Origin: Nitrospirota bacterium
Lineage (GTDB): Bacteria > Nitrospirota > Thermodesulfovibrionia > Thermodesulfovibrionales > JdFR-88
Reading direction: 5' to 3'
NCBI GenBank assembly: GCA_021789215.1
Contig: JAJYJS010000003.1
Span: 49,828 to 113,827 of the forward strand
Length of the DNA: 64,000 nt
Shown here: in pieces, positions 1-64,000 of the stretch
How the letters are laid out: each line of letters starts with the position of its first letter
Numbering within the stretch: the stretch's first letter is position 1
Made by a program: the position numbers and the translations under genes
Notes under the pieces: model-generated
Told to the model about the DNA's origin: nothing
Seen by the model: only the letters and a program-made list of their open reading frames with translations
Databases searched by the model: none

Positions 1-119
1 GCCCCGCCAAGAAGCAGGGTTTGGGGTTCATCGGAGTAAATCCTTGTCCAGACGGCCCTGCCTTTGAGCGGCGGCAGGCCGGCAAAAGGGGTGGGGGCCA
101 GCTTTAAAAAACCCACTGC

Positions 120-587
120 CTAAGCCTTGCGCTTGCTCTCGAACAGTGTCTTCACTTCGTCCATAAGCTCGTTTATGTCCTTGAACTGCCTGTAAACGGA
201 GGCAAACCTCACGTAGGCCACCTTGTCCAGTTCCCTGAGGGCGTTCATCACTTCCTCTCCGACCACGCTGCTTGGGACCTCTTTCGCGCCCATCACAAGT
301 ATCGACCTCTCGATGGCGTTCACGACCTCCTCCCGCTGCTCCATCGGGACAGGCCTCTTCTCGCACGCCTTCTCAAGCCCGTGCAGTATCTTCTGCCTGT
401 CGAAGGGCTCCCGCCTGCCGTCCTTCTTCACGACAAGCGGCATCACCTCTTCTATTCTTTCATATGAGGTGAAGCGTTTTTCGCATTTCAGGCACTCGCG
501 GCGGCGGCGTATGACGTCGCCCTCCCTGCTCGTCCTTGAGTCTATGACCTTGTCTTCAATATGGCCGCAGAAGGGGCACTTCATCAA
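120..587 (-). CDS. nrdR: Transcriptional repressor NrdR (zinc ribbon + ATP-cone)
   Basis: 155-aa ORF. The N-terminal MKCPFCGH...[12 protein letters not shown] zinc ribbon followed by an ATP-cone-like region is the canonical NrdR layout. The start overlaps the glyA stop by 4 nt. Confidence 0.9.
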
Positions 588-1822
588 TAAACCGGGAAGC
601 GGTTTGTAAGCTCTTTCACCTTGCCGCGGATGGCCTTCAGTCTGTCCTCGTCATCCCTTGCGTTCAGGGCGTCGTCTATGTACTGGCCTATAAGCGCCAT
701 CTCCTGCTCGCCCATGCCACGGGTCGTAACGCACGGGGTGCCCAGCCTTATCCCGCTCGTGATGGTGGGAGGCTGGGGGTCGAAGGGTATGGTGTTTTTA
801 TTGACGGTGATGCCGGCCTTGTCGAGCGCCACCTCGGCGATTTTCCCGGTCAGCCCCTTGTTGGTGAGGTCTATGAGCACCAGGTGGTTGTCCGTGCCGC
901 CCGAAACCAGTTTGTAGCCCTTCGCCTTCAGCTCGCTGGCAAGTTTTTTGGCGTTCTTTACGACGTTGCCCTGATATTCCCTGAAACCAGGCTCAAGGGC
1001 CTCCTTCATTGCCACGGCCTTTGCCGCTATGACGTGCACGAGCGGCCCGCCCTGGATGCCCGGGAAGATCATCTTGTCTATGGCCTTTGCGTACTCCGCC
1101 TTGCACATGATAAGCCCGCCCCTGGGGCCGCGGAGGGTCTTGTGGGTAGTGGTCGTCACGAAGTCCGCGTAGGGCACTGGCGAGGGGTGCAGCCCGGCGG
1201 CGACAAGCCCCGCGATATGGGCGATGTCGGCAACCAGGTAAGCGCCCACCGAGTGCGCTATCGCATGGAACTTCTCGAAATCTATTGTGCGAGGGTACGC
1301 GCTTGCCCCGGAAAGTATGAGCCTCGGCCTGTGCTCCTCCGCAAGCCTCCTCACCTCGTCGTAGTCTATCTGTCCGGTCTCCCTGCTCACGCCATAAGCT
1401 ATCGTGTTGTAGTAGATGCCGGAAAAGTTCGCCGCCGCGCCGTGGCTCAGGTGCCCGCCGTGGCTCAGGCTCATGCCCAGGATGGTGTCATGCGGCTTCA
1501 AAAAAGCAAAGTAAATGGCCATGTTGGCCTGCGTGCCCGAATGGGGTTGAACATTCACGTGCTCCGCGCCAAAGAGCCGCTTTATCCTCTCGACTGCAAG
1601 CCCTTCTATCCGGTCCGCGAACTCGCAGCCGCCGTAATACCTCCTGCCGGGGTAGCCCTCCGCGTATTTGTTGGTGAACACCGAGCCCTGGGCCTCCATG
1701 ACAGCCCTGCTCGCATAGTTTTCCGACGCGATAAGGAGGAGCTTTTCGCGTTCGCGCTCCGCCTCCTGCTCTATCGCTTCAAAAACGTCCGGGTCCGAGT
1801 CCTTAAGCCTGCTGGTGAGCAT
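584..1822 (-). CDS. glyA: Serine hydroxymethyltransferase
   Basis: 412-aa ORF, full length, with the SHMT PLP-lysine motif [15 protein letters not shown] and ASENY / [11 protein letters not shown] motifs. Confidence 0.95.
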
Positions 1823-2270
1823 CTTTGCTTTTCTTTCCTTCTATATTGAAAATTTTATCCAGACGGAGCTTGTGCCTGCCGCCCTCGAAAGGCGTTTCGA
1901 GCCATATCTCCACAATCTCTCTGGCCATGACAGGGCCTATCATCCTGCCGCCAAGCACGAGTATGTTGGCGTCGTTGTGCTGTCTGCTCAAGCGCGCGCT
2001 CAAGGGTTCGCTGCAAAGGGCCGCCCTGATGCCCGCAAACTTGTTCGCCACTATGCTCATGCCTATGCCGGTGCCGCAGATGAGGATGCCCTTCTCGGCC
2101 TTCCCGCCCGCAACAAGCCCGGCGACCCGCTCCCCGTAGTCCGGGTAATCCACCGATTCCGGCCCGAATGGCCCCATATCGGTGAAATCCAGTCCTCTTT
2201 CCTTGAGGTAGGCTGTTATCTCCTGCTTGAGCGAAACCCCGGCGTGGTCCGAACCTATCGCAATCGTCAT
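1803..2270 (-). CDS. rpiB: Ribose-5-phosphate isomerase B
   Basis: 155-aa ORF with the RpiB/LacAB pattern [11 protein letters not shown]...[13 protein letters not shown]...LGGR. It overlaps the glyA start, so the operon is rpiB-glyA-nrdR. Confidence 0.9.
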
Positions 2271-2400
2271 GGTTTGTTATGATAAATGAGTTTAAAACCC
2301 TTAGTCAATGAGCCGGAAGAAGATTTTTTCCAGCTTGCACGCCCCTGATTGCCTGCCAACCGTTCAATACTTTTTAGTTTGCCGGATACATACATATGGT

Positions 2401-2430
2401 TTGACAAAAAAACCGGCCAAATTTTATATT
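2401..2430 (+). promoter_or_regulatory. Sigma70-like promoter candidate upstream of the glutamate synthase genes
   Basis: TTGACA at 2401-2406, an 18-nt spacer and TATATT at 2425-2430, about 58 nt upstream of the ATG at 2488. Confidence 0.35.
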
Positions 2431-2487
2431 AGAAAACGGCCCGCGGCTTACCATGCCGTCCGGCAAAAAACAGGAGGTTTTTCGCTT

Positions 2488-3597
2488 ATGTGCCGTCTTG
2501 CCGCGATTACGGCATCGGAGTATTTTTCGCCCCTGGAGAACGTATATGCCCTGGAAACGATGAAAGAGGGGCATGACGGCTCCGGAATGGGCCTTATGCT
2601 GAAGGACTTGGGAGGGTTCGCCGAACCCCTGAAGGAATACCCCGTGCTCTCGGGTATCTGCTCCAACGACGGCCTCAAGCGCATCGAGGACTACATGCTG
2701 GCGCAGGGCTTCCGTGAGGTCCACATGTGGAACCCGGTAATAAAGCCCCTGCCGGGTGTCGATAAAAAAGACTGTTATTTCGCCAAGTTTTACGACTACC
2801 CGGTCTCTTATAAAGAAAAACCCTGGAAAGAAAAGGAGCTTCTGCTCCTTGGCACCAGGCTTGCACTGAGAAGGATGGGAGAGAGCGACGAGTCCATAGT
2901 GGTCTTTTCCTTCTACCCCGATGTGATAACGCTCAAAGAAGTGGGGGACCCCCTCCAGCTTGCGGAGTATTTCGGTCTGGACAGGGATGGTCTCAAGGCC
3001 AGGATCGTGCTTGCCCAGGGGCGGCAGAACACCAACTATGCCATAAATCTCTATGCCTGCCATCCGTTCTTCATTCAGGGCTTCGGCACCATGACAAACG
3101 GCGAGAACACGGCATTTGTGCCGATAAGGGAATACCTGATGAGCCGGGGCTTTCAGGGCTACACCGGCTACCAGAGCGACAGCGAGGTCTTCACGCACAT
3201 CCTCCACTACACGGTAAACCGGCTGGGGTTCCCGCTCCCCTATTACAAGCATATAATAACCCCGCTTAAACGGCAGGAGATGGAGGGCAGGCCCGACAGG
3301 GATGCGCTTCTGCTTATGAGGCAGTCCATGAGGATGCTGGTCATCGACGGCCCAAACTGTGTTATCGGCTTCACCCCGGACGGGACGTGCTTCATGGTGC
3401 AGGACTCCAAAAAGCTCCGCCCCGGCGCGGTGGGCGGCAGGAAGGGCAAGTATGCGCTCATGTCCGAGGAGTGCGGCATAGACAAGGCCGTTCCCGAAAG
3501 GGACAGGTCGGAGGACATATTCCCGATGAAATACGACATGGTCATCGTGTCTCCGGGCGCGCAGGAGGTAAAGGTTTGGAACCAACTGAAAAACTAG
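2488..3597 (+). CDS. Glutamate synthase, class II (Ntn) glutamine amidotransferase domain protein (split GltB domain 1)
   Basis: The ORF track starts at 2308. The internal ATG at 2488 gives MCRLAAI (catalytic Cys2 of Ntn amidotransferases) and is preceded by AGGAGG at 2473-2478. The size is typical of archaeal-type GOGAT subunits. Confidence 0.8.
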   Translation: MCRLAAITASEYFSPLENVYALETMKEGHDGSGMGLMLKDLGGFAEPLKEYPVLSGICSNDGLKRIEDYMLAQGFREVHMWNPVIKPLPGVDKKDCYFAKFYDYPVSYKEKPWKEKELLLLGTRLALRRMGESDESIVVFSFYPDVITLKEVGDPLQLAEYFGLDRDGLKARIVLAQGRQNTNYAINLYACHPFFIQGFGTMTNGENTAFVPIREYLMSRGFQGYTGYQSDSEVFTHILHYTVNRLGFPLPYYKHIITPLKRQEMEGRPDRDALLLMRQSMRMLVIDGPNCVIGFTPDGTCFMVQDSKKLRPGAVGGRKGKYALMSEECGIDKAVPERDRSEDIFPMKYDMVIVSPGAQEVKVWNQLKN

Positions 3598-5237
3598 ACA
3601 AGAACCATCAGCTCACGCTGAAGGAGTTCCCATATACAATAAGCTGGCGCGACGACCGTTGCACCCGCTGCGGCCAGTGTACGGCCGTCTGCCCGGTGAA
3701 GGCCATCGTGCCCGACGTCCGGGTGGAGCGCGTTGTAAGCTCCGAGGGAAGCCTGCCAGCCCCGAAGGTCTCAAGAAGGGTCGTGCAGGTCGTAAGACAG
3801 GTAAACGACATAGACCGCTACTGCACGGGCTGCGCCATGTGCCAGCTCGTCTGCCCCAATGCGGCCATAGAGCCCGAGTTCAACCCTAGCCACAAGTTCC
3901 TCCACTTCAAGAACAAGGGCGGAGACGCATACAAGCGCGGCGGCAGGCGGAACGACCCCTCCCCCTCGACGCTCGACCAGCTGAAGTTCACCCGCATATC
4001 GATGCTCACGGACCCGGCGCTGGATGCCGGAAGGCACGAGTTCCACCTGAGGACCTTCCTTGGAAGGATTCTGCCCCCGGAGTCCCTGCCGCTCAAAGCC
4101 GAGGACGGCAGGCTGGTGGTCGACAGGAAATCCGATGTATTTGTCCCTCCCGTAAGGGAGATATACCCCATAATGATAGGCAGCATGTCCGTTGGCGCGC
4201 TCTCCCCGCCCATGTGGGAAGGGCTCGCGATGGGCGTGGCGTACCTGAACGAGGAGCTTGGCATGCCCGTTGTGATGTGCTCGGGCGAGGGCGGAATGCC
4301 CCCGAGGCTCCTCAAGTCGCGTTTCCTGAAATATTACGTCCTCCAGATAGCCTCAGGCTATTTCGGGTGGGACGAGATAGTCCGCGCGCTTCCCAGCATG
4401 GTGGAAGACCCCGCGGCCATAGAGATAAAGTACGGGCAGGGCGCAAAACCCGGCGACGGGGGGCTCCTGATGTCCTACAAGGTGCTCAAGCTCATATCGA
4501 GCATCAGGGGCGTGCCGATGATGGTTGACCTGGCCTCCCCGCCAACGCACCAGACCAAGTACTCCATCGAAGAGGCCGTGGCCAAGATGATACAGTCCAT
4601 GTCCATGGCATGGGGTTTCAGGGTGCCCGTTTACCCGAAGATATCGGGGACCAAAACGGCAAAGGCCGTCCTCAACAACCTCGCCAGGAACCCCTTTGCC
4701 GCGGCGCTCTCGATAGACGGTGAAGACGGCGGCACCGGGGCGGCCTACAACGTCTCGATGGACAAGATGGGCCACCCGATAGCCTCCAACATAAGGGAGT
4801 GCTACCTTGACCTGGTTAAGCAGGGCAAGCAGAATGAGCTGCCCCTGATAGCGGCAGGCGGCGTCGGGAAAAAGGGAAATCTCGCGGCGAACGCCGCCGC
4901 GCTCATAATGCTGGGGGCCTCCGCGGTCTCGATAGGCAAGTACCTCATGCAGTCCACCGCCGACTGCCTGGGAGACGAGAACAACCGCTGCAACCTCTGC
5001 AACACGGGCAGGTGCCCAAGGGGCATCACCACGCAGGACCCGAAACTTTACAGAAGGCTCGATTCCTCAAAGGTGGCCGAGAGGCTCGTTGACGTGTTCA
5101 GGGCCGCCGATACGGAACTCAAGAAGATATTCGCTCCCCTGGGCAGGAGCACGGAGCTGCCCATAGGCATGTCCGACGGCCTGAGCGTGGCCGACAAGGC
5201 CATTGCCGAAAGACTGGGTATAAGCTATGTCTGCTAA
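3576..5237 (+). CDS. Glutamate synthase FMN-binding domain protein with N-terminal 2x[4Fe-4S] ferredoxin domain (split GltB domain 2)
   Basis: CTRCGQCTAVCP and CTGCAMCQLVCP ferredoxin motifs are followed by GltS FMN-domain motifs (MSxGALS-like GSMSVGALSP, SGEGG, KYGQGAKPGDGG, GGTGAA). The start is inferred as TTG 3576, 7 nt after AGGAGG at 3563-3568. The ORF is open from 3387, so the start is uncertain. Confidence 0.8.
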   Translation: MEPTEKLDKNHQLTLKEFPYTISWRDDRCTRCGQCTAVCPVKAIVPDVRVERVVSSEGSLPAPKVSRRVVQVVRQVNDIDRYCTGCAMCQLVCPNAAIEPEFNPSHKFLHFKNKGGDAYKRGGRRNDPSPSTLDQLKFTRISMLTDPALDAGRHEFHLRTFLGRILPPESLPLKAEDGRLVVDRKSDVFVPPVREIYPIMIGSMSVGALSPPMWEGLAMGVAYLNEELGMPVVMCSGEGGMPPRLLKSRFLKYYVLQIASGYFGWDEIVRALPSMVEDPAAIEIKYGQGAKPGDGGLLMSYKVLKLISSIRGVPMMVDLASPPTHQTKYSIEEAVAKMIQSMSMAWGFRVPVYPKISGTKTAKAVLNNLARNPFAAALSIDGEDGGTGAAYNVSMDKMGHPIASNIRECYLDLVKQGKQNELPLIAAGGVGKKGNLAANAAALIMLGASAVSIGKYLMQSTADCLGDENNRCNLCNTGRCPRGITTQDPKLYRRLDSSKVAERLVDVFRAADTELKKIFAPLGRSTELPIGMSDGLSVADKAIAERLGISYVC

Positions 5238-7575
5238 GAAAGAAAAAACCATATACGGGAACATTGAAGGGCAAAGGGTCCCCTCCCGCATACTTGAGGA
5301 GCAGGTCCAGGAGGCCGTGAAAAACGGGGCCAGGGAACTGCACGTCGTGGCGGACGGCCAGCACGGCATAGGGGGCCGCATCTGGCCCCGCGAAAGCGCC
5401 GTGCGCCTTAGGGTCGAGGGCCCCGTGGGCCAGAGGCTTGGCAGCATGGGCATGGAGGGCACCGAGATAGTCGTCAATGGCGGCGTCTCCGACGACGTGG
5501 GCTGGATAAACTGCGGCGCAAGGATAACCGTGCTTGGCGACGTGACAAACGGCGCGCACAACGCGGCCGCCCAGGGCGTCCTTTACGTGCAGGGAAGCGC
5601 CGGGGCGCGCTCCGACACCCTCACGAAGCACAACCCGAGGTTCGCCCCCCCGCAGTCCTGGTATTTCAGGAACGTGGGGGACTCCTTCGCGGAGTTCAAG
5701 GCGGGCGGCATCTCGGTAATCTGCGGCGTGGAGCCCAGGAACCCGGACAACATACTTGGCTACCGTCCGTGCGTCGGCATGGTGGGCGGCGTCATATACT
5801 TCAGGGGGCCCATCCAGGGCTACAGCGCGGGCGACGTGAGGCTTGCGGAGCTTACCCCGGAGGACTGGCAATGGCTCAAGGACAACATGAAACCCTATCT
5901 GGAGGCCATCCAGCGCAAAGAATATTACAAGGAACTCACAAAAGACATAAACGACTGGCGCAAGTTCGTGGCCCATACCCCCCAGGAAAAAGCCAAACTC
6001 AAGAAAGTGAAGGTGGCCGTGGGGGATTTCGCAAAAGACGTCTGGGAGAAAGAGGTCGGCGAGGGCGGCATATTCGCCCCCTACCTGAACCACGAGCGGT
6101 CGCTCCTTCCCTACATAACGACGGGCGAAAACAGGCGCAACAAGCCCGTATGGGCCAACGGCAAATACAGCCCGCCCTGCGCCTACAACTGCCCCACGCA
6201 TATCCCGACCCACAAGCGGACTGCCCTTATAAGGGAAGGGAAGCTGATGGAGGCCCTGGAGCTTGTGCTGGAATACAGCCCGCTGCCGGCGACGGTCTGC
6301 GGCCAGATATGCCCCAACCTCTGCATGCAGAGCTGCACAAGGGGCATCATCATGGACTCCCCGCTCAGGATAAACCAGCTCGGAAGCCTTTCTCTTTCCG
6401 TGAAGGCGCCGAAACCCGCCAAAAAGACGGGCCACAGGATAGCCGTGATAGGCGGCGGCCCGGCCGGGCTCTCCGCGGCCTGGCAGCTCGCGCTGAAAGG
6501 CCATTCCGTTGACCTCTACGAGGCAGAGGAAAAGCTCGGCGGCAAGCTGGAGCTTTGCATACCGCGCGAAAGGCTCCCGCAGGCGGTGCTTTCCGCGGAG
6601 CTTGCAAGGTTCGGACAGTCCGGAGTGAAAATCCATCTGAAGAGCCGCATCGACCGGAAGAAGTTCGAGAAGATATACAAGGACCACGAGGCCGTCATAG
6701 TGGCCTGCGGGGCGCACCAGCCCAGGATGATAAAATTCGAGGGCTCCGAATCGGCTGTCTCCGCCTACGAGTTCCTGCGCGGGGTAAACACGGGCAAGAT
6801 GCCCTCCGTAAAGGGCAGGGACGTGGTTGTCATCGGCGCGGGCAACGTGGGCATGGATGCGGCCACGCAGGCGTTCCGCTGCGGCGCGGCCTCCGTTACC
6901 GCCGTTGACGTGCAGAAGCCCGCCGCCTTCGGCAAGGAAATGGAGACGGCCGCCGCGCTCGGCACGAAGATACTCTGGCCAAGGCTCACCCGGAAGTACG
7001 ACAGGAAGGCCGGGACCATATACTTCCAGGACGGCTCCACTCTGAAGGCCGATGCCGTTATCATTGCCATAGGCGAGACTCCCGTGGTGGATTTCCTGCC
7101 CGCGTCGATAGACCGCGACAAAAACGGCTGGGTGCGCGTGGACGAGCTTGGAAAGACCACAGACCCCAAAGTACTGGCCATAGGCGACGCCACGAGGCCC
7201 GGCCTTGTGACCCACGCGATAGGCCACGGCAGGGAAGCCGCCGATGTCATCCACTCCGGGCTGATGCACTACGACAGGATGCCCGAGGTAAAAAACCAGA
7301 TTCCCTATGAGCGCATAAAGACCGTCTATTACGAGGCGTGCAGGGGCAGCGAACCCGCGTATAACCCCGAAACGGACGCCAACAGGTGCCTGTCCTGCGC
7401 CTCCTGCCGGGACTGCCATATGTGCGAGAACGTCTGCTACTGGGGGGCCATCTCCAGGGTGGAAAAACCGGACGGCGGCTTCGAGTACGTGGTGGACGAC
7501 GAAAAATGCATCGGCTGCGGGTTCTGCGCTGGCATATGCCCATGCGGCATCTGGGAAATGACGGAAAACGTCTAA
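5227..7575 (+). CDS. Fusion protein: GltB GXGXG (domain 3) + GltD-like NAD(P)H/FAD oxidoreductase + C-terminal 2x[4Fe-4S] ferredoxin
   Basis: The N-terminus has repeated GXGXG-type beta-helix motifs (GQHGIGG, VNGGVSDDVGW, GDVTNGAHNAAAQG). The middle has the GltD Fe-S region (CGQICPNLCMQSCTRG) and a Rossmann motif (IAVIGGGPAGLSAA). The C-terminus has CLSCASCRDCHMCENVC and CIGCGFCAGICPC. The start overlaps the upstream stop by 11 nt. Confidence 0.8.
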   Translation: MSAKKEKTIYGNIEGQRVPSRILEEQVQEAVKNGARELHVVADGQHGIGGRIWPRESAVRLRVEGPVGQRLGSMGMEGTEIVVNGGVSDDVGWINCGARITVLGDVTNGAHNAAAQGVLYVQGSAGARSDTLTKHNPRFAPPQSWYFRNVGDSFAEFKAGGISVICGVEPRNPDNILGYRPCVGMVGGVIYFRGPIQGYSAGDVRLAELTPEDWQWLKDNMKPYLEAIQRKEYYKELTKDINDWRKFVAHTPQEKAKLKKVKVAVGDFAKDVWEKEVGEGGIFAPYLNHERSLLPYITTGENRRNKPVWANGKYSPPCAYNCPTHIPTHKRTALIREGKLMEALELVLEYSPLPATVCGQICPNLCMQSCTRGIIMDSPLRINQLGSLSLSVKAPKPAKKTGHRIAVIGGGPAGLSAAWQLALKGHSVDLYEAEEKLGGKLELCIPRERLPQAVLSAELARFGQSGVKIHLKSRIDRKKFEKIYKDHEAVIVACGAHQPRMIKFEGSESAVSAYEFLRGVNTGKMPSVKGRDVVVIGAGNVGMDAATQAFRCGAASVTAVDVQKPAAFGKEMETAAALGTKILWPRLTRKYDRKAGTIYFQDGSTLKADAVIIAIGETPVVDFLPASIDRDKNGWVRVDELGKTTDPKVLAIGDATRPGLVTHAIGHGREAADVIHSGLMHYDRMPEVKNQIPYERIKTVYYEACRGSEPAYNPETDANRCLSCASCRDCHMCENVCYWGAISRVEKPDGGFEYVVDDEKCIGCGFCAGICPCGIWEMTENV

Positions 7576-7623
7576 AACAACTTAAAATAAAACAAAAGAA
7601 GCAAAAACAAATAAAAACCAAAT

Positions 7624-7651
7624 AAAAAGGGGTCAGATTTGCCCCCTTTTT
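7624..7651. terminator. Bidirectional intrinsic terminator candidate between convergent genes
   Basis: aaaaaGGGGtcagatttgCCCCCttttt: a GC stem flanked by an A-run and a T-run, lying between the convergent genes ending at 7575 (+) and 7726 (-). Confidence 0.5.
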
Positions 7652-7680
7652 GAATCCCCCGTCTTTTTAAACCGCCTCTT

Positions 7681-7716
7681 TTCCCCTCGCCCTCCGGGAG
7701 AGGGGCAGGGATGAAG
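7681..7716. repeat. Small GC-rich palindromic element, family C, copy 1
   Basis: ttCCCCTCgccCTCCgGGAGaGGGGcagggatgaag. Its reverse complement shares tcatccc...gcccctctc-loop-ggag/gagg with the element at 26141-26198. Confidence 0.4.
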
Positions 7717-7725
7717 ACGTCTTTT

Positions 7726-9873
7726 TCAGTTGCCCGAACGTATCCCGCTGTCCAGGGCCTCTCTCACTGCAAGCAGAAGCTTGCCCCCGCTGAAAGGCTT
7801 TCTTAAAAAAACGGCCGGCTTGTGGTCCTCCGGGTCCGCGTTGAACCCCGTTATCGCGATTATCTTTGCCATCGGGTTCACCGCCGTTATTCCCTCTATC
7901 AGCTCCCTGCCGTTAAGGACCGGCATCAGCATATCGGTTATCACCAGGCTTATTTTGTTGTGGTTCTCCTGGTAAAGCCTCAGCCCCTGGACGGAGTTGT
8001 CCGTTGCAATCACCTTGAACCCCCTGGCCTTGAGGGTCTCCTTGATGAACTCCAGCACAGGGGATTCGTCGTCTATGGCGAGGATGGTCTCGTCGCCGGT
8101 CACCCATTCGCCTGAGGGCTCTTCCACCCGGCCCGGCCGGTCCGAAACCGGCAGGTACACATTGAAGACGGTCCCCTCGCCAAGCCTGCTACTCACGGTT
8201 ATGTAGCCCTTGTGCTCCTTTACTATGCCGTAAACCATCGCGAGGCCAAGCCCCGTGCCCTTGCCCTTCTCCTTGGTGGTGAAGAAGGGCTCGAATATGT
8301 GCGAGAGGTGCTCCTCCGCTATCCCCTTTCCGGTGTCCGAGACGGTGATGTTCACATAAGTGCCGCGCTCCACCTGGGCATCGATGGCGAGGCCCCTGGG
8401 GCCAAGCTCCATGAGAGATGTGCTTACCTTGAGGGTCCCTTTTTCGGGCATTGCGTCCCTCGCGTTTATTATCAGGTTCATTATCACCTGCTCCATTTGC
8501 GTCACGTCGCCCGACACGGCCGGGATGCGCTCCTCCAGGTTTTTTTCGATCTCTATGTGCGAGGGGATGAGCCTGGACATCATCTCAAGCGTGTCGTTTA
8601 TGACCTTGTTTATATCGAAGGGGACCGGCTCGAAATTTCCCCTCCTCGCGAAGCTGAGGAGCTTTGAGACCATCTGGGCGGCCTGCCGCGAGACCTTCTC
8701 TATGATCCTTACCTTGCTGAGGACGGACTCGCTTACGTCCTCCTGGTGGAGGATTATCTCCGCAAACCCCAGGATGGAGGTGAGGATGTTATTGAAGTCG
8801 TGCGCGATGCCGCCCGCAAGCTGGCCGATGGAGTCCATCTTCTGGGAATGCATCAGCTGGGCCTGCATCTTCTTCTTGTCCGTGATGTCGCGGCAGAAGG
8901 ACTGTATGAGCTTGTTGTCCTCCACCTCTATCAGTTTGGAAGTTACCTCAAGCGAGACCCTGCTGCCGTCCTTCCTGTAATGGGTGGTCTCGTAGAGGAG
9001 CGGCTCGCCTTTGATGACGCGGACCATTTTCTGGCTGAACCGCGTCCTGTCCTCGCCGGTCTCAAGCAGCGCGATATTGGTGCCGATAAGGGAGTTCCGG
9101 TCAAACCCGTGGATCTCACACAGCGCCCTGTTGAGGTTGAGGATGGTGCCTTTCGGGTCCGTGATAAGGATGCCGTCCTGCGCGTTCTCGAAAAGCGACC
9201 TGAACATTATCTCGGACTTGTTCATCTCCCTCGTCCGCTCCTCCACGAGCTGCTCCAGCCGCGTGGAATAGACCGCAAGCTGCTGCTTTTCCTTGTCGAG
9301 GTCGTACTGGAGACTGTACGTATTGATAAGGACCTTTTGACTCAGCGTGCGCCACACGAGAGCAATTATAAAGGTCGCAATAAAAAAAGCGTTGTTGCTC
9401 ACAAAAGCAGAATAGTTGGTAATTGTATCAAAAAAGTAAATGGGAACCAGGTAAATCAGGTAGATTAGACCCGCACAGACAAGCGATATTGTTAAATTTA
9501 ACGGGACAAACCCCAAAACGCAAATAACCAGCAGATTAAGTCCAGCGTAATAAGGTGAAGTATGCCCCCCCAGCCTCAGAATCATATATTCGATAACTGA
9601 GGCTGAAAGCACTACGGCAGTGACAATTACTGTGTAAACATTAGCCTTGTTTTTCCATTTCTTGAAAAAAAATTTGTTCCAGAAAAAAATGGAAATGAGG
9701 ACTGCGGTAATAGCCATCCTCAATACAAAAAAGTCGCCAAAATATTTTAGACTAACGAAATAGTCCATCAGCCCCAACATCAAAAACAGCACAGAACCCA
9801 GAATGAGAATAATATTGAACCAATAATATGTGAGATTCAGCAGGTGGTCTTTTATATACTCTTCTTTTCTCAT
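7726..9873 (-). CDS. Hybrid sensor histidine kinase (multi-TM sensor, PAS, HisKA, HATPase, receiver)
   Basis: 715-aa ORF with about 6 N-terminal hydrophobic helices and a PAS region. It has an H-box ([11 protein letters not shown]), an N-box ([10 protein letters not shown]), G-boxes ([15 protein letters not shown]) and a C-terminal receiver (ILAIDDE...VITDMLMP). Confidence 0.85.
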
Positions 9874-9891
9874 TTTACCCCGCCCGGCAGT

Positions 9892-11286
9892 CTAATTCTT
9901 CTGGAGAGTGTAAAAAATTATTACTCCTGAGCGGTCGCGGTCAATTTCAACACATTTTTCCGAAATCCCCGCTTTTTCAATCAATATTCTGCTTTCTTCT
10001 TCTGTCCGCTGATAAAAAGCGTTCCAGTCTACAAGCCAATGATAGTCCTGAGTTTCATACCGTCTGCAATCTTTAAACCCGGCAACAAGCTTCCCGCCGG
10101 GATTTAGCGTAAGATAGAGTGCTTTCAGCAGTCTTACAAGCACGTCGTCAGTTAAATAATCAAATAACCCTATGCTGTATATGATATCCTGCGACCCGAA
10201 TTCCTTGATATTCTTTTCATGGTTCACCATTCTCAATGCGTTATACTTGCGCATTTTGATTTGATGAACGATGTCGGTATACGAGAGCCTGTTTAACACA
10301 AAATCGATTGCATCGGAATCCAGGTCCACACAAGTCATTTCAGCTTCGGATTCTTTTATCCGGGGGGCAAGTTCAAACAGCTCTCTTGTTGACCCGCATG
10401 CGATGTTCAGAACTCTAGGTCCTTTCCTGGCCTCAAATTCCTTTTGCAGCATCCCCTTTATCCATGAAAGCCGCTCCCTGACCGCTTTTGCCAGTGTTGT
10501 TGAAAGAAAGTAGGAATCAAGCAGCCAACCGAGTCCTTCAGACAAAGGCATATTCCTGTAAATACCTTCCAGTATTTTGTAGTCACCAGGGTACCCTTTT
10601 GGCCATGTCCGGGCATGATTCATGAAATAGCTTTTTGAAAAAAACGGATTTGTTTTATTCCTAAATTCAACCTGTTTCCTTCTTAACAGGTCTTTGCAGT
10701 CCGCCAAAGTGTTTTCCACACTCCTAGCAAACTCAAAAAAAGCGCTTATTGCCTCGTACACTTTCCCCAGCAGAAAATCAGGATTTGATTTCCCTGATAA
10801 CAAGCCCTGCTCTGCATACGCAAGCCTCATATTGAATAAATCTATTTCCCTATCCAGATGGCAATCAATCTGCTCAAAAGCTTTCCTAAAGCTGTTTCCA
10901 ATTTCATTGGATCCTTCGAGATCGATATTACCGCTCTCTTTATCCAGATTGTTTCCGCAGAAATGGCAACTGGCATCTTCAACATGGTCTTTCATGAACT
11001 GCAACAGCATCGACTTGCCCTCGTCCCCCAGGTCGAGGAACTTCACCGCGACGCCGTTTTCCTCTTTCCTCAGCACCTTCCCCCGCACCTCCAGTTCGCC
11101 GTTTGGCAGCGGGGCCTTGAGCCTTACAATCGTGTTTTCGGGCAGCGAGAAGTCGGAATTTATGAATACCCCCCCGAGCCCCAGATTCGAGGTGATGGAA
11201 TTTTTCCGCAATCCCTTGCCATTGCCTTCGTCCACCGAAACCAACACCGGCAGCTGTGCCTTGCACCTGACATCCTGTCTGGCCAT
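9892..11286 (-). CDS. PilZ domain - class I SAM-dependent methyltransferase fusion protein
   Basis: The N-terminus has RQDVR (RxxxR) and NLGLGG (a D/NxSxxG-like variant), which are PilZ signatures. The C-terminus has methyltransferase motif I (VLNIACGSTRE) and an acidic motif (CVDLDSDAIDF). A GGAGAGGAG RBS precedes the ATG. The gene lies 18 nt upstream of the hybrid kinase gene on the same strand. Confidence 0.75.
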   Translation of the reverse strand: MARQDVRCKAQLPVLVSVDEGNGKGLRKNSITSNLGLGGVFINSDFSLPENTIVRLKAPLPNGELEVRGKVLRKEENGVAVKFLDLGDEGKSMLLQFMKDHVEDASCHFCGNNLDKESGNIDLEGSNEIGNSFRKAFEQIDCHLDREIDLFNMRLAYAEQGLLSGKSNPDFLLGKVYEAISAFFEFARSVENTLADCKDLLRRKQVEFRNKTNPFFSKSYFMNHARTWPKGYPGDYKILEGIYRNMPLSEGLGWLLDSYFLSTTLAKAVRERLSWIKGMLQKEFEARKGPRVLNIACGSTRELFELAPRIKESEAEMTCVDLDSDAIDFVLNRLSYTDIVHQIKMRKYNALRMVNHEKNIKEFGSQDIIYSIGLFDYLTDDVLVRLLKALYLTLNPGGKLVAGFKDCRRYETQDYHWLVDWNAFYQRTEEESRILIEKAGISEKCVEIDRDRSGVIIFYTLQKN

Positions 11287-11314
11287 CTTTCTCCTCTCCT
11301 TTTTATAAACTTTT

Positions 11315-11335
11315 CGGGTTATAAAAAATAACCCG
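11315..11335. promoter_or_regulatory. Perfect 8-bp inverted repeat (operator or 5'-UTR hairpin candidate)
   Basis: CGGGTTAT-aaaaa-ATAACCCG, 29-49 nt upstream of the PilZ-methyltransferase start, in the divergent intergenic region. Confidence 0.3.
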
Positions 11336-11470
11336 TTTGCAAATATAAGTCATAGAAAAAATTTTTACAACATTAAATTGAAATTTTAGCGTCAGAAGGC
11401 CAAAAAAAGACTTTTTGCGGGATGGAAACGGGGTTTGCCAATTCAGGGGGCGGGAGGTTATACTAGGTTC

Positions 11471-11689
11471 ATGCCGATATTCGAATATGTATGCAACAAG
11501 TGCCAGGGGGAGTTTGAAAAGCTGGTTTACTCCTCCACGAAGGTCATCTGCCCCAAATGCGGCTCTGATGACGTGAAGAAGAAGCTCTCCACCTTCGGGA
11601 TGAGCGGGCTGGCAACGCCCTTTTCAGGCGGCGGGCCGTCTTCCGGGTGCGGCTCCTGCAGCAAGTCCTCCTGCTCCGGCTGCCACTAG
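11471..11689 (+). CDS. FmdB-family zinc-ribbon protein
   Basis: MPIFEYVCNKCQGEFE...CPKCGSDDVKK is the CxxC...CxxC pattern of the FmdB/CxxC_CxxC_SSSS family, with a Gly/Ser/Cys tail. The internal ATG at 11471 was chosen because of the GGGAGG-like RBS just upstream. Confidence 0.7.
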   Translation: MPIFEYVCNKCQGEFEKLVYSSTKVICPKCGSDDVKKKLSTFGMSGLATPFSGGGPSSGCGSCSKSSCSGCH

Positions 11690-11716
11690 CAGGTTGCTGA
11701 AAAAGTCCTCATTTTG

Positions 11717-11804
11717 GTCATTGCGAGGAGCGCAAGCGACGAAGCAATCTCATAAGTAATCGATTTTTCTAAAGACGTGATTGCTTCGCTCCGCTCGCAA
11801 TGAC
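11717..11804. repeat. Palindromic intergenic element, family A, copy 1 (REP/MITE-like)
   Basis: GTCATTGCGAGgagcgcaagcGACGAAGCAATC ... GATTGCTTCGCtccgCTCGCAATGAC. The termini are the same as the element at 43865-43958. It lies between convergent genes. Confidence 0.7.
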
Positions 11805-11835
11805 AGTCGAAACAGTTTTTCAGCAGCCTGCTAGA

Positions 11836-13563
11836 CTACTTTATATACGCCTCGGTCACATACCTCAGCATCATGCGGTTCGTGTTGAAATAATAGGCGT
11901 TCTTGCCAATAGCGTTCTGCATCATTTTTATCCATGTGCGCCGGTTGCCGTAGAACATGGGAATGATTATCTCTTCCAGCTTCATGTAGAGGTCCTCCGC
12001 GTCCTGCTCGTCCCTTGCAGCGGGAGGCGTGTCCATCTCTTCGGAGGGGGCGGGGCCTATGGCCCAGCCGGTATAGCCCTCTATGTGCCCCTCAATCCAC
12101 CAGCCGTCCAGCACGCTGAAATTCATTACGCCGTTGTGCGCCGCTTTCATCCCGGAGGTGCCGGAGGCCTCCCTCGGCCTCTGCGGGGTGTTCATCCACA
12201 GGTCCACGCCAGAGACCATCTTCAGCGCCAGGTCCATGTCGTAATTTGGCAGGTAAACTATTTTCACCCTTCCCGCGAGCTTTTTTATGCACTCGAAGAC
12301 GTGCTTTATGACCAGCTTGCCGGGGATGTCCCTGGGGTGGGCCTTGCCCGCATAGATTATCTGGACCTTGCCGGAGGCGACCCTGGCAAGCCGCTCGATG
12401 TCCCTGAACAAGAGGTCGCCCCGTTTATAGGCCGTGGCCCTCCTTGCAAACCCGATGGTGAGGGTCTCGTAATCCATCCCGATGCCTGTCCGGCCGTTCA
12501 CGTAATCTATCAGAAGTTTTTTTGCGGCCATGTGGGCCTCCCAAAGCTCCTCCTCCGGCACCCTGCCGACCCTCACGAAAAGCTCCGGCTCGTTTGCCCA
12601 TCCGGGCATATATTTGTCAAAAACCTTTTTCATGCTGTCGCACGTCCACGTGAACGAATGCACGCCGTTGGTGATGGAGGAGAACTCGTAGCCGGGAAAC
12701 ATCCGCATGGAGACCTCCTTGTGCTTTTTCGCCACTCCATTGACGTACTCCGTCAGGTTCAGGGCAAGGTGCGTCATGTTCAGCTTCTCCTGCCCGCCCA
12801 GCTTCTTGAGCACCCTGAAGGGGATCATCTCGCCCAGCACCTGCTTTATCAGCTCGTAGGAGAACTTGTCGTGCCCGGCCTCCACGGGCGTATGCGTCGT
12901 AAAGACGCAGAGGTCCTTGACGCGCTCCACGTCCCAGATAAGGTCCTCGTCCCAGACGGCCTCGATGTCCCGCCTGTATTCTATCAGCAGCTCGATTGTA
13001 AGCAGGCTGGCGTGGCCCTCGTTCATGTGGTACTTCTTTATCTCGAAGCCCAGTTTGCGGAGCATCCTCACCCCGCCGATGCCGAGCACGGCCTCCTGCT
13101 TGAGCCGGTATTTGTCGTCCCCGCCGTAAAGAAATGAGGTGATATCGCGGTCTTCCGCGCTGTTTTCCGGCATGTCAGTGTCCAGGAACAGGATGGGCAC
13201 CTTGCCGCCCGTTACGCTCTGCTGGATATAGAGCCAGCACCGGATGGCCACCTGCCTGCCCTCCAGCTCCACATGGACGCGCTCGGGCAGGGGCTTCATG
13301 AAGCGCTCCGGCTGCCAGGGCGCGGGGGCTTCAGTCTGGCTGCCCTCGGCATCGAGCTTCTGCTCGAAATACCCCTTCTTACACAGCAGCGTCACCGCGA
13401 GCAGGGGTATCTTGAGGTCGGCAGCGGAGCGTATGGTATCCCCCGCAAGCACGCCCAGACCGCCGCTGTAGGTGTGCATGCCGTTTTGCACGCCTATTTC
13501 CATCGAGAAATAGGCGATTTTAGGTTCCTTCAGAAACTCCCAGAGGGAGGCTGCGGGCTCCAT
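11836..13563 (-). CDS. glgP: Alpha-glucan (glycogen/maltodextrin) phosphorylase, GT35 short form
   Basis: 575-aa ORF with the PLP-lysine region PREASGTSGMKAAHNGVMNFSVLDGWW and N-terminal GGLGVLAGD. Confidence 0.9.
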   Translation of the reverse strand: MEPAASLWEFLKEPKIAYFSMEIGVQNGMHTYSGGLGVLAGDTIRSAADLKIPLLAVTLLCKKGYFEQKLDAEGSQTEAPAPWQPERFMKPLPERVHVELEGRQVAIRCWLYIQQSVTGGKVPILFLDTDMPENSAEDRDITSFLYGGDDKYRLKQEAVLGIGGVRMLRKLGFEIKKYHMNEGHASLLTIELLIEYRRDIEAVWDEDLIWDVERVKDLCVFTTHTPVEAGHDKFSYELIKQVLGEMIPFRVLKKLGGQEKLNMTHLALNLTEYVNGVAKKHKEVSMRMFPGYEFSSITNGVHSFTWTCDSMKKVFDKYMPGWANEPELFVRVGRVPEEELWEAHMAAKKLLIDYVNGRTGIGMDYETLTIGFARRATAYKRGDLLFRDIERLARVASGKVQIIYAGKAHPRDIPGKLVIKHVFECIKKLAGRVKIVYLPNYDMDLALKMVSGVDLWMNTPQRPREASGTSGMKAAHNGVMNFSVLDGWWIEGHIEGYTGWAIGPAPSEEMDTPPAARDEQDAEDLYMKLEEIIIPMFYGNRRTWIKMMQNAIGKNAYYFNTNRMMLRYVTEAYIK

Positions 13564-13791
13564 GGCTCCTTAAATTCTAAGGCAATCGCGCGATATATAC
13601 AAGCCCCGGACTGGATTCTTCGGTCAAGCGCGGCCGCAAGGGGCGCATGGTCTGCGAGGGGGGGCGCGGGGGGCGAAGCCCCCGGCAGATAAAGGGCGGG
13701 CGGGACAAGAAAATGCCTTCCCCCGCCAAATCCAAACCATGACTTTGTGTTAAAATAGTGCAATCTTTTTCCAAAGAGAGGACTTTTAGCC

Positions 13792-14616
13792 ATGTTCAAT
13801 ATGAAAGCGGTGGAGCCCAGACAGCTGGACACCGGTTCCACATTCAAGTTCAGGTGCTACAAGGGGATATCCTGTTTCACCCGCTGCTGCTCCAATATCG
13901 ACATAATGCTCACCCCTTACGATGTCCTGAGGATGAAAAGGCGGCTCGGCATAAGCTCCGAGGAGTTCCTTGAGAAATACACCATCGTGCGGACGGACAA
14001 GAATTCCTCCCACCCTTATGCATATTTGAAGATGAACAACGACACGGAAAGGAAATGCCCCTTTGTTGTCGTCCCTGACGGCTGCACCATATACACGGAC
14101 AGGCCCGTAAGCTGCCGTTACTACCCCGTGGGGCAGGGCACCCTCAAGAAAAGGGACAACGAGGGAAAGATCGTCCACGAGGAGTTCTATTTCTTCGTGA
14201 AGGAGGCCCACTGCAAGGGCTACGAGGAACAGACCCAGTGGACGATAGGCTCCTGGAAGGACGACCAGGAGATAACCGTTTACGACAGCATGAACCGCGA
14301 GTGGAAAGAGCTCCTCATGCGCAGGAACCTGCCCAACCAGCCCATGCTGGACGACAAGAAAAGAATGCTGTTCTTCATGGCCAGCTACGACCTGGACAAG
14401 TTCCGCCGGTTCGTGCTGGACAGCCGCTTCCTCGACATCTTCGAGCTGCCAGGAGAGGAGGCCGAAGAGATAAAGACCTCGGAAGAGGCCCTGATGAAAC
14501 TCTCCTTCAAGTACCTTAAATTCATGCTGGGCATGGAGCAGGCCCTGAACGTAAAGCGGGAATTCATCAAAGGCAAGGACAAGCCCGCAGACCCCGCCAC
14601 CGAAAAGAAGGATTAA
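13792..14616 (+). CDS. YkgJ-family (CxxCxxCC) cysteine-cluster protein
   Basis: FRCYKGISCFTRCCSN...CPFVV..GCTIYTDRPVSCRYYP matches the putative Zn/Fe-chelating CxxCxxCC family pattern. The C-terminal extension is about 130 aa. Confidence 0.7.
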   Translation: MFNMKAVEPRQLDTGSTFKFRCYKGISCFTRCCSNIDIMLTPYDVLRMKRRLGISSEEFLEKYTIVRTDKNSSHPYAYLKMNNDTERKCPFVVVPDGCTIYTDRPVSCRYYPVGQGTLKKRDNEGKIVHEEFYFFVKEAHCKGYEEQTQWTIGSWKDDQEITVYDSMNREWKELLMRRNLPNQPMLDDKKRMLFFMASYDLDKFRRFVLDSRFLDIFELPGEEAEEIKTSEEALMKLSFKYLKFMLGMEQALNVKREFIKGKDKPADPATEKKD

Positions 14617-14914
14617 AAAAAATCCTCAACAGGGCCGCTGAACGCATTCCCGGCGGGGAAACCCGCCCATAATGTCTGGCACCCCAAAAAAAATTCCCTT
14701 TGCGGTTGCAGAGAACTTTTTTTGGGGGTGGGCTTCCCCCCTTGCATAATTCCAATATTGTATATCTCTTTTTTCAAATCTGTTATAATCAGCTAACACA
14801 ACCATAAGTTTCAATACCTCAGGGTGGAAAAAGCCGTGCAGGGCCCGGCAAGTTCCAAGGCGGACGATCAAGTTCGCAGGGGAATAATAAAAAAGCCCAT
14901 AACCAGGAGCGGCC

Positions 14915-15895
14915 ATGCAACAGAAAACATCGCAGTTGTATGACGAACAAGCGGCAGTGGCCTTTTACCAGGAGCGCTATGCCCGCGGTTATATGGATGA
15001 ATGGCCGGTTGAAAAGAAGCGAAGGGTCTTTGAACTCATCCGCGGTCTTGAGCTTCCGGACAAGGGCGAAGCCCTTGACTTTGGATGCGGCAACGGCGTA
15101 TTCACGGAAATTATCAGGCAGGCCCTGCCTCCGGGGTGGAAGGTATATGGCGCGGACATAAGCGGGACCGCCGTTGAGAACGCAAAAAAGCGTTATCCAA
15201 AGTGCACCTTCCTTGTGTCAGGCGGCGGGAAATTTTTAAAAACCGGGAGATTTGATTTTCTGTTTACGCATCATGTGCTCGAACACGTCTATGATCTGCC
15301 TAAGGTCCTTGACGAGATTAACGGCTGCCTGAAAGACAAGTCTGAGATGCTGCACATTTTACCCTGCGGCAATGAAGGCAGCTTTGAGCATGATATTTGC
15401 CTTTTGCGAAAAGACGGAATTAACCGGCATCTCGAGGACCGCTTTTTCTTTGAGGACGAGGGGCATGTGCGACGGCTGACCACAGAGCAGTTGAGCAAAC
15501 TTTGTGAAAACAGGGGGTTTGCCCTGGCAAAGGAGTGTTACAGCAATCAATACCACGGCTCCATCAACTGGATCACGCGGGATGGACCCGGTTTCATACG
15601 GAAGTTTACCGGCATATCCGCGGCCCTGGATGAAGAGGCCGAAGACAAACTCAGGAAATTGCGCCGCAGGCTGTTCTGTTTTTGGGCCTTGCGCTATCCG
15701 GCGATTTCCGTTGAAACCATATTGCGCAAAAAGGGCAGGACCGTCCGCGATTATTTTTCCCTGATGACTGGTTTGCCCCTTTATCCATTGGCAAAACCGG
15801 TCGATTCTTATCTGAAACGCAAGGCGTCTGATGAATGGGACAAAAGAAAAACAGAGCGGAACGGCAGCGAAATGTATGTCTTTTTCAAAAGATGA
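14915..15895 (+). CDS. Class I SAM-dependent methyltransferase
   Basis: Motif I ALDFGCGNGVFTE, then GADISGTAVENAK and FDFLFTHHVLEHV. One hand-counted 100-nt sample gave 46% GC, lower than the neighbouring genes. Confidence 0.75.
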   Translation: MQQKTSQLYDEQAAVAFYQERYARGYMDEWPVEKKRRVFELIRGLELPDKGEALDFGCGNGVFTEIIRQALPPGWKVYGADISGTAVENAKKRYPKCTFLVSGGGKFLKTGRFDFLFTHHVLEHVYDLPKVLDEINGCLKDKSEMLHILPCGNEGSFEHDICLLRKDGINRHLEDRFFFEDEGHVRRLTTEQLSKLCENRGFALAKECYSNQYHGSINWITRDGPGFIRKFTGISAALDEEAEDKLRKLRRRLFCFWALRYPAISVETILRKKGRTVRDYFSLMTGLPLYPLAKPVDSYLKRKASDEWDKRKTERNGSEMYVFFKR

Positions 15896-15911
15896 AAAAC
15901 AAAAAAGCCCT

Positions 15912-16277
15912 TTACGCGGTTTCCAGTTCTTTTTTTATCCAGTCCGCCACGGTTTCGTCTACAGGGTACATGCCCATTACATGATTTGCCCCTCCGGCCT
16001 TCACGGCGCCCCGGAGGAGGTCTTCGGGCGCGTCCTCTATATGGGCGATGCTTTTTGATGTGAGGTTGTAGGTCTTCATCACCATAAGCTCGGGTCTCGG
16101 CATATCCGGCATGTAATCGATGTAAAAAGAAAACCCCTGGATTTCCTTTATCAGCTCCTCCTGCCCTCCGCAGTTTGCGAAGCGGGGCTTGAAAAGCATC
16201 GCCGGGGTGAGGTCGAACCTCAGGTTGTCAATAAAAACCCTGTTTTTCCTGAGTCTTGCGATCTTGATGTCCAGCAT
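15912..16277 (-). CDS. Hypothetical protein (121 aa)
   Basis: Clean ORF tightly packed after the upstream gene (12-nt gap). I recognise no motif. Confidence 0.5.
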   Translation of the reverse strand: MLDIKIARLRKNRVFIDNLRFDLTPAMLFKPRFANCGGQEELIKEIQGFSFYIDYMPDMPRPELMVMKTYNLTSKSIAHIEDAPEDLLRGAVKAGGANHVMGMYPVDETVADWIKKELETA

Positions 16278-16289
16278 ATTTTTTTATTT

Positions 16290-16640
16290 CTAGGCTTTCC
16301 CGGACTGGCCCGATTCTTCCTTGAATTTCTGGATGGCGGCCTCTTCCACGTCCGCGAGCATTTCCTTTTTCGCGTCCTCCAGCACTTTAAGGGGCAGTTT
16401 CAGCTTTCTCGCAAGCTCCGGAAGCTCCATCCCGGCCATGAAGTGCACCTCGGCTATCATCACCTTCAGGGCGTCGCCCAGTATGGATTTTTTCAGGTCC
16501 CCGTCCTTGACATCGACAAGCCCCGCGGCCTGCTCGAAAGACATGCCCTGCTCCACGGCGCTCTTGATCCGCTTTATGGATTCCTCGTATATCCTGTCTG
16601 CCTCCGCCTGGGGCAGCCCTTCATACCACGCATCTGACAT
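16290..16640 (-). CDS. Hypothetical acidic helical protein (116 aa)
   Basis: ORF with coding-like composition, first gene of a two-gene unit downstream of the atp terminator. No family recognised. Confidence 0.5.
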   Translation of the reverse strand: MSDAWYEGLPQAEADRIYEESIKRIKSAVEQGMSFEQAAGLVDVKDGDLKKSILGDALKVMIAEVHFMAGMELPELARKLKLPLKVLEDAKKEMLADVEEAAIQKFKEESGQSGKA

Positions 16641-16703
16641 ATGTCTATGATACCATATAGCGTGGCAAGTCCAGAAATTTAAAATATTTATTCAGGTATT
16701 CCA

Positions 16704-16734
16704 AATGAAAAAGGGGGCTCTTTCGAGCCCCCTT
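16704..16734 (-). terminator. Intrinsic terminator after atpE
   Basis: On the minus strand, GGGGGCTCgaaaGAGCCCCC is followed by a T-run (TTTTTCATTT), 25 nt after the atpE stop. Confidence 0.65.
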
Positions 16735-16758
16735 CCTGTGTCTTGGGAACAGTATCTG

Positions 16759-17133
16759 CTACAGCTTGAACGGATTGACGAAGAAGACAATAAGCACGAC
16801 GACGAGGGCATAGATCGCAAGAGACTCGATCATGGCCAGACCGATGATGAGGGTCGTCGTGATTTTGCCTGAGGCCCCTGGGTTCCTCGCCACACCATCG
16901 CAAGCACCATTCAGGCCGAGTCCTTGACCTATGCCGGTTCCAAGGGCTGCGAGCCCTATGCCGATGGCGCATCCGAGGACGGCCATAGCATAGTAGCTGA
17001 TATTGGCGCTCTTGCCTGTGGCAGCGGCAGCGGCAGCAGCGTTAGAGCTGGCAGCATCTGCTGCAAAAGCGAGGGGTGCGACAAAAAGAAGCACCAGGGA
17101 GGCTAAAAGGATCACGGATATAAGTTTCTTCAT
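16759..17133 (-). CDS. atpE: F-type ATP synthase subunit c with signal-peptide-like N-terminal extension
   Basis: The internal ATG at 17133 is preceded by AGGAGG. The C-terminal 80 aa form a typical c hairpin (GIGQG...ARNP...MIESLAIYALVV). The N-terminal MKKLISVILLASLVLLFVAPLAFAADA looks like a signal peptide. Confidence 0.85.
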   Translation of the reverse strand: MKKLISVILLASLVLLFVAPLAFAADAASSNAAAAAAATGKSANISYYAMAVLGCAIGIGLAALGTGIGQGLGLNGACDGVARNPGASGKITTTLIIGLAMIESLAIYALVVVLIVFFVNPFKL

Positions 17134-17158
17134 GATCTTCCTCCTTTCTGTATGATAT

Positions 17159-17842
17159 CTAGTGGGCCTCTTCAACGGCGCCTGCAATATAGAGCGCCGA
17201 CAAGAGGGTAAAAACCAATGCCTGGACCACACTGACCAGCACGCCAAGCGCCAGTATGGCAGTCGGTATTACAAGCGGCACCAGAAGGCCCAGCACCAGC
17301 AGCAGCAAGTGCTTTGCGATCATGTTGCCGAAAAGCCTGACCGACAGGGTAAGCGGCCTAGCCAAATGGCTTATTACCTCGACGACAAACATAAGCATCA
17401 TGAGCGGCAGGGCCGCCAGGGAACGTATCGGCCCGAGGAAATGTTTTATGTAATGCAAGCCGTGGACCTTGAAGCCCCAGAACTGATAGATAAGAAAGAC
17501 AGGCACGGCCATCGAGGCCGTAGTGTTTATATTCGCCGTGGGAGCGAAGAACCCCGGTATCAGGCCGAAGCAGTTGCCCACCAGTATGTACAGGAAAAGC
17601 GTGCCTATGAGCGGGAAGAAAAACTCGCCCCACTTGTGCCCTATGTTGTCCACGGAGAGGTTGAGCATGGCCTCTCCCACTATCTCCATAAAATTCTGGA
17701 CACCCCTCGGCACAAGCGACATCGAGGCCCTGATAATGAGGGCCACTACAATAAGCACAACCGAGCTAAGCAGGGCAAAAGACACGTAAGTGGGGACCAC
17801 ATGCGGATTTATGATCAAATCCATAATGGTGGACTCTTCCAT
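17159..17842 (-). CDS. atpB: F-type ATP synthase subunit a
   Basis: 227-aa polytopic protein with the conserved LTLSVRLFGNMIAKH motif (essential Arg). Confidence 0.9.
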   Translation of the reverse strand: MEESTIMDLIINPHVVPTYVSFALLSSVVLIVVALIIRASMSLVPRGVQNFMEIVGEAMLNLSVDNIGHKWGEFFFPLIGTLFLYILVGNCFGLIPGFFAPTANINTTASMAVPVFLIYQFWGFKVHGLHYIKHFLGPIRSLAALPLMMLMFVVEVISHLARPLTLSVRLFGNMIAKHLLLLVLGLLVPLVIPTAILALGVLVSVVQALVFTLLSALYIAGAVEEAH

Positions 17843-17972
17843 TCCTTTTCGGCCTCCTTTTCTGGAAAAATTCGCCTTATCTTAATAGACCGCGGTAATA
17901 TTGTCAAGAATAGCTTTATAAATAAAATAAATATGTAGCTTGAGGGGATTTTAAAAGTCAGGTCTGATATTT

Positions 17973-18140
17973 TCAGGATTTTTTGGATGTCTTGGCGAAG
18001 AAACCCGATATCTTTCTTGTTACATTGCTGCCTTTGCAGTGGGGGCACTCTATCTTGGGGTTTGCGCCGTACTCCTTAAGCGAAAGGAAGACCAGAAAGT
18101 CCTTTTTGCAGTCCTTGCACTCATATTCGTATGCGGGCAT
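17973..18140 (-). CDS. FmdB-family zinc-ribbon protein
   Basis: MPAYEYECKDCKKDF...CPHCKGSNVTRK. The internal ATG at 18140 has an upstream GAGGGA RBS. The longer ORF (to 18371) has no coding-like N-terminus. Confidence 0.7.
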   Translation of the reverse strand: MPAYEYECKDCKKDFLVFLSLKEYGANPKIECPHCKGSNVTRKISGFFAKTSKKS

Positions 18141-18235
18141 TTTGTCCCTCCTGCCAGGCACAGGATTTTTTATTTTGTTTCCCTGCTTATAAGCTAGCGC
18201 ATTCCCAGGGGTTTGTGAAGACAGGCCCGCGAAAA

Positions 18236-20842
18236 ATGCTAATCTATATAAAATGGACATCAAATCCCCATCAATTGAAAACAGTCCTTGACATAAGCGG
18301 CGTTTCGGGGCTGACCGGCACGGAGGCCGAAAGGCGGCTCGGGAGGGAAGGCTACAACGAGCTGCCCGCATCGAGGAAGCGAACCCTCCTGCCCATCGCG
18401 CTGGAGGCCGTGAGAGAGCCCATGTTCCTGCTCCTCATCGCGGGCGGCGCAATCTACCTGCTGCTGGGCGACGTGCGCGAGGCGGCGATGCTGCTGGGCT
18501 TTGTGTTCGTGGTGCTTGGCATAACGCTCTACCAGGAGAGCAAGACCGAGCGCGCCCTCAGCGCCCTGAGGGACCTCTCAAGCCCCCGTGCGCTCGTGAT
18601 AAGGGACGGCATGCAGGTGAGGATACCCGGCCGCGAGGTCGTGCGCGGGGACGTGATGGTGCTCTCCGAGGGGGACCGCGTGCCCGCGGACGCGGTGCTC
18701 TTTTCCTGCATCAACCTCTCCGTTGACGAGTCCCTCCTTACGGGCGAGTCCGTCCCGGTGCGGAAGACCGCCTGCGAGGGGCCTTTTTTTGTGGAGATGG
18801 GCGCCCCGGGCGGAGAGGGACAGCCGTTTGTCTATTCCGGCACGCTCGTGGTGCAGGGATACGGACTTGCCCGGGTGGAGGCCGTCGGCCAGGCCACGCA
18901 GATGGGCAGGATAGGCAGGGCCCTTCAGTCCATCGGACCCGAAGAGACCCGTTTGCAGAAAGAGACCGGAAGGCTTGTAAAAAGGCTCGCCGCGGCGGGG
19001 CTTTCGCTCTGCGCGGTAATCGTCATAGTTTACGGCCTCACGAGGGGCAACTGGCTGAACGGCTTTCTGGCGGGCATCACACTGGCGATGGCCATCTTGC
19101 CGGAGGAGTTCCCCGTAGTGCTCACCGTCTTCCTTGCGCTTGGGGCATGGCGGATGTCCAGGAAGAAGGTGCTTACAAGGAAGGTGACCGCCGTGGAGAC
19201 GCTGGGCTCCGCGACCGTCCTGTGCGTGGACAAGACCGGGACGCTCACGCTCAACAGGATGACCGTACAAAAACTCTTTGCTGACGGCAAGTCCTTTGAC
19301 GCTGGCACTGTTGAGAAAAAAGCCCTGCCCGAGGAGTTCCACGGGCTTGTCGAGTTCGGCATTCTGGCAAGCCAGAAAAACCCCTTCGACCCGATGGAAA
19401 AGGCGCTCATAGAGCTTGGACAGGACACCCTCTCCCGCACGGAGCACCTGCATTACGACTGGAAGCTCGTCCAGGAATACCCCCTTTCCAGAGAGCTGCT
19501 TGCCATGTCCCGCGTCTGGAGGTCTCCTGACAAGAAAGACTACATAATCGCCGCAAAGGGCGCGCCGGAAGCCGTTGCGGACATCTGCCACATGGATGAG
19601 CGCCAGACGAAAGAGCTTTCGGAGTACGTGGACCGGATGGCAAAGGAGGGCCTCAGGGTCATAGGGGTCGCCAAATCGGAGTTCCAGCAGGCGGACCTTC
19701 CCCCCGGCCAGCACGAGTTCAGGTTCAGCTTCCTCGGCCTCATAGGGCTTGCGGACCCCGTGCGCCCCGGCGTGGACTCAGCCATCCGCGAATGCTTTGA
19801 CGCGGGCATAAGGGTGGTGATGATCACGGGGGATTATCCGGTCACTGCAAGAAACATCGCGGGGCAGATAGGGCTCAGGAACACTGAGGAGATAATAACC
19901 GGGCCGGAGCTTGACGGCCTGAGCGATGAAGAGCTCGAGCGGCGCATACGGGATGTGAACATCTTCTCGCGCGTGGTGCCGGAACAGAAGCTCCGGATAG
20001 TGAACGCGCTGAAGGCAAACGGCGAAGTCGTGGCCATGACCGGCGACGGCGTGAACGACGCCGCTGCCCTCAAGGCGGCAAACATCGGCATCGCCATGGG
20101 CGGCAGGGGGACCGACGTGGCGCGCGAGGCGGCCTCCATAGTGCTCCTGGAAGACGACTTCTCTTCCATGGTGCAGGGCGTAAGGATGGGCAGGCGCATA
20201 TTCGACAACCTTAAAAAGGCGATGGCCTACATACTTGCCATCCACGTGCCGATAGCGGGGATGTCTCTTCTGCCCGTGCTCTTCAACTGGCCGCTTGTGC
20301 TCCTGCCGGTGCATATAGTCTTCCTGGAGCTGATAATAGACCCGGCCTGCTCTGTCGTCTTCGAGGCGGAGCCGGAGGAGGCCGATGTGATGGCAAGGCC
20401 GCCGCGAAAAAAAATCGGGGAGCCGCTTTTCGGCAGGCGCACCGTCCTCTTCAGCCTCATCCAGGGGCTTAGCGTGCTGCTTATCGTCTTCGCCGTCTTT
20501 GCCGTGTCGCTCCTGCGCGGCGGGGACGTCGCCGACGCAAGGGCCTTGAGCTTCACAACCCTGATATTCGCCAACCTGGGACTAATCCTCACAAACCGCT
20601 CGTGGTCGCGCACGATAGTGCGCACGCTCACGGAGCCCAATGCCGCCCTCTGGTGGGTGGCCGGCGGGGCGGTCTTCTTCCTGGGGCTTGTCCTCTATGT
20701 GCCGGCGCTGAGGGAAGTCTTCCATTTCAGCAGGCTGCACGCGCCGGATATAGCGATAAGCCTCCTTGGAGGGGTCGTGAGCATACTGTGGTTCGAGTGG
20801 TTCAAGGCAATGGGCAGAGGGCGCAGGGCCCTGCGCCTCTAA
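18236..20842 (+). CDS. Cation-translocating P-type ATPase (P2-type, Ca2+/Mg2+-like)
   Basis: LTGESVP (TGES), CVDKTGTLTLN (phosphorylation site), MITGDYPVTA and TGDGVNDAAALKAANIGIAMG motifs, with 10 predicted TM helices. The start at ATG 18236 is inferred. The ORF is open from 18131. Confidence 0.9.
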   Translation: MLIYIKWTSNPHQLKTVLDISGVSGLTGTEAERRLGREGYNELPASRKRTLLPIALEAVREPMFLLLIAGGAIYLLLGDVREAAMLLGFVFVVLGITLYQESKTERALSALRDLSSPRALVIRDGMQVRIPGREVVRGDVMVLSEGDRVPADAVLFSCINLSVDESLLTGESVPVRKTACEGPFFVEMGAPGGEGQPFVYSGTLVVQGYGLARVEAVGQATQMGRIGRALQSIGPEETRLQKETGRLVKRLAAAGLSLCAVIVIVYGLTRGNWLNGFLAGITLAMAILPEEFPVVLTVFLALGAWRMSRKKVLTRKVTAVETLGSATVLCVDKTGTLTLNRMTVQKLFADGKSFDAGTVEKKALPEEFHGLVEFGILASQKNPFDPMEKALIELGQDTLSRTEHLHYDWKLVQEYPLSRELLAMSRVWRSPDKKDYIIAAKGAPEAVADICHMDERQTKELSEYVDRMAKEGLRVIGVAKSEFQQADLPPGQHEFRFSFLGLIGLADPVRPGVDSAIRECFDAGIRVVMITGDYPVTARNIAGQIGLRNTEEIITGPELDGLSDEELERRIRDVNIFSRVVPEQKLRIVNALKANGEVVAMTGDGVNDAAALKAANIGIAMGGRGTDVAREAASIVLLEDDFSSMVQGVRMGRRIFDNLKKAMAYILAIHVPIAGMSLLPVLFNWPLVLLPVHIVFLELIIDPACSVVFEAEPEEADVMARPPRKKIGEPLFGRRTVLFSLIQGLSVLLIVFAVFAVSLLRGGDVADARALSFTTLIFANLGLILTNRSWSRTIVRTLTEPNAALWWVAGGAVFFLGLVLYVPALREVFHFSRLHAPDIAISLLGGVVSILWFEWFKAMGRGRRALRL

Positions 20843-21501
20843 AGGCGTCCGCCCTCTGAAATCCGCTTCATGAGCAGGGGCCAGATGTCCGCCGCGGGCC
20901 TTTCGAAGATGTCCTCCGGGTCCGCATCGACGACGTGCCAGTCCCCCCTGGCTATCTCCCCTTCAAGCTGTTCCGCGGCCCATCCGGCGCAACCCGTATA
21001 AACCCGCACCGGGGCGTCCTGCACGTCTTTTTGCTCCAGCGTGGCCTGCTCGTGGCTCACATATACATCGCCGGAAACAGGGTATGTCTTTTCCGGCTTT
21101 ACGCGGGATTTTATCAGCACGAATATCTGGTGCTTCGCTACCGGCCCGCCAAAGTAAAGGGGCTGGTCGTGCTTCCTGAGCATTTCCACATCGGGCAGGA
21201 CCGCCGAGACCTTTATGTCCGTGGGGCGGTTAATGATCAACCCCATTACGCCCTGCGGGTCGAATTTCACGATGAGGATGACGCTCTGCTGGAACCGGGG
21301 GTCTTTTATCCCCCTGCCCGCGACAAGGAACTTCCCGGTGGAAGGTATGGCTTCCGGCAAAACGGGTTTTACCGGAATGCCGGGCTCCCTTATATACGCT
21401 AAAAACCGGCCTGCCCCGGCGGACGGAAAGACCTCCCCCGCCCTTGCCGCGCCGGGCAGGAGCGAAAGCAGAAAAAATATTATCAGCGCGGCCGCAGGCA
21501 T
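20839..21501 (-). CDS. YqgE/AlgH-family protein with N-terminal signal peptide
   Basis: GLIINRPT, YFGGPV and YTGCAGWAAEQLEGEIARGDW motifs of UPF0301/YqgE. The N-terminus MPAAALIIFFLLSLLPGAARA/GE looks cleavable. Confidence 0.75.
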   Translation of the reverse strand: MPAAALIIFFLLSLLPGAARAGEVFPSAGAGRFLAYIREPGIPVKPVLPEAIPSTGKFLVAGRGIKDPRFQQSVILIVKFDPQGVMGLIINRPTDIKVSAVLPDVEMLRKHDQPLYFGGPVAKHQIFVLIKSRVKPEKTYPVSGDVYVSHEQATLEQKDVQDAPVRVYTGCAGWAAEQLEGEIARGDWHVVDADPEDIFERPAADIWPLLMKRISEGGRL

Positions 21502-21502
21502 A

Positions 21503-22546
21503 TCAGTACACGCTCCACTGGCCGGGCAGGAACAGCCTCTCGTAGGTGAGCAGGGCGAACCTGTCGGTCATGCCCGCGATGAAATCGCAGACCACCCGGT
21601 GGGGGTTTGCCTTCTTGTCGAACGGGATGTCCTTGAAGACCTCGTCGAGATGGCCCAGGTAGTAATGATAGAGGTCCCCCAAAATCTTCTTTGCCTTGGT
21701 GAACTCCCCCTTGGTGACTTCGCTTTCGTAGACCCGCTCGTAGAGGAAATCCCTCAGCGCGTAGATGGCCGCAAGCACCTCATCGCTCATACGCAGCCCC
21801 TCCATGCCCCCCTGCCTCTTGCCCGTTTCGTAAATCAGGTCTTTCACCATCCTGTCTATCCGGGCCGAATGGCTGTCCCCTGTCACCCTGGATACCGGAT
21901 GGGGGATTTCGGATTTTTTCAGCACCTGTGCGCGCAGGGCGTCATCGAGGTCGTGGTTCAGGTACGCTATCGTATCCGACACCCTCACGACCTGTCCCTC
22001 CAGGGTAATCGCGGCCTCCTCCTCGTTTGCCGGGAGTATGTTGCCCTTGCCCTTGGAGTGCTTGATTATCCCGTCCCTCACCTCCAGCGTAAGGTTCAGC
22101 CCCTTGCCCTCGCGCTCAAGCACGTCCACGACGCGCAGGCTCTGCTCATAGTGCTCGAACCCTCCGGGGTGCAGCTCCCTCAATATGGCCTCCCCGGCGT
22201 GGCCGAAGGGCGTGTGGCCCAGGTCGTGCGCGAGCGCTATGGCCTCGGTCAGGTCCTCGTTGAGCCTCAGGGCGCGGGATATGGTGCGGGCTATCTGGCT
22301 TACCTCAAGCACATGGGTAAGGCGGGTGCGGTAATGGTCTCCTTTTGGGGCCAGGAAGACCTGGGTTTTGTGAATGAGCCTCCTGAACGCCTTCGAGTGG
22401 ATTATCCTGTCCCTGTCCCGCTGGAAGCACGTCCTGATATCGTCTTCCTTTTCTATCCGCTGCCTCCCGCGGCTTTTGGCGCTCAGGGCGGCCCCGGGGT
22501 GCAGTATCTGCCGTTCTATTTCCTCTGTCTGCTGCCTTATGCTCAT
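21503..22546 (-). CDS. dGTP triphosphohydrolase-like HD-domain phosphohydrolase
   Basis: [24 protein letters not shown] and [13 protein letters not shown] are typical of the Dgt-like family. The start overlaps the smc stop by 4 nt. Confidence 0.85.
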
Positions 22547-25500
22547 GCCTCGGCAAAACGCATGGAGATTATGCTGGAGACGCCGGGCTCCTGCATCGTC
22601 ACGCCGTAGATGTAATCGGCCACTTCCATCGTAATCCTGTTGTGGGTGATGACCACGAACTGCGTGGCCGATGAAAGCGTCTTCAGCATCTGGGCGAACT
22701 TTACCGTGTTGGACTCATCGAGCGCCGCGTCCGCCTCGTCCAGTATGCAGATAGGAGTGGGCTTTATAAGAAAGCTCGCAAAAAGCAGGCTCAGCGCCGT
22801 AAGGGATTTCTCGCCGCCCGACAGCAGGTGGATGTTCTGGAGCTTCTTGCCGGGGGGCTGGGCTATTATGTCTATGCCCGTTTCCAGGATGTTCTGCTCG
22901 TCGGTGAGCGTAAGCTCCGCCCTGCCGCCCCCGAAGAAGTCCACGAAGACCTCCGCGAACTTGTCCCTGAGGGCCTCGTAGGCGTCGCGGAGCATCTTCC
23001 GCGTGGAGGTGTTTATCTTTTTTATCGCCTCTTCAAGCTCGGCGATGGATTTTTCCAGGTCTTCCTTCTGTCCGGTCAGAAAACCGAAGCGCGTCTTCAG
23101 CTCCTCGTACTCCTCGATAGTGGCCAGGCTCACCGGGCCAAGCTCCGCTATTTTTTTCTTAAGCTCCGCTATCAGCTCCGTGTCGCCTTCCGCCGGGGGC
23201 TCCGCCTCATGCCCAGCTATGTCTATCTCATAGGTGGCGAGGATATTCGAGCGGAGGTTCTCGGCCGTCAACCGGAGTTCCGTTATCTTCACCTCGGTTT
23301 CCGCAATCGCATGGCCCAGGGAGTCTATCTCCTGCCTTAAGGCCTTTATCCGCTCCTCAAACGCCAGGAGCCCGCCCGAAAGCCCTTCAAGCTCCGAACG
23401 GCTCCGGCCTGCGGTCTCCTTCACGGCGTCTGACTTCCTGACTATCTCCCTCAGCGCGCCAAAAAGTATCTCGTGGTTTTCCTCTTTCTGCCTTATGGAC
23501 TCGCCGGTCTTTTGCCGCTCCACGCCGATCCTCTGGAGTCTCGAAAGGGTCTCTTCCTTGAGGGCGGCAAGCGAGGCCGCCTCCCTGCCGGCGTTTTCAA
23601 GCTTCTGTCTCAGGGAGTTAAGCTCCATCCGGGAATCGACCAGGGCGGTCCTTTCCGCCTCGAAGGCCGCCTTTTTCCCGGAAAGCTCCTCCTGAATCCC
23701 CGCTATCCTCCGCTCGCTTTCGGTCTTCCTCGCGGCGGAGGCGTCCTGCCTGTCCTTCTTCTCGGCAAGCAGGGCCTCAAGCTGTAAAAATTCCTTTTTA
23801 AGGTTCTCCTGCTCCAGCCGCAGATAGCCCGTTTTCTTCCTGATGCGCTCTATCTCCCCGCGGGCGCTTTCCATCGAATGGCCCAGGAGCGATATCTCCC
23901 GGTCCAGCTCGTGCGAACGCGCCTCGAGTGCCTTCAGGGCCTGTTCCTTCTCCGTTATTTGAGCGGAAACCCTTGCGGACTCCTCTTCCTGGGAGGCCAC
24001 CCTTGCCTTGAGCCCCCCGGCCTCTTTCTCAAGCTCTCTCAATTGCCTTTTCTTTGCAAGCAGCTCTTTGTTCTGCCCGCCCGAAAGGGTGCCCCTCGCG
24101 TCAAGCACCTCGCCGGAGAGGCTGACAAACGTATAACCATTGGCGCTGCGGGGGACATCGTCCAGTTCCCTTACGATATATGCGCCCTTGAGCAGGGCTT
24201 TTACCATGCCCTCATACCGGGGCTCCGCCTTGATGAAATCCATCGCCCTGCCCAAAACACCCTCCGGCATATTTTCCGGGGTCCCGTTTGAATCCAGGTC
24301 GGCCGGTATAAAAAAGGCCCTTTCTATCTCCTTGCCCCTTAAAGTCTTGAGCGCTTTTAATGCCTCTTCGCGGCTCTGGGCGATAAACCCTCCGGCAAGC
24401 CCCCTGAGCACGGCCTCAATCGCCTTTTCGTATTCGGGCGCGGCCTCCATCACGTCGGAGAGGCCCTTTTTTATATGCAGGTCCTCCAGTCCCAGAAGTT
24501 CCTTCGTTACCGGGTCCAGCAGTATCTCGCGGAGGGATTCGGCGCGGGAGAGGGCCGACGCCAGCGCCTCGCGCCCGCGGGCAATCCCGCCCCGGAGTCC
24601 CTCCAGGCTGGTCTTGAGGGCTTGAAGCTCCGCCGAAAGGGCCTCTTTTTCCCCCTTAAGCCTCGCCGAGCCTTCGCTTTTCTCCTTTATCGAGGCCTGG
24701 AGGCCCGCCAGTGAAGTCTCCCGTTCCGTGAGGGCCTTTTCCTCGGACCCTATTTCCGCGGCAAGGGACTCTTCCTTTCTCCCGAGCCCGCTCAGGGCCT
24801 GCTCGGCCCTGCCTATCTCCCCGGCATGGGAGCTGACCTCCTCGCTGATGCGGAAAAGTTCCTTCCTTGCCGCCTCGATCTCTCCCTCCATCTCCTCTAT
24901 CGCCTGTCTTGAGGCAGCGAGCGCTCCGTTTTTCTCGCGCAGGGCGTCTTCGCAGGAGGAAATGCGGTTTGAAAGGCCTTCGCGCTCCGCCCGCAGCTCT
25001 TCAACGCGGGCCTGGGAGCTGCTTATCCTTGCGTTCAACTCCTTTTCATCGTGGTCAAGGCGTATGAGGTTCTGTTTGAGGGCCTCTTTTTCCGTGTCGG
25101 AGACGGCCATCTCCCTCTCTTTTTCCGCTATGGCCCGTTCAAGCCCCTGAAGCTCTTCCTGGAGGACGCCCAGGGCCTTTTCCTTGTCGACTATTATGAT
25201 GCGCCTCTGAGTGTGCTCGTTTTCGACCCCGGAGAGTTCGCCCCGGAGGGCGGCGTCCTTCTCCTTGAGGGCGGCAAAAAATTCCGTCTCAAGCTCCGCG
25301 AGCCTTCCGGTCTGCTCGACCCAGTTTTTCCTCGCCTGTCTCAGCTCAAGCCCTTTCAGCTCCTCGATGATTTTTTTGTACCGTTCGGCCTTTTTCGCCT
25401 GCCTGTCCAGGGAGTTTATCTGGCGTTTTACCTCGCTTATTATGTCGGTGAGCCTCTGGAGATTGAGCCTTGAGGACTCGAGCTTGTTTTCGGCTTCCGC

Positions 25501-26016
25501 ACGCCTCACCTTGTATTTGACGACGCCCGCGACCTCCTCGATGAGGAAACGCCTTTCTTCGGGCTTTGAGTTTATGATGCGGGATATGTTTTCCTGCTCG
25601 AAAATGGCATAGCTCTTAAGCTCAAGCCCCGTGTCCAGGAACAGGTTTTTTATGTCCTTCAGGCGGCAGGCGCTCCGGTTTATCATGTAGTCGCTTTCGC
25701 CGGAGCGGTAGAGCCTCCTTGTGACCAGGGCCTGGCCGTTCTCCGAGCCGCCGTTTAGCCCGCTGACGGTCATCGAGACCTCGGCCATCCCCTTTGGCTT
25801 CTTGCTCTGGGAGCCGTCGAAGACGACCTCTATCATCTTGTCCCCGCGCAGGCTCTTTGCGCTCTGCTCGCCCAGCACCCACTTGAAGGAGTCCACCACG
25901 TTGCTCTTGCCGCACCCATTGGGGCCCACAATGCAGGTTATCCCCTTGTGCAGGTCGAAAGTGGTCTTTTCCGCGAACGACTTGAAACCTATGAGTTCAA
26001 TCTTTTCTACGCGCAT
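22543..26016 (-). CDS. smc: Chromosome partition protein Smc
   Basis: 1157-aa ORF with Walker A (GPNGCGKSN), long coiled coils around a hinge, the signature [16 protein letters not shown] and Walker B ([10 protein letters not shown]). Confidence 0.95.
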
Positions 26017-26140
26017 GGTTGTTTTTCATTCAGAATGGACGGGATTAGTATAGCCGGAGAGCACGGGGAAAAACAAGGAGCGGGGACACCAAAAGCCTGT
26101 TTTTAGAAAGGAAAAAGTTTAAAAAACATCGAAGCAGTCT

Positions 26141-26198
26141 ACCTCATCCCCCTCACCCCCGCCCCTCTCAATGGGGAGAGGAGTTTTTTTAAGAGGGG
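26141..26198. repeat. Small GC-rich palindromic element, family C, copy 2 (opposite orientation)
   Basis: cctcatccccctcacccccgccCCTCTCaatgggGAGAGGagttttttt. It is related to the reverse complement of 7681-7716. Confidence 0.4.
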
Positions 26199-26261
26199 AT
26201 GCGGATGTCGTCTCCGGGAAACAGGATGAGGAAAAACATAATAAGGAGATGGCGTGCCGTC

Positions 26262-26549
26262 TTATGCAGCCGTTATCTCGCCCGCCTCTTTCCCGCCTGC
26301 TTCCAGCTCCTGCGCCTGCTCCTCGTCAAATCTCAGAAGCATGGCCTGGAACTCCCCCACATGGGTCTTTTCCTCCTTTGCGACGCCCAGCATGACCTTT
26401 TTCAGGTCTATGTCCTCGGTCACGGAGGCTATCTGCTCGTAGAGGTTTATGGCATCGAGTTCCGCCATTATGGCAAGCCTCAGCATCTCCCTGTCGGTCA
26501 ACTCCCTGTTCTGCAAGTCGGAGGCGGCAAATGGCAGCAGGGAAAACAT
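26262..26549 (-). CDS. Two-helix half-ferritin (rubrerythrin/EncFtn-like) protein
   Basis: 95-aa ORF. MAELDAINLYEQ ... AKEEKTHVGEF gives the E...ExxH diiron-ligand spacing seen in encapsulated-ferritin-type half-ferritins. Confidence 0.6.
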   Translation of the reverse strand: MFSLLPFAASDLQNRELTDREMLRLAIMAELDAINLYEQIASVTEDIDLKKVMLGVAKEEKTHVGEFQAMLLRFDEEQAQELEAGGKEAGEITAA

Positions 26550-26666
26550 TTTCCTGGCAACCTCCTTTCCTTTTCTAAAAGTCTATACGATTCCGGTTAA
26601 AAATCCATTCCTGTTTGAAATACAGAGAGATATGACAAAAACCCTTTTCTGATAAGATAATTGACG

Positions 26667-27890
26667 ATGAGAAGGGCGGTCGTAACGGGCATTGGCGCGG
26701 TAACCCCGGTTGGCGGCACTATGGCTCGCGCGTGGGAGGCTGTAAAGCGCGGGGAGTGCGGCATCGGCCCCATAACGCGTTTTGATGCCTCGGGGCTTAA
26801 ATGGAGTGTTGCCGGAGAGATCAAAAATTCTTTTGACGCAAGCGCATTTCTGGCCCCGAAAGAGGCAAGGCGGGCCGACCCGTTTTCCGTTTACGCCGCG
26901 GCCTCCGCGATAATGGCCTTGGAGGACGCGGGCCTCCGCCCTCCTGTCGAGGGGCAGGTGATAGCCGGCACAAGCCGGGGCGCCGCAACCCTGATGGAAG
27001 CCGCCTTTTTTTCAGAATGCAAAAAACTTCCCCCTTTTTTCATGCCCTCTTCCGCCGCGGGGATGGCCGCCTCCCTTATAGCGAGAAAGCTTGGGCTAAG
27101 GGGCGGGGCTGCCGGGATTTCAAGCGCCTGCGCCTCCGGCCTGCAAGCCCTGGGTGAGGCGTTCAGGCTCGTAAGGCACGGGCTTGCCGGTCTGGTAATC
27201 GCCTGCGGGGCCGATGCCCCGGTAACCAGGCTCTGCGTCGAGGGCTACGGCAGGGCAGGGGCGCTCTCCAGAAGCAATATAAAAAACCCCAAAGAGGCCA
27301 GCAGGCCCTTTCACCCGGAAAGGGACGGGTTCGTGCTGTCGGAGGGGGCCTGTTCGCTCGTCGTTGAGGAATACGGGAGGGCCGCGCGGAGGGGGGCCCA
27401 AATCTATGGGGAGATAGCCGGGTACGGCCAGGGCATCGACCCCTCCCATGAGACAAGGCCGTCCCCGCCGGGCTGGGCCCGGACTATTTCCGCCGCGCTC
27501 CGGGATGCGGGAGTTGAAGACACCGGGCTCATAATCCCCCATGCGGCATCGACCGTCCTTGGGGACGCGGCTGAAGAGGAGGCGATCTTTACGGCGCTGG
27601 GCAAAACAGCCGCCCGGAAAATCCCGGCATTTCCCGTAAAGGCCTTGACGGGGCATATGCTTGCGGCATCGGGGCCGTTCGAGGCCGCAATAGCCCTGAT
27701 GTGCATGAAAGAAGGGATTGTCCCGCCAAATTATTACCTGAAAGAGGCCCGCATGAAAGAGGCCCCGCCGGGGCTGAATCTTGGCGGGGGAATTTTTTTA
27801 AAAACAGCCCGGCCCGGCTCCGCCCTTGTGAACGCCTTTGGCTTCGGGGGTTTCAGCGCCTCGGTCGTCCTTTACAGCGCCCGCTCGTAA
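26667..27890 (+). CDS. Beta-ketoacyl-ACP synthase II-like condensing enzyme (divergent FabF paralogue)
   Basis: RRAVVTGIGAVTPVG N-terminus and a Cys-His-His triad context (SSACASG, HAASTVLGD, GHMLAASG). The start could be TTG 26661 or ATG 26667. Confidence 0.85.
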   Translation: MRRAVVTGIGAVTPVGGTMARAWEAVKRGECGIGPITRFDASGLKWSVAGEIKNSFDASAFLAPKEARRADPFSVYAAASAIMALEDAGLRPPVEGQVIAGTSRGAATLMEAAFFSECKKLPPFFMPSSAAGMAASLIARKLGLRGGAAGISSACASGLQALGEAFRLVRHGLAGLVIACGADAPVTRLCVEGYGRAGALSRSNIKNPKEASRPFHPERDGFVLSEGACSLVVEEYGRAARRGAQIYGEIAGYGQGIDPSHETRPSPPGWARTISAALRDAGVEDTGLIIPHAASTVLGDAAEEEAIFTALGKTAARKIPAFPVKALTGHMLAASGPFEAAIALMCMKEGIVPPNYYLKEARMKEAPPGLNLGGGIFLKTARPGSALVNAFGFGGFSASVVLYSARS

Positions 27891-28933
27891 ATCCTGTACC
27901 TCTTGTAGACCTCGCCGCCTATCATCTGCGAGATATAGATAATGGGAAGGTTGTCTTCCAGTATCCAGGAGAACTCTATGCGTTTGTATTTATTTCCAAA
28001 GCCCTTTATGCCTTTAAAGCCTTCCCTTATCATGAGGGCCTCGACGCCCCTGTTGCGCCATCCGCTGTCCACGCCAAGGAGCATGAGCCTCAGGGAGTCT
28101 ATCTTTCCCGAGTGGTAGAGCGCCTTTAAAATGGAGACCGGGCCTATCCGCCCCCCCATCTTTCTGAGCACGTGATTGAAATCCGGCACTATCCCCAGAA
28201 ACCCCACGGGTTTTTCCCCGGCCTGGGCTATAATGGTCAGCTCCGGCACAAGGACGCCCTTGAGCTTCTTGGCCATGTCGTCCACCTCCTCCACGGTTAT
28301 CGGGATAAAACCCCAGTTGTCCTTCCATGAGGAGTTATAGACGTCCTTGAAGACCGTAAGCTCCGAATGGAGGTTCTTTTTTTCGAGGAGCCTCGCGGTC
28401 ACGCCCTTTCTCTCAGCGATTGCGGCCACGCGCTCCACCTTCTCCGGAAGCGGCAGGGCCATGTCCCTGATGTATGCAAGAAGATCCTTTGACTTGGCCA
28501 TCCCGCAGGCCGCCATCAGCTCGTTGTAATATGGCGGGTTGTAGGGGGTCATGAGCATCGGCGGGTCCTTGAAGTTTTCGAGCAGGAACCCGCATTCCTC
28601 GTTGGTGGAGAAATTCATCGGCCCCCGCATGACGGAAAGGCCGGATTTTTTAAGCTCGCTGGCTGCGGCCTCGAGCAGGAGCCGGGCCGCCGCGGGGTCG
28701 TTCACGGATTCGTAAAAGCCGAAGAAACCGGCCCTGTCGTCATGGTATTTGAGATGGGCGTGGTTCACGATGGATGCCACCCGGCCAAGGGTTTTACCGC
28801 CGTCCCTGAGCAGGAAAAACCTGACCTGGGCCGTCCTGAAGAAGGGGTTTTTGCCCGGCGTAAACATCTTTTTCTGCTCGATTACGGGCAGGGGGCTGAA
28901 ATTGGGGTCGCCCCCGTAAAGCTCAAAGGGCAC
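27872..28933 (-). CDS. GNAT-like acyltransferase family protein (two-domain, about 350 aa)
   Basis: The C-terminal VDSGWRNRGVEALMI resembles the GNAT acyl-CoA-binding motif A. The last gene of the SDR/alpha-oxoamine synthase operon. Its 3' end overlaps the convergent KAS gene by 19 nt. Confidence 0.5.
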   Translation of the reverse strand: MPFELYGGDPNFSPLPVIEQKKMFTPGKNPFFRTAQVRFFLLRDGGKTLGRVASIVNHAHLKYHDDRAGFFGFYESVNDPAAARLLLEAAASELKKSGLSVMRGPMNFSTNEECGFLLENFKDPPMLMTPYNPPYYNELMAACGMAKSKDLLAYIRDMALPLPEKVERVAAIAERKGVTARLLEKKNLHSELTVFKDVYNSSWKDNWGFIPITVEEVDDMAKKLKGVLVPELTIIAQAGEKPVGFLGIVPDFNHVLRKMGGRIGPVSILKALYHSGKIDSLRLMLLGVDSGWRNRGVEALMIREGFKGIKGFGNKYKRIEFSWILEDNLPIIYISQMIGGEVYKRYRIYERAL

Positions 28934-29006
28934 CCGGATGAACTCGTTCAGCTCCCGGCGGGATTTTACCTCAATGGTTTCCAGTGTTTTCCAGACCTCT
29001 TCCCGC

Positions 29007-30233
29007 TCAGGAGATAATGCCCAGGGACTTGCCGACCTTGCTGAACGCGTTCAGGACGGTCTCAAGGTGCTCGTCGGTATGCGTGGCCATGTAGCTCGTC
29101 CTGATAAGGGCCTTGCCGTTTGGCACCGCGGGGCTCACCGCCACGTTTGCGAAAACGCCCTCTTCCTGGAGCATCATCGCCATCCTGAATGCGGTCTCGT
29201 TCTCGCCGACCATGACGGGGACTATGGGCGTTTCGGTGGGGCCTATCTCGAAGCCCATGTCCTTGAAGCCCTTTATCATCCGCCTGGTTATCTCCCGCAG
29301 GCGGACGAGCCTTTCGGGCTCGCGCTCGATAATGTCGAGGGCGGCGCTCACGGCCGCAACCGAGGCCGGAGGCGGGCTCGCGCTGAATATCAGCGCGCGC
29401 GCGAAGTGCTTTATATAGTGGATGGTGTTTTCGGAGCCGGCGATAAACCCGCCGATTGAGGCCAGAGACTTGGAATAGGTGCCCATTATGAGGTCCACCT
29501 CGTTTTCAAGCCCGAAGTGTTCCGCCGTACCGCGCCCGGTCTTGCCCAGCACGCCTATGCCGTGCGCGTCGTCCACCATCAGCCTCGCGCCGTACCTGTG
29601 GGTGACCTCCAGTATCCCGGGCAGCTTCGCTATGTCGCCTTCCATGCTGAAAACGCCGTCTATGACGACCAGGGCCGGGGTCCCGGCGCTCCCCGAAAGC
29701 ACGCGCTCAAGGTCGGCCACGTCGTTGTGCCTGAACTTCTTGACCTCCCCGTGCGAGAGCCTGCATCCGTCTATGATGCTGGCATGGTCCATCTTGTCTA
29801 TGACGACCATGTCGTCCTTGCCTATGAGGGAGGAGATTACGCCCAGGTTGACCTGGAAGCCGGTCGAGAAGACCAGGGCAGCCTCCTTCCGCATGAAACG
29901 GGCGAGTTTCTCCTCAAGCGCCACATGGATGTCCAGCGTCCCGTTAAGGAAACGGGACCCGGCGCACCCGGTGCCGTATTTCTTTACCGCCTCTATGGCG
30001 GCCTCCTTGACTTTAGGGTGATTGGTAAGCCCCAGGTAATTGTTTGAGCCCACCATTATCATGCGCTTTCCGTTCATGTACACCACGGGGTCCTGGGCGC
30101 TTTCTATCGTGCGGAAATAAGGATAAAGGCCGGCTTCCATGACCTCTCTGGCTTTAGTGAACCGTCTGCACTTCTCGAACAAGTCCTGGCGCTTTATAGC
30201 CATTGATGAATCCTGTACCAGTCTGCTGTCCAC
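29007..30233 (-). CDS. PLP-dependent alpha-oxoamine synthase (serine palmitoyltransferase / BioF / KBL family)
   Basis: [31 protein letters not shown] and [13 protein letters not shown] (PLP lysine) motifs. An alternative start at 30203 gives MAIKRQ. Confidence 0.85.
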
Positions 30234-31180
30234 TTTATTCCTTCCTTTAAGGTGATTTTAGGCATAAAACCGATCTCCCTGCCTGCCCTGCGCGAATCGC
30301 AGGTCCAGTTGCTGTATTTGAGTTCCCGTATTTTATCACGGTTTATTATCCCTGAGCCTTTTTTGTCCAGCCTGGACACCCCCGCGATGACAGGCATCAT
30401 GAATTTCGGCACCGGTATCCTGACGGGCCTTTGCTGCTGTCTGCCCGGCGAAAACACCTCCGAAATGGCAAAGGCTATCTCCTTGTTCGTATACACCCTG
30501 CCGTCCGAGAGAAAAAAGACCTTCCCCGGCGCCTCCGGCGAGACGGCCGCCGCGATTATGCCGGAAACGAGGTCGTCCACATATATCAGGGAGAACCTGC
30601 TCTCCCCGAGATACGGGTAAACCCCTTTCTTCAGGTACCTGAACAGCTGATAGAAATCCCTGTCCCGCGGGCCGTATACGGCCGGGGGCCTGATTATGAC
30701 CACGGGCAGCCTGGCGGCGTACTCGAGGACCGCCTTCTCACCCATGAGCTTGCTTTTGCCGTATTCGGAGACGGGATGGGGCTCCTTCTCCTCCGTGACG
30801 GGGTTGCCGTTCATGGAAGGCCCCGCAGCCGAAAGGCTGCTCAGATACACGAACCTCATCAGGCCGGTCTTTCCCGCTTCCTCATCCGCCGCCTGTATGA
30901 GGTTCTCCGTCCCCTGTGCGTTGACCCTGAAAAAATCGTCCTCTGACCGGGCCTTGGTGAGCCCCGCCAGGTGGAATATCCAGTCCACCCCGCGGACGGC
31001 GGCCGAAAGGGATTGCCTGTCCTCGCAGTCCCCCTGGCACAGGCCCACATTCAGGCCCTCGAGCCAGCGCAGACCCGATGTCTTCCTTACCAGGCAACGC
31101 ACATTATGGCCCTGTTTCAGAAGCTCCGCCGCCAGATGGCTGCCGATGAACCCGGTAGCTCCCGTAACTAAGGCGTTCAT
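30194..31180 (-). CDS. NAD(P)-dependent extended SDR (epimerase/dehydratase-family reductase)
   Basis: [12 protein letters not shown] Rossmann motif and a YGKSK (YxxxK) catalytic motif. It overlaps the downstream alpha-oxoamine synthase gene. Confidence 0.85.
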
Positions 31181-31236
31181 AAGTGAATATTTTGAGGATT
31201 TATGACGAAACTGTCAACTTGAAAAGCAGGGCGCTC

Positions 31237-32070
31237 TTATTGTCCTTCAAGTCTCCTGATGCGCTCTTCGATGGGCGGATGCGTGCTAAAGAGGTTCATG
31301 AGGCTCCGGCCCCTGAACGGGTTCACTATGAACATATGCGCGGTGGCCGCGTTGGCCTGCATGGGGATGGCCTTGGAGGCGTAGCCCAGCTTCCTGAGCG
31401 CGTTTGAGAGGTATCGGGGGTTGCCCGCCAGTTCCGCCCCGCTGGAGTCCGCCGAATACTCCCTGGCCCTGGATATGGCCATCTGAATGATCAGCGCTAT
31501 TATCGGCGCGAGTATCATCATGAGGATGGCGCCAACCGGGTTGCCCTCGTCGCTGTCCCTCCTGCCCCCGCCGAATATCATCGCCCACTGGGCCATGTTC
31601 GCCAGATAGCTTATGGCCCCGGCGATAACGGCCGCCACGGAGCTTATGAGTATATCCCTGTGCTTTACATGGGAAAGTTCATGGCCGATAACGCCCGAAA
31701 GCTCTTCCGGGGTAAGCAGCCTCATTATGCCCTGGGTCACGGCCACGGCCGCGTGCCGGGGGTTCCTGCCCGTCGCGAACGCATTGGGCTGTTCCTGCGG
31801 GATTATGTAAACCCTGGGCATGGGCAGCCCGGCCTTCATCGACAGCCTCCTGACTATCCCGTACAGCTCCGGCGCCTCCGCCTCCGTAACCTCCTGGGCT
31901 CTGTACATCCTGAGCACCATCTTGTCGCTGAACCAGTAAGCGAACGCGTTCATGCCGAGCGCTATTATGAAGGCGAACGTCATCCCCTGCTGGCCGCCAA
32001 GCATCCTCCCCACAAAAACAAAGAACGCGGTCAGCCCCGCAAGGAGAACCGCGGTTTTAAATCCGTTCAT
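31237..32070 (-). CDS. htpX: Zinc metalloprotease HtpX (M48)
   Basis: 277-aa ORF with TM helices, the [10 protein letters not shown] zinc motif and a C-terminal [10 protein letters not shown]. Confidence 0.9.
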
Positions 32071-32165
32071 TTTCTCTCAAGCCTCCTGTTATGAAGGCAA
32101 AAAACAACTTGTTTCTCCGCTTTTTTGCCTTCCATATTCTAGATTAACTCAGGGGGGAAGGATTT

Positions 32166-32519
32166 TCAAGACACGCCCGAGAGTATTTTCTCCAGTTCCT
32201 CGAGCCTGAAGGGCTTTCTGAGGACCATTATGCCCTCGCCCTTGTATTTTTCGGCCAGTTCCTGCGTAACGTAGGCCGAGCAAATCACCACTTTTGGGAC
32301 CTTGCGGTCAGTGATTTCACCCAATCTGCTTATCAAGGTGGAGCCATCTTCCTCAGGCATTCTCAGGTCAGTGAACATTAAGTCGAACTCCCCGCCGCCC
32401 AGCGCGGAGAGCGCTTCCTTACCGCTCGAAACAGATATTACCTTATGTCCCCAGCGCGTCAGGGCCCTCTCAAGAAACCATCTTACGAGCTGCTCGTCAT
32501 CGACGATAAGGATATTCAT
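32166..32519 (-). CDS. Single-domain response regulator (CheY-like receiver)
   Basis: MNILIVDDEQLV...FDLMFTDLRMPEEDG...LRKPF, a receiver domain only. Confidence 0.85.
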   Translation of the reverse strand: MNILIVDDEQLVRWFLERALTRWGHKVISVSSGKEALSALGGGEFDLMFTDLRMPEEDGSTLISRLGEITDRKVPKVVICSAYVTQELAEKYKGEGIMVLRKPFRLEELEKILSGVS

Positions 32520-32564
32520 GGCATCCCCCTCGGCAATTCTAAAGCAAAAAACATGCCAATAAGA

Positions 32565-33959
32565 CTAGGCCTCTTTTTCGGGCAGGAAGCCGAACTTCAG
32601 CATCCTGTACCGGAGGGTGTCCCTGGTAAGATTGAGCAGCCTGGCCGCCTTGGTCTGGTTGCCCTTGGTGTTGTCCAGCGCCTGTCTTATCAATTCCTTT
32701 TCGACCTCTTCTATGTCAAGGCCGCTTATGGGCAGTTTTATGTCCACGAGTTTCTGCCCGCCGAACTTGAGCTCCTTGTCGCAGAGCTCCATCGGCAGGT
32801 GCTCCGGGAGGATAAGCTCCTCGTTTTCCAGTATCATGGCCCTCTCTATCACGTTCTTTATCTCTCTTACGTTTCCAGGCCAGTGGTAATCCATGAAGAG
32901 CTTTTCGGTCTCCCTGGCGAGGCCCTTGACGCTTTTCCTGAACTCGCGGTTGAAGACGTCTATGAAATATTTGGCCAGCAGGAGGATATCTTCCTTTCTT
33001 TCCCTGAGCGGGGGGAGGCTTATGGGGATGACCTTGAGCCTGTAGTACAGGTCTTCCCTGAAATTGCTGTTTTTGACCTCCTCCTCAAGCACCTTGTTCG
33101 TGGCCGCCACTATGCGGAGGTCCACGTCTATGTCCTTTATGCCGCCCACCCTCTTGAAGGACTTGTTCTCGATCACCTTGAGCAGCTTGGCCTGGGTGCT
33201 CAGCTTCATGTCGGCTATTTCATCCAGGTATATGGTGCCGCTGTCGGCAAGCTCGAAGAGCCCCTTCTTCATGCTCTTTGCGTCCGTGAAGGCGCCTTTT
33301 TCGTACCCGAAAAGCTCGCTTTCTATCAGGGTTTCAGGCAGCGCCGTGCAGTTTATCTCTATGAAGGGCTTTTCAAGACGCGCGCTCTGGTAATGTATGA
33401 CCTTTGCCACCAGGTCCTTGCCGGTGCCGCTTTCGCCTTGCAGGAGGACCGTCGAGGCGTCGCTCCTGGCGACCTTTTCTATCAGCTCGAATATCTTCTT
33501 CATCGCCGGGGACTGGCCGATGATGCTGTCGAAGCCGTACTTGGAGCTGAGCTGGGAGCGGAACTGCGAGACCTCTTTTCTGAGGGAGCAGGTCTCAAGC
33601 GCCTTGTCGAGGATGATCTTGAGCTTGTCCATGTTGAAGGGCTTTTCCACGAAGTCGTAGGCGCCAAGCTTTATTGTCTTCACCGCGGTCTGGACGTCGC
33701 CGAAGGCCGTTATCATTATGACGATGGCGTCCTTGTTCATCTCCTTTATGCCTTCCAGCACGGTGATGCCGGAGATGTCGGGGAGGTGGATGTCCAGCAG
33801 GGTTATGTCGGGCGAGTCCTCCTTGAAGAAGGAAAGGCCCTCAAGCCCTTTTTCGGATGTGATGACGGAATACCCGTCCTTGGAGAGGTTCTGTTCGAGC
33901 GACCACCTGAGTAGCTTCTCATCGTCTATGACGAGTACTTTTGCCTTAGCCATGTTCAT
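32565..33959 (-). CDS. Sigma54-dependent response regulator (NtrC family)
   Basis: Receiver domain (VLVIDDE...LLDIHLPD), AAA+ domain with GESGTGKD and a GAFTDA loop (GAFTGA variant), and a C-terminal Fis-type HTH (KAARLLNLTRDTLRYRMLKFG). Confidence 0.9.
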   Translation of the reverse strand: MNMAKAKVLVIDDEKLLRWSLEQNLSKDGYSVITSEKGLEGLSFFKEDSPDITLLDIHLPDISGITVLEGIKEMNKDAIVIMITAFGDVQTAVKTIKLGAYDFVEKPFNMDKLKIILDKALETCSLRKEVSQFRSQLSSKYGFDSIIGQSPAMKKIFELIEKVARSDASTVLLQGESGTGKDLVAKVIHYQSARLEKPFIEINCTALPETLIESELFGYEKGAFTDAKSMKKGLFELADSGTIYLDEIADMKLSTQAKLLKVIENKSFKRVGGIKDIDVDLRIVAATNKVLEEEVKNSNFREDLYYRLKVIPISLPPLRERKEDILLLAKYFIDVFNREFRKSVKGLARETEKLFMDYHWPGNVREIKNVIERAMILENEELILPEHLPMELCDKELKFGGQKLVDIKLPISGLDIEEVEKELIRQALDNTKGNQTKAARLLNLTRDTLRYRMLKFGFLPEKEA

Positions 33960-35382
33960 TCAATAATGACTGATATGGAATTATAACACGAAAGGTGCAT
34001 CCCAAACCCGGCCGGTTGTCAACCTCTATGCTGCCCCCGTGCCGCTCCACTATGCCCTTGCTGATGGCAAGCCCGAGCCCCGTCCCGGAGTGCTTCGTCG
34101 TGAAGAACGGCTTGAAGATGTTATCGTACGCATCAGGCGAAATGCCCATGCCCGTGTCGGTCAGCGAGACCCTTACGCCGTAGTCGTCCGCATTGGCGTC
34201 TATGCTCAGGATGCCCCCGCCGGGCATGGAATGCAGGGCATTGAGCATTATGTTCAGAAAGACCTGCTGCATCTGTTCGGGGTCCACCTCCACAGGCACA
34301 AGGCTGTTTGCCGCGGGCATCCTTATCTCGACGCCCTGGACCTCCGCCTGCTTGCTTATAAGCCTGAGAGCGCGCTCCAGGACCGGGATGATGTCCGTTT
34401 TCACCAGCCTCAGCGCGGCCGGACGCGCGAAGGTGAGCAGGTTTCTTATGGACTGGTCAAGCCGGTCTATCTCTCTCAGTATCTCCTTTATTATTTCCCT
34501 TCTCGTGTCGTTCGGCGGGATGTCTTCCGCAAACACCTGTATGGCCCCGCTGATGCCGGCCAGCGGGTTTTTTATCTCGTGCGCCACGGCTGCGGCAAGC
34601 TCCCCCAGGGAGGCCATCTTCTCCATCTTCTTCACGGTATCCAGGTGACAGGTCTCCAGGTCCCTCCTTATCTCCTCGAAACGGGAAAAGGCCCTGTTCA
34701 GCCCGCCGGAGAGCGTCCTGAACTCTCCGGGGCCCTCATCCCTGAACCTTACGCTGAAGTCCCCGCTGGAGGCCCTGCCGGCCGCCTTCGAAAGGGACAG
34801 GAGGGGCCTCATTACAAACCGTCTGTAAAACATCCAGAACGGGACAAAAAGCAGCAGGAAGCTTGCGAAGAATGAAACGGCAAGGTTTGTCCTCAGGGCT
34901 GAGAGCCTGTTCAGGTTCTCCCTGCCGGACAGTCCGATATTAAGGACGGAGAGCGTCCCGTCCTCCCTGCCGTGGCACCTCTGGCAGGGCTTCCCGTTAT
35001 ACAGGGGCGTGAAAAGGGACACCGGCAGGCCGGTCCTGCGGCTGTAATAAAACCTCGTCTCATCGGGCGATACCTTTATGATGGAGTTTATTTCGGAAGG
35101 GTTGGCGGACGCCCTGATGATGCCGTCAGGGCCGATGAGCCTCATCGCGGAGACCTCGTCAGTCAGCTGGCTGGCTATGTAGCCGCCCGATTCGCCGCCC
35201 TTGCCTTCCAGCATGAGGCTGATGAGGCCGTTCTTGACTATCTCGGCGGTGAACTTCAGCCTGCCCGCGTTTTCCCTGGCCTGGTCCTCCTTGAGGACCA
35301 GGTACTGCCTGTAATGGACCGCTCCCAGGACTGCCAGGAGCACTCCGGCCAGGACAAGCGAATGCCTGAGTTGAAGGCCCAC
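33946..35382 (-). CDS. Sensor histidine kinase with periplasmic CXXCH (c-type heme) sensor domain
   Basis: TM1, an approximately 140-aa periplasmic domain containing PCQRCHG, TM2, a HAMP-like linker, an H-box (AVAHEIKNPL), then NIMLNALHSM, DTGMGI and GTGLGLAISKGIV. It overlaps the NtrC gene by 14 nt. Confidence 0.85.
   Translation of the reverse strand: MGLQLRHSLVLAGVLLAVLGAVHYRQYLVLKEDQARENAGRLKFTAEIVKNGLISLMLEGKGGESGGYIASQLTDEVSAMRLIGPDGIIRASANPSEINSIIKVSPDETRFYYSRRTGLPVSLFTPLYNGKPCQRCHGREDGTLSVLNIGLSGRENLNRLSALRTNLAVSFFASFLLLFVPFWMFYRRFVMRPLLSLSKAAGRASSGDFSVRFRDEGPGEFRTLSGGLNRAFSRFEEIRRDLETCHLDTVKKMEKMASLGELAAAVAHEIKNPLAGISGAIQVFAEDIPPNDTRREIIKEILREIDRLDQSIRNLLTFARPAALRLVKTDIIPVLERALRLISKQAEVQGVEIRMPAANSLVPVEVDPEQMQQVFLNIMLNALHSMPGGGILSIDANADDYGVRVSLTDTGMGISPDAYDNIFKPFFTTKHSGTGLGLAISKGIVERHGGSIEVDNRPGLGCTFRVIIPYQSLLNEHG
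34972..34986 (-). other. CXXCH heme c attachment motif (CQRCH) inside the kinase periplasmic domain
   Basis: The reverse complement of 34972-34986 is tgccagaggtgccac, which encodes C-Q-R-C-H. It lies between the two TM helices. Confidence 0.7.
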
Positions 35383-35401
35383 GGGGCCGCGCTCCTTCTT
35401 G

Positions 35402-36484
35402 CTATTGGCTTCCGTAAGAATGCAGGCCGCTCAGGAGCAGATTGACCCCCAGGTACGTGAATATGACCGCCACGAACCCGAACACGGCGACAACCGAGAT
35501 CTTGTGCCCCCTCCATCCCCTGAGAAGACGCGCGTGCAGATAGAACGCGTAAACGAACCACGTGATAAGGGACCAGGTCTCCTTGGGATCCCAGCTCCAG
35601 TAAACGCCCCACGCCTGGTCGGCCCAGATTGCGCCGAATATGAGCCCGCCCAGCGTGAATATCGGGAACCCGACCGCTATGCTCTTGTAGGTTATCTCGT
35701 CGAGCATCACGGGGGAGAGCTTGAACGTCTCGATTACGCCTTTCAGCCTGGAGCCGCTCAGCCACACGAGGAAAACAAGCAGCGCCGTCCCGGCGTAGCT
35801 CATCAACTGGACAAACCCTGAGCTGTTCCTGAACGTGCTCTTGAAGAGATAGCTCTTTATGAACGCGTCGGGCTTCATCCCGACCCCGTATCTAACCCAG
35901 TCTATACCCATGGCCAGGAGGACGGCCGCGAATATGCCAAGGGCCGCGGTCCAGAATATGTAGGAGCCTTCATTGCGCTTGTCCGTGGAGGATATCAGAT
36001 ACATGAGCGCCGTGCTGAAGGAAAGCGCGAACATCGAATACGAAATGAAGCTCATCATCACGTGCGCCAGCAGCCAGTTGCTCTGGAGCGCGGGCACCAG
36101 CGGCTGTATCCCCGTGGACATGCCCGAAAGGTTTATGAACGCGAGCGCCAGGACCGCTATGGGCGTCACGAACGCGCCGAAGGAGCGGTTCTTGTATTTG
36201 AACTCTATTATGAGATAGCCCAATATCAGGCACCAGACAAAAAATATCAGGGATTCGTAAAGGTTGGTGAGCGGGACCGAACGCAGGATCCCCATCCCCG
36301 AAAGCTGATAAAATTCCTTCCACCGGAGCAGTATCGCCACCGTCTGGGAGGCAAAGCCGAATATCGTGATGCCCGTCGCGGACAGCCCAATGCCGTTTTT
36401 CCTGAAGGCGATATAGCTCACATAAGCCACCATCGCCAGGATATATGCCACAGTGGAAAGGCCGAAAAACAACGAGCTTTCCAT
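35402..36484 (-). CDS. ccsA: Cytochrome c biogenesis protein CcsA/ResC (System II heme handling)
   Basis: Polytopic protein with the WWD motif region WGVYWSWDPKETWSLITW. The TAATG junction overlaps the resB stop by 1 nt. Confidence 0.9.
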   Translation of the reverse strand: MESSLFFGLSTVAYILAMVAYVSYIAFRKNGIGLSATGITIFGFASQTVAILLRWKEFYQLSGMGILRSVPLTNLYESLIFFVWCLILGYLIIEFKYKNRSFGAFVTPIAVLALAFINLSGMSTGIQPLVPALQSNWLLAHVMMSFISYSMFALSFSTALMYLISSTDKRNEGSYIFWTAALGIFAAVLLAMGIDWVRYGVGMKPDAFIKSYLFKSTFRNSSGFVQLMSYAGTALLVFLVWLSGSRLKGVIETFKLSPVMLDEITYKSIAVGFPIFTLGGLIFGAIWADQAWGVYWSWDPKETWSLITWFVYAFYLHARLLRGWRGHKISVVAVFGFVAVIFTYLGVNLLLSGLHSYGSQ

Positions 36485-38052
36485 TATTTGCTTACCTCCT
36501 TGGTGAGAAGTGCGGTTTTTAGTTGTTCTATCTGCCTTTCGAAGGCGCTCTTGTTCTTGTTCGACGATGCCGCCACCGTGATCCTCGAACCGCCTTTATC
36601 CTGTGCCACCCTGACCCATATCTTCCTGTGGCTTACGAAAAACGCCACGAAAAGCCCGAGAGCAAGCGTTATGCACCCGAAATAGACCACCCATACCCCC
36701 GGGTCTTTCCTGGCCTGCACCCCCGTGTACCTGACGCCCCAGAAATCGGTGAGCCCCACTATGTTGCCGTCCGGGAGCTGCCAGGATTCCGGATACCGTT
36801 TGGCTATCCATTTGGTCGCCGTCCTGCCGTCGGGGAATTTCAGCGACACCTTTATGGCCGGGTTGGTCATCATCGGGGAGTAGGTGTACGGGTTTCCGGC
36901 CTCGTCAAAGTTGAGGGCCGGGTTGAACTCGTCAATCTTGCCGGTTATGCCCGTGCCGGGTATCGTGAAGCTGTCTCCCACCTTGAGCCGTTCAACATCG
37001 CTCGCGCCTTTTGCGGACTTCAGCTCAAGCACGGCCACGCCGCCCGAGGTGTCCGGCAGCACGCCGTAGCTGGACTGGTAAAAGGTGACGCCCTTGTATT
37101 TGAGCGGCTCGTTCACCTCTATCCATTTGCTGAGGACGGGCTTGCCGCCGTCAAAAACCGTGAGATGGCTCTTGTAGGCCTTGGGCATATCGCTGTTCGG
37201 ATAATAATCGACATCGAACTGGTCGCATCTGACGGCAAAGCCAAGCGGCACGATGCCCAGGTGCCTGAGCCTGCGGGTGAGCGCAGGCACGCTCACGCCA
37301 AGTTCCTTCGCAACCTGTCCCACGTCGCCCTGCGCGCTGTCCATGATGTCCAGCAGCTTGTTTCTCTCGTCGAATTCCGCCTGGGACGATATCCCCGTAT
37401 TGGCATATACAAGGTTGGTCGCAAGGCCCTCGGGTATGTTCACAAAACCCTTGAACCCGAAGAAGATGCCTATCACCGCGCCAAGCATGATTACCACTAT
37501 GCTGAAGTGGGTTATATACACGCCGAGCCTGCTCCAGGCGTGCTTCTGCGCGTAGAACTGGAAGCCCCCTTCCTCGTCCTCCCGTGCGGCGTTAAACCCG
37601 ATGCCCCTGATCGAGGACAGGACGCTTTCACGGAGCGCCGCGGGTTTTGCCTTTACCGCAAGCTCGGCCTTTATGGGCATGTTCCTGAACGCATCCGGCG
37701 GCAGGGGCCTTACCGGCGTCCTCACGACGCGCCAGATGCCGGGGAACCTGTCAATCGAGCAGATAATCAGGTTTACAGCGAAGAGGACCAGGAGGAGCAG
37801 GAACCACCACGAGCGGTACATGTTCATGAAGCCAAGCGTATCCAGGACCTTGTAGGCGGTGGGCGCAAGCCCGTCGCCAAAGATGCTCCCAAGCACCTTG
37901 AGGTTCTTTTCCGGGGCAGCCTGCTGCTCTACAACCGTGCCGACAATGGAGGTCAGGGCTATGAGCGAAAATACGATTATCGCCAGTTTGATGGAAGCAA
38001 GAAAAGACCATATCCTGTCGGACAGGCTTTTTTGCTTTTGCTGGTTCTCCAA
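36484..38052 (-). CDS. resB: Cytochrome c biogenesis protein ResB/CcsB (System II)
   Basis: 522-aa ORF with ResB topology: two N-terminal TM helices, a third TM helix, a large periplasmic domain and a C-terminal TM helix. It sits immediately upstream of ccsA. Confidence 0.85.
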   Translation of the reverse strand: MENQQKQKSLSDRIWSFLASIKLAIIVFSLIALTSIVGTVVEQQAAPEKNLKVLGSIFGDGLAPTAYKVLDTLGFMNMYRSWWFLLLLVLFAVNLIICSIDRFPGIWRVVRTPVRPLPPDAFRNMPIKAELAVKAKPAALRESVLSSIRGIGFNAAREDEEGGFQFYAQKHAWSRLGVYITHFSIVVIMLGAVIGIFFGFKGFVNIPEGLATNLVYANTGISSQAEFDERNKLLDIMDSAQGDVGQVAKELGVSVPALTRRLRHLGIVPLGFAVRCDQFDVDYYPNSDMPKAYKSHLTVFDGGKPVLSKWIEVNEPLKYKGVTFYQSSYGVLPDTSGGVAVLELKSAKGASDVERLKVGDSFTIPGTGITGKIDEFNPALNFDEAGNPYTYSPMMTNPAIKVSLKFPDGRTATKWIAKRYPESWQLPDGNIVGLTDFWGVRYTGVQARKDPGVWVVYFGCITLALGLFVAFFVSHRKIWVRVAQDKGGSRITVAASSNKNKSAFERQIEQLKTALLTKEVSK

Positions 38053-38130
38053 AATGCACTCCTTTCGGGCTGAAAAAACTCCCCTCCGAAACCAATAATT
38101 ATGATAATATTTTTATTTTCCAAATAGCAA

Positions 38131-38673
38131 TTAACGCAGCTCGCATGACGCGGACGGCCGCCCGCCGCGGGATTTTCCCCTGGACGGCTTTCCTTCAGTC
38201 AAAACCACGGGCCTGTCGCGCTCCGCGTCCACTATGCAGAAAAACCCGAACGGAGCATCTCCGGGGTTTAACAGCTGGTGCGGCTGGCCGGGAGCTATAT
38301 ATATGGCGTCCATCGGGCCGACCTCGTACCTTTTTTTTCCAAGCCGCACCTCGCCCGTCCCGTTGGCCACGATAACCACATGCTCGTGCGCGTGGGTCTC
38401 GAAACTGGTAAACCCGCCGGGGGCCAGCTCGAAATACCTCAGGTGGAATTTTGTCCGCTCCCCCTTCCCGCCCGCCACAAGCAGGTGCCTTGAGGCGCTT
38501 GCCCAGTGCTCGCCCTTCCCGGCCAGCTTGTACCTAGCGGGCCTTACACCCCTCCAGGAGAAATCCCCCCTGTGCCGGATTACCCTGCTCGCCGGGTTTT
38601 TTGTTTTTCCGCCTTTTTCGCCTTTATTTTTGTTTTCCATGCCTCTTTTCATGTGCCGAAGATTATAACGCAT
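38131..38673 (-). CDS. Cupin-domain protein
   Basis: FETHAHEHVVIVANGTGEV...IYIAPGQPHQL is a two-motif cupin signature. The Lys/Gly-rich N-terminus makes the start uncertain. Confidence 0.7.
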   Translation of the reverse strand: MRYNLRHMKRGMENKNKGEKGGKTKNPASRVIRHRGDFSWRGVRPARYKLAGKGEHWASASRHLLVAGGKGERTKFHLRYFELAPGGFTSFETHAHEHVVIVANGTGEVRLGKKRYEVGPMDAIYIAPGQPHQLLNPGDAPFGFFCIVDAERDRPVVLTEGKPSRGKSRGGRPSASCELR

Positions 38674-39695
38674 TTAAGCGAGTCCCGCGCCTCCGCCGAC
38701 AGCCTGTACGCCATGGGCGTTTCCCCGATGCCGAACTTGTGGGTGACGGCCATCTCCGCCCGGACATGGCCTGCCGCTATCATATCGAGCGCCCTTTGGG
38801 TTTCCACCGGGCCCGTCGAATAACTTGGGATAAGCGCTATCTCCCTGAAATAGACCAAATTGGGGTCGATTACAAGCTTTTCCCCGGGTTTGGCCGGGGT
38901 GAAGAGGATTACCTTCCCGCCTTCCGCGGCGGACCTGACGGCGGTCTCCATCGCGCTTGCGCTGTTTGGCCCGGATATCACGATGTCTGCCCCGCGCCCC
39001 CCGGTAAGCTTCAACAGCTCCTGAACAAGGTCTCTTTTTTCCTCCCCGGGAAAAACCTCTATCACCTCGTCCGCGCCAAGCTCCCTGGCCTTGTTCAGCC
39101 TCCAGGGCACCATGTCCGCCCCGATGATCCGTCCTGCGCCCATCGCCTTAAGCGCAAGGATGTGGAGAGCGCCCATCACGCCGAGTCCTATTACGAAAGC
39201 CGTGCGCCCGGAAACAGGCCCAACCTTGCCAAGCCCTTTCAGCACGCAGCCCAGGGGCTCCATGAGCGCGCCGTCCTCGAACGATATGCCGTCGGGCAGC
39301 CTGCGCGTGTCGTTTTTCAGGTTCAGGGCGGGTATGAGTATGTATTCGGCTATGCCGCCGGGGATTATCGAAGACGCCTTCCATGCGGGGCAATGGACGT
39401 GCTCTCCCCTCAGGCAGAACGGGCATGAGGCATCCAGACAGGGGGCATGGTGATGGACGGCAACCCTGTCGCCCTCCCTGAAATTCTTTACTCCCGGACC
39501 GGTCTTTACGATTATCCCCGCGGGTTCGTGCCCCAGCACCAGCGGGGCCTTTTTTTCTATGTACCAGGGCATCACGTCGCCCGAACAGATGCCCGAGGCC
39601 ATCGTCTTCATCAGGGCCTCTCCCGGCCCCGGCTCAGGCACGGGCATTTCCTCCACGCGGATGTCGTTAAAGCTGTAAAGCCTGGCCGCTTTCAT
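38649..39695 (-). CDS. Zinc-dependent alcohol/polyol dehydrogenase (MDR family)
   Basis: GICSGDV...VLGHEPAG zinc site and a GLGVMG Rossmann motif, 348 aa. Confidence 0.85.
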   Translation of the reverse strand: MKAARLYSFNDIRVEEMPVPEPGPGEALMKTMASGICSGDVMPWYIEKKAPLVLGHEPAGIIVKTGPGVKNFREGDRVAVHHHAPCLDASCPFCLRGEHVHCPAWKASSIIPGGIAEYILIPALNLKNDTRRLPDGISFEDGALMEPLGCVLKGLGKVGPVSGRTAFVIGLGVMGALHILALKAMGAGRIIGADMVPWRLNKARELGADEVIEVFPGEEKRDLVQELLKLTGGRGADIVISGPNSASAMETAVRSAAEGGKVILFTPAKPGEKLVIDPNLVYFREIALIPSYSTGPVETQRALDMIAAGHVRAEMAVTHKFGIGETPMAYRLSAEARDSLKCVIIFGT

Positions 39696-40717
39696 CGGCG
39701 GGGGTCTATGACGTACTTGATGCCGTCTCCGGCGGAAAGTTTCCTGAGCGCCTCTTCGGTCTCCTCCAGCGGATAAACGCCGGAGATGAGCGGCTTCACA
39801 TCGACCCCGCCGCTTTCGAGAAGCCCGAATGCCTCCCTGACATCGCGCGGACAGAAGTGAAACGACGCCATCAGCGCAAGCTCGTCATAATGGATGCGTT
39901 CAGCAAGGTACTGGACAGGCGTGCCCTTTTTGAGCCCGCCAAAGAGCATCACGGAGCCGCCCCGCCTCACATGGTCAGGAGCAGACTCCCAAACCTCCCT
40001 GCGCCCGGTGCATTCAATCGCATAGTCCACACCGCCCGGAGAGAATTCCTTTACTGCCCGGGCAAGCCCGTCCGGTTTTGTTGCAGCGTCCGCACCCAGC
40101 CGCCGGGCAAGCGCGAGCCTCTCTTCCTCAAGGGCGCAGACCGCGGCCCGGAGCCCCCCGGCCTTCAATAATATGAGGTGCAGGAGGCCTATCGGCCCCG
40201 CGCCAAAAATCAATGCGGTCTTTTTCGCTTTATCCTTTATCGCCAGCCTGTTCACGCCGTGGACAACACAGCTTAAGGGCTCAAGGAACGCGGCCTCCCC
40301 GAAAGAGAGTTTTTTTGGCTTTATGAAGGTGTTATCCCTTACAACGCGGGCCGGAAGGAGCAGATATTCGCCGAACGCGCCAAGCACCTTGGTCTCCATG
40401 ATGTTTTCGCACAGGTTATAAAAGCCCCGGCGGCAATAGGCACAGCTCCGGCAGGGGGCCGTGTGCACGGCCATTATCCCGTCACCCTCCCTGAACCGCC
40501 TGACGCCGGGGCCGGCCTGGGCCACAACACCAGAGAACTCGTGCCCGAAGGGGCCTGGCATCGGGATGAGCTTATGCCCCCTCAGGTATGCCTTCAGGTC
40601 CGTCCCGCAGGTAAGCGCGGCGCTGACTTTTACGAGCAATTCCCCTTTGGCGGGGGAGGGCAGCCCGGTCTCTTTCATGCCGGTGCGTCCGGGTCCTATA
40701 AGCCAGACTTGCCGCAT
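39692..40717 (-). CDS. Zinc-dependent alcohol dehydrogenase (MDR family), second paralogue
   Basis: LTCGTDLK, GHEFSG, CRSCAYCRRGFYNLC (structural Zn) and GAGPIGLL motifs. The start at ATG 40717 avoids overlap with the upstream small ORF. Confidence 0.8.
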   Translation of the reverse strand: MRQVWLIGPGRTGMKETGLPSPAKGELLVKVSAALTCGTDLKAYLRGHKLIPMPGPFGHEFSGVVAQAGPGVRRFREGDGIMAVHTAPCRSCAYCRRGFYNLCENIMETKVLGAFGEYLLLPARVVRDNTFIKPKKLSFGEAAFLEPLSCVVHGVNRLAIKDKAKKTALIFGAGPIGLLHLILLKAGGLRAAVCALEEERLALARRLGADAATKPDGLARAVKEFSPGGVDYAIECTGRREVWESAPDHVRRGGSVMLFGGLKKGTPVQYLAERIHYDELALMASFHFCPRDVREAFGLLESGGVDVKPLISGVYPLEETEEALRKLSAGDGIKYVIDPRR

Positions 40718-40727
40718 CGGGGCGTAT

Positions 40728-40976
40728 CTAGAAGACCAGCTTGCCGCCTGATATCTGGCCAAGCACGGCGGCGGCAACAAAAAAGGGGATGTATCTGTAG
40801 TCCAGATGGGAAAGCGTCCTGCCCAGGAAGATGAACGGTATCGGCAGGTGTATGTACAGGAACCACTTGAAGGAGAGTTTCCTCACCCTGGTCCTGAAGT
40901 GGCCAAAAGGGATGTTGAGCATGTATGTAAGGACGAAAAGCCCCAGCACAAGGGCGATTCTGGGCATGAGGTCCAT
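40728..40976 (-). CDS. Small integral membrane protein (82 aa, hypothetical)
   Basis: Three hydrophobic segments. It is positioned as the first gene of the ADH/ADH/cupin unit. No family recognised. Confidence 0.45.
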   Translation of the reverse strand: MDLMPRIALVLGLFVLTYMLNIPFGHFRTRVRKLSFKWFLYIHLPIPFIFLGRTLSHLDYRYIPFFVAAAVLGQISGGKLVF

Positions 40977-41012
40977 GTCTAAAATTAACGCAAACCGGAA
41001 ATGGCTGTCAAA

Positions 41013-43802
41013 CTAGTCCAGGAGCTCCCTTATCTTTCCGGCGAGCGCGGCGGGCATTATGGGCTTGTTTAAAAAAGCCGTGCCCGGTTCAATTGCGCCC
41101 TCAAGCAGTATCGCCCCATCGGCGTACCCGGACATGAAGATGACCTTCATGCCGGGCCTCTTTTCCTTTATGCTTTTTGCCAGCTGCCTGCCGTTCATGC
41201 CGGGCATTACAATGTCGGTGAGGAGGAGGTCTATGCAACCCTTGTGGGAACCTGATATGTTCAACGCCTCCTCGCTGCCTGCCGCCTCAAGGACATTATA
41301 GCCAAGCGGCCTCAGCAGCTCCCCCATAAGCTCGCGTATCGAGGGCTCGTCCTCGGCCACTAAAATGGTCTCGGTCCCGCCGGGAAGTGCAAGCTGCGGT
41401 TTCTGCGGGGCGTTTTCGATATTGAGGTGCGACACGGGCAGGTATATCTTGAACGTGGTCCCCTTGCCGGGTTCGCTGTAAACGTATATATAGCCGTTAT
41501 GCTGTTTTACAATCCCGTAAACTGTGGCAAGTCCGAGCCCGGTCCCCTTGCCCAGCTCCTTTGTCGTGAAGAAAGGCTCGAATATCCTCCCGCGGACCTC
41601 GGGGCTCATGCCCTCGCCCGTGTCGGTGATGGAGAGCATCACGTACTTGCCCGGTTTCGGGATTCCGTTGTGCCTCTGCGCGTAATGGACGTCCATCTCC
41701 ACGTCGGCGGTCTCGATGACCAGTTTCCCGCCGGAGGGCATCGCGTCCCTGGCGTTTACCGCGATGTTCATGAGTATCTGCTCAACCTGGACGGGGTCCG
41801 CCGTGACGTTCTCCACGGGAGAGCCCGTGTTCAGTTCGAGTTTTATGTCCTCGCCTATTATGCGGGTGAGCATCTTGCCCATGTTTTCTATGACGGTGTT
41901 GAGGTTTATGGTCTTCATCTCAAGCACCTGCTTGCGGCTGAAGGCCAGGAGCTGTTTCGTAAGCAGGGCGGCCCTTTCTCCGGCTTCCTTTATTATCGTC
42001 ACCTTTTCCAGCATCGGGTGGCCCTGGGGCAGGTTCATCATGACAAGCTCGCTGTAGCCCAGTATCGCGCAGAGTATGTTGTTGAAGTCGTGCGCTATGC
42101 CGCCGACCAGCCTCCCTACGGACTCCATTTTCTGCGACTGGATGAGCTGGTTCTGGAGGTTCTGCTGCTCCTGCTCGAATTTCTTCCGCGCCGTCAGGTC
42201 CCTGACAACATGGACAATGCCCAGCAGGTTGTTGTTCCTGTCGAACCTGGGGAGGGCCTTTATTTCGAGGTGTTTCCCGAGGGAGGGCTCGTAAATCTCA
42301 ACCGTTTCAGGCCCCCCGGACATAATCGCCTTATGGTTGGGGCACTCGGATATGGGGGCGTTTGTGCCATGGAAAAGCTCATGGCACTTGTATTTTGTGA
42401 TCTCTTCCAGGCTCTTGCCGAGCAGTTCCCCGGCGGCCCTGTTGGCCCGCACAACCCGGAAGTTCAGGTCGTTTATGGTTATGGCCTCGTTTATCGAGTT
42501 GAACGAATCCTCCCATTCCTGCTTGGCCTGGACAAGCAGGTCCTGCATCTTCCTCATGCCGGTGATGTTCATTACCATGCCGTTTAGTATCTCGCCGTCC
42601 AGCGCGGCATAAAGAAGGGCATAAACCGTCTTGCCGGACTTTGAAACAAGCTCTATCTCCAGGTTTTCGATCTTGCCGTCCCTGAGCAGGCCCTTTATCA
42701 TCTCCGACCTCTTGACGGGGTCTTTGTAAAAGCTCTGGACGCTCCTGGCAAGGACCTCTTCGACCGAATGTTCGAGCATACCCGCCATAGCCCTGTTGGC
42801 ATAGAGGAAATCCCCTTCGACCGTTGTCCTGTAAACGCCCACGAGGGAGTTGTCAACCAGGTCCCGGTATTTCTTCTCGGACTGCCTGAGGGCCTCTTCA
42901 GTATTTTTACGGTCCGTGATGTCCCGCACTATCTCTATTCCCGCCATTATCCGGCCCGAACGGTCTTTAAGCGGCGAGGCGGTTGTCTCGAATTTCCTCA
43001 CGCCCCTGCTGGTGACAGCCACCCTTTCGGCCTGGTGGATGCCCCCGTCTTTAAGGGACATCTCAACCGGACAGCCGGGGCAGACACTGTTTCTATGCTG
43101 ATATGCCCTGTAGCAGTACTCTCCGGCATGGTCGCCAATGCGGCTTTTATGTATCTGGTTCTGGAACAATATCTTGAATTCCGTATCCTGAATGCTGAGC
43201 CCGTCGCCCAGGGCCGCCAGTATCGAATCGGACCTTGACCTTTCCTGCTCAACCCGCGATATCGCCGCCCGGAGGGCCTCTTCTATCTCTTTGTACCGGG
43301 TAATGTCCCGCACCATCTCGATCGCGGCGATTATACCCCCGGCGGCGTCCCTTATCGGGGAGGCTATGACCTCTATGTAGACAGTTGACCCGTCTTTGTT
43401 CACCATGGTTTCGCGCCTGTGGGTGGCGCCGTCAGCAAAGACAAGCGGCAGAAGGCAGCCTTCGCACACATTTTCCCTCTGCTGGTAAGCCCTGTAGCAG
43501 TGCTCGCCTATGTGGCTGCCGTTTATGTTTTTGTGGGATTGGTTCTGGTAGAGGATGTGGAAATCCCTGTCCTGCACGGTTATGCCGTCGGCCACGGCGG
43601 CAAAGACGGCCTCAAGCAGGCCTTTTTCCTCGTCCAGTTCCTTGCGCGGGGCCTCAACACGGGCCTGAGGGCCGGTTTCACCATCCGCGGGACTTTTTCT
43701 TTCAAGCTCCGCTATCCGGCGCTTCAGGGCCTCCAGCTCGCCTATTAATTGTTCTCTGGACTTGTCCTTGTATTCCATGCCCTGTAAAAAGCAAAAACCC
43801 AT
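41013..43802 (-). CDS. Multi-PAS hybrid sensor histidine kinase with receiver domain
   Basis: 929-aa ORF with a coiled-coil N-terminus and four or more PAS-like modules. It has an H-box ([14 protein letters not shown]), then NIAVNARDAM, DTGEGM, GTGLGLATVYGIV and a C-terminal receiver (ILVAEDE...LLLTDIVMPGMNG). Confidence 0.85.
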   Translation of the reverse strand: MGFCFLQGMEYKDKSREQLIGELEALKRRIAELERKSPADGETGPQARVEAPRKELDEEKGLLEAVFAAVADGITVQDRDFHILYQNQSHKNINGSHIGEHCYRAYQQRENVCEGCLLPLVFADGATHRRETMVNKDGSTVYIEVIASPIRDAAGGIIAAIEMVRDITRYKEIEEALRAAISRVEQERSRSDSILAALGDGLSIQDTEFKILFQNQIHKSRIGDHAGEYCYRAYQHRNSVCPGCPVEMSLKDGGIHQAERVAVTSRGVRKFETTASPLKDRSGRIMAGIEIVRDITDRKNTEEALRQSEKKYRDLVDNSLVGVYRTTVEGDFLYANRAMAGMLEHSVEEVLARSVQSFYKDPVKRSEMIKGLLRDGKIENLEIELVSKSGKTVYALLYAALDGEILNGMVMNITGMRKMQDLLVQAKQEWEDSFNSINEAITINDLNFRVVRANRAAGELLGKSLEEITKYKCHELFHGTNAPISECPNHKAIMSGGPETVEIYEPSLGKHLEIKALPRFDRNNNLLGIVHVVRDLTARKKFEQEQQNLQNQLIQSQKMESVGRLVGGIAHDFNNILCAILGYSELVMMNLPQGHPMLEKVTIIKEAGERAALLTKQLLAFSRKQVLEMKTINLNTVIENMGKMLTRIIGEDIKLELNTGSPVENVTADPVQVEQILMNIAVNARDAMPSGGKLVIETADVEMDVHYAQRHNGIPKPGKYVMLSITDTGEGMSPEVRGRIFEPFFTTKELGKGTGLGLATVYGIVKQHNGYIYVYSEPGKGTTFKIYLPVSHLNIENAPQKPQLALPGGTETILVAEDEPSIRELMGELLRPLGYNVLEAAGSEEALNISGSHKGCIDLLLTDIVMPGMNGRQLAKSIKEKRPGMKVIFMSGYADGAILLEGAIEPGTAFLNKPIMPAALAGKIRELLD

Positions 43803-43864
43803 ATCCGCGCACTAATTATAAACTTTTTCCTTTTTAATTTTCACGCCTGCTGAATAATTGTGAT

Positions 43865-43958
43865 GTCATTGCGAGCAATGAATATTGCGAAGCAATCCCC
43901 ATTCAGGTTTTAATCAAGAAAGACGAGATTGCTTCGGGATAAGACCCCTCGCAATGAC
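43865..43958. repeat. Palindromic intergenic element, family A, copy 2
   Basis: GTCATTGCGAGcaatgaatattGCGAAGCAATC ... GATTGCTTCGggataagaccCCTCGCAATGAC. The termini are the same as at 11717-11804. Confidence 0.7.
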
Positions 43959-44052
43959 GAATAAAATAAGCTCCACGCAATGACTTTAAAGGAGTTTTTT
44001 TCAGCATTCTTTTTGAGAGGGGGCGAAAATTCCGCTGTGATAAGATTTACTC

Positions 44053-45267
44053 ATGATAACGGTGGAACAGCTTGGCGGAAGGCCCGTATGGGAAGAGTAT
44101 GCCGAGGCGGCCGAGAGGAAGGGTATTGGCCATCCGGACACCATCACGGACAGCATCTGCGAGGCCGTTTCAATCGCGCTCTCAAAAGAATACCTCAGCT
44201 CGGCGGGAAGGATACTGCACTACAACATAGACAAGGGGCTGTTGTCCGCCGGAACGGCCCGGAAGGATTTCCGTGGCGGGAAGGTGCTTAAGCCCATGCG
44301 CCTTTACATAGGCGACAGGGCGACATTCGAGTTCATGGGCAAAAAAATCCCGGTCCGGGAGGTCGCGGCCGGAGCCGCCAGAAAATGGATATCGGAGAAC
44401 CTGCGCTTCGTGGAGCCGGAACGCCACGTGCGCTGCAACGTGGTGCTCGCGCCGGGCTCCGCCCAACTGGCGAAGATATACACGAATGGGTCCGGCGTTC
44501 CGGCGGCAAACGACACCTCAGCCGCAACCGGATACTGGCCGCTTTCCCCCACCGAAGAGATGGTGCTTGCACTCGAAAAATACCTCAATTCAAAGGCCTT
44601 CAAAAACCGCTTCCCCGAAACCGGCGAAGACGTCAAGGTGATGGGCCTGAGGGAGGGCAGGCAGCTTTCCCTTACGGTCGCCATGCCGCTTGTGGACAGG
44701 TTCATACGCACGGAGGCCGAATATTTCGAGAGGAAACAGACGGTGCTTGAGATGATGGAAAGGTTCGTTGCGGCCCGCAACAGGGGCGCTTTCGATGACG
44801 TGCTGCTCTATTTCAACAGCCTCGACGAAAGGGGAAAGGGGCTTGCGGGCATATACCTGAGCGTGCTGGGCACCTCGGCCGAGGACGCCGACAGCGGCCA
44901 GGCAGGGCGCGGCAACAGGGTGAACGGGCTCATAAGCTTCTGCCGCCCCCAGGGGATGGAGGCCGCCGCCGGCAAAAACCCGAAAAGCCACGTGGGGAAG
45001 ATATATAACGTGCTCTCCTATAAGCTGGCCAGGAGGATTTACGAGGAAGTGGAGGGGCTGTCGGAGGCCTGCGTGCTGCTTGTCAGCAGGATAGGGCTTC
45101 CGGTAAACAGTCCGCCATTGGTTTCCGCCAGACTGAGGCTCAAAAAGGGCGTCCGCATCGGCGATGTCTCAGGCCCGGCGAGGGAGATAATCGAGGAAGA
45201 GCTTTCGGCGAAAAAGATTTCGTCCTTCACGCGGGAGCTTGCGCGGGGCAAATACAGCGTGTGCTAA
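44053..45267 (+). CDS. Archaeal-type S-adenosylmethionine synthetase (methionine adenosyltransferase)
   Basis: The protein is collinear with the archaeal MAT family as I remember it (M. jannaschii type): ERKGIGHPD, ANDTS, GEDVKVMGLREG, LGTSAEDADSGQAGRGNRVNGLI, MEAAAGKNPKSHVGKIYN. It lacks the bacterial MetK motifs. Confidence 0.85.
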   Translation: MITVEQLGGRPVWEEYAEAAERKGIGHPDTITDSICEAVSIALSKEYLSSAGRILHYNIDKGLLSAGTARKDFRGGKVLKPMRLYIGDRATFEFMGKKIPVREVAAGAARKWISENLRFVEPERHVRCNVVLAPGSAQLAKIYTNGSGVPAANDTSAATGYWPLSPTEEMVLALEKYLNSKAFKNRFPETGEDVKVMGLREGRQLSLTVAMPLVDRFIRTEAEYFERKQTVLEMMERFVAARNRGAFDDVLLYFNSLDERGKGLAGIYLSVLGTSAEDADSGQAGRGNRVNGLISFCRPQGMEAAAGKNPKSHVGKIYNVLSYKLARRIYEEVEGLSEACVLLVSRIGLPVNSPPLVSARLRLKKGVRIGDVSGPAREIIEEELSAKKISSFTRELARGKYSVC

Positions 45268-45653
45268 TAAACCGGCTGCCGCGAGAGCAGGGCAACAGCC
45301 CTTCTCTGCGCCTTTGTCCAGATAAGGCTTCCGCCAAACGCGAGCGCAAAGACCAGCACCAGTTTCACTATCAGAAGGTCCGTCCTTGAATGCCCCACGG
45401 CCGCCGCCCACTCATAGGAATGGAACATGAGCACCCTGGGTATGCCGCCAATCAGTATCCAGTAGAGGGAAATTCTTGCCAGTCGGGTCGTGTTCGCATG
45501 GAACCGGCTGAAATAAGCGGCCGATTCGGGGGACCAGTCCGCCTCGAAATGCCTTACGGCGGCCCACATCGCCACCCCGCTTGCCGCAAGCAGGGCCGCG
45601 GCGGCGTCATGAAGGAAGTTGCTCGCTATCAGCGCGACGATTAACAAACCCAT
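45264..45653 (-). CDS. Hypothetical 4-TM membrane protein
   Basis: 129-aa ORF with four hydrophobic helices and several conserved-looking His residues. It is convergent with the MAT gene (4-nt overlap). Confidence 0.5.
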   Translation of the reverse strand: MGLLIVALIASNFLHDAAAALLAASGVAMWAAVRHFEADWSPESAAYFSRFHANTTRLARISLYWILIGGIPRVLMFHSYEWAAAVGHSRTDLLIVKLVLVFALAFGGSLIWTKAQRRAVALLSRQPVY

Positions 45654-45747
45654 TTGTAATCTTATTATAAACGAAAAGGGGCCGCACGGGCCTCATTACA
45701 AAATAGGGCCGCATTGCGTGTATAATAAACGGCAGGGCTAAAGAAGA

Positions 45748-46746
45748 ATGTTCAGAAGATCCTCTTTATTTTTCTTTTTTTGCATGATCATTGCGGCCTT
45801 GGCGCTGGTTTCCTGCTCGCCGCCCCCCGTGGAGAAGCCCCCGGACCTCTGCTGGCCTTTCCCTCCGCAAAAACCGAGGATAAAGTTCGTTGACCTCGTA
45901 ATCGGCAGCCAGGACGCCACGGGCATAAGGGAGGGCAAGTTCAGCCGGATATTCTTTGGCGACGAGGGCGACATAAGGTTCTCCAAACCGGCCTTTGTGG
46001 CGTACAAGGACGGGGCAATGTATGTGACCGACATCAGGTCCCTGCACATCTTCGACTTCAAAAGGAAAAAATACATCGCGGCGGGAACGGACGTCCTGAT
46101 AACGCCGACCGGCGTGGCTGCGAATAACGAGGGGCAGGTGTTTGTAGGGGACTCTTCAAGAAAGGTTGTTTATATATTCAGCAGGCATGGCAGGCTGCTG
46201 GCCTCATTCGGAAGGTTCCAGTCCCCGTCGGGGATCGCGGTGGACGAAGCGAGACAGCACCTGATTGTGGCGGACGCAAAGGCGGACGACATCCAGGTCT
46301 TTGATTTCAAGGGCAACCTGCTGTTCAAATTCGGCAAGCGCGGGAAGGAAAAAGGCGAATTCAACATGCCCTACGGGGTGGCTGTGGACTCCAAAGGCAA
46401 TATCTGCGTCGTGGATTCCGGCAATTTCCGGGTCCAGATATTCGACAGCACAGGCAAGTTCATAAGCACGTTCGGCCATGTCGGCATAAACCCCGGCACA
46501 TTCGCCAGGCCCAAGGGTATCGCCCTGGATTCCGAGGGCCATATATACGTAGTCGATTCGGCCTTCGGCAATTTCCAGATATTTGACGAGCAGGGCAGGG
46601 TTTACCTTGTCGTAGGCTCCAACGGGTATGATGCCGGGCAGTTCCAGCTCCCCTTCGGCATCGCCATAAACTCCAGCGACATGATCTTCGTCGTTGACCA
46701 GGTGAACCGCAGGATCCAGGAGTTTCAATACCTCAAAGGGCACTGA
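45748..46746 (+). CDS. NHL-repeat beta-propeller lipoprotein
   Basis: Lipobox LALVS-C. There are five to six repeats of the NHL pattern (e.g. PSGIAVDEARQHLIVADAKADDIQVFD, PYGVAVDSKGNICVVDSGNFRVQIFD, PKGIALDSEGHIYVVDSAFGNFQIFD). A TATAAT lies at 45721-45726 upstream. Confidence 0.8.
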   Translation: MFRRSSLFFFFCMIIAALALVSCSPPPVEKPPDLCWPFPPQKPRIKFVDLVIGSQDATGIREGKFSRIFFGDEGDIRFSKPAFVAYKDGAMYVTDIRSLHIFDFKRKKYIAAGTDVLITPTGVAANNEGQVFVGDSSRKVVYIFSRHGRLLASFGRFQSPSGIAVDEARQHLIVADAKADDIQVFDFKGNLLFKFGKRGKEKGEFNMPYGVAVDSKGNICVVDSGNFRVQIFDSTGKFISTFGHVGINPGTFARPKGIALDSEGHIYVVDSAFGNFQIFDEQGRVYLVVGSNGYDAGQFQLPFGIAINSSDMIFVVDQVNRRIQEFQYLKGH

Positions 46747-46758
46747 AGCCCAAAGACT

Positions 46759-46787
46759 TTGACTTGTCTTGCCTTTATACCTACAAT
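46759..46787 (+). promoter_or_regulatory. Sigma70-type promoter of the tetraheme cytochrome gene
   Basis: TTGACT (46759-46764), a 17-nt spacer and TACAAT (46782-46787). An AAGGAGG RBS lies about 8 nt before the ATG at 46843. Confidence 0.5.
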
Positions 46788-46842
46788 TTGAGTATATTTT
46801 CCTTCCAGTATCAAAAAAAACCGAAAAAGGAGGGTTTTCCGC

Positions 46843-47421
46843 ATGAAAGCCGCAAAAAAGTTTTTTTTGCTCGCCGCTTTTTTCCTCATGATGCCGGTCG
46901 TGGCCTATGGCGCCGGCGCGCATGACGCCCTTAAGTGCACCGGGTGCCACTCGATGCACGACGCAAAGGGCGACGTCATTTTCGCTGTAAAGCCAAATAC
47001 GGGCACCAACCCGGACACCAAACAGCCTTATGAAGGTGTGACATCCCTTTGCCTTGGCTGCCATGAAACATCCGAGCACGGCGGTTTCGGCATCCTGCCC
47101 ATCTCCGCCCACAAGAGCCATCCTTTCGGCGTGGTCCCTAACCCGAGGATAGCCAAGGTGCCAGCCGAGCTGCTCAGGAACGGCAGGCTCGAATGCGTAA
47201 GCTGCCACGAGCCTCACCCGTCCAACAGCAATTACAAATATCTCCGCGTGGACACCAAAAAGCTGGGCATGGAGACCTTCTGCGCCGTCTGCCATCCCGA
47301 CAGGACGGACGCCTCCACAAAGGACGTAAAAATATTCGGCTTCGACAAGGGAGAGCAGGGGCCCGCGCAGGGAGCGGCACCAAAGCCCAAAGCCGCCCCC
47401 AAAGCAAAAACAACCAAATAG
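46843..47421 (+). CDS. Tetraheme cytochrome c with Lys/Pro/Ala-rich C-terminal tail
   Basis: Signal peptide (..VVAYG/AGA) and 4 CXXCH motifs (CTGCH, CLGCH, CVSCH, CAVCH). The C-terminal tail is GPAQGAAPKPKAAPKAKTTK. Confidence 0.85.
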   Translation: MKAAKKFFLLAAFFLMMPVVAYGAGAHDALKCTGCHSMHDAKGDVIFAVKPNTGTNPDTKQPYEGVTSLCLGCHETSEHGGFGILPISAHKSHPFGVVPNPRIAKVPAELLRNGRLECVSCHEPHPSNSNYKYLRVDTKKLGMETFCAVCHPDRTDASTKDVKIFGFDKGEQGPAQGAAPKPKAAPKAKTTK

Positions 47422-47449
47422 CTGATTCAAGAATAAAATATTAAAAAAC

Positions 47450-47481
47450 CCCTTCCCGAATCGGGAAGGGGTTTTTTTTCT
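47450..47481 (+). terminator. Intrinsic terminator after the tetraheme gene
   Basis: CCCCTTCCCGaatCGGGAAGGGG followed by a T9 run. Confidence 0.75.
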
Positions 47482-47583
47482 TTACTGCCCGGGACCGGGC
47501 AACTCCATCCCTCTGGACAGCGTTCAGGAAAGGAATGGAAAAATGCTGGCTGAAATGGTATATAATAGTAGCAATTTTTACTC

Positions 47584-50028
47584 ATGGATAAATTCATGAA
47601 GCACGCTTGCATGGTTGTCCTTGCGGCCGTCCTCCTGCTGGGGGCGGCGGGTATTTCTCGGGCGGAAGACGTAGATTGCCTGAGCTGCCACAAGGACATG
47701 GCCACGGGGAAGGACGTGCACCCCGCCGTATCCATGGGATGCACATCCTGCCACACCGGCGTGGACGCGACCCAGTTCCCGCACAAGTTCCAGGGCGACA
47801 AAGGTCTTTCAGCCGAGCCGCCGGATCTCTGCTTCGGCTGCCATGACAAGTCCAAGTTCACAGGCAAGGACGTTCACGCCCCCGTAAAAATGGGCATGTG
47901 CACGGCCTGCCATAACCCGCACAGGTCTGACAACAGAAAACTCCTTGTCTCGCTTCCACCGGACCTCTGCTTCGGCTGCCACAACAAGGAAAAGCTCACG
48001 GGCAAGCATATGGTGCACCCCCCGGTGGCCCAGGGGATGTGCACAAGCTGCCACAACCCCCATGCCTCCAATAACCCGAAGCTCCTCCTGGCGGAACCCC
48101 CGGACCTCTGCTTCAACTGCCACGACAAGGCGAAATTCAGCAAAAAAGACGTCCATCCGCCTGTTGCGGCGGGTATGTGCACAAGCTGCCACACCCCCCA
48201 TACAAGCGATAATAAGAGATTGCTGCTTGCGGAGCCGCCAAAGCTCTGCTTTACATGCCATGACGAGAAGAATTTTTCCGGCAAGGCCCATCAGCATCCG
48301 CCTGTTGCGGCGGGCATGTGCACCTCCTGCCATAACCCGCATTCAAGCGATAACGATAAGCTCCTGGCCGAGGCACCCCCGGCCCTGTGTTTCAACTGCC
48401 ATGATTCGAGCAAGTTCACCAAGGGCAAGAGCGTCCATCCGCCTGTTGCCGCCGGGATGTGCACAAACTGCCACGAGCCGCACCAGTCCGGACAGGACAA
48501 ACTCCTGAAGGCGGAGCCGCCGGAGCTCTGCTGGAACTGCCACGATAAAAACAGCCTAATGGCTGGCAAATTCCCGCACCCTCCGTTCGAGGCCGGGATG
48601 TGCCTGTCGTGCCACCAGCCGCACCGGTCGGATTCCGGAAAGCTGCTCGTCAAAGAGCCGCCGGAGCTGTGTTACGACTGCCACGACAAGTCCATGATGA
48701 AGGGCAAGGACCTTCACCCGCCCGTTGCCGCCGGGATGTGCACAAGCTGCCACAGCCCCCATGCGGGGAAGGCCCCCAAGGCGCTCCTTGAGGAGCCTCC
48801 GGCCCTCTGCTTTGGCTGCCATGACAAGGCCCAATTCTCGAAAAAGGACGTACATGCTCCCGTTGCCGCCGGGATGTGCACGAAATGCCACTTCCCGCAT
48901 GCGGGGGACTCAGACAAGCTGCTCAGGGCGGAGCCGCCAAAGCTCTGCTTCACCTGCCACGACAAAAACAAGTTTTCGGGCAAAAAGGATATTCACCCCC
49001 CGGTTGAGGCCGGGATGTGCACGACCTGCCATAACCCGCATTCAAGCGATACAAACAGGCTGCTGGCAAGCAATACGCCGGACCTCTGCTTCAATTGCCA
49101 CGACAAGAGCAAATTCACGATCGGCAATGCCGCGGCCAACGGGCCTTCCATTCATCCGCCCGTTGCCGCAGGGCTCTGCACCGGCTGCCACCAGCCGCAC
49201 CAGTCCGATACGGAAAAGCTGCTGAGGGCAGAGCCCCCGGACCTCTGCTTCAGATGCCATGACAAGAACATCATTATGGGCGGCAAGCACAAGCACCCGC
49301 CGGTCGAGGCCGGGATGTGCCTTTCCTGCCATCAGCCGCACAAGTCTGATGTCGCCAGAAAGCTCCTGGTGAAGAACCCTCCGGAGCTTTGTCTGGACTG
49401 CCATGACAAGGCGCTTGTTTCCGGCAAGAAGGACGTGCACCCGCCGGTTGCCGCGGGTCTTTGCACCTCCTGCCATAACCCGCACTCTTCGGCTTATCCC
49501 AAAATGCTGGTGCGGGATGTGCCCGAGCTGTGCTTTAAATGCCATGAAAAGGGCAAATTCACGGACATGAGGAGGATACACGGCCCGGCCAAGATAGGCA
49601 TGTGCCTTTTCTGCCACCAGCCGCACCAGTCGGAAAACAAGGGGCTCCTTCAAAAACCTGTGCCAGCGCTGTGCTTTACCTGCCACAGGCAGTCGCAGTT
49701 CACGCCGAGCCACCCGCATCCGCCGGTGCAGCAGGGCAAGTGCCTTGAGTGCCACGTGAAGCACTCCTCAAGGTATGCCTTCCTGTTGCAGAGGCCTGGA
49801 AACGAGACCTGCCGGAAATGCCACGCCGATATCTTCAACGGCCCCCACGCCGTTATGGTCATCGGCACAGGCCACCCGCTGAGCGGGCCGCGCGATCCCA
49901 GGAGACCGAACAGGCGGTTTGGATGCGCCAGCTGCCATAACCCGCACGGCTCCGAGAGCATGAAGATATTCAGGTACAAGGTCAAAAAAGACCCGTATGA
50001 GCTGTGCATCAACTGCCATCCAAAATAG
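47584..50028 (+). CDS. 33-heme (33 x CXXCH) multiheme cytochrome c composed of tandem doubled-CXXCH modules
   Basis: 814-aa ORF with a signal peptide (..GISRA/ED). I counted 33 CXXCH motifs by hand. There are 14 tandem 46-47-aa units between a 2-heme N-cap and a 3-heme C-cap. A TATAAT-like box at 47560-47565 lies upstream. Confidence 0.9.
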   Translation: MDKFMKHACMVVLAAVLLLGAAGISRAEDVDCLSCHKDMATGKDVHPAVSMGCTSCHTGVDATQFPHKFQGDKGLSAEPPDLCFGCHDKSKFTGKDVHAPVKMGMCTACHNPHRSDNRKLLVSLPPDLCFGCHNKEKLTGKHMVHPPVAQGMCTSCHNPHASNNPKLLLAEPPDLCFNCHDKAKFSKKDVHPPVAAGMCTSCHTPHTSDNKRLLLAEPPKLCFTCHDEKNFSGKAHQHPPVAAGMCTSCHNPHSSDNDKLLAEAPPALCFNCHDSSKFTKGKSVHPPVAAGMCTNCHEPHQSGQDKLLKAEPPELCWNCHDKNSLMAGKFPHPPFEAGMCLSCHQPHRSDSGKLLVKEPPELCYDCHDKSMMKGKDLHPPVAAGMCTSCHSPHAGKAPKALLEEPPALCFGCHDKAQFSKKDVHAPVAAGMCTKCHFPHAGDSDKLLRAEPPKLCFTCHDKNKFSGKKDIHPPVEAGMCTTCHNPHSSDTNRLLASNTPDLCFNCHDKSKFTIGNAAANGPSIHPPVAAGLCTGCHQPHQSDTEKLLRAEPPDLCFRCHDKNIIMGGKHKHPPVEAGMCLSCHQPHKSDVARKLLVKNPPELCLDCHDKALVSGKKDVHPPVAAGLCTSCHNPHSSAYPKMLVRDVPELCFKCHEKGKFTDMRRIHGPAKIGMCLFCHQPHQSENKGLLQKPVPALCFTCHRQSQFTPSHPHPPVQQGKCLECHVKHSSRYAFLLQRPGNETCRKCHADIFNGPHAVMVIGTGHPLSGPRDPRRPNRRFGCASCHNPHGSESMKIFRYKVKKDPYELCINCHPK
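47815..49755 (+). repeat. Intragenic tandem repeat array (about 138-141-nt period, 14 units) encoding the doubled-CXXCH modules
   Basis: The 15-mer ccggacctctgcttc recurs exactly at 47959, 48100, 49078 and 49237, with one mismatch at 47821. It occurs again at 50291 and 50430 in the downstream paralogue. Confidence 0.85.
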
Positions 50029-50071
50029 ACTGGTCCACTTTTCAATGCAATTGCAAAAGGAGTTTTGAGAG

Positions 50072-50794
50072 ATGAGGATTTCAGCTGTTGTGGTCATTTT
50101 CATGACACTCTGCCTTGCGGGGGTCTCCCGCGCGGCGGAGGTCGACTGCGTTTCATGCCACAAGGATTTGACCGAGGGGAAGACCGTCCACCCGGCCGTG
50201 ATGATGGGTTGCGCCGTCTGCCACACAGGCGTGGACGCAACCAAGGTGCCCCACAAGTTCACCGGCAAGCTGGGTCTGGCCGCTGAGCCGCCGGACCTCT
50301 GCTTCAATTGCCATAAGCGCGAGGACTTTATCGCCGCTGACGTCCACCCTCCGGTGAGCATGGGCATGTGCACCTCCTGCCATAACCCCCACAGGTCAGA
50401 CCAGCCGAAACTCCTCATAGCGCCAATACCGGACCTCTGCTTCAACTGCCATGAAAAGCAGGAGTTCACTAAAAAAGACGTCCACGCGCCGGTCAAGGCC
50501 GGCCAATGCCTGAAATGCCATATGCCGCATGTCAGCCCGAATTCCAAGCTGCTCCAGAAAAAGGGCGTCTTCCTGTGCAGGCAATGTCATGCTAACATTG
50601 AGAGGCAGGTCCATGTTGTAGCGGGTTTCTCCTCCGCGGGCCATCCGCTCAAGGGCAAACAGGACCCCCTCAGGAAGGGCAAGCCTTTTGAATGCCTGAG
50701 TTGCCACGTGCCGCATTCCTCGGACTGGGGAAGGCTGTTCAGGTACAAGGCCAACGATGCATTCGGTTTGTGCAACTACTGTCATAAATTTTAG
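50072..50794 (+). CDS. Nonaheme cytochrome c, short paralogue of the 33-heme protein
   Basis: Signal peptide (..GVSRA/AE) and 9 CXXCH motifs. The N-cap and C-cap align with those of the 33-heme protein, with only 2 internal doubled units. An AAGGAG RBS is present, and the gene starts 43 nt after the upstream stop. Confidence 0.9.
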   Translation: MRISAVVVIFMTLCLAGVSRAAEVDCVSCHKDLTEGKTVHPAVMMGCAVCHTGVDATKVPHKFTGKLGLAAEPPDLCFNCHKREDFIAADVHPPVSMGMCTSCHNPHRSDQPKLLIAPIPDLCFNCHEKQEFTKKDVHAPVKAGQCLKCHMPHVSPNSKLLQKKGVFLCRQCHANIERQVHVVAGFSSAGHPLKGKQDPLRKGKPFECLSCHVPHSSDWGRLFRYKANDAFGLCNYCHKF

Positions 50795-50808
50795 TTTTTA
50801 GGGAAGGT

Positions 50809-51330
50809 ATGACCTCACTGAAGGTCTTTTTCTTATCGGCGGCGATGGCTTTTGCCGTGTTTTGCTCCGGGACGGCCATGGCCGCCGGCAAGACGGATTT
50901 CGAGCTTGGCGTGGCGGGCGGGGCAAGCCTGAACGGCATCAAGACCACCCAGTTCATGGTGCTTGGGGCTTGGTCGCGGACCCTGTATCCGGACCTGCTG
51001 CTGAGGGCGGAGCCGACTTTTGAGGTGCTCTCCTCTGATGAAAACACCCTGTATGTGGGCGGGGCATCCCTTGTACTGAGGGCGCTCGCCCCGTACAAGA
51101 CCGTTACGCCGTTCGTTGACATGGGGGCCGGGCTGAACGCCACGTCTTCCAGCCATTTCGATAACCGGAGGCTTGGAGGGGATTTCCTCTTCGACCTGGT
51201 TCTGGGAGGCGGCGTCATCGTCAAGGACTTCAGCATCTCCTACCGGTACAGGCACCTCTCGAACGCTGGCATATTCAAGCTGAACGAGGGCGCGGACTCC
51301 TTCTACATACTCCTGGGCTACAGGCTCTGA
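50809..51330 (+). CDS. Small outer-membrane beta-barrel protein, PagL/acyloxyacyl-hydrolase-like
   Basis: Signal peptide (..GTAMA/AG) and an alternating amphipathic strand pattern. YRYRHLSNAG resembles the His-x-Ser motif of lipid A deacylase PagL-family barrels. The gene starts 14 nt after the 9-heme gene. Confidence 0.6.
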   Translation: MTSLKVFFLSAAMAFAVFCSGTAMAAGKTDFELGVAGGASLNGIKTTQFMVLGAWSRTLYPDLLLRAEPTFEVLSSDENTLYVGGASLVLRALAPYKTVTPFVDMGAGLNATSSSHFDNRRLGGDFLFDLVLGGGVIVKDFSISYRYRHLSNAGIFKLNEGADSFYILLGYRL

Positions 51331-51428
51331 GAACCGCCGCCCGTGGCCAGTCCCTTTAGGTTATAATAATCGAAACAAAACAGTTGAAAATTCATTTATA
51401 AAACATTTCATTGGGAGGTCTTTCCGTA

Positions 51429-52595
51429 ATGGTTAAGGTCGAGATGTCCTCAAGGGTGCGCCATCTTCCGCCCTATCTTTTCGCCGAGATAGACAGGCTC
51501 AAGCAGGAGGAGCTGAAAAAAGGCGTCGACATAATAGACCTGAGCATAGGCGACCCCGATATCCCCACGTCTTCCCATATAGTTGAATCACTGAGGAAGG
51601 CCGCGGGCAACAGCAGAAACCATCGTTATCCGTCCTATGAGGGGCTGCTTTCATTCAGGCAGGCGGTTGCGGACTGGTATAGAAAGCGCTTCGGAGTGGG
51701 GCTTGACGCAGGCTCCGAGGTGCTTTCGCTGATAGGCTCCAAGGAGGGCATAGGGCATATACCGCTTGCCTTCGTGGAGGGCGGGGATGTTGTGCTCTAT
51801 TCTTCTCCGGGTTATCCGGTCTATCCCGTGGGCACCATGTTTGCCGGTGCGGAAGGCCATCCGATGCCGCTTTTTGAGAAAAACGGCTTTCTGCCCGATT
51901 TCAGCGCCATACCCGCGGATATCCTTAAAAGGGCGAAACTGATGTTCATAAACTATCCCAACAACCCGACTTCGGCATCGGCTGGAAAGGATTTTTTCAG
52001 CCAGGTGGTGGAGTTCGCAAACAGGCACAACATAATAGTCTGCCATGACGCGGCCTATTCGGAGATTTACTATGACGGCAAAAGGCCCGCCAGCTTCCTG
52101 GAGGCTCCGGGGGCAAAGGAGGTTGGCATAGAGTTCCACTCCCTTTCAAAGACTTATAACATGACCGGCTGGAGGCTCGGGTTCGCCGTGGGGCACAGAG
52201 ATGTCATTGCCGGGCTTGGGAAGGTGAAGTCCAACCTGGACTCCGGCGTGTTCCAGGCCGTTCAGGAGGCGGGCATCACCGCGCTCGAAACCGGCGACGA
52301 TGTCCTTTCCGGCATCAGGGACACCTACCAGCAGAGGAGGGACGCGCTCTATGAGGGCCTGAAGGGCATAGGCCTCCACGCGATAAAGCCCGAGGCAACA
52401 TTCTATCTCTGGACGAAATGCCCTGAGGGTTTTGACTCCAGGGGGTTTGCAAGGCATATCCTCGAAAAATCCGGCGTGCTGGCCACCCCCGGCGTGGGCT
52501 TTGGCGCCCCCGGCGAGGGCTATATCCGCTTCGCCCTGACGGTAGATGTCAAAAGGATAAAAGAGGCCGTCGAGCGGATAAGAAAAGCCATATGA
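51429..52595 (+). CDS. dapL: LL-diaminopimelate aminotransferase-like class I aminotransferase
   Basis: HLPPYLFAEIDRLK, IIDLSIGDPD, YPNNPT and SLSKTYNMTGWRLG (PLP lysine) motifs. The ATG at 51429 lies behind a GGGAGG RBS. Confidence 0.7.
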   Translation: MVKVEMSSRVRHLPPYLFAEIDRLKQEELKKGVDIIDLSIGDPDIPTSSHIVESLRKAAGNSRNHRYPSYEGLLSFRQAVADWYRKRFGVGLDAGSEVLSLIGSKEGIGHIPLAFVEGGDVVLYSSPGYPVYPVGTMFAGAEGHPMPLFEKNGFLPDFSAIPADILKRAKLMFINYPNNPTSASAGKDFFSQVVEFANRHNIIVCHDAAYSEIYYDGKRPASFLEAPGAKEVGIEFHSLSKTYNMTGWRLGFAVGHRDVIAGLGKVKSNLDSGVFQAVQEAGITALETGDDVLSGIRDTYQQRRDALYEGLKGIGLHAIKPEATFYLWTKCPEGFDSRGFARHILEKSGVLATPGVGFGAPGEGYIRFALTVDVKRIKEAVERIRKAI

Positions 52596-52659
52596 ATCAC
52601 CTGCGGCTAGCCGTAGAGTATCCAAACTATTGAAACCTGTAATATTGATGCCTGTACTT

Positions 52660-52742
52660 GTCATTCCGGGCTTGACCCGGAATCCAGCGGCTTTATTTGC
52701 TTTTTGGGAAAGCCACTGGATACCGGCTTCCGCCGGCATGAC
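52660..52742. repeat. Composite palindromic intergenic element, family B, full copy
   Basis: GTCATTCCGGGcttgaCCCGGAATccagcggctttatttgctttttgggaaagccactggataCCGGCttccGCCGGcATGAC. It has nested hairpins and GTCAT/ATGAC termini. Confidence 0.7.
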
Positions 52743-52812
52743 ATACAAACCGCAAACATCAATGAACCCTGTGGCAAGCTGCAGGGGAATTTTAAGTTAA
52801 ATTTTGTTCTTC

Positions 52813-53271
52813 ATGGCGCTTGCCTCTATCGGGATAGGCTCCAACCTTGGCGGCAAAAAGGCAAACTGCCTTCGCGCGCTCCAGTTGCTCAAGGCAAAGG
52901 GCATCCAGATAAAAGCGGTCTCATCAGCCTGGGACACAAAACCCTGGGGCAGGCAAGAGCAGCCGGACTTCGTCAACATGGCGGCCGTTATCGAAACCGG
53001 CCTCAGCCCTGCCGGGCTTCTTGAAAAACTCCTGGAGACGGAAAACGAGATGGGGCGGGTCAGGACGGAGCGCTGGGGGCCCCGGATAATAGACCTGGAC
53101 CTGCTGCTCTACGGTGATGAGGTAATAGACACTCCCGCGCTCAAGGTCCCCCATCCCCTCATGCAGGAAAGGGAGTTCGTGCTGAGGCCGCTTGCGGAGA
53201 TAGCGCCGGACGCGGTGCATCCGGTGCTAAAAAAAACCATAAGAGAGCTGTTGGAGGCGCTGCGCGACTAG
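52813..53271 (+). CDS. folK: 2-amino-4-hydroxy-6-hydroxymethyldihydropteridine diphosphokinase (HPPK)
   Basis: IGIGSNLG, PDFVNMAA, ERWGPRIIDLDLLLYG, PHPLMQEREFVLRPL motifs. Confidence 0.85.
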   Translation: MALASIGIGSNLGGKKANCLRALQLLKAKGIQIKAVSSAWDTKPWGRQEQPDFVNMAAVIETGLSPAGLLEKLLETENEMGRVRTERWGPRIIDLDLLLYGDEVIDTPALKVPHPLMQEREFVLRPLAEIAPDAVHPVLKKTIRELLEALRD

Positions 53272-53299
53272 TGTAGGACCCGCCTCAAAATTGCTCTTT

Positions 53300-53361
53300 C
53301 CATCAGCGGCTTATTTGCCTTTTTGGGAAAGTCACTGGATGCCGGCTCCCGCCGGTATGAC
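53300..53361. repeat. Family B element, 5'-truncated copy, same orientation
   Basis: ccatcagcggcttatttgcctttttgggaaagtcactggatGCCGGctcccGCCGGtATGAC. It aligns with 52683-52742 with a few substitutions or indels. Confidence 0.7.
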
Positions 53362-53396
53362 AGACTTTCAACTAAATACCGGTTTTGAGATAAGTT

Positions 53397-55802
53397 CTAA
53401 TCCTTTTCCGCAACCTTCCCGATGCCCACTATCCTGTCGCCCTCTTCCAGGTCCATGAGCTTGACCCCCTGGGTGTTCCTGCCGATGATGGATATCCCCT
53501 CGGCGGGCATCCTTATGGTCTTTCCGGACTGGGTTATGAGCATCACCTCATCCTCGTCCCGCACTTTCATGAGCCCGACGGCGTTGCCGCCCTTGTCGGT
53601 GACCTTTATCGAGATAACGCCTTTGCCGCCCCTGCCCTGCACGGGATAGTCCTCTATGCGGGAGCGCTTGCCGAGTCCCTTTTCCGTTATGGTGAGGAGG
53701 AGGTTTTTCTCCTCCACCATGTCGGCGGAGACTACCTCGTCGTCCTTTGTGAGCCTTATGCCTATGACCCCCTTTGCCGTCCTGCCCATCGGACGCACGT
53801 CCTCCTCGTTAAATCTTATCGAAAGGCCCTTCATCGTGCCGATTATGAGGTCGTTCGTGCCGGAGGTGCGCTTCACGGAGATAAGCTCGTCTGCCTCGTC
53901 GAGCGAGATGGCGATTATGCCTTTCCCGCGCGGGTTGCTGTATTCGGAAAGCGGGGTCTTCTTTACGGTGCCTTTCTTGGTAAAGAAGACGAGGTTGCCT
54001 TCCTTGAACTCCCTTACGGGAAGCGCGGTGCTCACACGCTCGCCCTCAGAAAGCGCAAGCAGGTTCACAATGGCCTTGCCCTTGGCCGCCCTCCCGGCCT
54101 CCGGTATCTGGTAAATCTTGAGCCAGTAGAGCCTGCCCAGGTTTGTGAAGAAGAGCATGTAGTCGTGAGTGGAGCCTATGAAGAGCTGCTCCACGTAGTC
54201 CTCCTCGCGCGTCTCCATGCCGATAAGTCCCTTGCCGCCCCTGCGCTGGCTGCGGTAGGCCGATATGGGGTTGCGCTTTATGTAGCCGTTGTGGGATATG
54301 GTGATGACCATCTCCTCCTCGGAGATGAGGTCTTCCATCGTGATGTCCTTCGTGGCCTGGGTTATGTCCGTGCGCCGCTCGTCGCTGTATTTCTCTTTTA
54401 TCTCAAGGAGCTCCTCCTTGATAATCTGTTTCTGGAGCGTCTCGCTGGCAAGGATGTCCTTAAGGTGCGCTATCTCACGTAACGTCTCCTCGTACTCCAA
54501 GATTATCTTCTCGCGCTCAAGGCCGGTGAGCCGCTGCAATTTCATGTCGAGGATGGCCTGCGCCTGTATCTCCGTCATGGAGTAATTTTCCATGAGGCCC
54601 TGCCTGGCCTCCTCCGGGTTCCCGGCGGCGCGGATGAGGGCTATTACCTCGTCAAGGTGCTCGATGGCTATCTTGAGCCCTTCGAGTATGTGGGCCCTCT
54701 CCTCGGCCTTCTTCAGCTCGAACCGGGTGCGCCGGATGACAACGTCCCGCCTGTGCTGGAGGAAGTAGTTCAGCATCCTCTTAAGGCTCAGCACGCGCGG
54801 CTGCCCGCCCACCAGCGAGAGCATGATTACGCCGAAGGTGGACTCCATCTGCGTGTGCTTGTAGAGGTTATTGAGCACCACCTCGGACATCTCCCCGCGC
54901 TTCAGTTCCACTACTATGCGGATGCCGTCCCTGTCGGACTCGTCCCTCAGGTCCGACACGCCCTCGATGCGTTTTTCGCGCACAAGTTCCGCTATCTTCT
55001 TTATGAGGCTGGACTTGTTCACCTGATAAGGTATCTCGGTGATGATTATGTTCTCGCCGCCCTTGTGCTCCCTCTCGATGCGGGCCTTCGCCCTGACCCT
55101 TATGAGCCCCCTGCCGTTTGTGTAGGCGTTCACTATGCCCTCTGTGCCATGTATCACGCCCCCGGTGGGGAAGTCCGGCCCCTTGATGGCCGTCAAGAGT
55201 TCCGGCACCTGCACGTCCGGGTTTTCAAGCACCATCACAAGCCCGTCCACGACCTCCGCAAGGTTATGGGGCGGAATGTTGGTGGCCATGCCCACGGCTA
55301 TGCCTGCCGAGCCGTTTACAAGCAGGTTCGGCACCCTTGTGGGCAGAACGGCCGGTTCGGTCGTGGTCTCGTCGAAGTTCGGGATGAAATCGACCGTGTC
55401 TTTATCTATGTCCCTTAAAAGCTCCTCGGCTATCTTTGAAAGCCTGGCCTCTGTGTACCTGTATGCGGCGGCGGGGTCTCCGTCTATGGAGCCGTAGTTG
55501 CCCTGGCCGTCTATCAATGGGGCGCGCATGTTGAAGTCCTGCGCCAGCCTGACCATCGCGTCGTAAACGGCGGAGTCGCCGTGCGGGTGATATTTTTTCA
55601 GCACCTCGCCCACGACACCGGCGGATTTGGAGTACTTGCGGTTGGGCAGGAGGCCCTCCCGGAACATGGCGTAGAGGATCCTTCTCTGAACGGGTTTGAG
55701 GCCGTCCCTTACCTCTGGCAGCGCACGCCCGATGATCACGCTCATGGCGTAATCGAGATAAGAGACCTTCATCTCCTCTTCTATGTTTACCTGCATCTTC
55801 AT
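53397..55802 (-). CDS. gyrA: DNA gyrase subunit A
   Basis: 801-aa ORF with [29 protein letters not shown], the active-site Tyr context [11 protein letters not shown] and C-terminal beta-pinwheel repeats. Confidence 0.95.
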
Positions 55803-55906
55803 GAGAAATCCCCCTTAAAAAATAAAGGACAGCACTAAACTATGTATTTTAACATATTTTTTGGGGCCGGGCCTGGTTAAGGGGAGGAAAAAACAGGCTG
55901 CTGACC

Positions 55907-56905
55907 TTAGAAGGGTTTTATGGTGAAAGTGAACCTGGACACCCCGCCGTGGCCGTCGCTGGCCAGGACGGTTACAGTGGTATCGTCCTTGAGGCCGGGG
56001 GGCGCCTTCCATGTTATCAGCCCCCTGGCGGGGTCGATGGTCATGCCCCTGGGCGCCGACTCAAGCGAATAGGTCAGTGTATCGCCATCCGGGTCGGTGG
56101 CGTTCGCCTGGCCCACGTATTCCGTGCCGTTGAAGGACATCTCGACCCGGGGGCTGAACATCGGCGGCATGTTGGCTATCTTCCTTTCAAGAATGACGGG
56201 CTGGCCGCAGTCCTGCCCGTTGCAGGCGGTTATCCTTACCTTTATCTCATCGTTTCTTTTGACGGGCATGTCCAGCCTGCTTTTGTTTCCCGCAGGCGTC
56301 CCGTTTACCGTCCACTCGTAAACGATTTCGGCCCCGCTGTCAGCCGCGGCGTCGACATAGAGTTTATTGTCGCCGGGCTTGAAGACCTCCGGCATCAGCT
56401 TCACGCTCCTGACCTCGGGGGGCGCGTCCTCGACCGTTACGGGACCGGACTTGACCTCGACGCCGTTTATTTTGGCGACTGCCTGGACAACGTCGCCTTT
56501 TAGTGCGCCGGAGGTGTCAAATTCATTAGGCGTGGAGACCGGCCTTTCAATACCGTTTACATACCAGGTAATGTTGGCAATGCCTGGCGCGTTGAACCCC
56601 TGGCAGATTACGTGCAGTTTGGAGTTCCTGTAAGCCCTCTGTGGGATTATCTCGATGGCGTAGCCGCCGCTCGCGGCCTGGGACGAGTTGGCGGAAGCGG
56701 CGGGAACGGTTTCTTGCTTCTGGACTGCCGTGGCCGCCGTCTGGTCCGTGGCGTTCTCACCGGAACGGAACGCGAAGACCATAAGCACTATGGCGCCCAA
56801 CGCGCACGCCACGGCGAGCGCGGGCAACAAGACCCCTTTTTTCCTCAGCCCCCTTAAGACGGCGGTCAGCGATTTTATTTTATCTGAAAGCTCTTCCATA
56901 TCCAT
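55907..56905 (-). CDS. Membrane-anchored protein with Ig/cadherin-like extracytoplasmic domains
   Basis: N-terminal TM anchor (LLPALAVACALGAIVLMVFAF). The C-terminal domain ATDPDGDTLTYSLESAPRGMTIDPARGLITWKAP matches the 'putative Ig'/dystroglycan-cadherin-like pattern. It is the last gene of the minor-pilin operon. Confidence 0.6.
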   Translation of the reverse strand: MDMEELSDKIKSLTAVLRGLRKKGVLLPALAVACALGAIVLMVFAFRSGENATDQTAATAVQKQETVPAASANSSQAASGGYAIEIIPQRAYRNSKLHVICQGFNAPGIANITWYVNGIERPVSTPNEFDTSGALKGDVVQAVAKINGVEVKSGPVTVEDAPPEVRSVKLMPEVFKPGDNKLYVDAAADSGAEIVYEWTVNGTPAGNKSRLDMPVKRNDEIKVRITACNGQDCGQPVILERKIANMPPMFSPRVEMSFNGTEYVGQANATDPDGDTLTYSLESAPRGMTIDPARGLITWKAPPGLKDDTTVTVLASDGHGGVSRFTFTIKPF

Positions 56906-56931
56906 GAGTCCGGCCTCCCCTCTCTTCAGCC

Positions 56932-57519
56932 TCAGTATTCATAAATCACGGAAAGCCTGGAGCGTTCGGACGGGTTCGTCTGGCTTTGCGAAAGCACCTC
57001 CATCGTATACACGGAAGGCCTGCTTGCAACCGGGACATCCCCGGTGTTCGACGAGACGACGCCGGTCTTGACCAGCCCGGGGACGCCGCCCGTATTCCCG
57101 GCGATGGTGTCCACAACCTTCGTATAAACCCTGTAATTGCCCAGGTCCACGCTCATGTCGTATGTAGCGTTATCTGTTGAATTGATTATCCAGGACTTGC
57201 TGGATGCCCCGCAGCCTGCGGGCCAGTTTGCCGTGGAGTTTACCAGCTTGGCCGCCAGGCAGGCGTTGTTGGGAATGGTCTCGTTCACATTATTAAGCGT
57301 GGCGGCGCCGCCGCTGGCTATCAGCTGGGTTGCCGCCGACACGCCGCCCATCCCGGCCTCCAGGACGTTGGAGTACCGCCCCTGCATTCCGGCGACCTGC
57401 GTGCCGGTGAGGGTCATGTAAATGAGGGCGGACATCATCATCAGGGCCACGGCGGAAAGCAAAAGCACTATGACAAGGGCTATGCCGGACTCGTCTTTTA
57501 TGACTTTCGTGAATTTCAT
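56932..57519 (-). CDS. PilX/GspK-like minor pseudopilin (no Glu5)
   Basis: MKFTKVIKDESG/IALVIVLLLSAVALMMMSALIY: a hydrophobic N-terminal helix without Glu at +5, as in PilX/GspK-type subunits. The start lies 2 nt after the upstream stop. Confidence 0.6.
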   Translation of the reverse strand: MKFTKVIKDESGIALVIVLLLSAVALMMMSALIYMTLTGTQVAGMQGRYSNVLEAGMGGVSAATQLIASGGAATLNNVNETIPNNACLAAKLVNSTANWPAGCGASSKSWIINSTDNATYDMSVDLGNYRVYTKVVDTIAGNTGGVPGLVKTGVVSSNTGDVPVASRPSVYTMEVLSQSQTNPSERSRLSVIYEY

Positions 57520-57521
57520 GC

Positions 57522-58595
57522 CTACCTCAGGTTCAACGGCTTTTCCACAAGCGTATACACCTTCCACCTGTAGTTCAGTTGGTCTGCTGCAAGGGTGTAG
57601 GCATCGCCTGGCGCGCGCCCGTCACCGAACTCCCCGTCGCCCGTAATCGGGTTCGGAGATGTGTAGGAGGGGTCCATCTGGCCCTCCTGGGCCACGATGT
57701 AAACCCGCACCTCCCTCACCTGCTGCCTTATCGTGGCGGCGGAAAAGGCCGATATGTCATTTGACCATGTATCGACGGCCCCGTCGCCGTTGGTGTCAAG
57801 CCCGAATATCACCTGCATGTCGGCCACGCAGTCCAGGAGCGGGTAATAGGTATAACCCCCGTCTGACTGGTTGACGGCCGCTTTTACAAGCTCGCCCGTG
57901 TTGGGGGCGCACCTGTTGGGCACCGCCACGGCCGCGCCCGTTATGAAATAGTCCGCCCTGTTGAAGGGCATCCGCAGGTCGTTGTTTTTCGACACCCCGT
58001 AGACTATGTTCACCTGCGAGCTGTCCGCGGGGGCGAACCCCGACGTGCTGTTGTACATTGTAAAAAAGGCCCCGCCGCTTGCCACCAGCGATGTAGTGTT
58101 ATCGATGGTGGAAAGGACTATGACCCTGTCCGTGGGGTTAAGTTGCTCGCTCGCCACGTCCCACGCCGGTTTTACGTCGCCAACGGAGAGCGTCGCCGAT
58201 TTTCCGGCGGCGTCGTCGTTTACGGCCACGGAGAGGGACTTTATGACAAGGTAATCCGAATTATTGAGCCCCGAAGCCGAGTCGTTCAGGGAAAAGACGG
58301 CTCGGGGCGGATTGGCAGTGGAGTCGTTGGTGCCCACCGGGCCAGTGGCCGCTTCGGCGTAATTCACTCCGGCGGGTATCGCCGCGGGCAGGCCGTATCC
58401 TGCCGCCTGGGTGTCCTTTCTCAGGTACTCAAGCCCTATCACGCCCTCCACGTTGCTTTCGGCCACCCTGCTTTCCTGCTTGAACTGGGTCAGCAGCTTG
58501 GCGAAGATCGTGGTAGTGGCCGTTATCGCTATGAGCGATATGACCATCGTGACCATAAGTTCGATAAGCGTGAAACCGTCTTCCCTTTTTACCAT
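57522..58595 (-). CDS. PilW/GspJ-like type IV minor pilin
   Basis: Prepilin leader MVKREDG/FTLIELMVTMVISLIAI with Glu5. The size (357 aa) fits PilW-like subunits. Confidence 0.7.
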   Translation of the reverse strand: MVKREDGFTLIELMVTMVISLIAITATTTIFAKLLTQFKQESRVAESNVEGVIGLEYLRKDTQAAGYGLPAAIPAGVNYAEAATGPVGTNDSTANPPRAVFSLNDSASGLNNSDYLVIKSLSVAVNDDAAGKSATLSVGDVKPAWDVASEQLNPTDRVIVLSTIDNTTSLVASGGAFFTMYNSTSGFAPADSSQVNIVYGVSKNNDLRMPFNRADYFITGAAVAVPNRCAPNTGELVKAAVNQSDGGYTYYPLLDCVADMQVIFGLDTNGDGAVDTWSNDISAFSAATIRQQVREVRVYIVAQEGQMDPSYTSPNPITGDGEFGDGRAPGDAYTLAADQLNYRWKVYTLVEKPLNLR

Positions 58596-58600
58596 TTCCC

Positions 58601-58990
58601 TTATGATGACGTCCCCGGCCTTCTTATTATCGTCGATACCGCATGCGAGTAGTTCCGCCCCTTCCAGGTCCAAAACACAGTGATTGTCACCTGCTTGTTG
58701 TCCGGGGCGGCATCGAGGTTTACCACGGTGGTGTTCACGGAAAAAGGCACGGTCATGTTCCTGAAGCTCCTGTCCACTACGACGGGGCCTCCGCTCGCCA
58801 CATTATTGAAAAGCGTGTTCCTGGCGTCATTCATGTCCATTGCGCCTATTTTTATGGCCTCGTTGCGGAGCATGTTGCTGACGTTGGTGTCCAGCGACAG
58901 GAGGGATGTCTGCAAAAGGGCCATGAAGACGAAAAGGAACAGGGCCATCGCGATGAGGACCTCCACAAGCGATACGCCTTTCCTGTCCAA
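58601..58990 (-). CDS. PilV/GspI-like type IV minor pilin
   Basis: The inferred TTG start at 58990 gives the leader MDRKG/VSLVEVLIAMALFLF with Glu5. The ORF is open to 59056 but would then overlap the upstream gene. Confidence 0.65.
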   Translation of the reverse strand: MDRKGVSLVEVLIAMALFLFVFMALLQTSLLSLDTNVSNMLRNEAIKIGAMDMNDARNTLFNNVASGGPVVVDRSFRNMTVPFSVNTTVVNLDAAPDNKQVTITVFWTWKGRNYSHAVSTIIRRPGTSS

Positions 58991-58997
58991 CGGCTTT

Positions 58998-59492
58998 CTA
59001 ATTCGGCACACAGTTCGCTCCGTCCCAGGACCCAAGCGATATCCTCGTCGGGGCAAGCACCACGCAGTTCAGCTCGGGAGCGGTCAGTGATTTGAGATGT
59101 ATATAGGTGGCGCCGGACAGGAGCCCCTCGCTGTCGATATCTATCCAGGCCAGGTCGCTTTCCATCGTAAGCTGGTTTGAAAGCGCAACCCTTTTCAGGC
59201 GTGTGTCCGGGAAGCCAGGGGCGTTGAGGGCGTTGTCCCCGTCGGGGGCGGGGGCGTTATCGACAAAAATGTTATATGTATTATTTGCCATCCTTATGAA
59301 ATACATCCTCTTCCCGGTCACGGCCTGTTCCCTCGCCCTCATCAAGTCGGAGTACAGCTGTTTCACCTGAGACTCCGCCCTGTATTTGTCAATCCAGCCG
59401 TTGAAGCTCAGCGCTGAGGCGGCCAGTACGGCTATTATCGCCAGCACGACTACAAGTTCTATGAGGCCCACGCCATCACTGCGCGCCAGCAA
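58998..59492 (-). CDS. FimT/GspH-like type IV minor pilin
   Basis: Leader MLARSDG/VGLIELVVVLAIIAVLA with Glu5. It is 164 aa with a GspH-like body. Confidence 0.65.
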   Translation of the reverse strand: MLARSDGVGLIELVVVLAIIAVLAASALSFNGWIDKYRAESQVKQLYSDLMRAREQAVTGKRMYFIRMANNTYNIFVDNAPAPDGDNALNAPGFPDTRLKRVALSNQLTMESDLAWIDIDSEGLLSGATYIHLKSLTAPELNCVVLAPTRISLGSWDGANCVPN

Positions 59493-59495
59493 CTT

Positions 59496-62400
59496 CTATT
59501 TCTCCTCCCTGACGTGTATTATCCTCTTCACGGGCGGAGGCGACGTGAAGAGCGAAAGCCCCTGGGCCGTCGGCGGCACGCCCTCGATCGAGGCCGACCT
59601 CCTGCCGCCCTCCCCGGTAAAGGCGTTGGACAGGTTGAGCTGCTGTATGCTGCCCGTGGAGACCTGGAGCAGCGCCGTGCCCTTCACATACCCGCTGGGG
59701 GCCGCCCCGGAGTCGTACTTCACCGCCCACAGGAAGCTGTTTCCGCCGACGCCGCACGGGTAACTGACGGGGTCGTAAGGCTTGTACGAGGTGAAATACA
59801 CTACCCCGGTTGTCGATGCAAGCGGGTCCGTAATTATCCTTTCCGCGCCGTACGCATGCGAGACGCCGTCTGCGCCGACGTAAGTCCCCGCCGGGTCAAG
59901 GTTTATGTACCAGCCGTTGCCGTTGGCGTTGCCCGCCCCGGAGGACGTGTCCACCCATCCCAGGCTGCCTGTCCCGCTTAAGGGGGCCGGACAGTTGAAA
60001 AGCCCCGTGTTCGGGTTCTTGCTGAAAAGCGCCTTGTTATCGATATAACACGGGTCGGCAATGCCGAAGATGTTCCGCTGGCCGGAGGGGTCATCCATAC
60101 CGCCCGATGTGGAATAATAAAACCTGCCCGTGCCGAAATAGAGCCACAGCTTTTTTGTGCTGTTGTTCTGGAGCCTTGCGACACTGGCCGTCACCGGCCC
60201 GATGCCGTTTATCACCTGGCTGTAAACCCAACTGCTGTTGTCGGTGTCGGAGGGGGTTATGTTCTCGTTCGTAAGTATCCTTCCGGCGCCGCCAGCCGTC
60301 CATGCATAATTGGGGCTTGTGCCGGTCCTTGCAACGTACCCGCCATAGATGGCGTCGTCCTGGTAGTCGAGGTCGGAATCGTTTGTGGCGTTGAACAGGT
60401 CGCCGGAGAAGGCATACGGTATGCCCGTATCGATGGTTTTAAGCAGCGTGCCCGTTGCCAGGTCCAGCACGAAATACTTCAGGTTCTGGTTGGAGCGCGC
60501 AAGGAATTGGCGGTTGGTCGTGTCCATGGGGCCGGTCGGCCCGGAGCCGAAGACCACAAACCACCGGCCGTTCTTTGCCGGGACGGGGTTGCCGGTAAGC
60601 GGGTCCCTGGCGCTTTCCCGGACAACAGCGGGACCGCTGGTGGCAAAGCCCAGCCCGGGGTTGGTGAACTCCCATAAAAGGACAGGGTTGTTTTCGTCCG
60701 TTACGTCAAGGGCGAAGTACTCGGACCACCCGACAGGGCTGCCGCCGACGGTAGTGGGCGTTGTCACGCAATCGGCGCAGCCGTTGCTCGTATTGGTGGA
60801 CGAGCAGCAGCTCGTGCTCGAACTGCTTGCGCCGCCAAGGCGCATGCCGCCTATGAGTATCGTCCGCCAACTGCTGCCGTCAGCAGGCTTGTCGCAGTCC
60901 CAGTAGTTGGTGCTTGTACACCCAGCCGGCCTTCCGATGCTGGCGTCAAAGACGTAAGGGGTCAGGTCAACCGTATAATTATGGCAATAATCGGGGTCGG
61001 CGATATACCCCAGGTACGGCAAGGCGTTTTTGGGGATGAAGGCCCATCGCTCCGAACCCAGGCCCGACCCCGTAAGCCGCGCTTTCAGATTTGGGGTATT
61101 CGGGTTGTTTTCGGTCGCAAGGTCTCCCAGGTTGAAGGCGTGCAGCATCCCGTCATTTGCCCCGGCGTAGACAGTCCCCCGGCCTGTATAAATAGACGAA
61201 TTTATGAAGGCCCCGTATGTGGTGTCCTTATAAGTAGTGTCGTAATGGCCGAGAGGCACCCAGGAGACGATCCTCGGGGTTGAATCGAGGACATCGCCAA
61301 GCTTCCAGACGTGCGTGTACTCATCGGTGCCGTTTACGATCATCGAGACCGTCCGCGACCTGTAAAGGTTGTTGCCGGACGCGTCAACCACGTTGCTGAG
61401 GTCGGCCCCCTGGGTCCATTGAATGAGATTTGACGCCCCGTTGGCAATCCCCGCCGTCTGGAGATAGGGGTCCAGGGTGGAGGCGTTGGCCGTGCTGAAT
61501 GGGATAAGGGTCTGCCCGTCGATTGCCGTATAAATCGTCCTTGTCGACGGGTCCCTCTGCCATAGCTGGAAACCGGCCTCCCAAAGGTTGGAAAGATTTT
61601 CAAACGTGATGTCCGGGTTGATTAAGCTCCCTTTCGTCCCGTCGCTGTTCGAGGGCCACCTGTGGGCCATGGTGCGGCCGTGCGTCGTATCGAAATAAAG
61701 CTGAGTGAAATCGTCATCCGTCAATACAAGCTGGTCGTCCTGCACCGTGTCTTCCAGGATGGAGCTGTTGTTGAAGAACGGGTCCACATAATACCAGAGG
61801 TTCTGGAGCGAGCCGGTCCAGTCTATTACGTCGTTTATAAAGCTGCGCTTCGGATAAAAAACGGCCTGGACAAGGTTTGCGCCGCAGCCCTCGCCTGAGG
61901 CGAGCACCGACGCGGCCGTCCCGGAAGAGGCCCTCTTGAGCATGCCCGAAAACGCGCTGGTCAGCGCGGTTTCAAGGTCCTGCCCCTGGGCGGCCTCGAA
62001 GTAGTTGTCCGGCTGGTCGTCCCCGCTTGTGCTCCATTCGGCCTCAACGCCAGGCGTAGGTATTCTGTCCCCGTTGATGTCCTGGAACCCTCCGTTTATG
62101 GATGCGAACTTGAGCAGCGTGGAGCCCTGCCCGAAGGCAAAAACGGTGTAGAGCGAAAGGGTGTGAGGGCCGCCGCCATATGTCGGCGTCAGGTCGGGGC
62201 GCAAATCGTTGTTCCCGTCGTGCATCCAGAGGGCCACGTCCTCGAGGCCCGCCGCGGCGTTGCCCGCATATGGCGGGTATGTGCACGTCCCCCCCCAGTT
62301 TGACGCCTGGTAGGTGGCCAGGGTGGAAGGGCATGTGCCGCCATAATAGGAGGGAGGGCGGCCGTCCGAGCACATTGCGGGACAGTTCCCGGTTAAGTCA

Positions 62401-63605
62401 CCGTTGCTTAAAGAACCCGTATTGGCGCAGTTGAAAGGCGACCCCCTGGTTGCGGCGTAGTTTAGAAGGTTGGCGGGCAGAGAACCATCCTCGCACGACT
62501 CGCCATCGGTAATCAACAAGACATAGTTTTGGGAACAGGAAGGATAGGATGTCTGTCCGCCACTGCCGTAATTATACGGGTCCTTGTTGCTGCTTGTCGG
62601 ATAAGTGCCGCCGTAATAGTTGGGCCCAGGCCCGGAGGGGAACTGAGAAAAAACACCCCCGCCCTGGGTCTGCTGGGCAAAGTAGCCGGCCACCTCGAAA
62701 AGCGCCTCGGCCAGGGGGGTATTGGCGGTAGGTTTGGCCGTGTTTATCTGGTTGATAACGGAATTGAGGACACCTCCCCCCACGTACTGGATGACCGAAG
62801 CCCCGTCACCGTTTCTGCTTTTGGAGGGGGGCTGGTTAAACGGCGTGCCGTAAGTCGCCAGACCCACCCTTGCCTTTGCCCCGACAAGGTTCTGGAGCAC
62901 GCCCGCCACCGGCACGGGCACACGGACCTTGACGTTAAAAGTCACAGAGCTCCACGTGGTCTTTCCGCTCTTGGTCGTCTTCTGCAGGGTGCTGAATTGG
63001 CCGTAGGAACTGACAAGCGACGTGAAATTGACATCGATATTTGAAGGGGTATAAATGCCGGCGCTTGCTATCTGCTTGTAGGCCCCTCTCGATGCCCCGT
63101 CGAGGCCCAGCCCGACAAGCCTGTCATAATTGGTCCCTTCCCCGGAATCGATCAATCCGCCCGTCAGGGCCTTCTTGATTATGTCCATTCTCCTCATCGT
63201 AAGCCAGTTCAGGAAATTGCCGTCCCAGTAAGAGCTGCCCGGGTTCGCAGGGTACTGGGTTTTGCTGGCGTATGCGTAAAACCTGTTGTTGCCGTTGTTG
63301 GCGCCATATGCATACCAGGAGCCCGGGTCGAAGTATCCATAATAGGTCTTCGTGGGATCAAACCCCGTGCAGGGGGTGCTGGAATCTGAACAATCGTTGT
63401 TGACGCCGTCTGTATAGGCAAAATCGTACATGCTGCCGGAATTGTCCAGAAGTATCATTATATTGGGCGCGACGTTCTGGACGACATACGGGGGCATGTC
63501 GCAGTAATCATTTATCGAGGCCGCCCGCGCGGAGGAAAAAAAGGCCGCGTTCATCAAAAAAGCGATGGCAGCCAGCGCGACAAGATGTTTCAGCGGATGT
63601 CTCAT
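59496..63605 (-). CDS. pilY1: PilY1-like pilus tip adhesin with N-terminal vWA (MIDAS) region and C-terminal beta-propeller
   Basis: Signal peptide (..FFSSARA/AS), the MIDAS motif ILLDNSGSM, GNFLNWLTMRRMD, the PilY1 hallmark YAGANDGMLHAFN and an acidic Ca-site-like NDSDLDYQDD. The start at ATG 63605 (GAGGT RBS) is preferred over 63638. Confidence 0.85.
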   Translation of the reverse strand: MRHPLKHLVALAAIAFLMNAAFFSSARAASINDYCDMPPYVVQNVAPNIMILLDNSGSMYDFAYTDGVNNDCSDSSTPCTGFDPTKTYYGYFDPGSWYAYGANNGNNRFYAYASKTQYPANPGSSYWDGNFLNWLTMRRMDIIKKALTGGLIDSGEGTNYDRLVGLGLDGASRGAYKQIASAGIYTPSNIDVNFTSLVSSYGQFSTLQKTTKSGKTTWSSVTFNVKVRVPVPVAGVLQNLVGAKARVGLATYGTPFNQPPSKSRNGDGASVIQYVGGGVLNSVINQINTAKPTANTPLAEALFEVAGYFAQQTQGGGVFSQFPSGPGPNYYGGTYPTSSNKDPYNYGSGGQTSYPSCSQNYVLLITDGESCEDGSLPANLLNYAATRGSPFNCANTGSLSNGDLTGNCPAMCSDGRPPSYYGGTCPSTLATYQASNWGGTCTYPPYAGNAAAGLEDVALWMHDGNNDLRPDLTPTYGGGPHTLSLYTVFAFGQGSTLLKFASINGGFQDINGDRIPTPGVEAEWSTSGDDQPDNYFEAAQGQDLETALTSAFSGMLKRASSGTAASVLASGEGCGANLVQAVFYPKRSFINDVIDWTGSLQNLWYYVDPFFNNSSILEDTVQDDQLVLTDDDFTQLYFDTTHGRTMAHRWPSNSDGTKGSLINPDITFENLSNLWEAGFQLWQRDPSTRTIYTAIDGQTLIPFSTANASTLDPYLQTAGIANGASNLIQWTQGADLSNVVDASGNNLYRSRTVSMIVNGTDEYTHVWKLGDVLDSTPRIVSWVPLGHYDTTYKDTTYGAFINSSIYTGRGTVYAGANDGMLHAFNLGDLATENNPNTPNLKARLTGSGLGSERWAFIPKNALPYLGYIADPDYCHNYTVDLTPYVFDASIGRPAGCTSTNYWDCDKPADGSSWRTILIGGMRLGGASSSSTSCCSSTNTSNGCADCVTTPTTVGGSPVGWSEYFALDVTDENNPVLLWEFTNPGLGFATSGPAVVRESARDPLTGNPVPAKNGRWFVVFGSGPTGPMDTTNRQFLARSNQNLKYFVLDLATGTLLKTIDTGIPYAFSGDLFNATNDSDLDYQDDAIYGGYVARTGTSPNYAWTAGGAGRILTNENITPSDTDNSSWVYSQVINGIGPVTASVARLQNNSTKKLWLYFGTGRFYYSTSGGMDDPSGQRNIFGIADPCYIDNKALFSKNPNTGLFNCPAPLSGTGSLGWVDTSSGAGNANGNGWYINLDPAGTYVGADGVSHAYGAERIITDPLASTTGVVYFTSYKPYDPVSYPCGVGGNSFLWAVKYDSGAAPSGYVKGTALLQVSTGSIQQLNLSNAFTGEGGRRSASIEGVPPTAQGLSLFTSPPPVKRIIHVREEK

Positions 63606-63615
63606 TGCAAATACC

Positions 63616-63969
63616 TCATTGGACCCCCAGATGTTCATATACGATAATGCCGCTCAGGACAGGGCCCCGGAAAAAAAGCTTGACGCCCCTTCCCCTTATC
63701 AGGTGATTTGTCCCTATGGGCCTGCCTTGTTCATCATGGATGGGGACGCCCGCAAACATATAATAATTGCCGTTTACGCGCACGGCCTGCGGGGTGACAT
63801 CCTCTATCGCCCCCACGACCATCGTCACTCTATCCCTGTCTTCCTGGTACTGATACGTCCGGGCCGGGCCTGCGTTCCTCCTGATGCGCGCATAGGCATT
63901 GGGGAATGCAAAGGATAAAATGGCCGCCATACAGGCCAGGACAAAAACCGCTTTGCGGGTCAGCTCCAT
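63616..63969 (-). CDS. Small secreted hypothetical protein (117 aa)
   Basis: Signal peptide (VFVLACMAAILSFAFPNAYA/R) and an AGGAGG upstream of the ATG. It lies directly upstream of pilY1. Confidence 0.45.
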   Translation of the reverse strand: MELTRKAVFVLACMAAILSFAFPNAYARIRRNAGPARTYQYQEDRDRVTMVVGAIEDVTPQAVRVNGNYYMFAGVPIHDEQGRPIGTNHLIRGRGVKLFFRGPVLSGIIVYEHLGVQ

Positions 63970-64000
63970 ATGTCCGCCGTCCTCCTTTCGCGCAAATCCA

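Follow-up and report, generated by a model that had tools for sequence, protein, structure and literature searches.

A low-GC stretch occupies most of a gene for a PilZ-methyltransferase fusion and the 5' third of the adjoining hybrid histidine kinase gene in a Nitrospirota genome. The initial annotation of the window (the whole analysed stretch of 64,000 nt) described an AT-rich island at 9340-11430 and proposed either a laterally acquired mosaic module or strong compositional constraint. The reading favoured in this study, with a probability of about 0.6, is that a two-gene signalling module has its allele-specific core in this stretch, and that its synthase and receptor, which would resemble PhcB/PhcS and be gated by c-di-GMP, have diverged into specificity alleles.

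The GC content of 9340-11430 is 42.9%, compared with a mean of 57.5% (sd 2.3, minimum 50.4%) in all other 2091-nt windows; the stretch thus lies about 6 sd below the remainder, and the four 100-nt hand counts first made (34%, 38%, 50% and 66%) were exact on recount. The dip is mainly an effect of the third codon position, and its edges are sharp and fall inside both genes. GC3 is 0.45 in methyltransferase residues 101-464 and 0.47 in kinase residues 1-190, versus 0.79 in methyltransferase residues 1-100 and 0.82 in kinase residues 191-715, the background being 0.778 (sd 0.046, minimum 0.587; 442 windows of 150 codons from other genes). The block as a whole has a GC3 of 0.43-0.51, near the intergenic GC (0.44). 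The low-GC core of the island therefore stands, but its proposed extent does not: the 5' ∼300 nt that encode the PilZ domain (about 10993-11286) have normal composition and lie outside it, and DNA identity and composition together place the true block at ∼9265-10995. The upstream spacer (11287-11434, 32% GC) is AT-rich like other intergenic spacers (mean 44%), and the cytoplasmic part of the kinase is of normal composition and contains the right recombination junction (Table 1).

Table 1. Features of the two-gene locus (positions in the window)
Feature	Position	Strand	Basis
Promoter-like site TTGTAA-17-TATATT of the two-gene operon	11342..11370	-	Consensus scan
Perfect 8-bp inverted repeat (CGGGTTAT / ATAACCCG)	11315..11335 (11315-11322 / 11328-11335)	.	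Sequence
464-aa PilZ / vestigial zinc ribbon / helical cap / class I SAM methyltransferase gene	9892..11286	-	Pfam, AF2
PilZ domain, residues 3-98, outside the cassette	10993..11280	-	Pfam, motifs, AF2
Disordered linker, residues 102-123, with CHFC pair and left recombination junction	10918..10983	-	Alignment, pLDDT, identity drop
Helical cap, residues 124-286, putative substrate-binding domain	10429..10917	-	AF2, 3OCJ likeness
Rossmann-fold SAM-binding catalytic domain, residues 287-464	9895..10428	-	Alignment, profile search, Foldseek
Hypervariable low-GC3 cassette, type A	9265..10995	-	Identity collapse versus L091, GC3
Kinase membrane sensor, residues 1-195, within the cassette	9289..9873	-	Hydropathy, GC3
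Cytoplasmic kinase part: coiled-coil linker, PAS, HisKA, HATPase, receiver	7726..9288	-	Pfam

Comparison with relatives, all of which are metagenome-assembled genomes, defines the same block independently of composition. At 60-nt resolution, the DNA identity of the window to its close relative L091 reaches 0.88-1.00 on one flank (11001-11360) and 0.90-1.00 on the other (8661-9260), whereas between these flanks it is 0.33-0.83, mostly 0.33-0.68; the drop on the left begins at 10941-11000, within the methyltransferase linker. The PilZ part of the protein is ∼93% identical to that of L091 and the overlapping cytoplasmic part of the kinase 97%. In the pair L001 and L008 the flanks are ∼99% identical and the block 40-65%, with breakpoints at methyltransferase codon ∼126 and kinase codon ∼196-226, the same positions as in the window. 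The contiguous cassette of ∼1.7 kb runs from the helical cap and catalytic domain of the methyltransferase through the 18-nt spacer into the kinase gene, where it takes in the membrane sensor; what lies outside it, namely the promoter, the PilZ part and the PAS-kinase-receiver part, is conserved. At least four cassette types, 40-58% identical to one another, occur among hot-spring Nitrospirota, each in several species. Flank identity groups L001 with L008 (93-97%) and L003 with L009 and L018 (81-93%), whereas block identity groups the window with L001 and L003, L008 with L012 (and L009), and L018 with L019. Neighbour-joining trees of block and flanks have conflicting topologies with 100% bootstrap on key clades. 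A one-off acquired island does not describe the block, which is an allelic cassette swapped for other versions in near-identical genomes.

The methyltransferase core and the six-helix sensor are always swapped jointly. Across 29 loci, without correction for kinship, the identities of core and sensor correlate at r = 0.82 and those of the PilZ and cytoplasmic kinase parts at r = 0.86, whereas the cross-correlations are only 0.51-0.64. Identity between types is lowest in the helical cap (29-36%, helices 1-3) and in TM1-3 of the sensor (33-42%), while the catalytic motif stretch of the methyltransferase (residues 217-262) is 72% identical. Several unrelated contexts are represented among the 29 distinct loci in which the six-helix kinase comes next after the methyltransferase gene.

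The sharp edges, the deficit of this size and the demonstrable recombination of the block between lineages would also suit a classical horizontal island, imported recently from a low-GC donor and not yet ameliorated, the AT-richness being that of the donor genome; family members with natively low GC3 do exist (L005, L006 and L029). This explanation is nevertheless unlikely. In every lineage the two edges fall inside open reading frames and coincide with homologous junctions between domains; no tRNA gene or flanking repeats were found at the block, and no integrase was noticed beside the locus. All four cassette types of the clade have low GC3, each across several species, and type-A copies in three species, whose blocks have diverged like their flanks (68-73% versus 60-74%), still have a GC3 of ∼0.45. 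Furthermore, the clade's block alleles cluster together with 100% bootstrap, apart from the sampled lower-GC relatives, including L005, and the closest identity outside the clade is ∼49-54%, with no near donor among the sampled sequences. The most likely origin of the low GC3 is population-genetic, not a recent import. Long-lived, strongly diverged alleles would recombine poorly with each other and would thereby escape the biased gene conversion or codon selection that holds GC3 near 0.8, drifting to the mutational equilibrium of intergenic DNA (about 44% GC). The GC3 deficit tracks discordance (Spearman 0.54, not corrected for kinship), and L011, L013, L036, L057 and L079 have neither cassette discordance nor a deficit (block GC3 0.71-0.84).

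The protein encoded by the first gene, which is 100% identical to P0001 ('MAG: Nitrospiraceae bacterium PilZ domain-containing protein'), has the fusion architecture initially described, with Pfam matches to PilZ at residues 3-98 (E = 1.8e-10, score above the Pfam cutoff) and to Methyltransf_25 at residues 292-398 (33.8 bits, cutoff 27), and the 18-nt gap to the kinase gene is likewise as described (stop codon at 9892, kinase start codon at 9873). The fusion itself, which had been called unusual, is common: an N-terminal PilZ domain, of one of two classes, is found in 59 of 84 related loci. In the AF2 model (mean pLDDT 91.7) the PilZ domain consists of a β-barrel (residues 8-83) and a helix (88-101), the pLDDT falls below 50 at residues 117-126 of the linker region, and the cap helices run over residues 124-164, 169-193, 198-216 and onward. 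The CHFC pair is present, but alignment and the AF2 model put it in the disordered linker, not in the helical region; it is the vestigial half left of a zinc ribbon that reads CPFCG...CxxCG in relatives, the second CxxC having been deleted in the window protein. An invariant RxWPxGYxGD motif lies inside the cap, and the SAM-binding residues are retained (invariant G298, D321, D323 and G373).

The kinase has about six transmembrane helices with very short loops; hydropathy peaks lie at residues 18-36, 45-63, 81-99, 114-132 and 155-173, and a sixth hydrophobic stretch at ∼132-150 was judged by eye. Pfam assigns PAS (223-332), HisKA (350-412), HATPase_c (455-576) and Response_reg (597-699) domains, whereas MASE8 gave no match in the sensor of the window and sub-threshold matches only in relatives. 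Neither an HD-GYP nor a GGDEF gene adjoins the locus in the window, and no response regulator or Hpt protein stands out as a partner.

The substrate class of the methyltransferase need not be regarded as wholly unknown, as had been assumed, since its closest solved relative is a fatty-acid methyltransferase. A profile search against the PDB gave 3OCJ as the best match (profile positions 272-408, E = 4e-4), and Foldseek ranked the same structure first (E = 1.5e-13, target-normalised TM-score 0.62), the remaining fold matches being small-molecule methyltransferases. 3OCJ, crystallised with palmitate in its helical domain, is the orthologue (BPP1064) of Bordetella pertussis FmtB (BP2936), a membrane-associated free-fatty-acid methyltransferase whose activity has been demonstrated in vivo but not in vitro (PMC5426589). 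Both proteins combine a Rossmann core with a helical domain for the substrate, and the window methyltransferase can be aligned with FmtB at the (I/V)D(Y/L)D strand and at the SAM loop, 'xCGxxxE', with its unusual single glycine. Identity nevertheless reaches only about 17%, and FmtB carries a hydrophobic segment at its N-terminus and lacks a PilZ domain; it is not known to have a partner kinase or a signalling role. In addition, at least 11 homologues were named by JGI '3-hydroxypalmitic acid methyl ester biosynthesis protein', i.e. PhcB, the quorum-sensing synthase of Ralstonia, and the putative relationship to PhcB rests on these annotation names. In other family members the operon of the methyltransferase also encodes two ketoacyl synthases and a FabG-like reductase.

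The joint exchange and the correlation of core and sensor (r = 0.82) would also result from direct protein-protein contact. In that case there would be no diffusible signal: the methyltransferase would modify the kinase or a nearby membrane lipid, or dock on the sensor, and contact would drive the co-variation, the diversity arising from some other diversifying pressure. The membrane association of FmtB fits such an arrangement, and MapZ-CheR provides the precedent of a PilZ protein that controls a receptor-modifying methyltransferase (10.1101/814665). It is rather improbable here, however. By fold and closest relatives the enzyme belongs with the methyltransferases of small molecules, whose helical substrate cap is closed, and not with protein methyltransferases; in the distant relative L092 the methyltransferase gene is followed by a different, unrelated polytopic kinase (HisKA_7TM-GAF) and two response regulators. 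Moreover, the fatty-acid-synthesis-type operons of other species lack any kinase, so that a lipid-like product fits better than a dedicated modifier of the kinase.

Ordinary compositional constraint, through AT-rich codons of membrane segments, slow translation or weak mRNA structure, is very improbable and is refuted in practice by homologues without the dip. The sensor is indeed rich in Phe, Ile, Leu, Tyr, Asn and Lys, with lowered GC1 (0.40) and GC2 (0.28). However, the dip is chiefly one of synonymous third positions (0.45-0.47 versus about 0.8), half to two thirds of the block encodes a soluble cytoplasmic enzyme, no 150-codon stretch of the other genes, a large P-type ATPase included, falls below 0.587, and the orthologous blocks of seven GC-rich genomes (L011, L013, L014, L017, L036, L057 and L079) have the GC3 of their flanks (0.71-0.85); the block is therefore a mosaic module, as one of the two initial proposals had it, rather than a product of membrane-protein composition. 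A metagenome-assembly artefact, with chimeric contigs joining reads of different organisms across a conserved gene, is conceivable in that every sequence is a MAG or metagenome contig but has almost no likelihood, as window positions 4757-11714 are matched without one mismatch in an independent Logan assembly of SRR33270670, P0002 and P0004 are each present on several contigs from different sources, reading frames are intact over both junctions in all loci and identical junction positions recur in independent assemblies.

The c-di-GMP gating proposed initially is plausible from motifs and gene neighbourhoods. RQDVR fits the RxxxR motif, which is kept in 48 of 50 relatives, and DLSMGG of the BcsA PilZ domain (4i86) is the counterpart of NLGLGG in the alignment, the c-di-GMP-contacting Ser being replaced by Gly both in the window protein and in ∼84% of class-1 relatives; binding of c-di-GMP by the PilZ domain is thus only putative. 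A second PilZ class with a canonical DISxSG motif is fused to the same methyltransferase family. A receiver-HD-GYP gene adjoins 11 of 38 class-1 loci versus none of 46 others (not corrected for kinship), and an operon of GGDEF, HD-GYP, PilZ-methyltransferase and kinase genes is present in five species. Like the c-di-GMP receptors in which PilZ is fused to an enzyme or controls one (the cellulose synthase BcsA, Alg44 and MapZ-CheR1), the window protein has a canonical PilZ fold and a C-terminal amphipathic helix, which in other PilZ proteins contacts the partner (10.1101/814665). It differs from them in the Gly of its second motif and in being fused to a putative signal synthase, a combination for which no published description was found.

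Upstream of the gene, an TTGTAAAAAT...TAATAT core is kept in eight relatives. The perfect 8-bp inverted repeat noted initially is present and lies between the -10 element and the ribosome-binding site; as RNA it would form a hairpin of -10.8 kcal/mol (z = -2.5), with no Rfam match. Its conservation is confined to L091, where the stretch is 98% identical, and it is not kept in L001, L003, L008, L009, L012, L018 or L021. A hairpin in the 5'-UTR or an operator is conceivable, although the significance of the repeat is doubtful.

Among the known systems most similar to the proposed module is the phcBSRQ operon of Ralstonia solanacearum, in which the gene for a SAM methyltransferase (PhcB) likewise directly precedes that for a polytopic membrane histidine kinase (PhcS). 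The products would be of one class, fatty-acid methyl esters such as 3-OH MAME and 3-OH PAME, and PhcB and PhcS fall into two signal-type groups that do not follow phylotype (PMC11960443), so that co-diversification of synthase and sensor independent of strain phylogeny is common to both systems. The comparison was made by names and descriptions, several homologues having been named after PhcB by JGI. The differences are that the N-terminal PilZ domain and zinc ribbon have no description for PhcB in the literature found, that the kinase is a PAS-containing hybrid with its own receiver, that no phcR, phcQ or phcA equivalents lie near the window locus, that at least four deeply diverged cassette types stand against two Ralstonia signal types and that the hosts are thermophilic, uncultured Nitrospirota.

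In Staphylococcus agrBDC and Bacillus comQXP, conserved flanks enclose a hypervariable stretch made up of the gene or genes for signal production and the N-terminal membrane sensor half of the kinase, allele and species phylogenies conflict, and several specificity groups coexist; the signals are ribosomal peptides with processing enzymes. The cassette has the same layout and tree conflict, with no homology implied, but uses a small-molecule methyltransferase instead, and its breakpoint lies inside the synthase gene, so that, unlike in those systems, a regulatory PilZ domain stays constant. In the DSF system of Xanthomonas, a fatty-acid-derived signal made by the crotonase RpfF is sensed by the polytopic hybrid kinase RpfC, which acts on the receiver-HD-GYP protein RpfG. 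A polytopic hybrid kinase and a proposed fatty-acid-derived signal are common to both, and a receiver-HD-GYP gene adjoins the module in L003, L006, L009, L029 and others; however, the synthase here is a methyltransferase, the window locus has no HD-GYP gene and phosphotransfer is putative.

In the proposed mechanism, the methyltransferase would convert a fatty-acid-type carboxylate into its hydrophobic methyl ester, as FmtB and Ralstonia PhcB do, and the product would diffuse outward and be detected within the membrane by the polytopic sensor of the cognate kinase. Binding of c-di-GMP at the N-terminal PilZ domain would turn signal synthesis on or off, and in relatives the receiver-HD-GYP phosphodiesterase and GGDEF cyclase of the same operon would close a feedback loop. 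PilZ gating, if true, would couple signal output to the c-di-GMP state of the cell. Each cassette type would have its own signal-and-receptor specificity and hence provide a private channel for co-occurring relatives; cassette swapping thus most likely gives related hot-spring bacteria different private chemical signalling channels.

The segment at 9340-11430, which had been described in the initial annotation as an AT-rich island, contains 42.9% GC, compared with 57.0% for the whole window. Other windows of 2091 nt average 57.5% GC (sd 2.3, minimum 50.4), and the segment therefore lies about 6 sd lower, outside the normal variance of this sliding comparison; the four 100-nt counts originally reported (34%, 38%, 50% and 66%) were exact. 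The dip is located mostly at third codon positions and does not follow gene borders. Codon-usage statistics bear this out, with a GC content at third codon positions (GC3) of 0.45-0.47 in the block, compared with a mean of 0.778 (sd 0.046, minimum 0.587; 442 windows of 150 codons) in other genes. The block extends over about 1.7 kb (approximately 9265-10995) and comprises the cap and catalytic domain of a PilZ-methyltransferase fusion, the spacer of 18 nt between the two genes and the membrane sensor of a hybrid kinase. The low-GC block itself was thus correctly recognized, but its proposed extent was too large: the PilZ domain lies outside it, because the GC3 step falls within the methyltransferase gene after residue ~100, and the PilZ-coding part has a GC3 of 0.79. 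The upstream spacer is AT-rich like other spacers, intergenic DNA averaging 44% GC. Membrane-protein composition was ruled out as the cause, since third codon positions carry the effect and no dip is seen in GC-rich homologues, and the alternative of a strong compositional constraint fails against the same synonymous effect and the same homologues. An independent assembly matches the window from 4757 to 11714 without a single mismatch; an assembly artefact is excluded as the source of the block.

Features of the PilZ-methyltransferase locus, GC3 of its parts and cassette types among related loci
Feature	Position, residues or loci	Strand	Basis or value
Hybrid kinase gene, 715 aa	7726-9873	-	PAS, HisKA, HATPase, receiver (Pfam)
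PilZ-methyltransferase gene, 464 aa	9892-11286	-	gene call, Pfam
Promoter-like TTGTAA-17-TATATT	11370-11342	-	conserved across clade
Disordered linker	residues 102-123	-	AF2 model
Helical cap	residues 124-286	-	AF2 model
Rossmann domain, alternating strand/helix	residues 291-462	-	AF2 model
GC3, methyltransferase (PilZ)	residues 1-100		0.79
GC3, methyltransferase	residues 101-464		0.45
GC3, kinase	residues 1-190		0.47
GC3, kinase	residues 191-715		0.82
Cassette type A	window, L001, L003		block identity
Cassette type B	L008, L012, L009		block identity
Cassette type C	L018, L019		block identity
Cassette type D	L091		block identity

The PilZ domain of the fusion protein (PF07238) is matched at residues 3-98 (Pfam E 1.8e-10, 41.5 bits against a cutoff of 22.5), and in the AF2 model of the 464-aa protein (mean pLDDT 91.7) the PilZ fold is present as a barrel (residues 8-83, with strands at 13-83) and a C-terminal helix (88-101), modelled at pLDDT >90. 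The class I methyltransferase domain was detected by Pfam at residues 292-398 (Methyltransf_25, 33.8 bits, cutoff 27; Methyltransf_12, 32.1 bits, cutoff 30); the fold, the glycine SAM loop and the acidic residue of strand 2 are those of a class I SAM-dependent methyltransferase. The SAM loop has the variant sequence IACGSTRE and can be aligned with the equivalent loop of the PDB entry 3OCJ; all of 89 sequences share the SAM-binding residues G298, D321 and D323. A helical region containing a CHFC pair had also been described; the helical cap is found in the model, but the pair (10963-10974, residues 105-108) is located in the disordered linker (10918-10983). The kinase sensor consists of about six hydrophobic helices with short loops. 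Its assignment to MASE8 (PF20968) was dropped because the matches in relatives are below the curated threshold (21.2-24.4 bits, cutoff 26.2), and the sensor of the window gave no match even at E up to 10.

Upstream of the fusion gene, an 8-bp inverted repeat that follows the -10 element and precedes the ribosome-binding site is predicted to form a hairpin of -10.8 kcal/mol. This repeat was rejected as a conserved operator or riboswitch, as Rfam contains no match to it and it is kept only in L091, the closest relative; it is real but of little weight. A small gene of the Zn_ribbon_8 (FmdB) type with a Cys/Ser/Gly-rich tail (11435-11689, +) is divergent from the promoter region, a position that is kept in three syntenic loci (L001, L008 and L090). 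The gene after the kinase encodes an oxidoreductase and is convergent with it (5227-7575, +). A 766-aa ORF antisense to the oxidoreductase gene (5119-7419, -) is rich in Ala, Gly, Arg and Pro; this composition is common in shadow ORFs of GC-rich coding DNA, and the ORF is taken to be one of these and not a gene.

Elsewhere in the window, a segment of ~1.3 kb (14617-15911) between a CxxCxxCC gene (13792-14616) and a gene for 121 aa (15912-16277) has no counterpart in the syntenic locus L001, in which the two genes adjoin. The segment contains a 96-aa ORF without a Pfam match and another class I methyltransferase gene (14915-15895; Methyltransf_23, E 2e-18), whose GC3 is lowered to 0.59. A 1380-aa ORF (59496-63638, -) is of normal codon composition (GC3 0.75) but is not matched by Pfam at E ≤ 1e-4, and an 814-aa multihaem cytochrome (47584-50028, +) contains 16 doubled-CXXCH matches (Paired_CXXCH_1, E 1e-219). 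Two-component genes are present at 32166-33959 (-), namely a single-domain receiver and a receiver/sigma-54 activator (32565-33959), and at 41013-43802 (-), where a triple-PAS hybrid kinase is encoded; no evidence connects them to the PilZ-methyltransferase module.

The nature of the block became apparent from comparison with related loci. In L091, a contig of 3.4 kb (ENA sample ERZ27233565), DNA identity to the window is 90-100% over 8661-9260 and most of 11001-12080, but only 33-68% across about 9265-10995; the corresponding protein identities are ~93% for PilZ and 97% for the cytoplasmic part of the kinase, compared with 54% for the methyltransferase core and 52% for the sensor. Similarly, L001 and L008, which come from two different MAG assemblies and are both syntenic with the window, have flanks about 99% identical to each other, whereas the region from methyltransferase codon ~126 to kinase codon ~196-226 is only 40-65% identical. 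Each of L003, L009 and L018 has a block of its own, although their flanks are 81-93% identical. At least four cassette types are defined by block identities, which are 62-77% within types A-C and 40-58% between types. Furthermore, the trees of flank and block contain conflicting key clades, each with 100% support (NJ, 200 bootstraps). Across 29 loci, the identity of the methyltransferase core tracks that of the sensor (r = 0.82) and the identity of PilZ tracks that of the cytoplasmic part of the kinase (r = 0.86), whereas the cross-correlations are only 0.51-0.64. On the basis of the type swaps on conserved flanks, the tree conflict and these paired correlations, the block is a recombining allelic cassette. 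The reading of a mosaic module in the initial annotation was right in this respect but incomplete, in that the block is one of at least four exchangeable cassettes.

Between types, the most variable parts are the helical cap (29-36% identity) and TM1-3 of the sensor (33-42%), and the catalytic motif is 72% identical. One junction is located in the disordered linker that follows PilZ, the other in a conserved coiled-coil that precedes the PAS domain. Most relatives contain a four-cysteine zinc ribbon (CPFCG...CxxCG) between PilZ and the cap; in the window only CHFC is left of it, its second Cys pair being deleted, and in L091 the ribbon is degenerate in another way (CLFCRMDTC). Its decay coincides with the left recombination junction. 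The locus has the structure of a pherotype locus, with a hypervariable putative synthase and N-terminal sensor, conserved flanks and conflict between the allele and flank trees.

All four cassette types have a low GC3 (0.42-0.65; flanks 0.61-0.88). The dip is not a general property of the family: where a genome is GC-rich and shows no cassette discordance (L011, L013, L036, L057 and L079), the GC3 of the block equals that of the flanks (0.71-0.84). Across loci, the GC3 deficit correlates with the discordance between flank and block (Spearman 0.54, p = 0.002, the points not being independent). As to origin, a classical genomic island was rejected as unlikely: there is no tRNA gene in the window at 1-20000, no repeat at 8900-11500, and both block edges fall inside genes. 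A single recent import of low-GC DNA is argued against by the absence of tRNA genes and repeats in those ranges, by the monophyly of the block alleles of the clade relative to the lower-GC relative L005 (100% bootstrap) and by the type-A copies in three species, which have diverged about as much as their flanks. In the donor search, no sampled relative outside type A exceeded ~54% identity to the block of the window. We infer that the low GC3 arose through poor recombination between diverged alleles: deeply diverged alleles would recombine poorly with one another, would escape whatever keeps GC3 near 0.8 in these genomes and would relax to the mutational equilibrium of spacers (0.44).

The family of the fusion protein is large. 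Among GTDB species representatives, 237 relatives were found, mostly in MAGs of Nitrospirota/Thermodesulfovibrionia, Thermodesulfobacteriota, Aquificota and Planctomycetota, and a library of 1.84 billion representatives contains 193 clusters (at 50% identity) with a match of E ≤ 1e-30. A kinase of the same type, with about six membrane helices followed by PAS-HisKA-HATPase-receiver, directly follows the methyltransferase gene in 29 distinct loci from several unrelated genomic contexts. The 84 distinct loci are divided into 38 of the kind seen in the window (class 1), 21 with another PilZ N-terminus (class 2) and 25 without PilZ. Class-2 proteins (~426 aa; for example P0074, P0097 and P0110, and loci L054 and L060) have no zinc ribbon and keep a canonical DISxSG motif; their PilZ domain was missed by precomputed Pfam annotation of the full-length proteins, and a kinase is adjacent in one of 18 loci. 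In addition, six PilZ-methyltransferase loci have no adjacent kinase (L026, L030, L035, L038, L039 and L066; for example, L035 7411-12261), and the genes downstream encode a short-chain reductase similar to FabG, two beta-ketoacyl synthases and an FAD amine-oxidase/desaturase-like protein, an arrangement that resembles an operon for lipids or of polyketide type. In L092 (1-13383), the methyltransferase is only distantly related (38% identity, 460 aa) and its N-terminus is not PilZ; the genes after it encode another kind of polytopic kinase (HisKA_7TM-GAF) and two receiver proteins, and ~5 kb upstream there are two integrase genes of phage type. The kinase-less FabG operons and the kinase context of L092 lend support to a putative lipid-like product that would be sensed by a membrane kinase.

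The closest structural relative of the enzyme is 3OCJ, the top PDB match of a profile search (E 4e-4, catalytic domain only) as well as of Foldseek (E 1.5e-13, 17% identity, TM-score 0.42 query-normalized and 0.62 target-normalized); a single-sequence PDB search gave no match, the profile search alone succeeding. The remaining fold matches are small-molecule methyltransferases. In Bordetella pertussis the orthologue of 3OCJ is FmtB, which methylates free fatty acids; 3OCJ itself was crystallized with palmitate in its helical domain (PMC5426589). The enzyme of the window and 3OCJ are related, at a distance too great for substrate specificity to be transferred, and the operons with FabG and ketoacyl synthases in relatives are only suggestive of fatty-acid methylation. 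At least 11 homologues are named by JGI after PhcB (KEGG K19620 description), which in Ralstonia makes signals that are methyl esters of 3-hydroxy fatty acids. Ralstonia is absent among the best 80 of the 237 genome relatives, those 80 all being from MAGs, and a tblastn search of PLSDB plasmids with the methyltransferase core found no Ralstonia sequence, its matches all being class I methyltransferases of distant relationship (≤29% identity). The names of 10 candidates of 460-476 aa from the clusters were uninformative.

The PilZ motifs identified in the initial annotation are retained only in part on alignment. RxxxR is kept as R3-Q-D-V-R7 in the window, its counterpart in BcsA (4i86) being RNSHR, and 48 of 50 relatives also have it, but the second motif departs from [D/N]hSxxG in that Gly replaces Ser (N34-L-G-L-G-G39); in class-1 relatives this position is Gly in about 42 of 50 and Ser in 2 of 50, and NLGLGG otherwise aligns with DLSMGG of BcsA. 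Binding of c-di-GMP by the PilZ domain is thus plausible but unproven. Indirect support may come from the neighbouring genes of relatives. A receiver-HD-GYP gene adjoins 11 of 38 class-1 loci and none of 46 others (Fisher p = 6.5e-5, not phylogeny-corrected), and five species (L006, L029, L040, L045 and L052) contain a one-strand operon of GGDEF, receiver-HD-GYP, PilZ-methyltransferase and hybrid kinase genes (for example, L006 2761-9473). In L003, L009, L018 and L019 a receiver-HD-GYP gene lies just past the kinase on the opposite strand, followed in L003 and L009 by a PilZ-receiver gene. The locus in the window has no HD-GYP or GGDEF neighbours, and a search of the window for such genes gave only receiver-domain matches (32565-33959 and 41013-43802).

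Among known systems, the module resembles Ralstonia PhcB/PhcS in its layout, with a synthase gene and then a membrane sensor kinase in one operon, and in its probable chemistry, a likeness that is based on gene layout and the JGI annotation names. In Ralstonia Phc, synthase and sensor are split into signal types independently of phylogeny (PMC11960443). Unlike Phc, the module has a PilZ and zinc-ribbon front end, a PAS-containing hybrid kinase with its own receiver, and a convergent oxidoreductase gene instead of phcR/phcQ-type regulators downstream, and no PhcA partner is apparent nearby; the number and depth of its alleles and its compositional signature also differ. In population structure, the module is like the pherotype loci agr and comQXP. 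Pherotype diversification is known mainly from Gram-positive peptide systems, with a two-type form in Ralstonia Phc, and we know of no cultured model for cell-cell signalling in Nitrospirota. In a literature search, neither a Nitrospirota system of the PhcB kind nor a signal synthase with a fused PilZ domain was found to have been described.

We infer a signalling function for the module and its gating by c-di-GMP. The fullest reading, to which we would assign a probability of roughly 35%, is that in uncultured thermophilic Nitrospirota the locus encodes the synthase of a small-molecule quorum signal, gated directly by c-di-GMP through PilZ, with at least four ancient pherotype cassettes of synthase core and receptor sensor whose AT-richness is a scar of balancing selection. 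The cassettes would then move between species by homologous recombination at conserved domain junctions, under long-term balancing selection and suppressed recombination much like those of a mating-type locus.

If this reading is correct, a within-gene GC3 step could serve as a general, annotation-free detector of specificity loci in GC-rich genomes. Since the four cassettes sit on near-identical backgrounds, natural domain-swap experiments are available, and these natural cassette swaps can be used to map specificity determinants in both enzyme and sensor. Furthermore, the combination of cassette polymorphism with a local collapse of GC3 to the intergenic level makes it testable at one locus whether recombination-dependent processes maintain high GC3 in bacteria. 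The module would also be the first case found in which a putative signal synthase carries a fused receptor domain for c-di-GMP; information usually flows from quorum signal to second messenger, and a flow from second messenger to quorum signal would reverse this direction. Pherotype-style diversification of signal and receptor would be extended to a methyltransferase-based small-molecule system, in the Nitrospirota.

What the first reader, a model, noticed from the sequence alone, without database searches (positions are those of the whole stretch)
26661..31180. Alpha-oxoamine synthase, extended SDR and GNAT-like acyltransferase (plus divergent KAS): a possible bacterial ceramide or aminolipid pathway
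The minus-strand operon encodes an extended SDR (GATGFIG, YGKSK), a PLP alpha-oxoamine synthase with serine-palmitoyltransferase-like motifs, and a 353-aa GNAT-like protein. A divergent FabF-like condensing enzyme with a Cys-His-His triad converges on the operon and overlaps its 3' end by 19 nt. As I recall the Caulobacter bacterial ceramide pathway, it uses exactly these three enzyme classes: Spt, an NDUFA9/epimerase-family reductase CerR, and a GNAT-type ceramide synthase. The same chemistry could instead yield another long-chain amino-ketone-derived lipid or signal, such as a sulfonolipid or a CAI-1-like molecule. Sphingolipid-type lipids in this kind of lineage would be noteworthy.
Basis: inference. 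Interest (0 to 1): 0.6.

Follow-up and report, generated by a model that had tools for sequence, protein, structure and literature searches.

The report
Bacterial ceramide synthesis operon (spt–bcerS–cerR)
This is a three-gene operon for making ceramide-type (sphingolipid) membrane lipids in an uncultured Nitrospirota bacterium; it is a clear but ordinary copy of a pathway already described in Caulobacter and already predicted for this lineage.

Summary
All four genes exist as described. The minus-strand operon encodes three proteins. The first is an extended SDR that is 29% identical over its full length to the E. coli and Sphingomonas 'epi'/CerR reductases. The second is an alpha-oxoamine synthase that groups with four named bacterial serine palmitoyltransferases and away from BioF/KBL (93% NJ bootstrap). 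It is 52% identical to Sphingobacterium SPT. The third is a tandem-GNAT protein 30% identical over 99% of its length to E. coli YghO. The literature lists YghO as the counterpart of the Caulobacter ceramide N-acyltransferase CC_1154 (bCerS). The GNAT gene lies next to an Spt-like gene in 58 of 80 genome loci from many phyla, usually with the SDR. Natural Spt–GNAT fusion proteins also exist. Three corrections apply. The GNAT gene is probably 370 aa with a CTG start, not 353 aa. No dedicated ACP or acyl-ACP synthetase lies in the window. The convergent FabF-like gene has an intact Cys-His-His triad but neighbours the cluster only in some Nitrospirota, so nothing ties it to the pathway. Novelty is low. 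Published work predicts these genes in about 40 phyla and names Thermodesulfovibrio explicitly. The amino-acid substrate and the final lipid remain untested.

The parts
30194..31180 (-). cerR-like gene: an extended SDR (328 aa), the predicted NAD(P)H-dependent 3-keto reductase and first gene of the operon
   Evidence: It matches Pfam Epimerase/3Beta_HSD. The GxxGxxG and YxxxK motifs are visible in the translation. It is 29% identical over its full length to the Sphingomonas (E 3e-41) and E. coli (E 2e-40) 'epi'/CerR genes beside spt. A homologue lies within 5 kb of the GNAT gene in 33 of 49 well-flanked loci.
29007..30233 (-). spt: a PLP-dependent alpha-oxoamine synthase of the serine palmitoyltransferase clade. 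The ORF runs from GTG 30233, but the likely start is ATG 30203 (398 aa).
   Evidence: Its best NCBIfam hit is SerpalmtaseCFB at 567 bits, against BioF 408, KBL 409, HemA 263 and CqsA 231. Its best PDB hit is Sphingobacterium SPT at 427 bits, against Thermus BioF/KBL at 328. The blocks [13 protein letters not shown] and GT(F/Y)SKSLAS are shared with Sphingobacterium SPT. An NJ tree gives 93% bootstrap for a clade with four named SPTs that excludes BioF and KBL.
27872..28984 (-). bcerS-like gene: a tandem-GNAT N-acyltransferase of the YghO/CC_1154 family. The proposed protein is 370 aa from CTG 28984; the mechanical ORF and the public annotation start at GTG 28933 (353 aa).
   Evidence: It has no Pfam, NCBIfam or PDB sequence hit. 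The AlphaFold model has pLDDT 88 and pTM 0.86 with a tandem-GNAT fold; its top PDB matches are MAB_4324, the clavulanate-pathway tandem GNAT and MshD. It is 30% identical over 99% of its length to E. coli YghO (E 6e-59) and 29% identical to the Sphingomonas N-acetyltransferase near spt (E 2e-55). The N-terminal extension is shown.
26667..27890 (+). A FabF-like beta-ketoacyl-ACP synthase paralogue, convergent with the operon and overlapping the bcerS 3' end by 19 nt. It is a neighbour and is not shown to belong to the pathway.
   Evidence: It matches Pfam ketoacyl-synt N and C domains. It scores 331.7 bits against the fabF model, below the 493.75 cut-off. It is 38% identical to E. coli FabF, and C164, H304, H341 and K336 are invariant in the alignment. 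It lies next to the GNAT gene only in the six Nitrospirota/Nitrospiraceae-labelled loci L003, L004, L005, L007, L011 and L015.
31189..31217 (-). A sigma-70-like promoter match (TTGACA-17-CAAAAT) in the 56-nt gap between htpX and the SDR gene. It is a candidate promoter for the operon.
   Evidence: It matches 10 of 12 consensus positions. This is a consensus match only, not evidence of function.
28996..29004 (-). A Shine-Dalgarno-like GGGAAGAGG about 11 nt upstream of the proposed CTG start of bcerS
   Evidence: Read directly from the sequence.

Best explanation
The minus-strand genes 31180-27872 form a cerR-spt-bcerS operon for a dihydroceramide-type lipid. Step 1 (inferred from family): Spt, a PLP enzyme, condenses L-serine, or possibly another small amino acid, with a long-chain acyl thioester to give 3-ketodihydrosphingosine. 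Step 2 (inferred): the tandem-GNAT bCerS N-acylates that amine. Step 3 (inferred): the extended SDR CerR reduces the 3-keto group with NAD(P)H to give dihydroceramide. This step order follows the Caulobacter model; reduction before acylation is also possible. The three genes are tightly packed. The SDR stop overlaps the Spt start, and only 22 nt separate the Spt stop from the proposed bcerS start. A promoter-like site lies upstream of the SDR gene. The window contains no dedicated AcpR or AasR, and the Spt is of the Bacteroidota/delta-type rather than the Rhodobacteria type. Acyl-CoA or housekeeping acyl-ACP is therefore the likely acyl donor. The convergent FabF-like gene is most likely just a neighbour.
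For: Spt identity: searches give HMM and PDB rankings with Spt above BioF and KBL, which in turn score above HemA and CqsA. One search shows the shared active-site blocks. One search gives 93% bootstrap for the clade with four named SPTs. bCerS identity: searches show full-length homology to E. coli YghO and to the Sphingomonas N-acetyltransferase. The latter lies six genes downstream of the spt gene in the cerR-acp-spt cluster. PMC9386255 lists CC_1154, yghO ECD_02850, Swit_3908 and DRN02_007910 together as the N-acyltransferase (aca) genes required for dihydroceramide synthesis. Searches show the tandem-GNAT fold. CerR identity: searches show the homology, and one search shows that the reference CerRs share its best NCBIfam hit (HpnA) and several others. 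Functional linkage: an Spt-like gene lies beside the GNAT gene in 58 of 80 genome loci from many phyla. Among the 49 loci with at least 3 kb on both sides, 36 have it and 31 also have the SDR. Several different gene orders occur. Two independent clusters of Spt-GNAT fusion proteins exist, one with three full-length members and one with two. The window holds a single hit to each of the three reference proteins.
Against: No enzyme of this clade has been assayed. Identity to the reference bCerS and CerR proteins is only 29-30%. I could not obtain the Caulobacter CCNA_01212 sequence, so the link to the genetically proven enzyme runs through a published gene listing, not a direct alignment. The Spt scores below the NCBIfam equivalog cut-off (567 against 640). 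Sequence alone does not separate the SDR from HpnA-like reductases. The amino-acid substrate cannot be read from the sequence. Published Black Sea data show abundant 1-deoxyceramides in anoxic water. No head-group or export genes lie nearby.
Confidence: 0.8

Rival explanations
1. The same three enzymes act, but the synthase uses alanine or glycine instead of serine. The product would then be a 1-deoxy- or nor-sphingoid ceramide rather than a canonical dihydroceramide.
For: The Black Sea study found abundant 1-deoxyceramides in euxinic water and attributed them to anaerobes that carry Spt-like genes (PMC11334938). The Spt falls below the curated equivalog cut-off.
Against: The AOS is 52% identical to the serine-using Sphingobacterium SPT and shares its active-site blocks.
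Confidence: 0.12
2. The cluster makes a sulfonolipid (capnine-type). In this reading the AOS is a cysteate-C-fatty acyltransferase and the SDR is a dehydrocapnine reductase.
For: Cysteate acyltransferases are close AOS relatives and appear among the PDB hits (28eh at 252 bits and 7u7h at 243 bits). The chemistry of condensation, reduction and N-acylation is parallel.
Against: These hits score far below SPT (427 bits). The Pfam-scanned ORFs of the window showed no cysteate synthase. The partner GNAT is homologous to the ceramide N-acyltransferase family.
Confidence: 0.03
3. The AOS is a BioF, KBL or CqsA-type enzyme for biotin synthesis, threonine catabolism or an alpha-hydroxyketone signal. 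In this reading the GNAT and SDR genes are unrelated neighbours.
For: AOS families cross-hit one another: BioF scores 408, KBL 409 and CqsA 231 bits.
Against: The Spt models score highest. The tree separates the AOS from BioF and KBL. The trio is conserved across phyla in several different gene orders, and fusion proteins exist.
Confidence: 0.01
4. The convergent FabF-like KAS is a functional fourth component. It might build or elongate the dedicated acyl chain for Spt or bCerS in place of the proteobacterial AcpR/AasR system.
For: It keeps an intact catalytic triad and is divergent from canonical FabF (331.7 against 493.75 bits). It sits convergent and immediately downstream of bcerS in six Nitrospirota loci. 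Several of its homologues come from contigs whose lengths match those of GNAT homologues. The window has no AcpR or AasR.
Against: It is absent beside the cluster in all other phyla and in several Nitrospirota loci, including L006, L010, L012 and L036. The clearly unrelated htpX is conserved next to the cluster to a similar degree in the same clade, so shared ancestry of gene order is a sufficient explanation. It is on the opposite strand and has no ACP partner.
Confidence: 0.12

Closest known systems
Caulobacter crescentus ceramide pathway: Spt (CC_1162/CCNA_01220), bCerS (CC_1154/CCNA_01212) and CerR (CC_1164/CCNA_01222), described by Olea-Ozuna 2021 and Stankeviciute 2022 as cited in PMC11087976 and PMC9386255
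   Same: It uses the same three enzyme classes. Homologues of all three are present. The predicted chemistry is the same: condensation, N-acylation and 3-keto reduction.
   Different: The window has no dedicated AcpR or AasR. The three genes form one compact operon, whereas in Caulobacter bcerS lies several genes away from spt. The Spt belongs to the Bacteroidota/delta-type subgroup, with 52% identity to Sphingobacterium SPT against 38% to Sphingomonas and E. coli SPT. I made no direct alignment to the Caulobacter proteins.
E. coli spt-acpR-epi-aasR-yghO cluster (ECD_02850-02854 in BL21; PMC9386255)
   Same: YghO is 30% identical over 99% of the window GNAT. The 'epi' protein is 29% identical to the window SDR. 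The SPT is 39% identical to the window AOS.
   Different: The E. coli cluster adds an ACP and a fatty acyl-AMP ligase and transcribes yghO divergently. It is present at 80% coverage or more in 4068 of 5426 complete E. coli genomes.
Sphingobacterium multivorum serine palmitoyltransferase (PDB 3A2B, 8GUH)
   Same: It is the closest solved structure (427 bits) at 52% identity. It has identical active-site blocks and a similar length (399 aa).
   Different: In Bacteroidota the three pathway genes are reported not to be clustered (PMC11334938). Here they form an operon.
Tandem-GNAT acyltransferases with solved structures (MAB_4324 7Q3A, clavulanate-pathway tandem GNAT 2WPW, MshD 1OZP, Eis)
   Same: They share the two-GNAT-domain fold (Foldseek E about 1e-13 to 1e-10, TM about 0.55-0.6).
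   Different: Sequence identity is only 10-15%. They use different substrates. No solved structure of a bCerS-family protein was found by sequence.

Membership tests
Bacterial serine palmitoyltransferase (Spt) | Fold-type I PLP alpha-oxoamine synthase with the conserved His / Asp-x-x-His / Lys active-site blocks | tested here: met
   Pfam Aminotran_1_2 scores 197 bits. [13 protein letters not shown] and GTYSKSLAS align with the same blocks of Sphingobacterium SPT.
Bacterial serine palmitoyltransferase (Spt) | Groups with characterised SPTs to the exclusion of BioF, KBL, HemA and CqsA | tested here: met
   The NJ tree gives 93% bootstrap for a clade with S. multivorum, S. wittichii, S. parapaucimobilis and E. 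coli SPTs that excludes BioF and KBL. HMM scores are Spt 567, BioF 408, KBL 409, HemA 263 and CqsA 231 bits. HemA and CqsA were not included in the tree.
Bacterial serine palmitoyltransferase (Spt) | Reaches the curated NCBIfam equivalog score | tested here: not met
   SerpalmtaseCFB scores 567 bits against a cut-off of 640; the BetaP model scores 421 against 500 and the AlphaP model 333 against 670. These models are lineage-specific and none exists for Nitrospirota.
Bacterial serine palmitoyltransferase (Spt) | Condenses L-serine with a long-chain acyl thioester | not testable with these tools
   This needs an enzyme assay or lipidomics.
Bacterial ceramide synthase bCerS (CC_1154 / YghO family) | Full-length homology to the genes assigned as the ceramide N-acyltransferase | tested here: met
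   It is 30% identical over 99% of its length to E. coli YghO (E 6e-59). It is 29% identical to the Sphingomonas protein (E 2e-55). PMC9386255 lists yghO together with CC_1154 as the aca genes.
Bacterial ceramide synthase bCerS (CC_1154 / YghO family) | Direct similarity to the genetically proven Caulobacter CCNA_01212 | not tested
Bacterial ceramide synthase bCerS (CC_1154 / YghO family) | GNAT-fold acyltransferase | tested here: met
   The AlphaFold model (pLDDT 88) has a tandem-GNAT fold, and Foldseek probability is 1.00 to tandem GNATs. Many homologues carry PF00583, although the window protein itself is below Pfam detection.
Bacterial ceramide synthase bCerS (CC_1154 / YghO family) | Genomic association with spt and cerR | tested here: met
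   58 of 80 loci have an adjacent Spt. Of the 49 well-flanked loci, 36 have Spt and 31 have both Spt and the SDR. Spt-GNAT fusions exist.
Ceramide reductase CerR | Extended SDR with an N-terminal GxxGxxG motif and a catalytic YxxxK motif | tested here: met
   TGATGFIG and YGKSK appear in the translation. Pfam Epimerase scores 136 bits.
Ceramide reductase CerR | Homology to the epi/CerR genes of the Rhodobacteria clusters | tested here: met
   It is 29% identical over its full length to the Sphingomonas (E 3e-41) and E. coli (E 2e-40) proteins.
Ceramide reductase CerR | Sequence distinguishes it from other extended SDRs such as HpnA, OleD and 3beta-HSD | tested here: inconclusive
   Its best NCBIfam hit is HpnA at 147 bits, below the 367 cut-off. 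The reference CerRs show the same non-specific top hit. The assignment rests on synteny.
Ceramide reductase CerR | Periplasmic location, as reported for Caulobacter CerR (PMC11087976) | not testable with these tools
   The N-terminus is the Rossmann motif itself, with no visible signal peptide. The E. coli and Sphingomonas homologues begin the same way.
Rhodobacteria-type five-gene sphingolipid system (Spt + AcpR + AasR + epi + aca) | A dedicated ACP and acyl-ACP synthetase beside spt | tested here: not met
   tblastn with the ACP of E. coli and of Sphingomonas and with the E. coli acyl-AMP ligase found nothing in the 64-kb window, and no ACP-like motif ORF was found. The rest of the genome was not available.
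FabF (beta-ketoacyl-ACP synthase II), for the convergent KAS | Cys-His-His triad and the two ketoacyl-synthase domains | tested here: met
FabF (beta-ketoacyl-ACP synthase II), for the convergent KAS | Reaches the fabF equivalog score | tested here: not met
   It scores 331.7 bits against the 493.75 cut-off. Its closest relatives are only about 53% identical.

The most novel reading that the evidence does not exclude
In this Nitrospirota clade the compact cerR-spt-bcerS operon might work with the conserved convergent FabF-like paralogue as a self-contained module. The condensing enzyme would supply a dedicated acyl chain, replacing the AcpR/AasR system of Proteobacteria, and the product would be an unusual sphingoid lipid such as a 1-deoxy or otherwise modified form, specific to anaerobic or thermophilic sulfate reducers.
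Probability: 0.08. Interest if true: 0.5.

Novelty: new member of a known kind. Interest (0 to 1): 0.2.

Why it matters
The locus adds one more uncultured Nitrospirota genome to the list of bacteria predicted to make sphingolipids. It also shows that the public annotation of the bCerS-like gene in this record ('hypothetical protein', truncated at 353 aa) misses a recognisable ceramide-synthesis gene. Neither Pfam nor NCBIfam has a model for the bCerS/YghO family, so this gene will often go unnamed in metagenome annotation. The biology itself is already established. The pathway is characterised in Caulobacter, is predicted in about 40 phyla, and is named for Thermodesulfovibrio in the literature. 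The practical value lies in better annotation and in pointing to cultured Thermodesulfovibrio strains as a place to confirm the lipid.

Tried and rejected
1. Sequence searches of the GNAT-like protein against Pfam, NCBIfam and PDB gave nothing. Fold prediction and a tblastn of annotated plasmid records supplied the link instead.
2. The AlphaFold-database Foldseek library was unavailable, so I could not find named relatives by fold.
3. The Stankeviciute 2022 paper could not be read by DOI or PMC id. The Black Sea paper's text and held supplements do not mention Nitrospirota by name. Whether the phylum is in their list of 38 is therefore unknown.
4. A search for an ACP or acyl-ACP synthetase in the window was negative.
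5. Pfam scans of 20 other large ORFs in the window found no fab genes, head-group transferases or lipid transporters.
6. The terminator scan was uninformative, with 9 sites found against 8.5 expected.
7. The sulfonolipid, CAI-1, BioF and KBL readings were considered and rejected on score ranking, tree placement and partner genes.
8. I considered the KAS as a pathway member and rejected it for lack of synteny outside one clade.

Full report
OBSERVATION. They are a FabF-like KAS (26661-27890, +), a GNAT-like ORF (27872-28933, -), an alpha-oxoamine synthase (AOS; 29007-30233, -) and an extended SDR (30194-31180, -). The KAS and GNAT 3' ends overlap by 19 nt. Pfam and NCBIfam confirm the classes for three of them. 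The quoted motifs are all present: GATGFIG and YGKSK in the SDR, the SKS lysine motif in the AOS, and the Cys-His-His triad in the KAS. The window comes from an uncultured Nitrospiraceae-type MAG. The GNAT-like protein is 100% identical to 'MAG: hypothetical protein M0Z59_09950 [Nitrospiraceae bacterium]'.

CORRECTIONS TO GENE MODELS. All 33 aligned homologues of the GNAT-like protein have about 17 more N-terminal residues. In the window the same frame stays open upstream and encodes the matching sequence 'ETIEVKSRRELNEFIRVPFELY'. No ATG, GTG or TTG occurs in that stretch. An in-frame CTG at 28984 lies about 11 nt downstream of GGGAAGAGG and gives a 370-aa protein, in line with the family's 367-372 aa. 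In the AlphaFold model these residues form a confident strand and helix (pLDDT about 96). The 353-aa call, which the public record shares, is therefore probably truncated. The cause is either a genuine CTG start or an assembly error. The AOS probably starts at ATG 30203, giving 398 aa. The public record's 407-aa KAS fits the ATG at 26667.

THE SYNTHASE IS AN SPT. NCBIfam ranks the CFB-type serine palmitoyltransferase model first at 567 bits. BioF/Kbl-related scores 435, KBL 409, BioF 408, HemA 263 and CqsA 231 bits. Among solved structures, Sphingobacterium multivorum SPT is best at 427 bits. Thermus BioF/KBL follows at 328 bits, Sphingomonas SPTs at 289, cysteate acyltransferase at 252 and CqsA at 136. 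The active-site blocks match Sphingobacterium SPT. I built an NJ tree with 100 bootstraps from the window AOS, 16 AOS genes found next to GNAT homologues in other phyla, four named bacterial SPTs, E. coli BioF and KBL, and Thermus BioF/KBL. The window protein falls in a 93%-supported clade with all four SPTs, and BioF and KBL fall outside it. It is 52% identical to the Sphingobacterium enzyme and 38-39% identical to the proteobacterial SPTs. It does not reach any curated equivalog cut-off, but those models are lineage-specific.

THE GNAT-LIKE PROTEIN IS A bCerS/YghO-FAMILY MEMBER. Sequence libraries gave nothing. The family is nevertheless very large: 2270 representative clusters reach E<=1e-30. 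The AlphaFold model (pLDDT 88, pTM 0.86) has a tandem-GNAT fold. A tblastn against annotated plasmid records found full-length matches to E. coli YghO and to a Sphingomonas parapaucimobilis N-acetyltransferase. The Sphingomonas gene lies six genes downstream of the spt gene in a cerR-acp-spt cluster. The E. coli gene lies beside spt, an ACP gene, an epimerase-family reductase gene and a fatty acyl-AMP ligase gene. Pairwise identity is 29-30% over 98-99% of the length, with E-values of 2e-55 and 6e-59. Motifs such as NWGF(I/V)P and SW(I/V)L(E/D)xN are shared. PMC9386255 lists 'aca: CC_1154, yghO ECD_02850, Swit_3908, DRN02_007910 ...' as the N-acyltransferase genes required for dihydroceramide synthesis. 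CC_1154 is the Caulobacter bCerS. I could not align to the Caulobacter protein directly.

THE SDR IS A CerR HOMOLOGUE. It aligns over its full length at 29% identity with the reductases of the Sphingomonas and E. coli clusters (E 3e-41 and 2e-40). Those reference proteins share its best NCBIfam hit (HpnA), also below cut-off, together with several others such as OleD and SdmB. Sequence alone therefore does not define the subfamily, and gene context has to carry the assignment.

CONTEXT ACROSS GENOMES. A scan of one genome per species returned 80 loci that encode a relative of the GNAT protein. Their record titles name Nitrospirota, Gemmatimonadota, Zixibacteria, Planctomycetota, Acidobacteriota, Elusimicrobiota, Bacteroidota/Ignavibacteria, Bdellovibrionota, Myxococcota, Cloacimonadota and others. 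An Spt-like gene is adjacent in 58 of the 80 loci. Among the 49 loci with at least 3 kb on both sides, 36 have Spt and 31 have both Spt and the SDR. Gene order varies: SDR-Spt-GNAT, Spt-GNAT-SDR, a divergent SDR beside Spt-GNAT, and GNAT-Spt all occur. That pattern indicates selection for linkage rather than inherited order. The four loci labelled Cloacimonadota lack an adjacent Spt. This fits the published remark that Cloacimonadota Spt genes are not co-located with bcerS and cerR. Two separate clusters of natural Spt-GNAT fusion proteins exist, one with three full-length members and one with two.

MECHANISM. The most likely sequence has three steps, all inferred by homology. Spt condenses serine with an acyl thioester to give 3-ketodihydrosphingosine. 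bCerS N-acylates it. CerR reduces the 3-keto group. This order follows the Caulobacter model described in PMC11087976, and the Spt-bCerS fusions are consistent with it. The genes are tightly packed, and a promoter-like site lies in the htpX-SDR gap. The window holds no AcpR or AasR homologue. That fits the Bacteroidota/delta-type Spt subgroup, which PMC9386255 distinguishes from the ACP-dependent Rhodobacteria subgroup. The amino-acid substrate, chain lengths, head group and cellular location are not determined.

THE KAS. It is a FabF paralogue, 38% identical to E. coli FabF, with the catalytic Cys, both His residues and the active-site Lys intact. It scores below the fabF cut-off, and its closest relatives are only about 53% identical. 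It lies convergent to bcerS in six Nitrospirota loci. It is absent there in other Nitrospirota loci and in every other phylum. The unrelated htpX gene is conserved beside the cluster to a similar degree in the same clade. I therefore treat the KAS as a neighbour and give about 12% probability to a functional tie.

NOVELTY. The pathway was defined in Caulobacter. Homologues were reported in 9 phyla and then predicted in about 40 (PMC11334938). A lipidomics paper states that the genetic potential occurs in 'Thermodesulfovibrio and Ignavibacter', and it correlates glycosphingolipids with Thermodesulfovibrionia sequence variants (PMC10667739). The locus is therefore a well-supported new member of a known kind.

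Noticed in passing
window 28933-28984 (-): The bcerS-like gene appears to use a CTG start, or the assembly carries an error in an ATG. The public annotation and the mechanical ORF call are truncated by 17 conserved residues that form part of the fold.
   Followed up: yes
proteins P0161/P0390/P0393 (780 aa) and P0221/P0394 (777 aa): These are natural fusion proteins with an N-terminal Spt-like AOS and a C-terminal bCerS-like tandem GNAT. They fall in two clusters less than 50% identical to each other and come from several independent contigs. Fusion of steps 1 and 2 is consistent with the model in which acylation precedes reduction.
   Followed up: partly
proteins P0228 (940 aa), P0193/P0201 (about 500 aa) and P0121 (784 aa): Other architectures occur in the family: bCerS-like plus a fatty acyl-AMP ligase domain, an N-terminal PilZ domain plus bCerS-like (hinting at c-di-GMP control), and a tandem duplication. 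P0228 and P0121 are singletons. Cluster sizes of the PilZ forms were not looked up.
   Followed up: partly
L082 (E. coli PN43 record): The spt-acp-epimerase-acyl-AMP ligase-yghO cluster is present at 80% coverage or more in 4068 of 5426 complete E. coli genomes. NCBIfam and Pfam have no model for YghO/bCerS, so members of the family outside E. coli are commonly labelled 'hypothetical', 'N-acetyltransferase' or 'dATP pyrophosphohydrolase'.
   Followed up: partly
window residues 127-137 of the 370-aa bCerS-like protein (about 28574-28606, -): Part of the family's strongly conserved RGPMNFSTNEECGFL motif falls in the only low-confidence stretch of the AlphaFold model (pLDDT below 50). It may be a mobile substrate or lid loop.
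   Followed up: no
window 27763-27799 (+): A strong terminator-like hairpin (11 pairs, 8 G-C) followed by a T-run lies inside the KAS coding region about 90 nt before its stop. The KAS has a 5-residue insertion relative to its homologues near this point. The reverse-strand stem lies about 100 nt downstream of the bcerS stop. The overall terminator count is no higher than chance.
   Followed up: no
window 26262-26549 (-): A small encapsulin-associated ferritin-like (EncFtn/EncB-family) gene lies divergent from the KAS. I did not look for an encapsulin shell gene.
   Followed up: no
window 47584-50794 (+) and 35402-38052 (-): An 814-aa multihaem cytochrome with 16 paired-CXXCH repeats and a 240-aa companion lie in the window, together with ResB/CcsA-type cytochrome c biogenesis genes. 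This suggests an extensive extracellular or periplasmic electron-transfer capacity.
   Followed up: no
window 44053-45267 (+): The S-adenosylmethionine synthetase here matches Pfam PF01941 (486 bits). As I recall, this is the archaeal-type enzyme rather than the usual bacterial MetK.
   Followed up: no

Follow-up and report, generated by a model that had tools for sequence, protein, structure and literature searches.

A conserved locus in Thermodesulfovibrionales that joins cytochrome c synthase genes to a predicted haem c sensor kinase

For bacteria that live by extracellular or multihaem electron transfer, c-type cytochromes are a heavy investment, and control of the maturation of these proteins is poorly understood beyond Bacillus ResDE. 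In a 64-kb stretch of a Nitrospirota genome (contig JAJYJS010000003.1, here called the window), the genes for a cytochrome c synthase run directly into genes for a sensor kinase and its partners, which raises the question of whether the kinase is itself a haem protein loaded by its neighbours, and what the arrangement is for. Our preferred answer, which we hold to be very probable, is that the locus is a conserved five-gene module of Nitrospirota of the Thermodesulfovibrionales type, in which a System II synthase is combined with an sCache_heme-type kinase, a sigma54 activator and a CheY-like receiver. The haem occupancy of the kinase, its signal, its phosphotransfer partners, its regulon and any feedback on maturation are matters that we infer.

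Cluster layout and the cytochrome c synthase

The five genes lie on the minus strand in the order resB, ccsA, histidine kinase, sigma54-type activator and single-domain receiver (cheY). The first (resB/ccsB; 36484..38052) encodes a System II cytochrome c synthase subunit of 522 amino acids (PF05140, E 6e-98), and the second (ccsA, resC-type; 35402..36484) the haem-handling subunit of 360 amino acids (PF01578, E 1.7e-46), which scores 266.6 bits against TIGR03144 (cut-off 187.6) and has a WWD motif, WGVYWSWDPKETW, around residues 289-301. A ResB-family protein and a WWD-bearing CcsA are thus encoded together, as is characteristic of System II. We saw no sign that the pair is a specialised paralogue, and it is a reasonable inference that it matures the adjoining sensor.

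The genes are closely packed: resB and ccsA overlap by 1 nt (36484), 19 nt separate ccsA from the kinase gene (35383-35401), the kinase and activator genes overlap by 14 nt (33946-33959), and 45 nt lie between the activator gene and cheY (32520-32564). The initial annotation had given this same order and these same distances, which agree exactly with the open reading frame list, and the families it had named for the five products are borne out by Pfam and TIGRFAM matches. The ccsA-kinase junction (35383..35401, minus strand) is too short to hold a promoter or terminator, and nothing but a Shine-Dalgarno sequence (AAGGAG, 8-9 nt 5′ of the GTG start) can be read in it, so co-transcription of the two genes is likely. 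In one related locus (L004), ccsA and the kinase gene overlap by 14 nt. Most likely, resB, ccsA, the kinase gene and the activator gene form one transcript from a sigma70-like promoter 5′ of resB, where a consensus scan finds a candidate, by consensus match only, in an AT-rich gap of 78 nt (TTGCTA-18 nt-TATCAT; 38101..38130, minus strand). The genes 5′ of resB encode a cupin and Adh proteins, and no thioredoxin-like gene is found there.

The classical precedent for such an arrangement, which the initial annotation did not mention, is the Bacillus subtilis resABCDE operon, in which the genes for the ResB/ResC cytochrome c synthase are followed by those for the ResD-ResE two-component system, which controls respiration; ResDE reportedly controls respiratory genes. 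In both loci, genes for System II maturation share an operon-like unit with a two-component system, but the window cluster lacks the thioredoxin-like resA gene, the kinase gene precedes that of the regulator, the regulator is of the NtrC/sigma54 type rather than the OmpR type, and there is an additional CheY. With no resA, a sigma54-type regulator and the kinase first, the cluster is not a resABCDE-type operon; it is an analogue in organisation and not a member. ResE is not known to be a c-type haem protein. The window sensor is predicted to be one, and so would be a substrate of the synthase encoded with it.

ResB orthologues from 11 related loci are 42-58% identical to the window protein. 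Within its large extracytoplasmic loop, just past TM3, the window ResB has an insertion of ∼45 residues (aa 221-265; 37258..37392, minus strand) that resembles a Fis-type HTH (HTH_8, 22.4 bits; cut-off 22). HTH_8 also matches the ResB orthologues of L007 (26.6 bits) and L012 (21.6 bits); L001, L004 and L012 have the insertion, which L016 and L017 lack. As a test of whether the insertion is a copy of the activator's HTH, BLASTP aligned it with precisely the HTH of the activator, but not significantly (E 0.49).

A predicted haem c domain in the sensor kinase

The kinase (478 amino acids; 33946..35382, minus strand) consists of TM1, a periplasmic Cache domain of the predicted haem-c type, TM2, HAMP, HisKA and HATPase_c, with His268 (nt 34579-34581) in HisKA. 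Two hydrophobic segments (residues 8-24 and ∼166-188), each bordered by positive residues on the cytoplasmic side, indicate that the sensor domain (aa 25-165; 34888..35310, minus strand) is extracytoplasmic and lies between two TM helices, as in the family discussed below. The full-length homologues of the kinase form 109 clusters, and those that carry organism names are mostly from Nitrospirae/Thermodesulfovibrionales. There is exactly one CXXCH in the protein: CQRCH at residues 133-137 (34972..34986, minus strand), ∼30 residues before TM2, which provides the predicted haem attachment site (C133 and C136) and proximal ligand (H137). The initial annotation had assigned the heptapeptide PCQRCHG to these same nucleotides; the motif is correct, but the coordinates are those of CQRCH, and the heptapeptide spans 34969-34989.

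The assignment of the domain to a family depends on its relatives. By itself, the window's sensor domain gave only a noise match to Pfam with E up to 10, reaching no threshold, and only noise against PDB sequences; a word-indexed homologue search found nothing with the domain alone and mostly short fragments with a profile. The family was recovered with an exhaustive HMMER search (phmmer), which yielded 51 representative relatives of the sensor domain; four proteins bear three tandem copies, each with its own CXXCH. We aligned the window domain with 40 relatives (alignment A1, 41 sequences). The A1 profile matches two solved haem-c domains of Geobacter sulfurreducens, PDB 3B42 (GSU0935; E 1.7e-13) and 3B47 (GSU0582; E 1.4e-10), and 40 of the 41 relatives match PF21563. 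Since the window's domain alone matches neither Pfam nor PDB, membership in the PF21563 type is drawn from the profile of the relatives. PF21563 is Mcp40H-20_sensor, the family that is also called ‘sCache_heme’ (PMC12889525). An enrichment of this family in Nitrospirota has been reported, as have its fusions to kinases, chemoreceptors and GGDEF/EAL outputs.

The predicted structure is consistent with this assignment. The AlphaFold (AF2) model of the sensor domain (pLDDT 94) has a single Cache/PAS-like fold with long helices at 3-58 and 153-189, and Foldseek matches it at probability 1.0 to the Cache domains of WalK, KinD and DctB and to 3B42. In the model, the CXXCH occupies a short helix (131-137) flanked by strands 120-128 and 143-151, and a short helix between two strands is where the motif is described for sCache_heme (PMC12889525).

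Exactly four columns are invariant in A1: M57, C133, C136 and H137. Met57 (35212..35214, minus strand), which is on the helical extension of TM1 and is a Met in 105 of the 110 rows of a wider alignment, is the predicted distal axial ligand. It aligns, through the A1 profile, with residue 26 of the 3B42 chain (Met60 of GSU0935), and C133, C136 and H137 align with Cys140, Cys143 and His144; these four residues of GSU0935 are its published haem ligands, with Met60 distal (PMC8396549). The CXXCH is no accident of this one sequence: beyond A1, it occupies an unchanged position in 107 of the 109 full-length homologue clusters (the two exceptions are N-terminally truncated fragments), in 108 of the 110 rows of the wider alignment, and in every one of the 51 phmmer relatives that covers the site.

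Thus, the periplasmic domain is predicted, almost certainly correctly, to carry a covalently bound c-type haem. The initial annotation had proposed a haem c sensor, and the proposal is upheld by the profile match to GSU0935 and GSU0582, the invariance of the CXXCH and Met, the conservation of the CXXCH among orthologues, and the Cache/PAS-like model. If the CXXCH were instead a disulfide or a metal (Zn/Fe) site in an ordinary ligand-binding Cache domain, the failure of the window protein to match any haem-domain model directly would be explained, and the haem is indeed a prediction. We consider this very improbable, because at the profile level the domain is homologous to two haem-c domains that were proven by crystallography, and because the His is invariantly paired with a distant Met, which such a site would not need. 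Moreover, the domain is periplasmic and is encoded beside haem-attachment genes, and the model, in which the CXXCH is on the short inter-strand helix, has no buried disulfide.

Of the haem-c families that the initial annotation had suggested for comparison, the Geobacter type (PF21563) fits and the Cys-ligated Tll0287/DUF3365 type does not. As in GSU0582 and GSU0935, there is a single periplasmic Cache/PAS-like domain between two TM helices, with one CXXCH on an inter-strand helix, a His as the proximal ligand and, on the N-terminal helix, a Met as the distal one, which are the features of sCache_heme. Unlike those proteins, the window protein has as its output a HAMP-HisKA-HATPase kinase that leads to a sigma54 activator rather than a chemoreceptor, its sequence alone has diverged too far for the Pfam model to match it, and its gene is fixed 3′ of resB-ccsA, an arrangement that the literature we found does not report for the Geobacter proteins. 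Tll0287/DUF3365 and the Pseudomonas Cache_heme-HAMP receptors belong to the same superfamily and have the CXXCH in the same insertion (PMC12889525), but the distal ligand here is Met, not Cys, and no Ser/Thr kinase partner is encoded nearby. The window protein has no match to PF11845 (DUF3365), which 11 of the 41 relatives match weakly; the A1 profile reaches PDB 5B82 only at E 0.41; and A1 has no conserved Cys besides those of the CXXCH, with Met at the distal position where Tll0287 has its Cys ligand.

Conservation of the linkage

A search with an alignment of seven sensor sequences found the sensor gene directly 3′ of ccsA in 12 further distinct loci from metagenomes of Nitrospirota (Thermodesulfovibrionales). 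The resB-ccsA-sensor order is present in L001, L002, L004-L008, L012/13, L016, L017 and L020; in L015 and L019 the sequence ends within ccsA, and only the ccsA-sensor adjacency is visible. The flanks vary, with ParB upstream in L017, DUF922 upstream in L020, and patatin and flavodoxin downstream in L019. L008 retains resB, ccsA and the haem sensor but no longer has a kinase core, an activator or cheY; the remaining protein (sensor-TM-HAMP-like, 318 amino acids, no kinase) resembles the CHH architecture (10.64898/2026.05.25.727664). The coupling of the sensor to the maturation genes, on which the initial annotation had remarked, is thus conserved at loci with differing surroundings.

This linkage can be read in more than one way. 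The surrounding genes, from adh-adh-cupin on one side to epimerase-aminotransferase on the other, are arranged alike in many of these loci, so gene order in the lineage is generally stable, and, because a large share of the synteny is found in a single lineage that conserves these flanks too, part of the linkage could be inherited gene order and not the product of selection. The locus might then be a housekeeping neighbourhood, in which a general synthase shares a syntenic block with a two-component system that senses redox or NO and has an unrelated regulon. We think this unlikely but well worth weighing. The core linkage outlasts changes on both sides (L017, L019, L020) and the loss of the output (L008); a single transcript is favoured by the short junction of 19 nt and by the gene overlap in L004; and the sensor cannot become functional without a cytochrome c synthase.

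The same linkage might point to a closer relationship, in which the kinase, as a substrate of the synthase, would signal differently in its apo and holo forms, and would tune maturation or cytochrome genes to the haem supply or to CcsBA activity. This is a stronger form of the feedback idea in the initial annotation. It would fit the persistence of the sensor gene 3′ of ccsA even where output or flanks have changed, and also the pattern of divergence. The sensor domains are 24-40% identical, compared to 55-76% for CcsA and 65-87% for the activator; the sensor domain thus diverges faster than either protein, as judged from sequence identity, while its haem ligands stay invariant. The reading would also fit the position, beside multihaem cytochrome genes, of family members that do not adjoin ccs genes (L009, L011, L022). 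Nevertheless, we regard this reading as improbable. Adjacency may merely secure co-expression, and what the characterised relatives detect is redox potential or NO/CO rather than the loading of haem (PMC8396549, PMC12889525).

The preferred reading, a conserved module with a haem-c kinase, has a partial parallel in Wolinella succinogenes, which has dedicated CcsBA-type haem lyases, NrfI and CcsA1, that are encoded beside special substrates. There too a System II synthase gene adjoins the gene of a haem-c protein. The Wolinella lyases serve unusual motifs (CXXCK, CX15CH), whereas the motif here is the canonical CXXCH. Our literature search, which had most subscription journals outside its scope, found no description of the ccsA/resB-kinase-sigma54 linkage. 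Each of the two parts of the locus is of a known kind; what appears to be undescribed so far is that they are firmly linked in this lineage.

Proposed outputs of the kinase and their possible meaning

The activator (464 amino acids; 32565..33959, minus strand) is an NtrC-type sigma54 enhancer-binding response regulator, with a receiver (D54; PF00072, Response_reg, E 4e-27), a sigma54-interaction AAA+ domain (PF00158, Sigma54_activat, E 3e-69) and a Fis-type HTH (PF02954, HTH_8, E 1.6e-15). Its sigma54-contact motif is GAFTDA (aa 222-227) rather than the canonical GAFTGA. A pattern search found GAFTDA kept in eight orthologous loci (L004-L007, L011, L016, L019 and L022); the distant L009 activator has GAFTGA. 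The CheY-like receiver (117 amino acids; 32166..32519, minus strand) has Response_reg as its sole domain (PF00072, E 6e-21), with DD7-8, D51 and K101, and its orthologue follows the activator gene in L001, L005, L006, L007, L012, L016, L019 and L020.

The 45-nt gap between these two genes contains a predicted sigma54-type -24/-12 element, TGGCATgttttTTGCT (32543..32558, minus strand), with one mismatch to TGGCAC-N5-TTGCW, 23 nt before the cheY ATG. Six aligned loci (that of the window and five related ones) all have the -24 G and the -12 TTGC, and three of the six read AG rather than GG at -25/-24; the element is absent in L012, L019 and L020. Over the whole window, the -24/-12 consensus is matched no more often than in shuffled sequence, which, like the GAFTDA variant and the uneven presence of the element, weighs against the preferred reading.

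The initial annotation had suggested as targets the giant cytochromes 10 kb away, a description that is roughly right: three multihaem open reading frames lie on the plus strand at 46.8-50.8 kb, with four (46792-47418), 33 (47584-50028) and nine (50072-50794) CXXCH motifs. It had also proposed a search for sigma54 promoters upstream of cytochrome genes. In the 64-kb window we found no convincing -24/-12 promoter before these genes or before resB, and the sole good one precedes cheY. The matches in front of resB and the cytochrome genes are weak, agreeing at eight of the 11 specified positions, as at 47536-47551, 33 nt before the 33-haem gene; they carry no weight, because there are ∼60 such matches in the window. 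These results argue against control of maturation or cytochrome genes by an apo/holo signal, as does the sigma70-like candidate promoter of resB. What favours a housekeeping neighbourhood is that the sole good promoter of the sigma54 type is directed towards cheY and htpX; unrelated regulons of this kind could include envelope or membrane-protein quality control via htpX, or the downstream lipid and cell-surface genes.

If the locus is the conserved module that we favour, the resB and ccsA products would export haem and attach it to periplasmic CXXCH motifs. In the kinase, His137 would be the proximal ligand and Met57 an exchangeable distal ligand. On the model of the Geobacter domains, a change in the redox state of the haem, or its binding of NO or CO, may release or re-bind Met57, and the resulting movement of the TM1 helix would be passed through TM2 and HAMP to the kinase core (His268). 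The kinase would then phosphorylate the sigma54 activator and probably the CheY-like receiver too, which may serve as a further output or as a sink for phosphate. The activator would switch on -24/-12 promoters, of which the one visible candidate would drive cheY, possibly together with htpX. Because a single transcript is proposed, the sensor would always be made with the machinery that loads its haem.

If the link serves co-expression alone, what we describe amounts to a neat annotation of a sensor type that was already known. The locus adds a sigma54 output to those of the sCache_heme family, which was defined recently, with ∼110 homologous kinases for comparison, and a predicted haem-c sensor kinase directly after its presumed synthase is a testable candidate for periplasmic redox/NO sensing in Nitrospirota. 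The same operon is a possible candidate for the sensing of maturation capacity. Since the kinase would itself be haem-loaded by a co-transcribed CcsBA, its apo/holo ratio would report the periplasmic capacity for haem attachment, with redox state as a second signal, and the sigma54 output would match either cytochrome c production or cheY-htpX envelope quality control to that capacity. We give this idea only a small chance of being correct; if true, it would mean that these anaerobes, rich in multihaem cytochromes, have a built-in checkpoint for cytochrome c biogenesis.

Gene order and identity of the sensor domain

The module consists of five minus-strand genes in succession (32166-38052), located from the ORF list of the window and identified with Pfam and NCBIfam models. 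These are resB (36484-38052; 522 aa; PF05140, E 6e-98), ccsA (35402-36484; 360 aa; PF01578, and TIGR03144 at 266.6 bits against a cut-off of 187.6), a histidine kinase gene (33946-35382; 478 aa; HAMP, HisKA and HATPase_c), a gene for a sigma54-type response regulator, the activator (32565-33959; 464 aa; Response_reg, Sigma54_activat, AAA_lid_14 and HTH_8), and cheY, a single receiver (32166-32519; 117 aa; Response_reg alone). resB overlaps ccsA by 1 nt, 19 nt separate ccsA from the kinase gene, the kinase gene overlaps the activator gene by 14 nt, and a further 45 nt lie before cheY; the gene order and every junction length in the initial annotation were exact. That annotation had also assigned one CXXCH to the kinase, and indeed we find a single CQRCH (residues 133-137, nt 34972-34986), located between hydrophobic helices at aa 8-24 and aa 166-188.

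Kinase residues 1-195, used as a lone query, had no match in Pfam, PDB sequences or a word-indexed protein search. HMMER, run exhaustively against 1.84 billion representative proteins, yielded 51 relatives of the sensor domain, and a CXXCH is present at the equivalent position in all of those whose sequence spans the site. M57, C133, C136 and H137 are the only invariant columns in a 41-sequence alignment with a mean column identity of 32%. The profile of these 41 sequences matches two crystallised periplasmic haem-c sensor domains of Geobacter sulfurreducens in the PDB, GSU0935 (3B42, E 1.7e-13) and GSU0582 (3B47, E 1.4e-10), and 40 of the 41 sequences match PF21563, the family built on 3B42 and 3B47. 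In the profile-PDB alignment, the kinase CXXCH corresponds to Cys140, Cys143 and His144 of GSU0935, and M57 corresponds to residue 26 of the 3B42 chain, which is Met60 of GSU0935 because the Cys positions fix a 34-residue offset. His144 and Met60 are the axial haem ligands of GSU0935; on reduction, a switch from high spin to low spin goes with Met60 binding, Met60 is displaced by CO and NO, and the midpoint potentials of the two Geobacter domains are -156 and -251 mV (PMC8396549). Judged by this profile, the sensor domain is of the Met-ligated Geobacter type and belongs to a known family, sCache_heme. The Cys-ligated Tll0287 type was considered and rejected, as 5B82 reached only E 0.41 with the profile and the ligand position holds Met.

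The AlphaFold2 model of the sensor, built with the alignment (pLDDT 94, pTM 0.83), has a long helix out of TM1, then a five-stranded sheet, and is closed by TM2; the CXXCH lies on a short helix (131-137) between strands 120-128 and 143-151. The same architecture is described for sCache_heme in a 2026 preprint (PMC12889525), which groups the GSU0582/0935 domains with that of Tll0287 in this family and reports its enrichment in Nitrospirota and its fusion to kinases, chemoreceptors and cyclic-di-GMP enzymes. Foldseek matched the Cache domains of WalK, KinD and DctB as well as 3B42, all at probability 1.0. The prediction of a haem-c sensor in the initial annotation is upheld: of the 109 clusters of full-length homologues, 107 keep the CXXCH and the other two are fragments truncated at the N terminus, and neither a buried disulfide nor a non-haem fold was found. 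The clusters with a named organism are mostly assigned to Nitrospirae, Nitrospiraceae, Thermodesulfovibrionales or Thermodesulfovibrio.

Four relatives from the HMMER search (P0027, P0028, P0033 and P0038; 715-828 aa) have three tandem haem sensor domains each, with a separate CXXCH in every copy at a spacing of ~130 residues, and are predicted to be triple-haem periplasmic sensors.

Linkage to resB-ccsA and divergence across loci

Related loci (contigs with L numbers) were drawn from one genome scan, one metagenome scan and twelve exact-protein look-ups. Based on tblastn with the window proteins, resB-ccsA-sensor is found in L001, L002, L004-L008, L012/L013, L016, L017 and L020; in L015 and L019, the contig ends inside ccsA and only the ccsA-sensor adjacency is visible. 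Several linked loci share a wider block, with two Zn-dehydrogenase genes and a cupin gene upstream and cheY, htpX, epimerase and aminotransferase genes downstream, and lineage inheritance therefore accounts for part of the linkage pattern. The resB-ccsA-sensor core survives despite changes at both flanks. ParB lies upstream of the core in L017, and L020 has DUF922 and other genes on that side; patatin and flavodoxin genes are downstream in L019, and htpX is not present in L012, L016 or L020.

L008, a metagenome contig, has no kinase core, activator or cheY. Directly after ccsA it encodes a 318-aa protein (9962-10918, plus strand) with the arrangement TM-haem sensor (CQKCH)-TM and a HAMP/coiled-coil tail, an architecture like that of the Cache_heme-HAMP receptors presented in a preprint from 2026, and htpX is next. 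The relatives P0016 (324 aa) and P0017 (318 aa) are apparently of the same type. Distant family members in L009, L011 and L022 have no ccs neighbours and have multihaem cytochrome genes alongside, with the cytochrome gene in L011 overlapping the start of the kinase gene; L018 and L021 had neither association.

Identity to the window proteins, taken over loci with complete coverage of the protein and without the L015 fragment, is 65-87% for the activator, 55-76% for CcsA, 42-58% for ResB, 34-63% for the kinase core and 24-40% for the sensor domain. On these identities, no part of the module evolves faster than the sensor domain, and its predicted haem ligands are nonetheless fixed.

Transcription signals and neighbouring features

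The 19-nt gap between ccsA and the kinase gene contains only AAGGAG, 8-9 nt ahead of the GTG start, and in L004 these two genes share a 14-nt overlap. The AT-rich 78-nt gap upstream of resB contains a sigma70-like TTGCTA-18-TATCAT. A sigma54-type candidate, TGGCATgttttTTGCT, lies in the 45-nt gap before cheY, 23 nt from the ATG and with one mismatch to the consensus; our scan found no comparable element upstream of resB. The number of window-wide matches with at most one mismatch (2, compared to 2.1 expected in shuffled sequence) is not above chance, and the case for the cheY element is therefore made by where it lies and by its conservation. Alignment of the gap from six loci shows an invariant -24 G and an invariant -12 TTGC, the latter at 32543-32546 in the window, with variable sequence around them and with AG in place of GG in three of the six; the element was not found in L012, L019 or L020. 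A perfect consensus match, TGGCACcaggcTTGCA, occurs at 2850-2865 (plus strand), within overlapping long ORFs (2308-3597, plus; 2374-3585, minus).

The htpX gene, encoding an M48 membrane protease (31237-32070, minus strand), begins 95 nt after cheY. No terminator-like site was found in this gap and htpX is syntenic in L001, L005, L007 and L008, and htpX may thus be transcribed from the sigma54-like promoter before cheY. The E. coli htpX gene is controlled by the Cpx envelope-stress system.

The initial annotation had suggested the nearby large cytochromes as possible targets of the circuit. This was not borne out by the promoter scan: upstream of the cytochrome cluster at 46.8-50.8 kb there is no -24/-12 promoter comparable to the cheY element, and before the 33-haem gene there is only a weak -24/-12-like match (47536-47551). 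An NHL-repeat beta-propeller lipoprotein gene precedes the three multihaem cytochrome genes (45748-50794 in all, plus strand), which encode 4 CXXCH (46792-47418), 33 CXXCH with 16 Paired_CXXCH_1 repeats (47584-50028) and 9 CXXCH (50072-50794); the cluster looks like an extracellular electron-transfer module. The gene for a cytoplasmic hybrid kinase of 929 aa (41013-43802, minus strand) lies immediately upstream of the adh-adh-cupin-resB block. This kinase has several PAS domains, HisKA, HATPase_c and a receiver at its C terminus, and could feed a further signal into the neighbourhood.

The sigma54-contact loop of the activator is GAFTDA, not GAFTGA (aa 222-227, nt 33279-33296, minus strand). 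The eight orthologous activators that a pattern search picked up in related loci all have GAFTDA, and the distant homologue in L009 has GAFTGA. ResB contains an insertion of ~45 residues (aa 221-265, nt 37258-37392, minus strand) right after TM3, where the extracytoplasmic domain is expected. Scored against the Fis-type HTH model HTH_8 (cut-off 22), it reaches 22.4 bits in the window, 26.6 in L007 and 21.6 in L012, and would place a DNA-binding-type motif on the predicted periplasmic side. The insertion occurs in L001, L004 and L012 and is missing from L016 and L017. Its similarity to the HTH of the adjacent activator is not significant (E 0.49).

Relation to resABCDE and proposed signalling

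In Bacillus, ResDE is a regulator of respiration, and there too ResB and ResC are followed by this two-component regulator. The resABCDE operon is listed as 'redox sensing and cytochrome biogenesis' (PMC2614493). The window module differs from it in regulator type, in gene order, in having no resA and in the predicted haem-c type of its sensor. The sensor family is already known and the organisation parallels resABCDE, but the resB-ccsA-haem sensor-sigma54 module itself appears undescribed, as we found no description of it in the searchable literature, of which coverage is incomplete.

The initial annotation had raised the idea of a feedback circuit. We consider it improbable that cytochrome production is adjusted through the apo or holo status of the kinase as a readout of maturation capacity. 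The best-supported reading is a redox-, NO- or CO-responsive haem-c kinase that acts on a sigma54 activator; of this, the anatomy, the profile-based family membership, the conserved ligands, the fold and the synteny are demonstrated here, and we infer haem loading, stimulus, phosphotransfer and regulon. A periplasmic His/Met c-haem would sense redox state or the binding of NO or CO, and the state of the haem would govern Met57 ligation, which would act on kinase activity by way of the TM1 helix and the HAMP domain. From the kinase, the signal would be relayed to the sigma54 activator and the small receiver, and the sensor would be co-transcribed with the very System II synthase that it requires.
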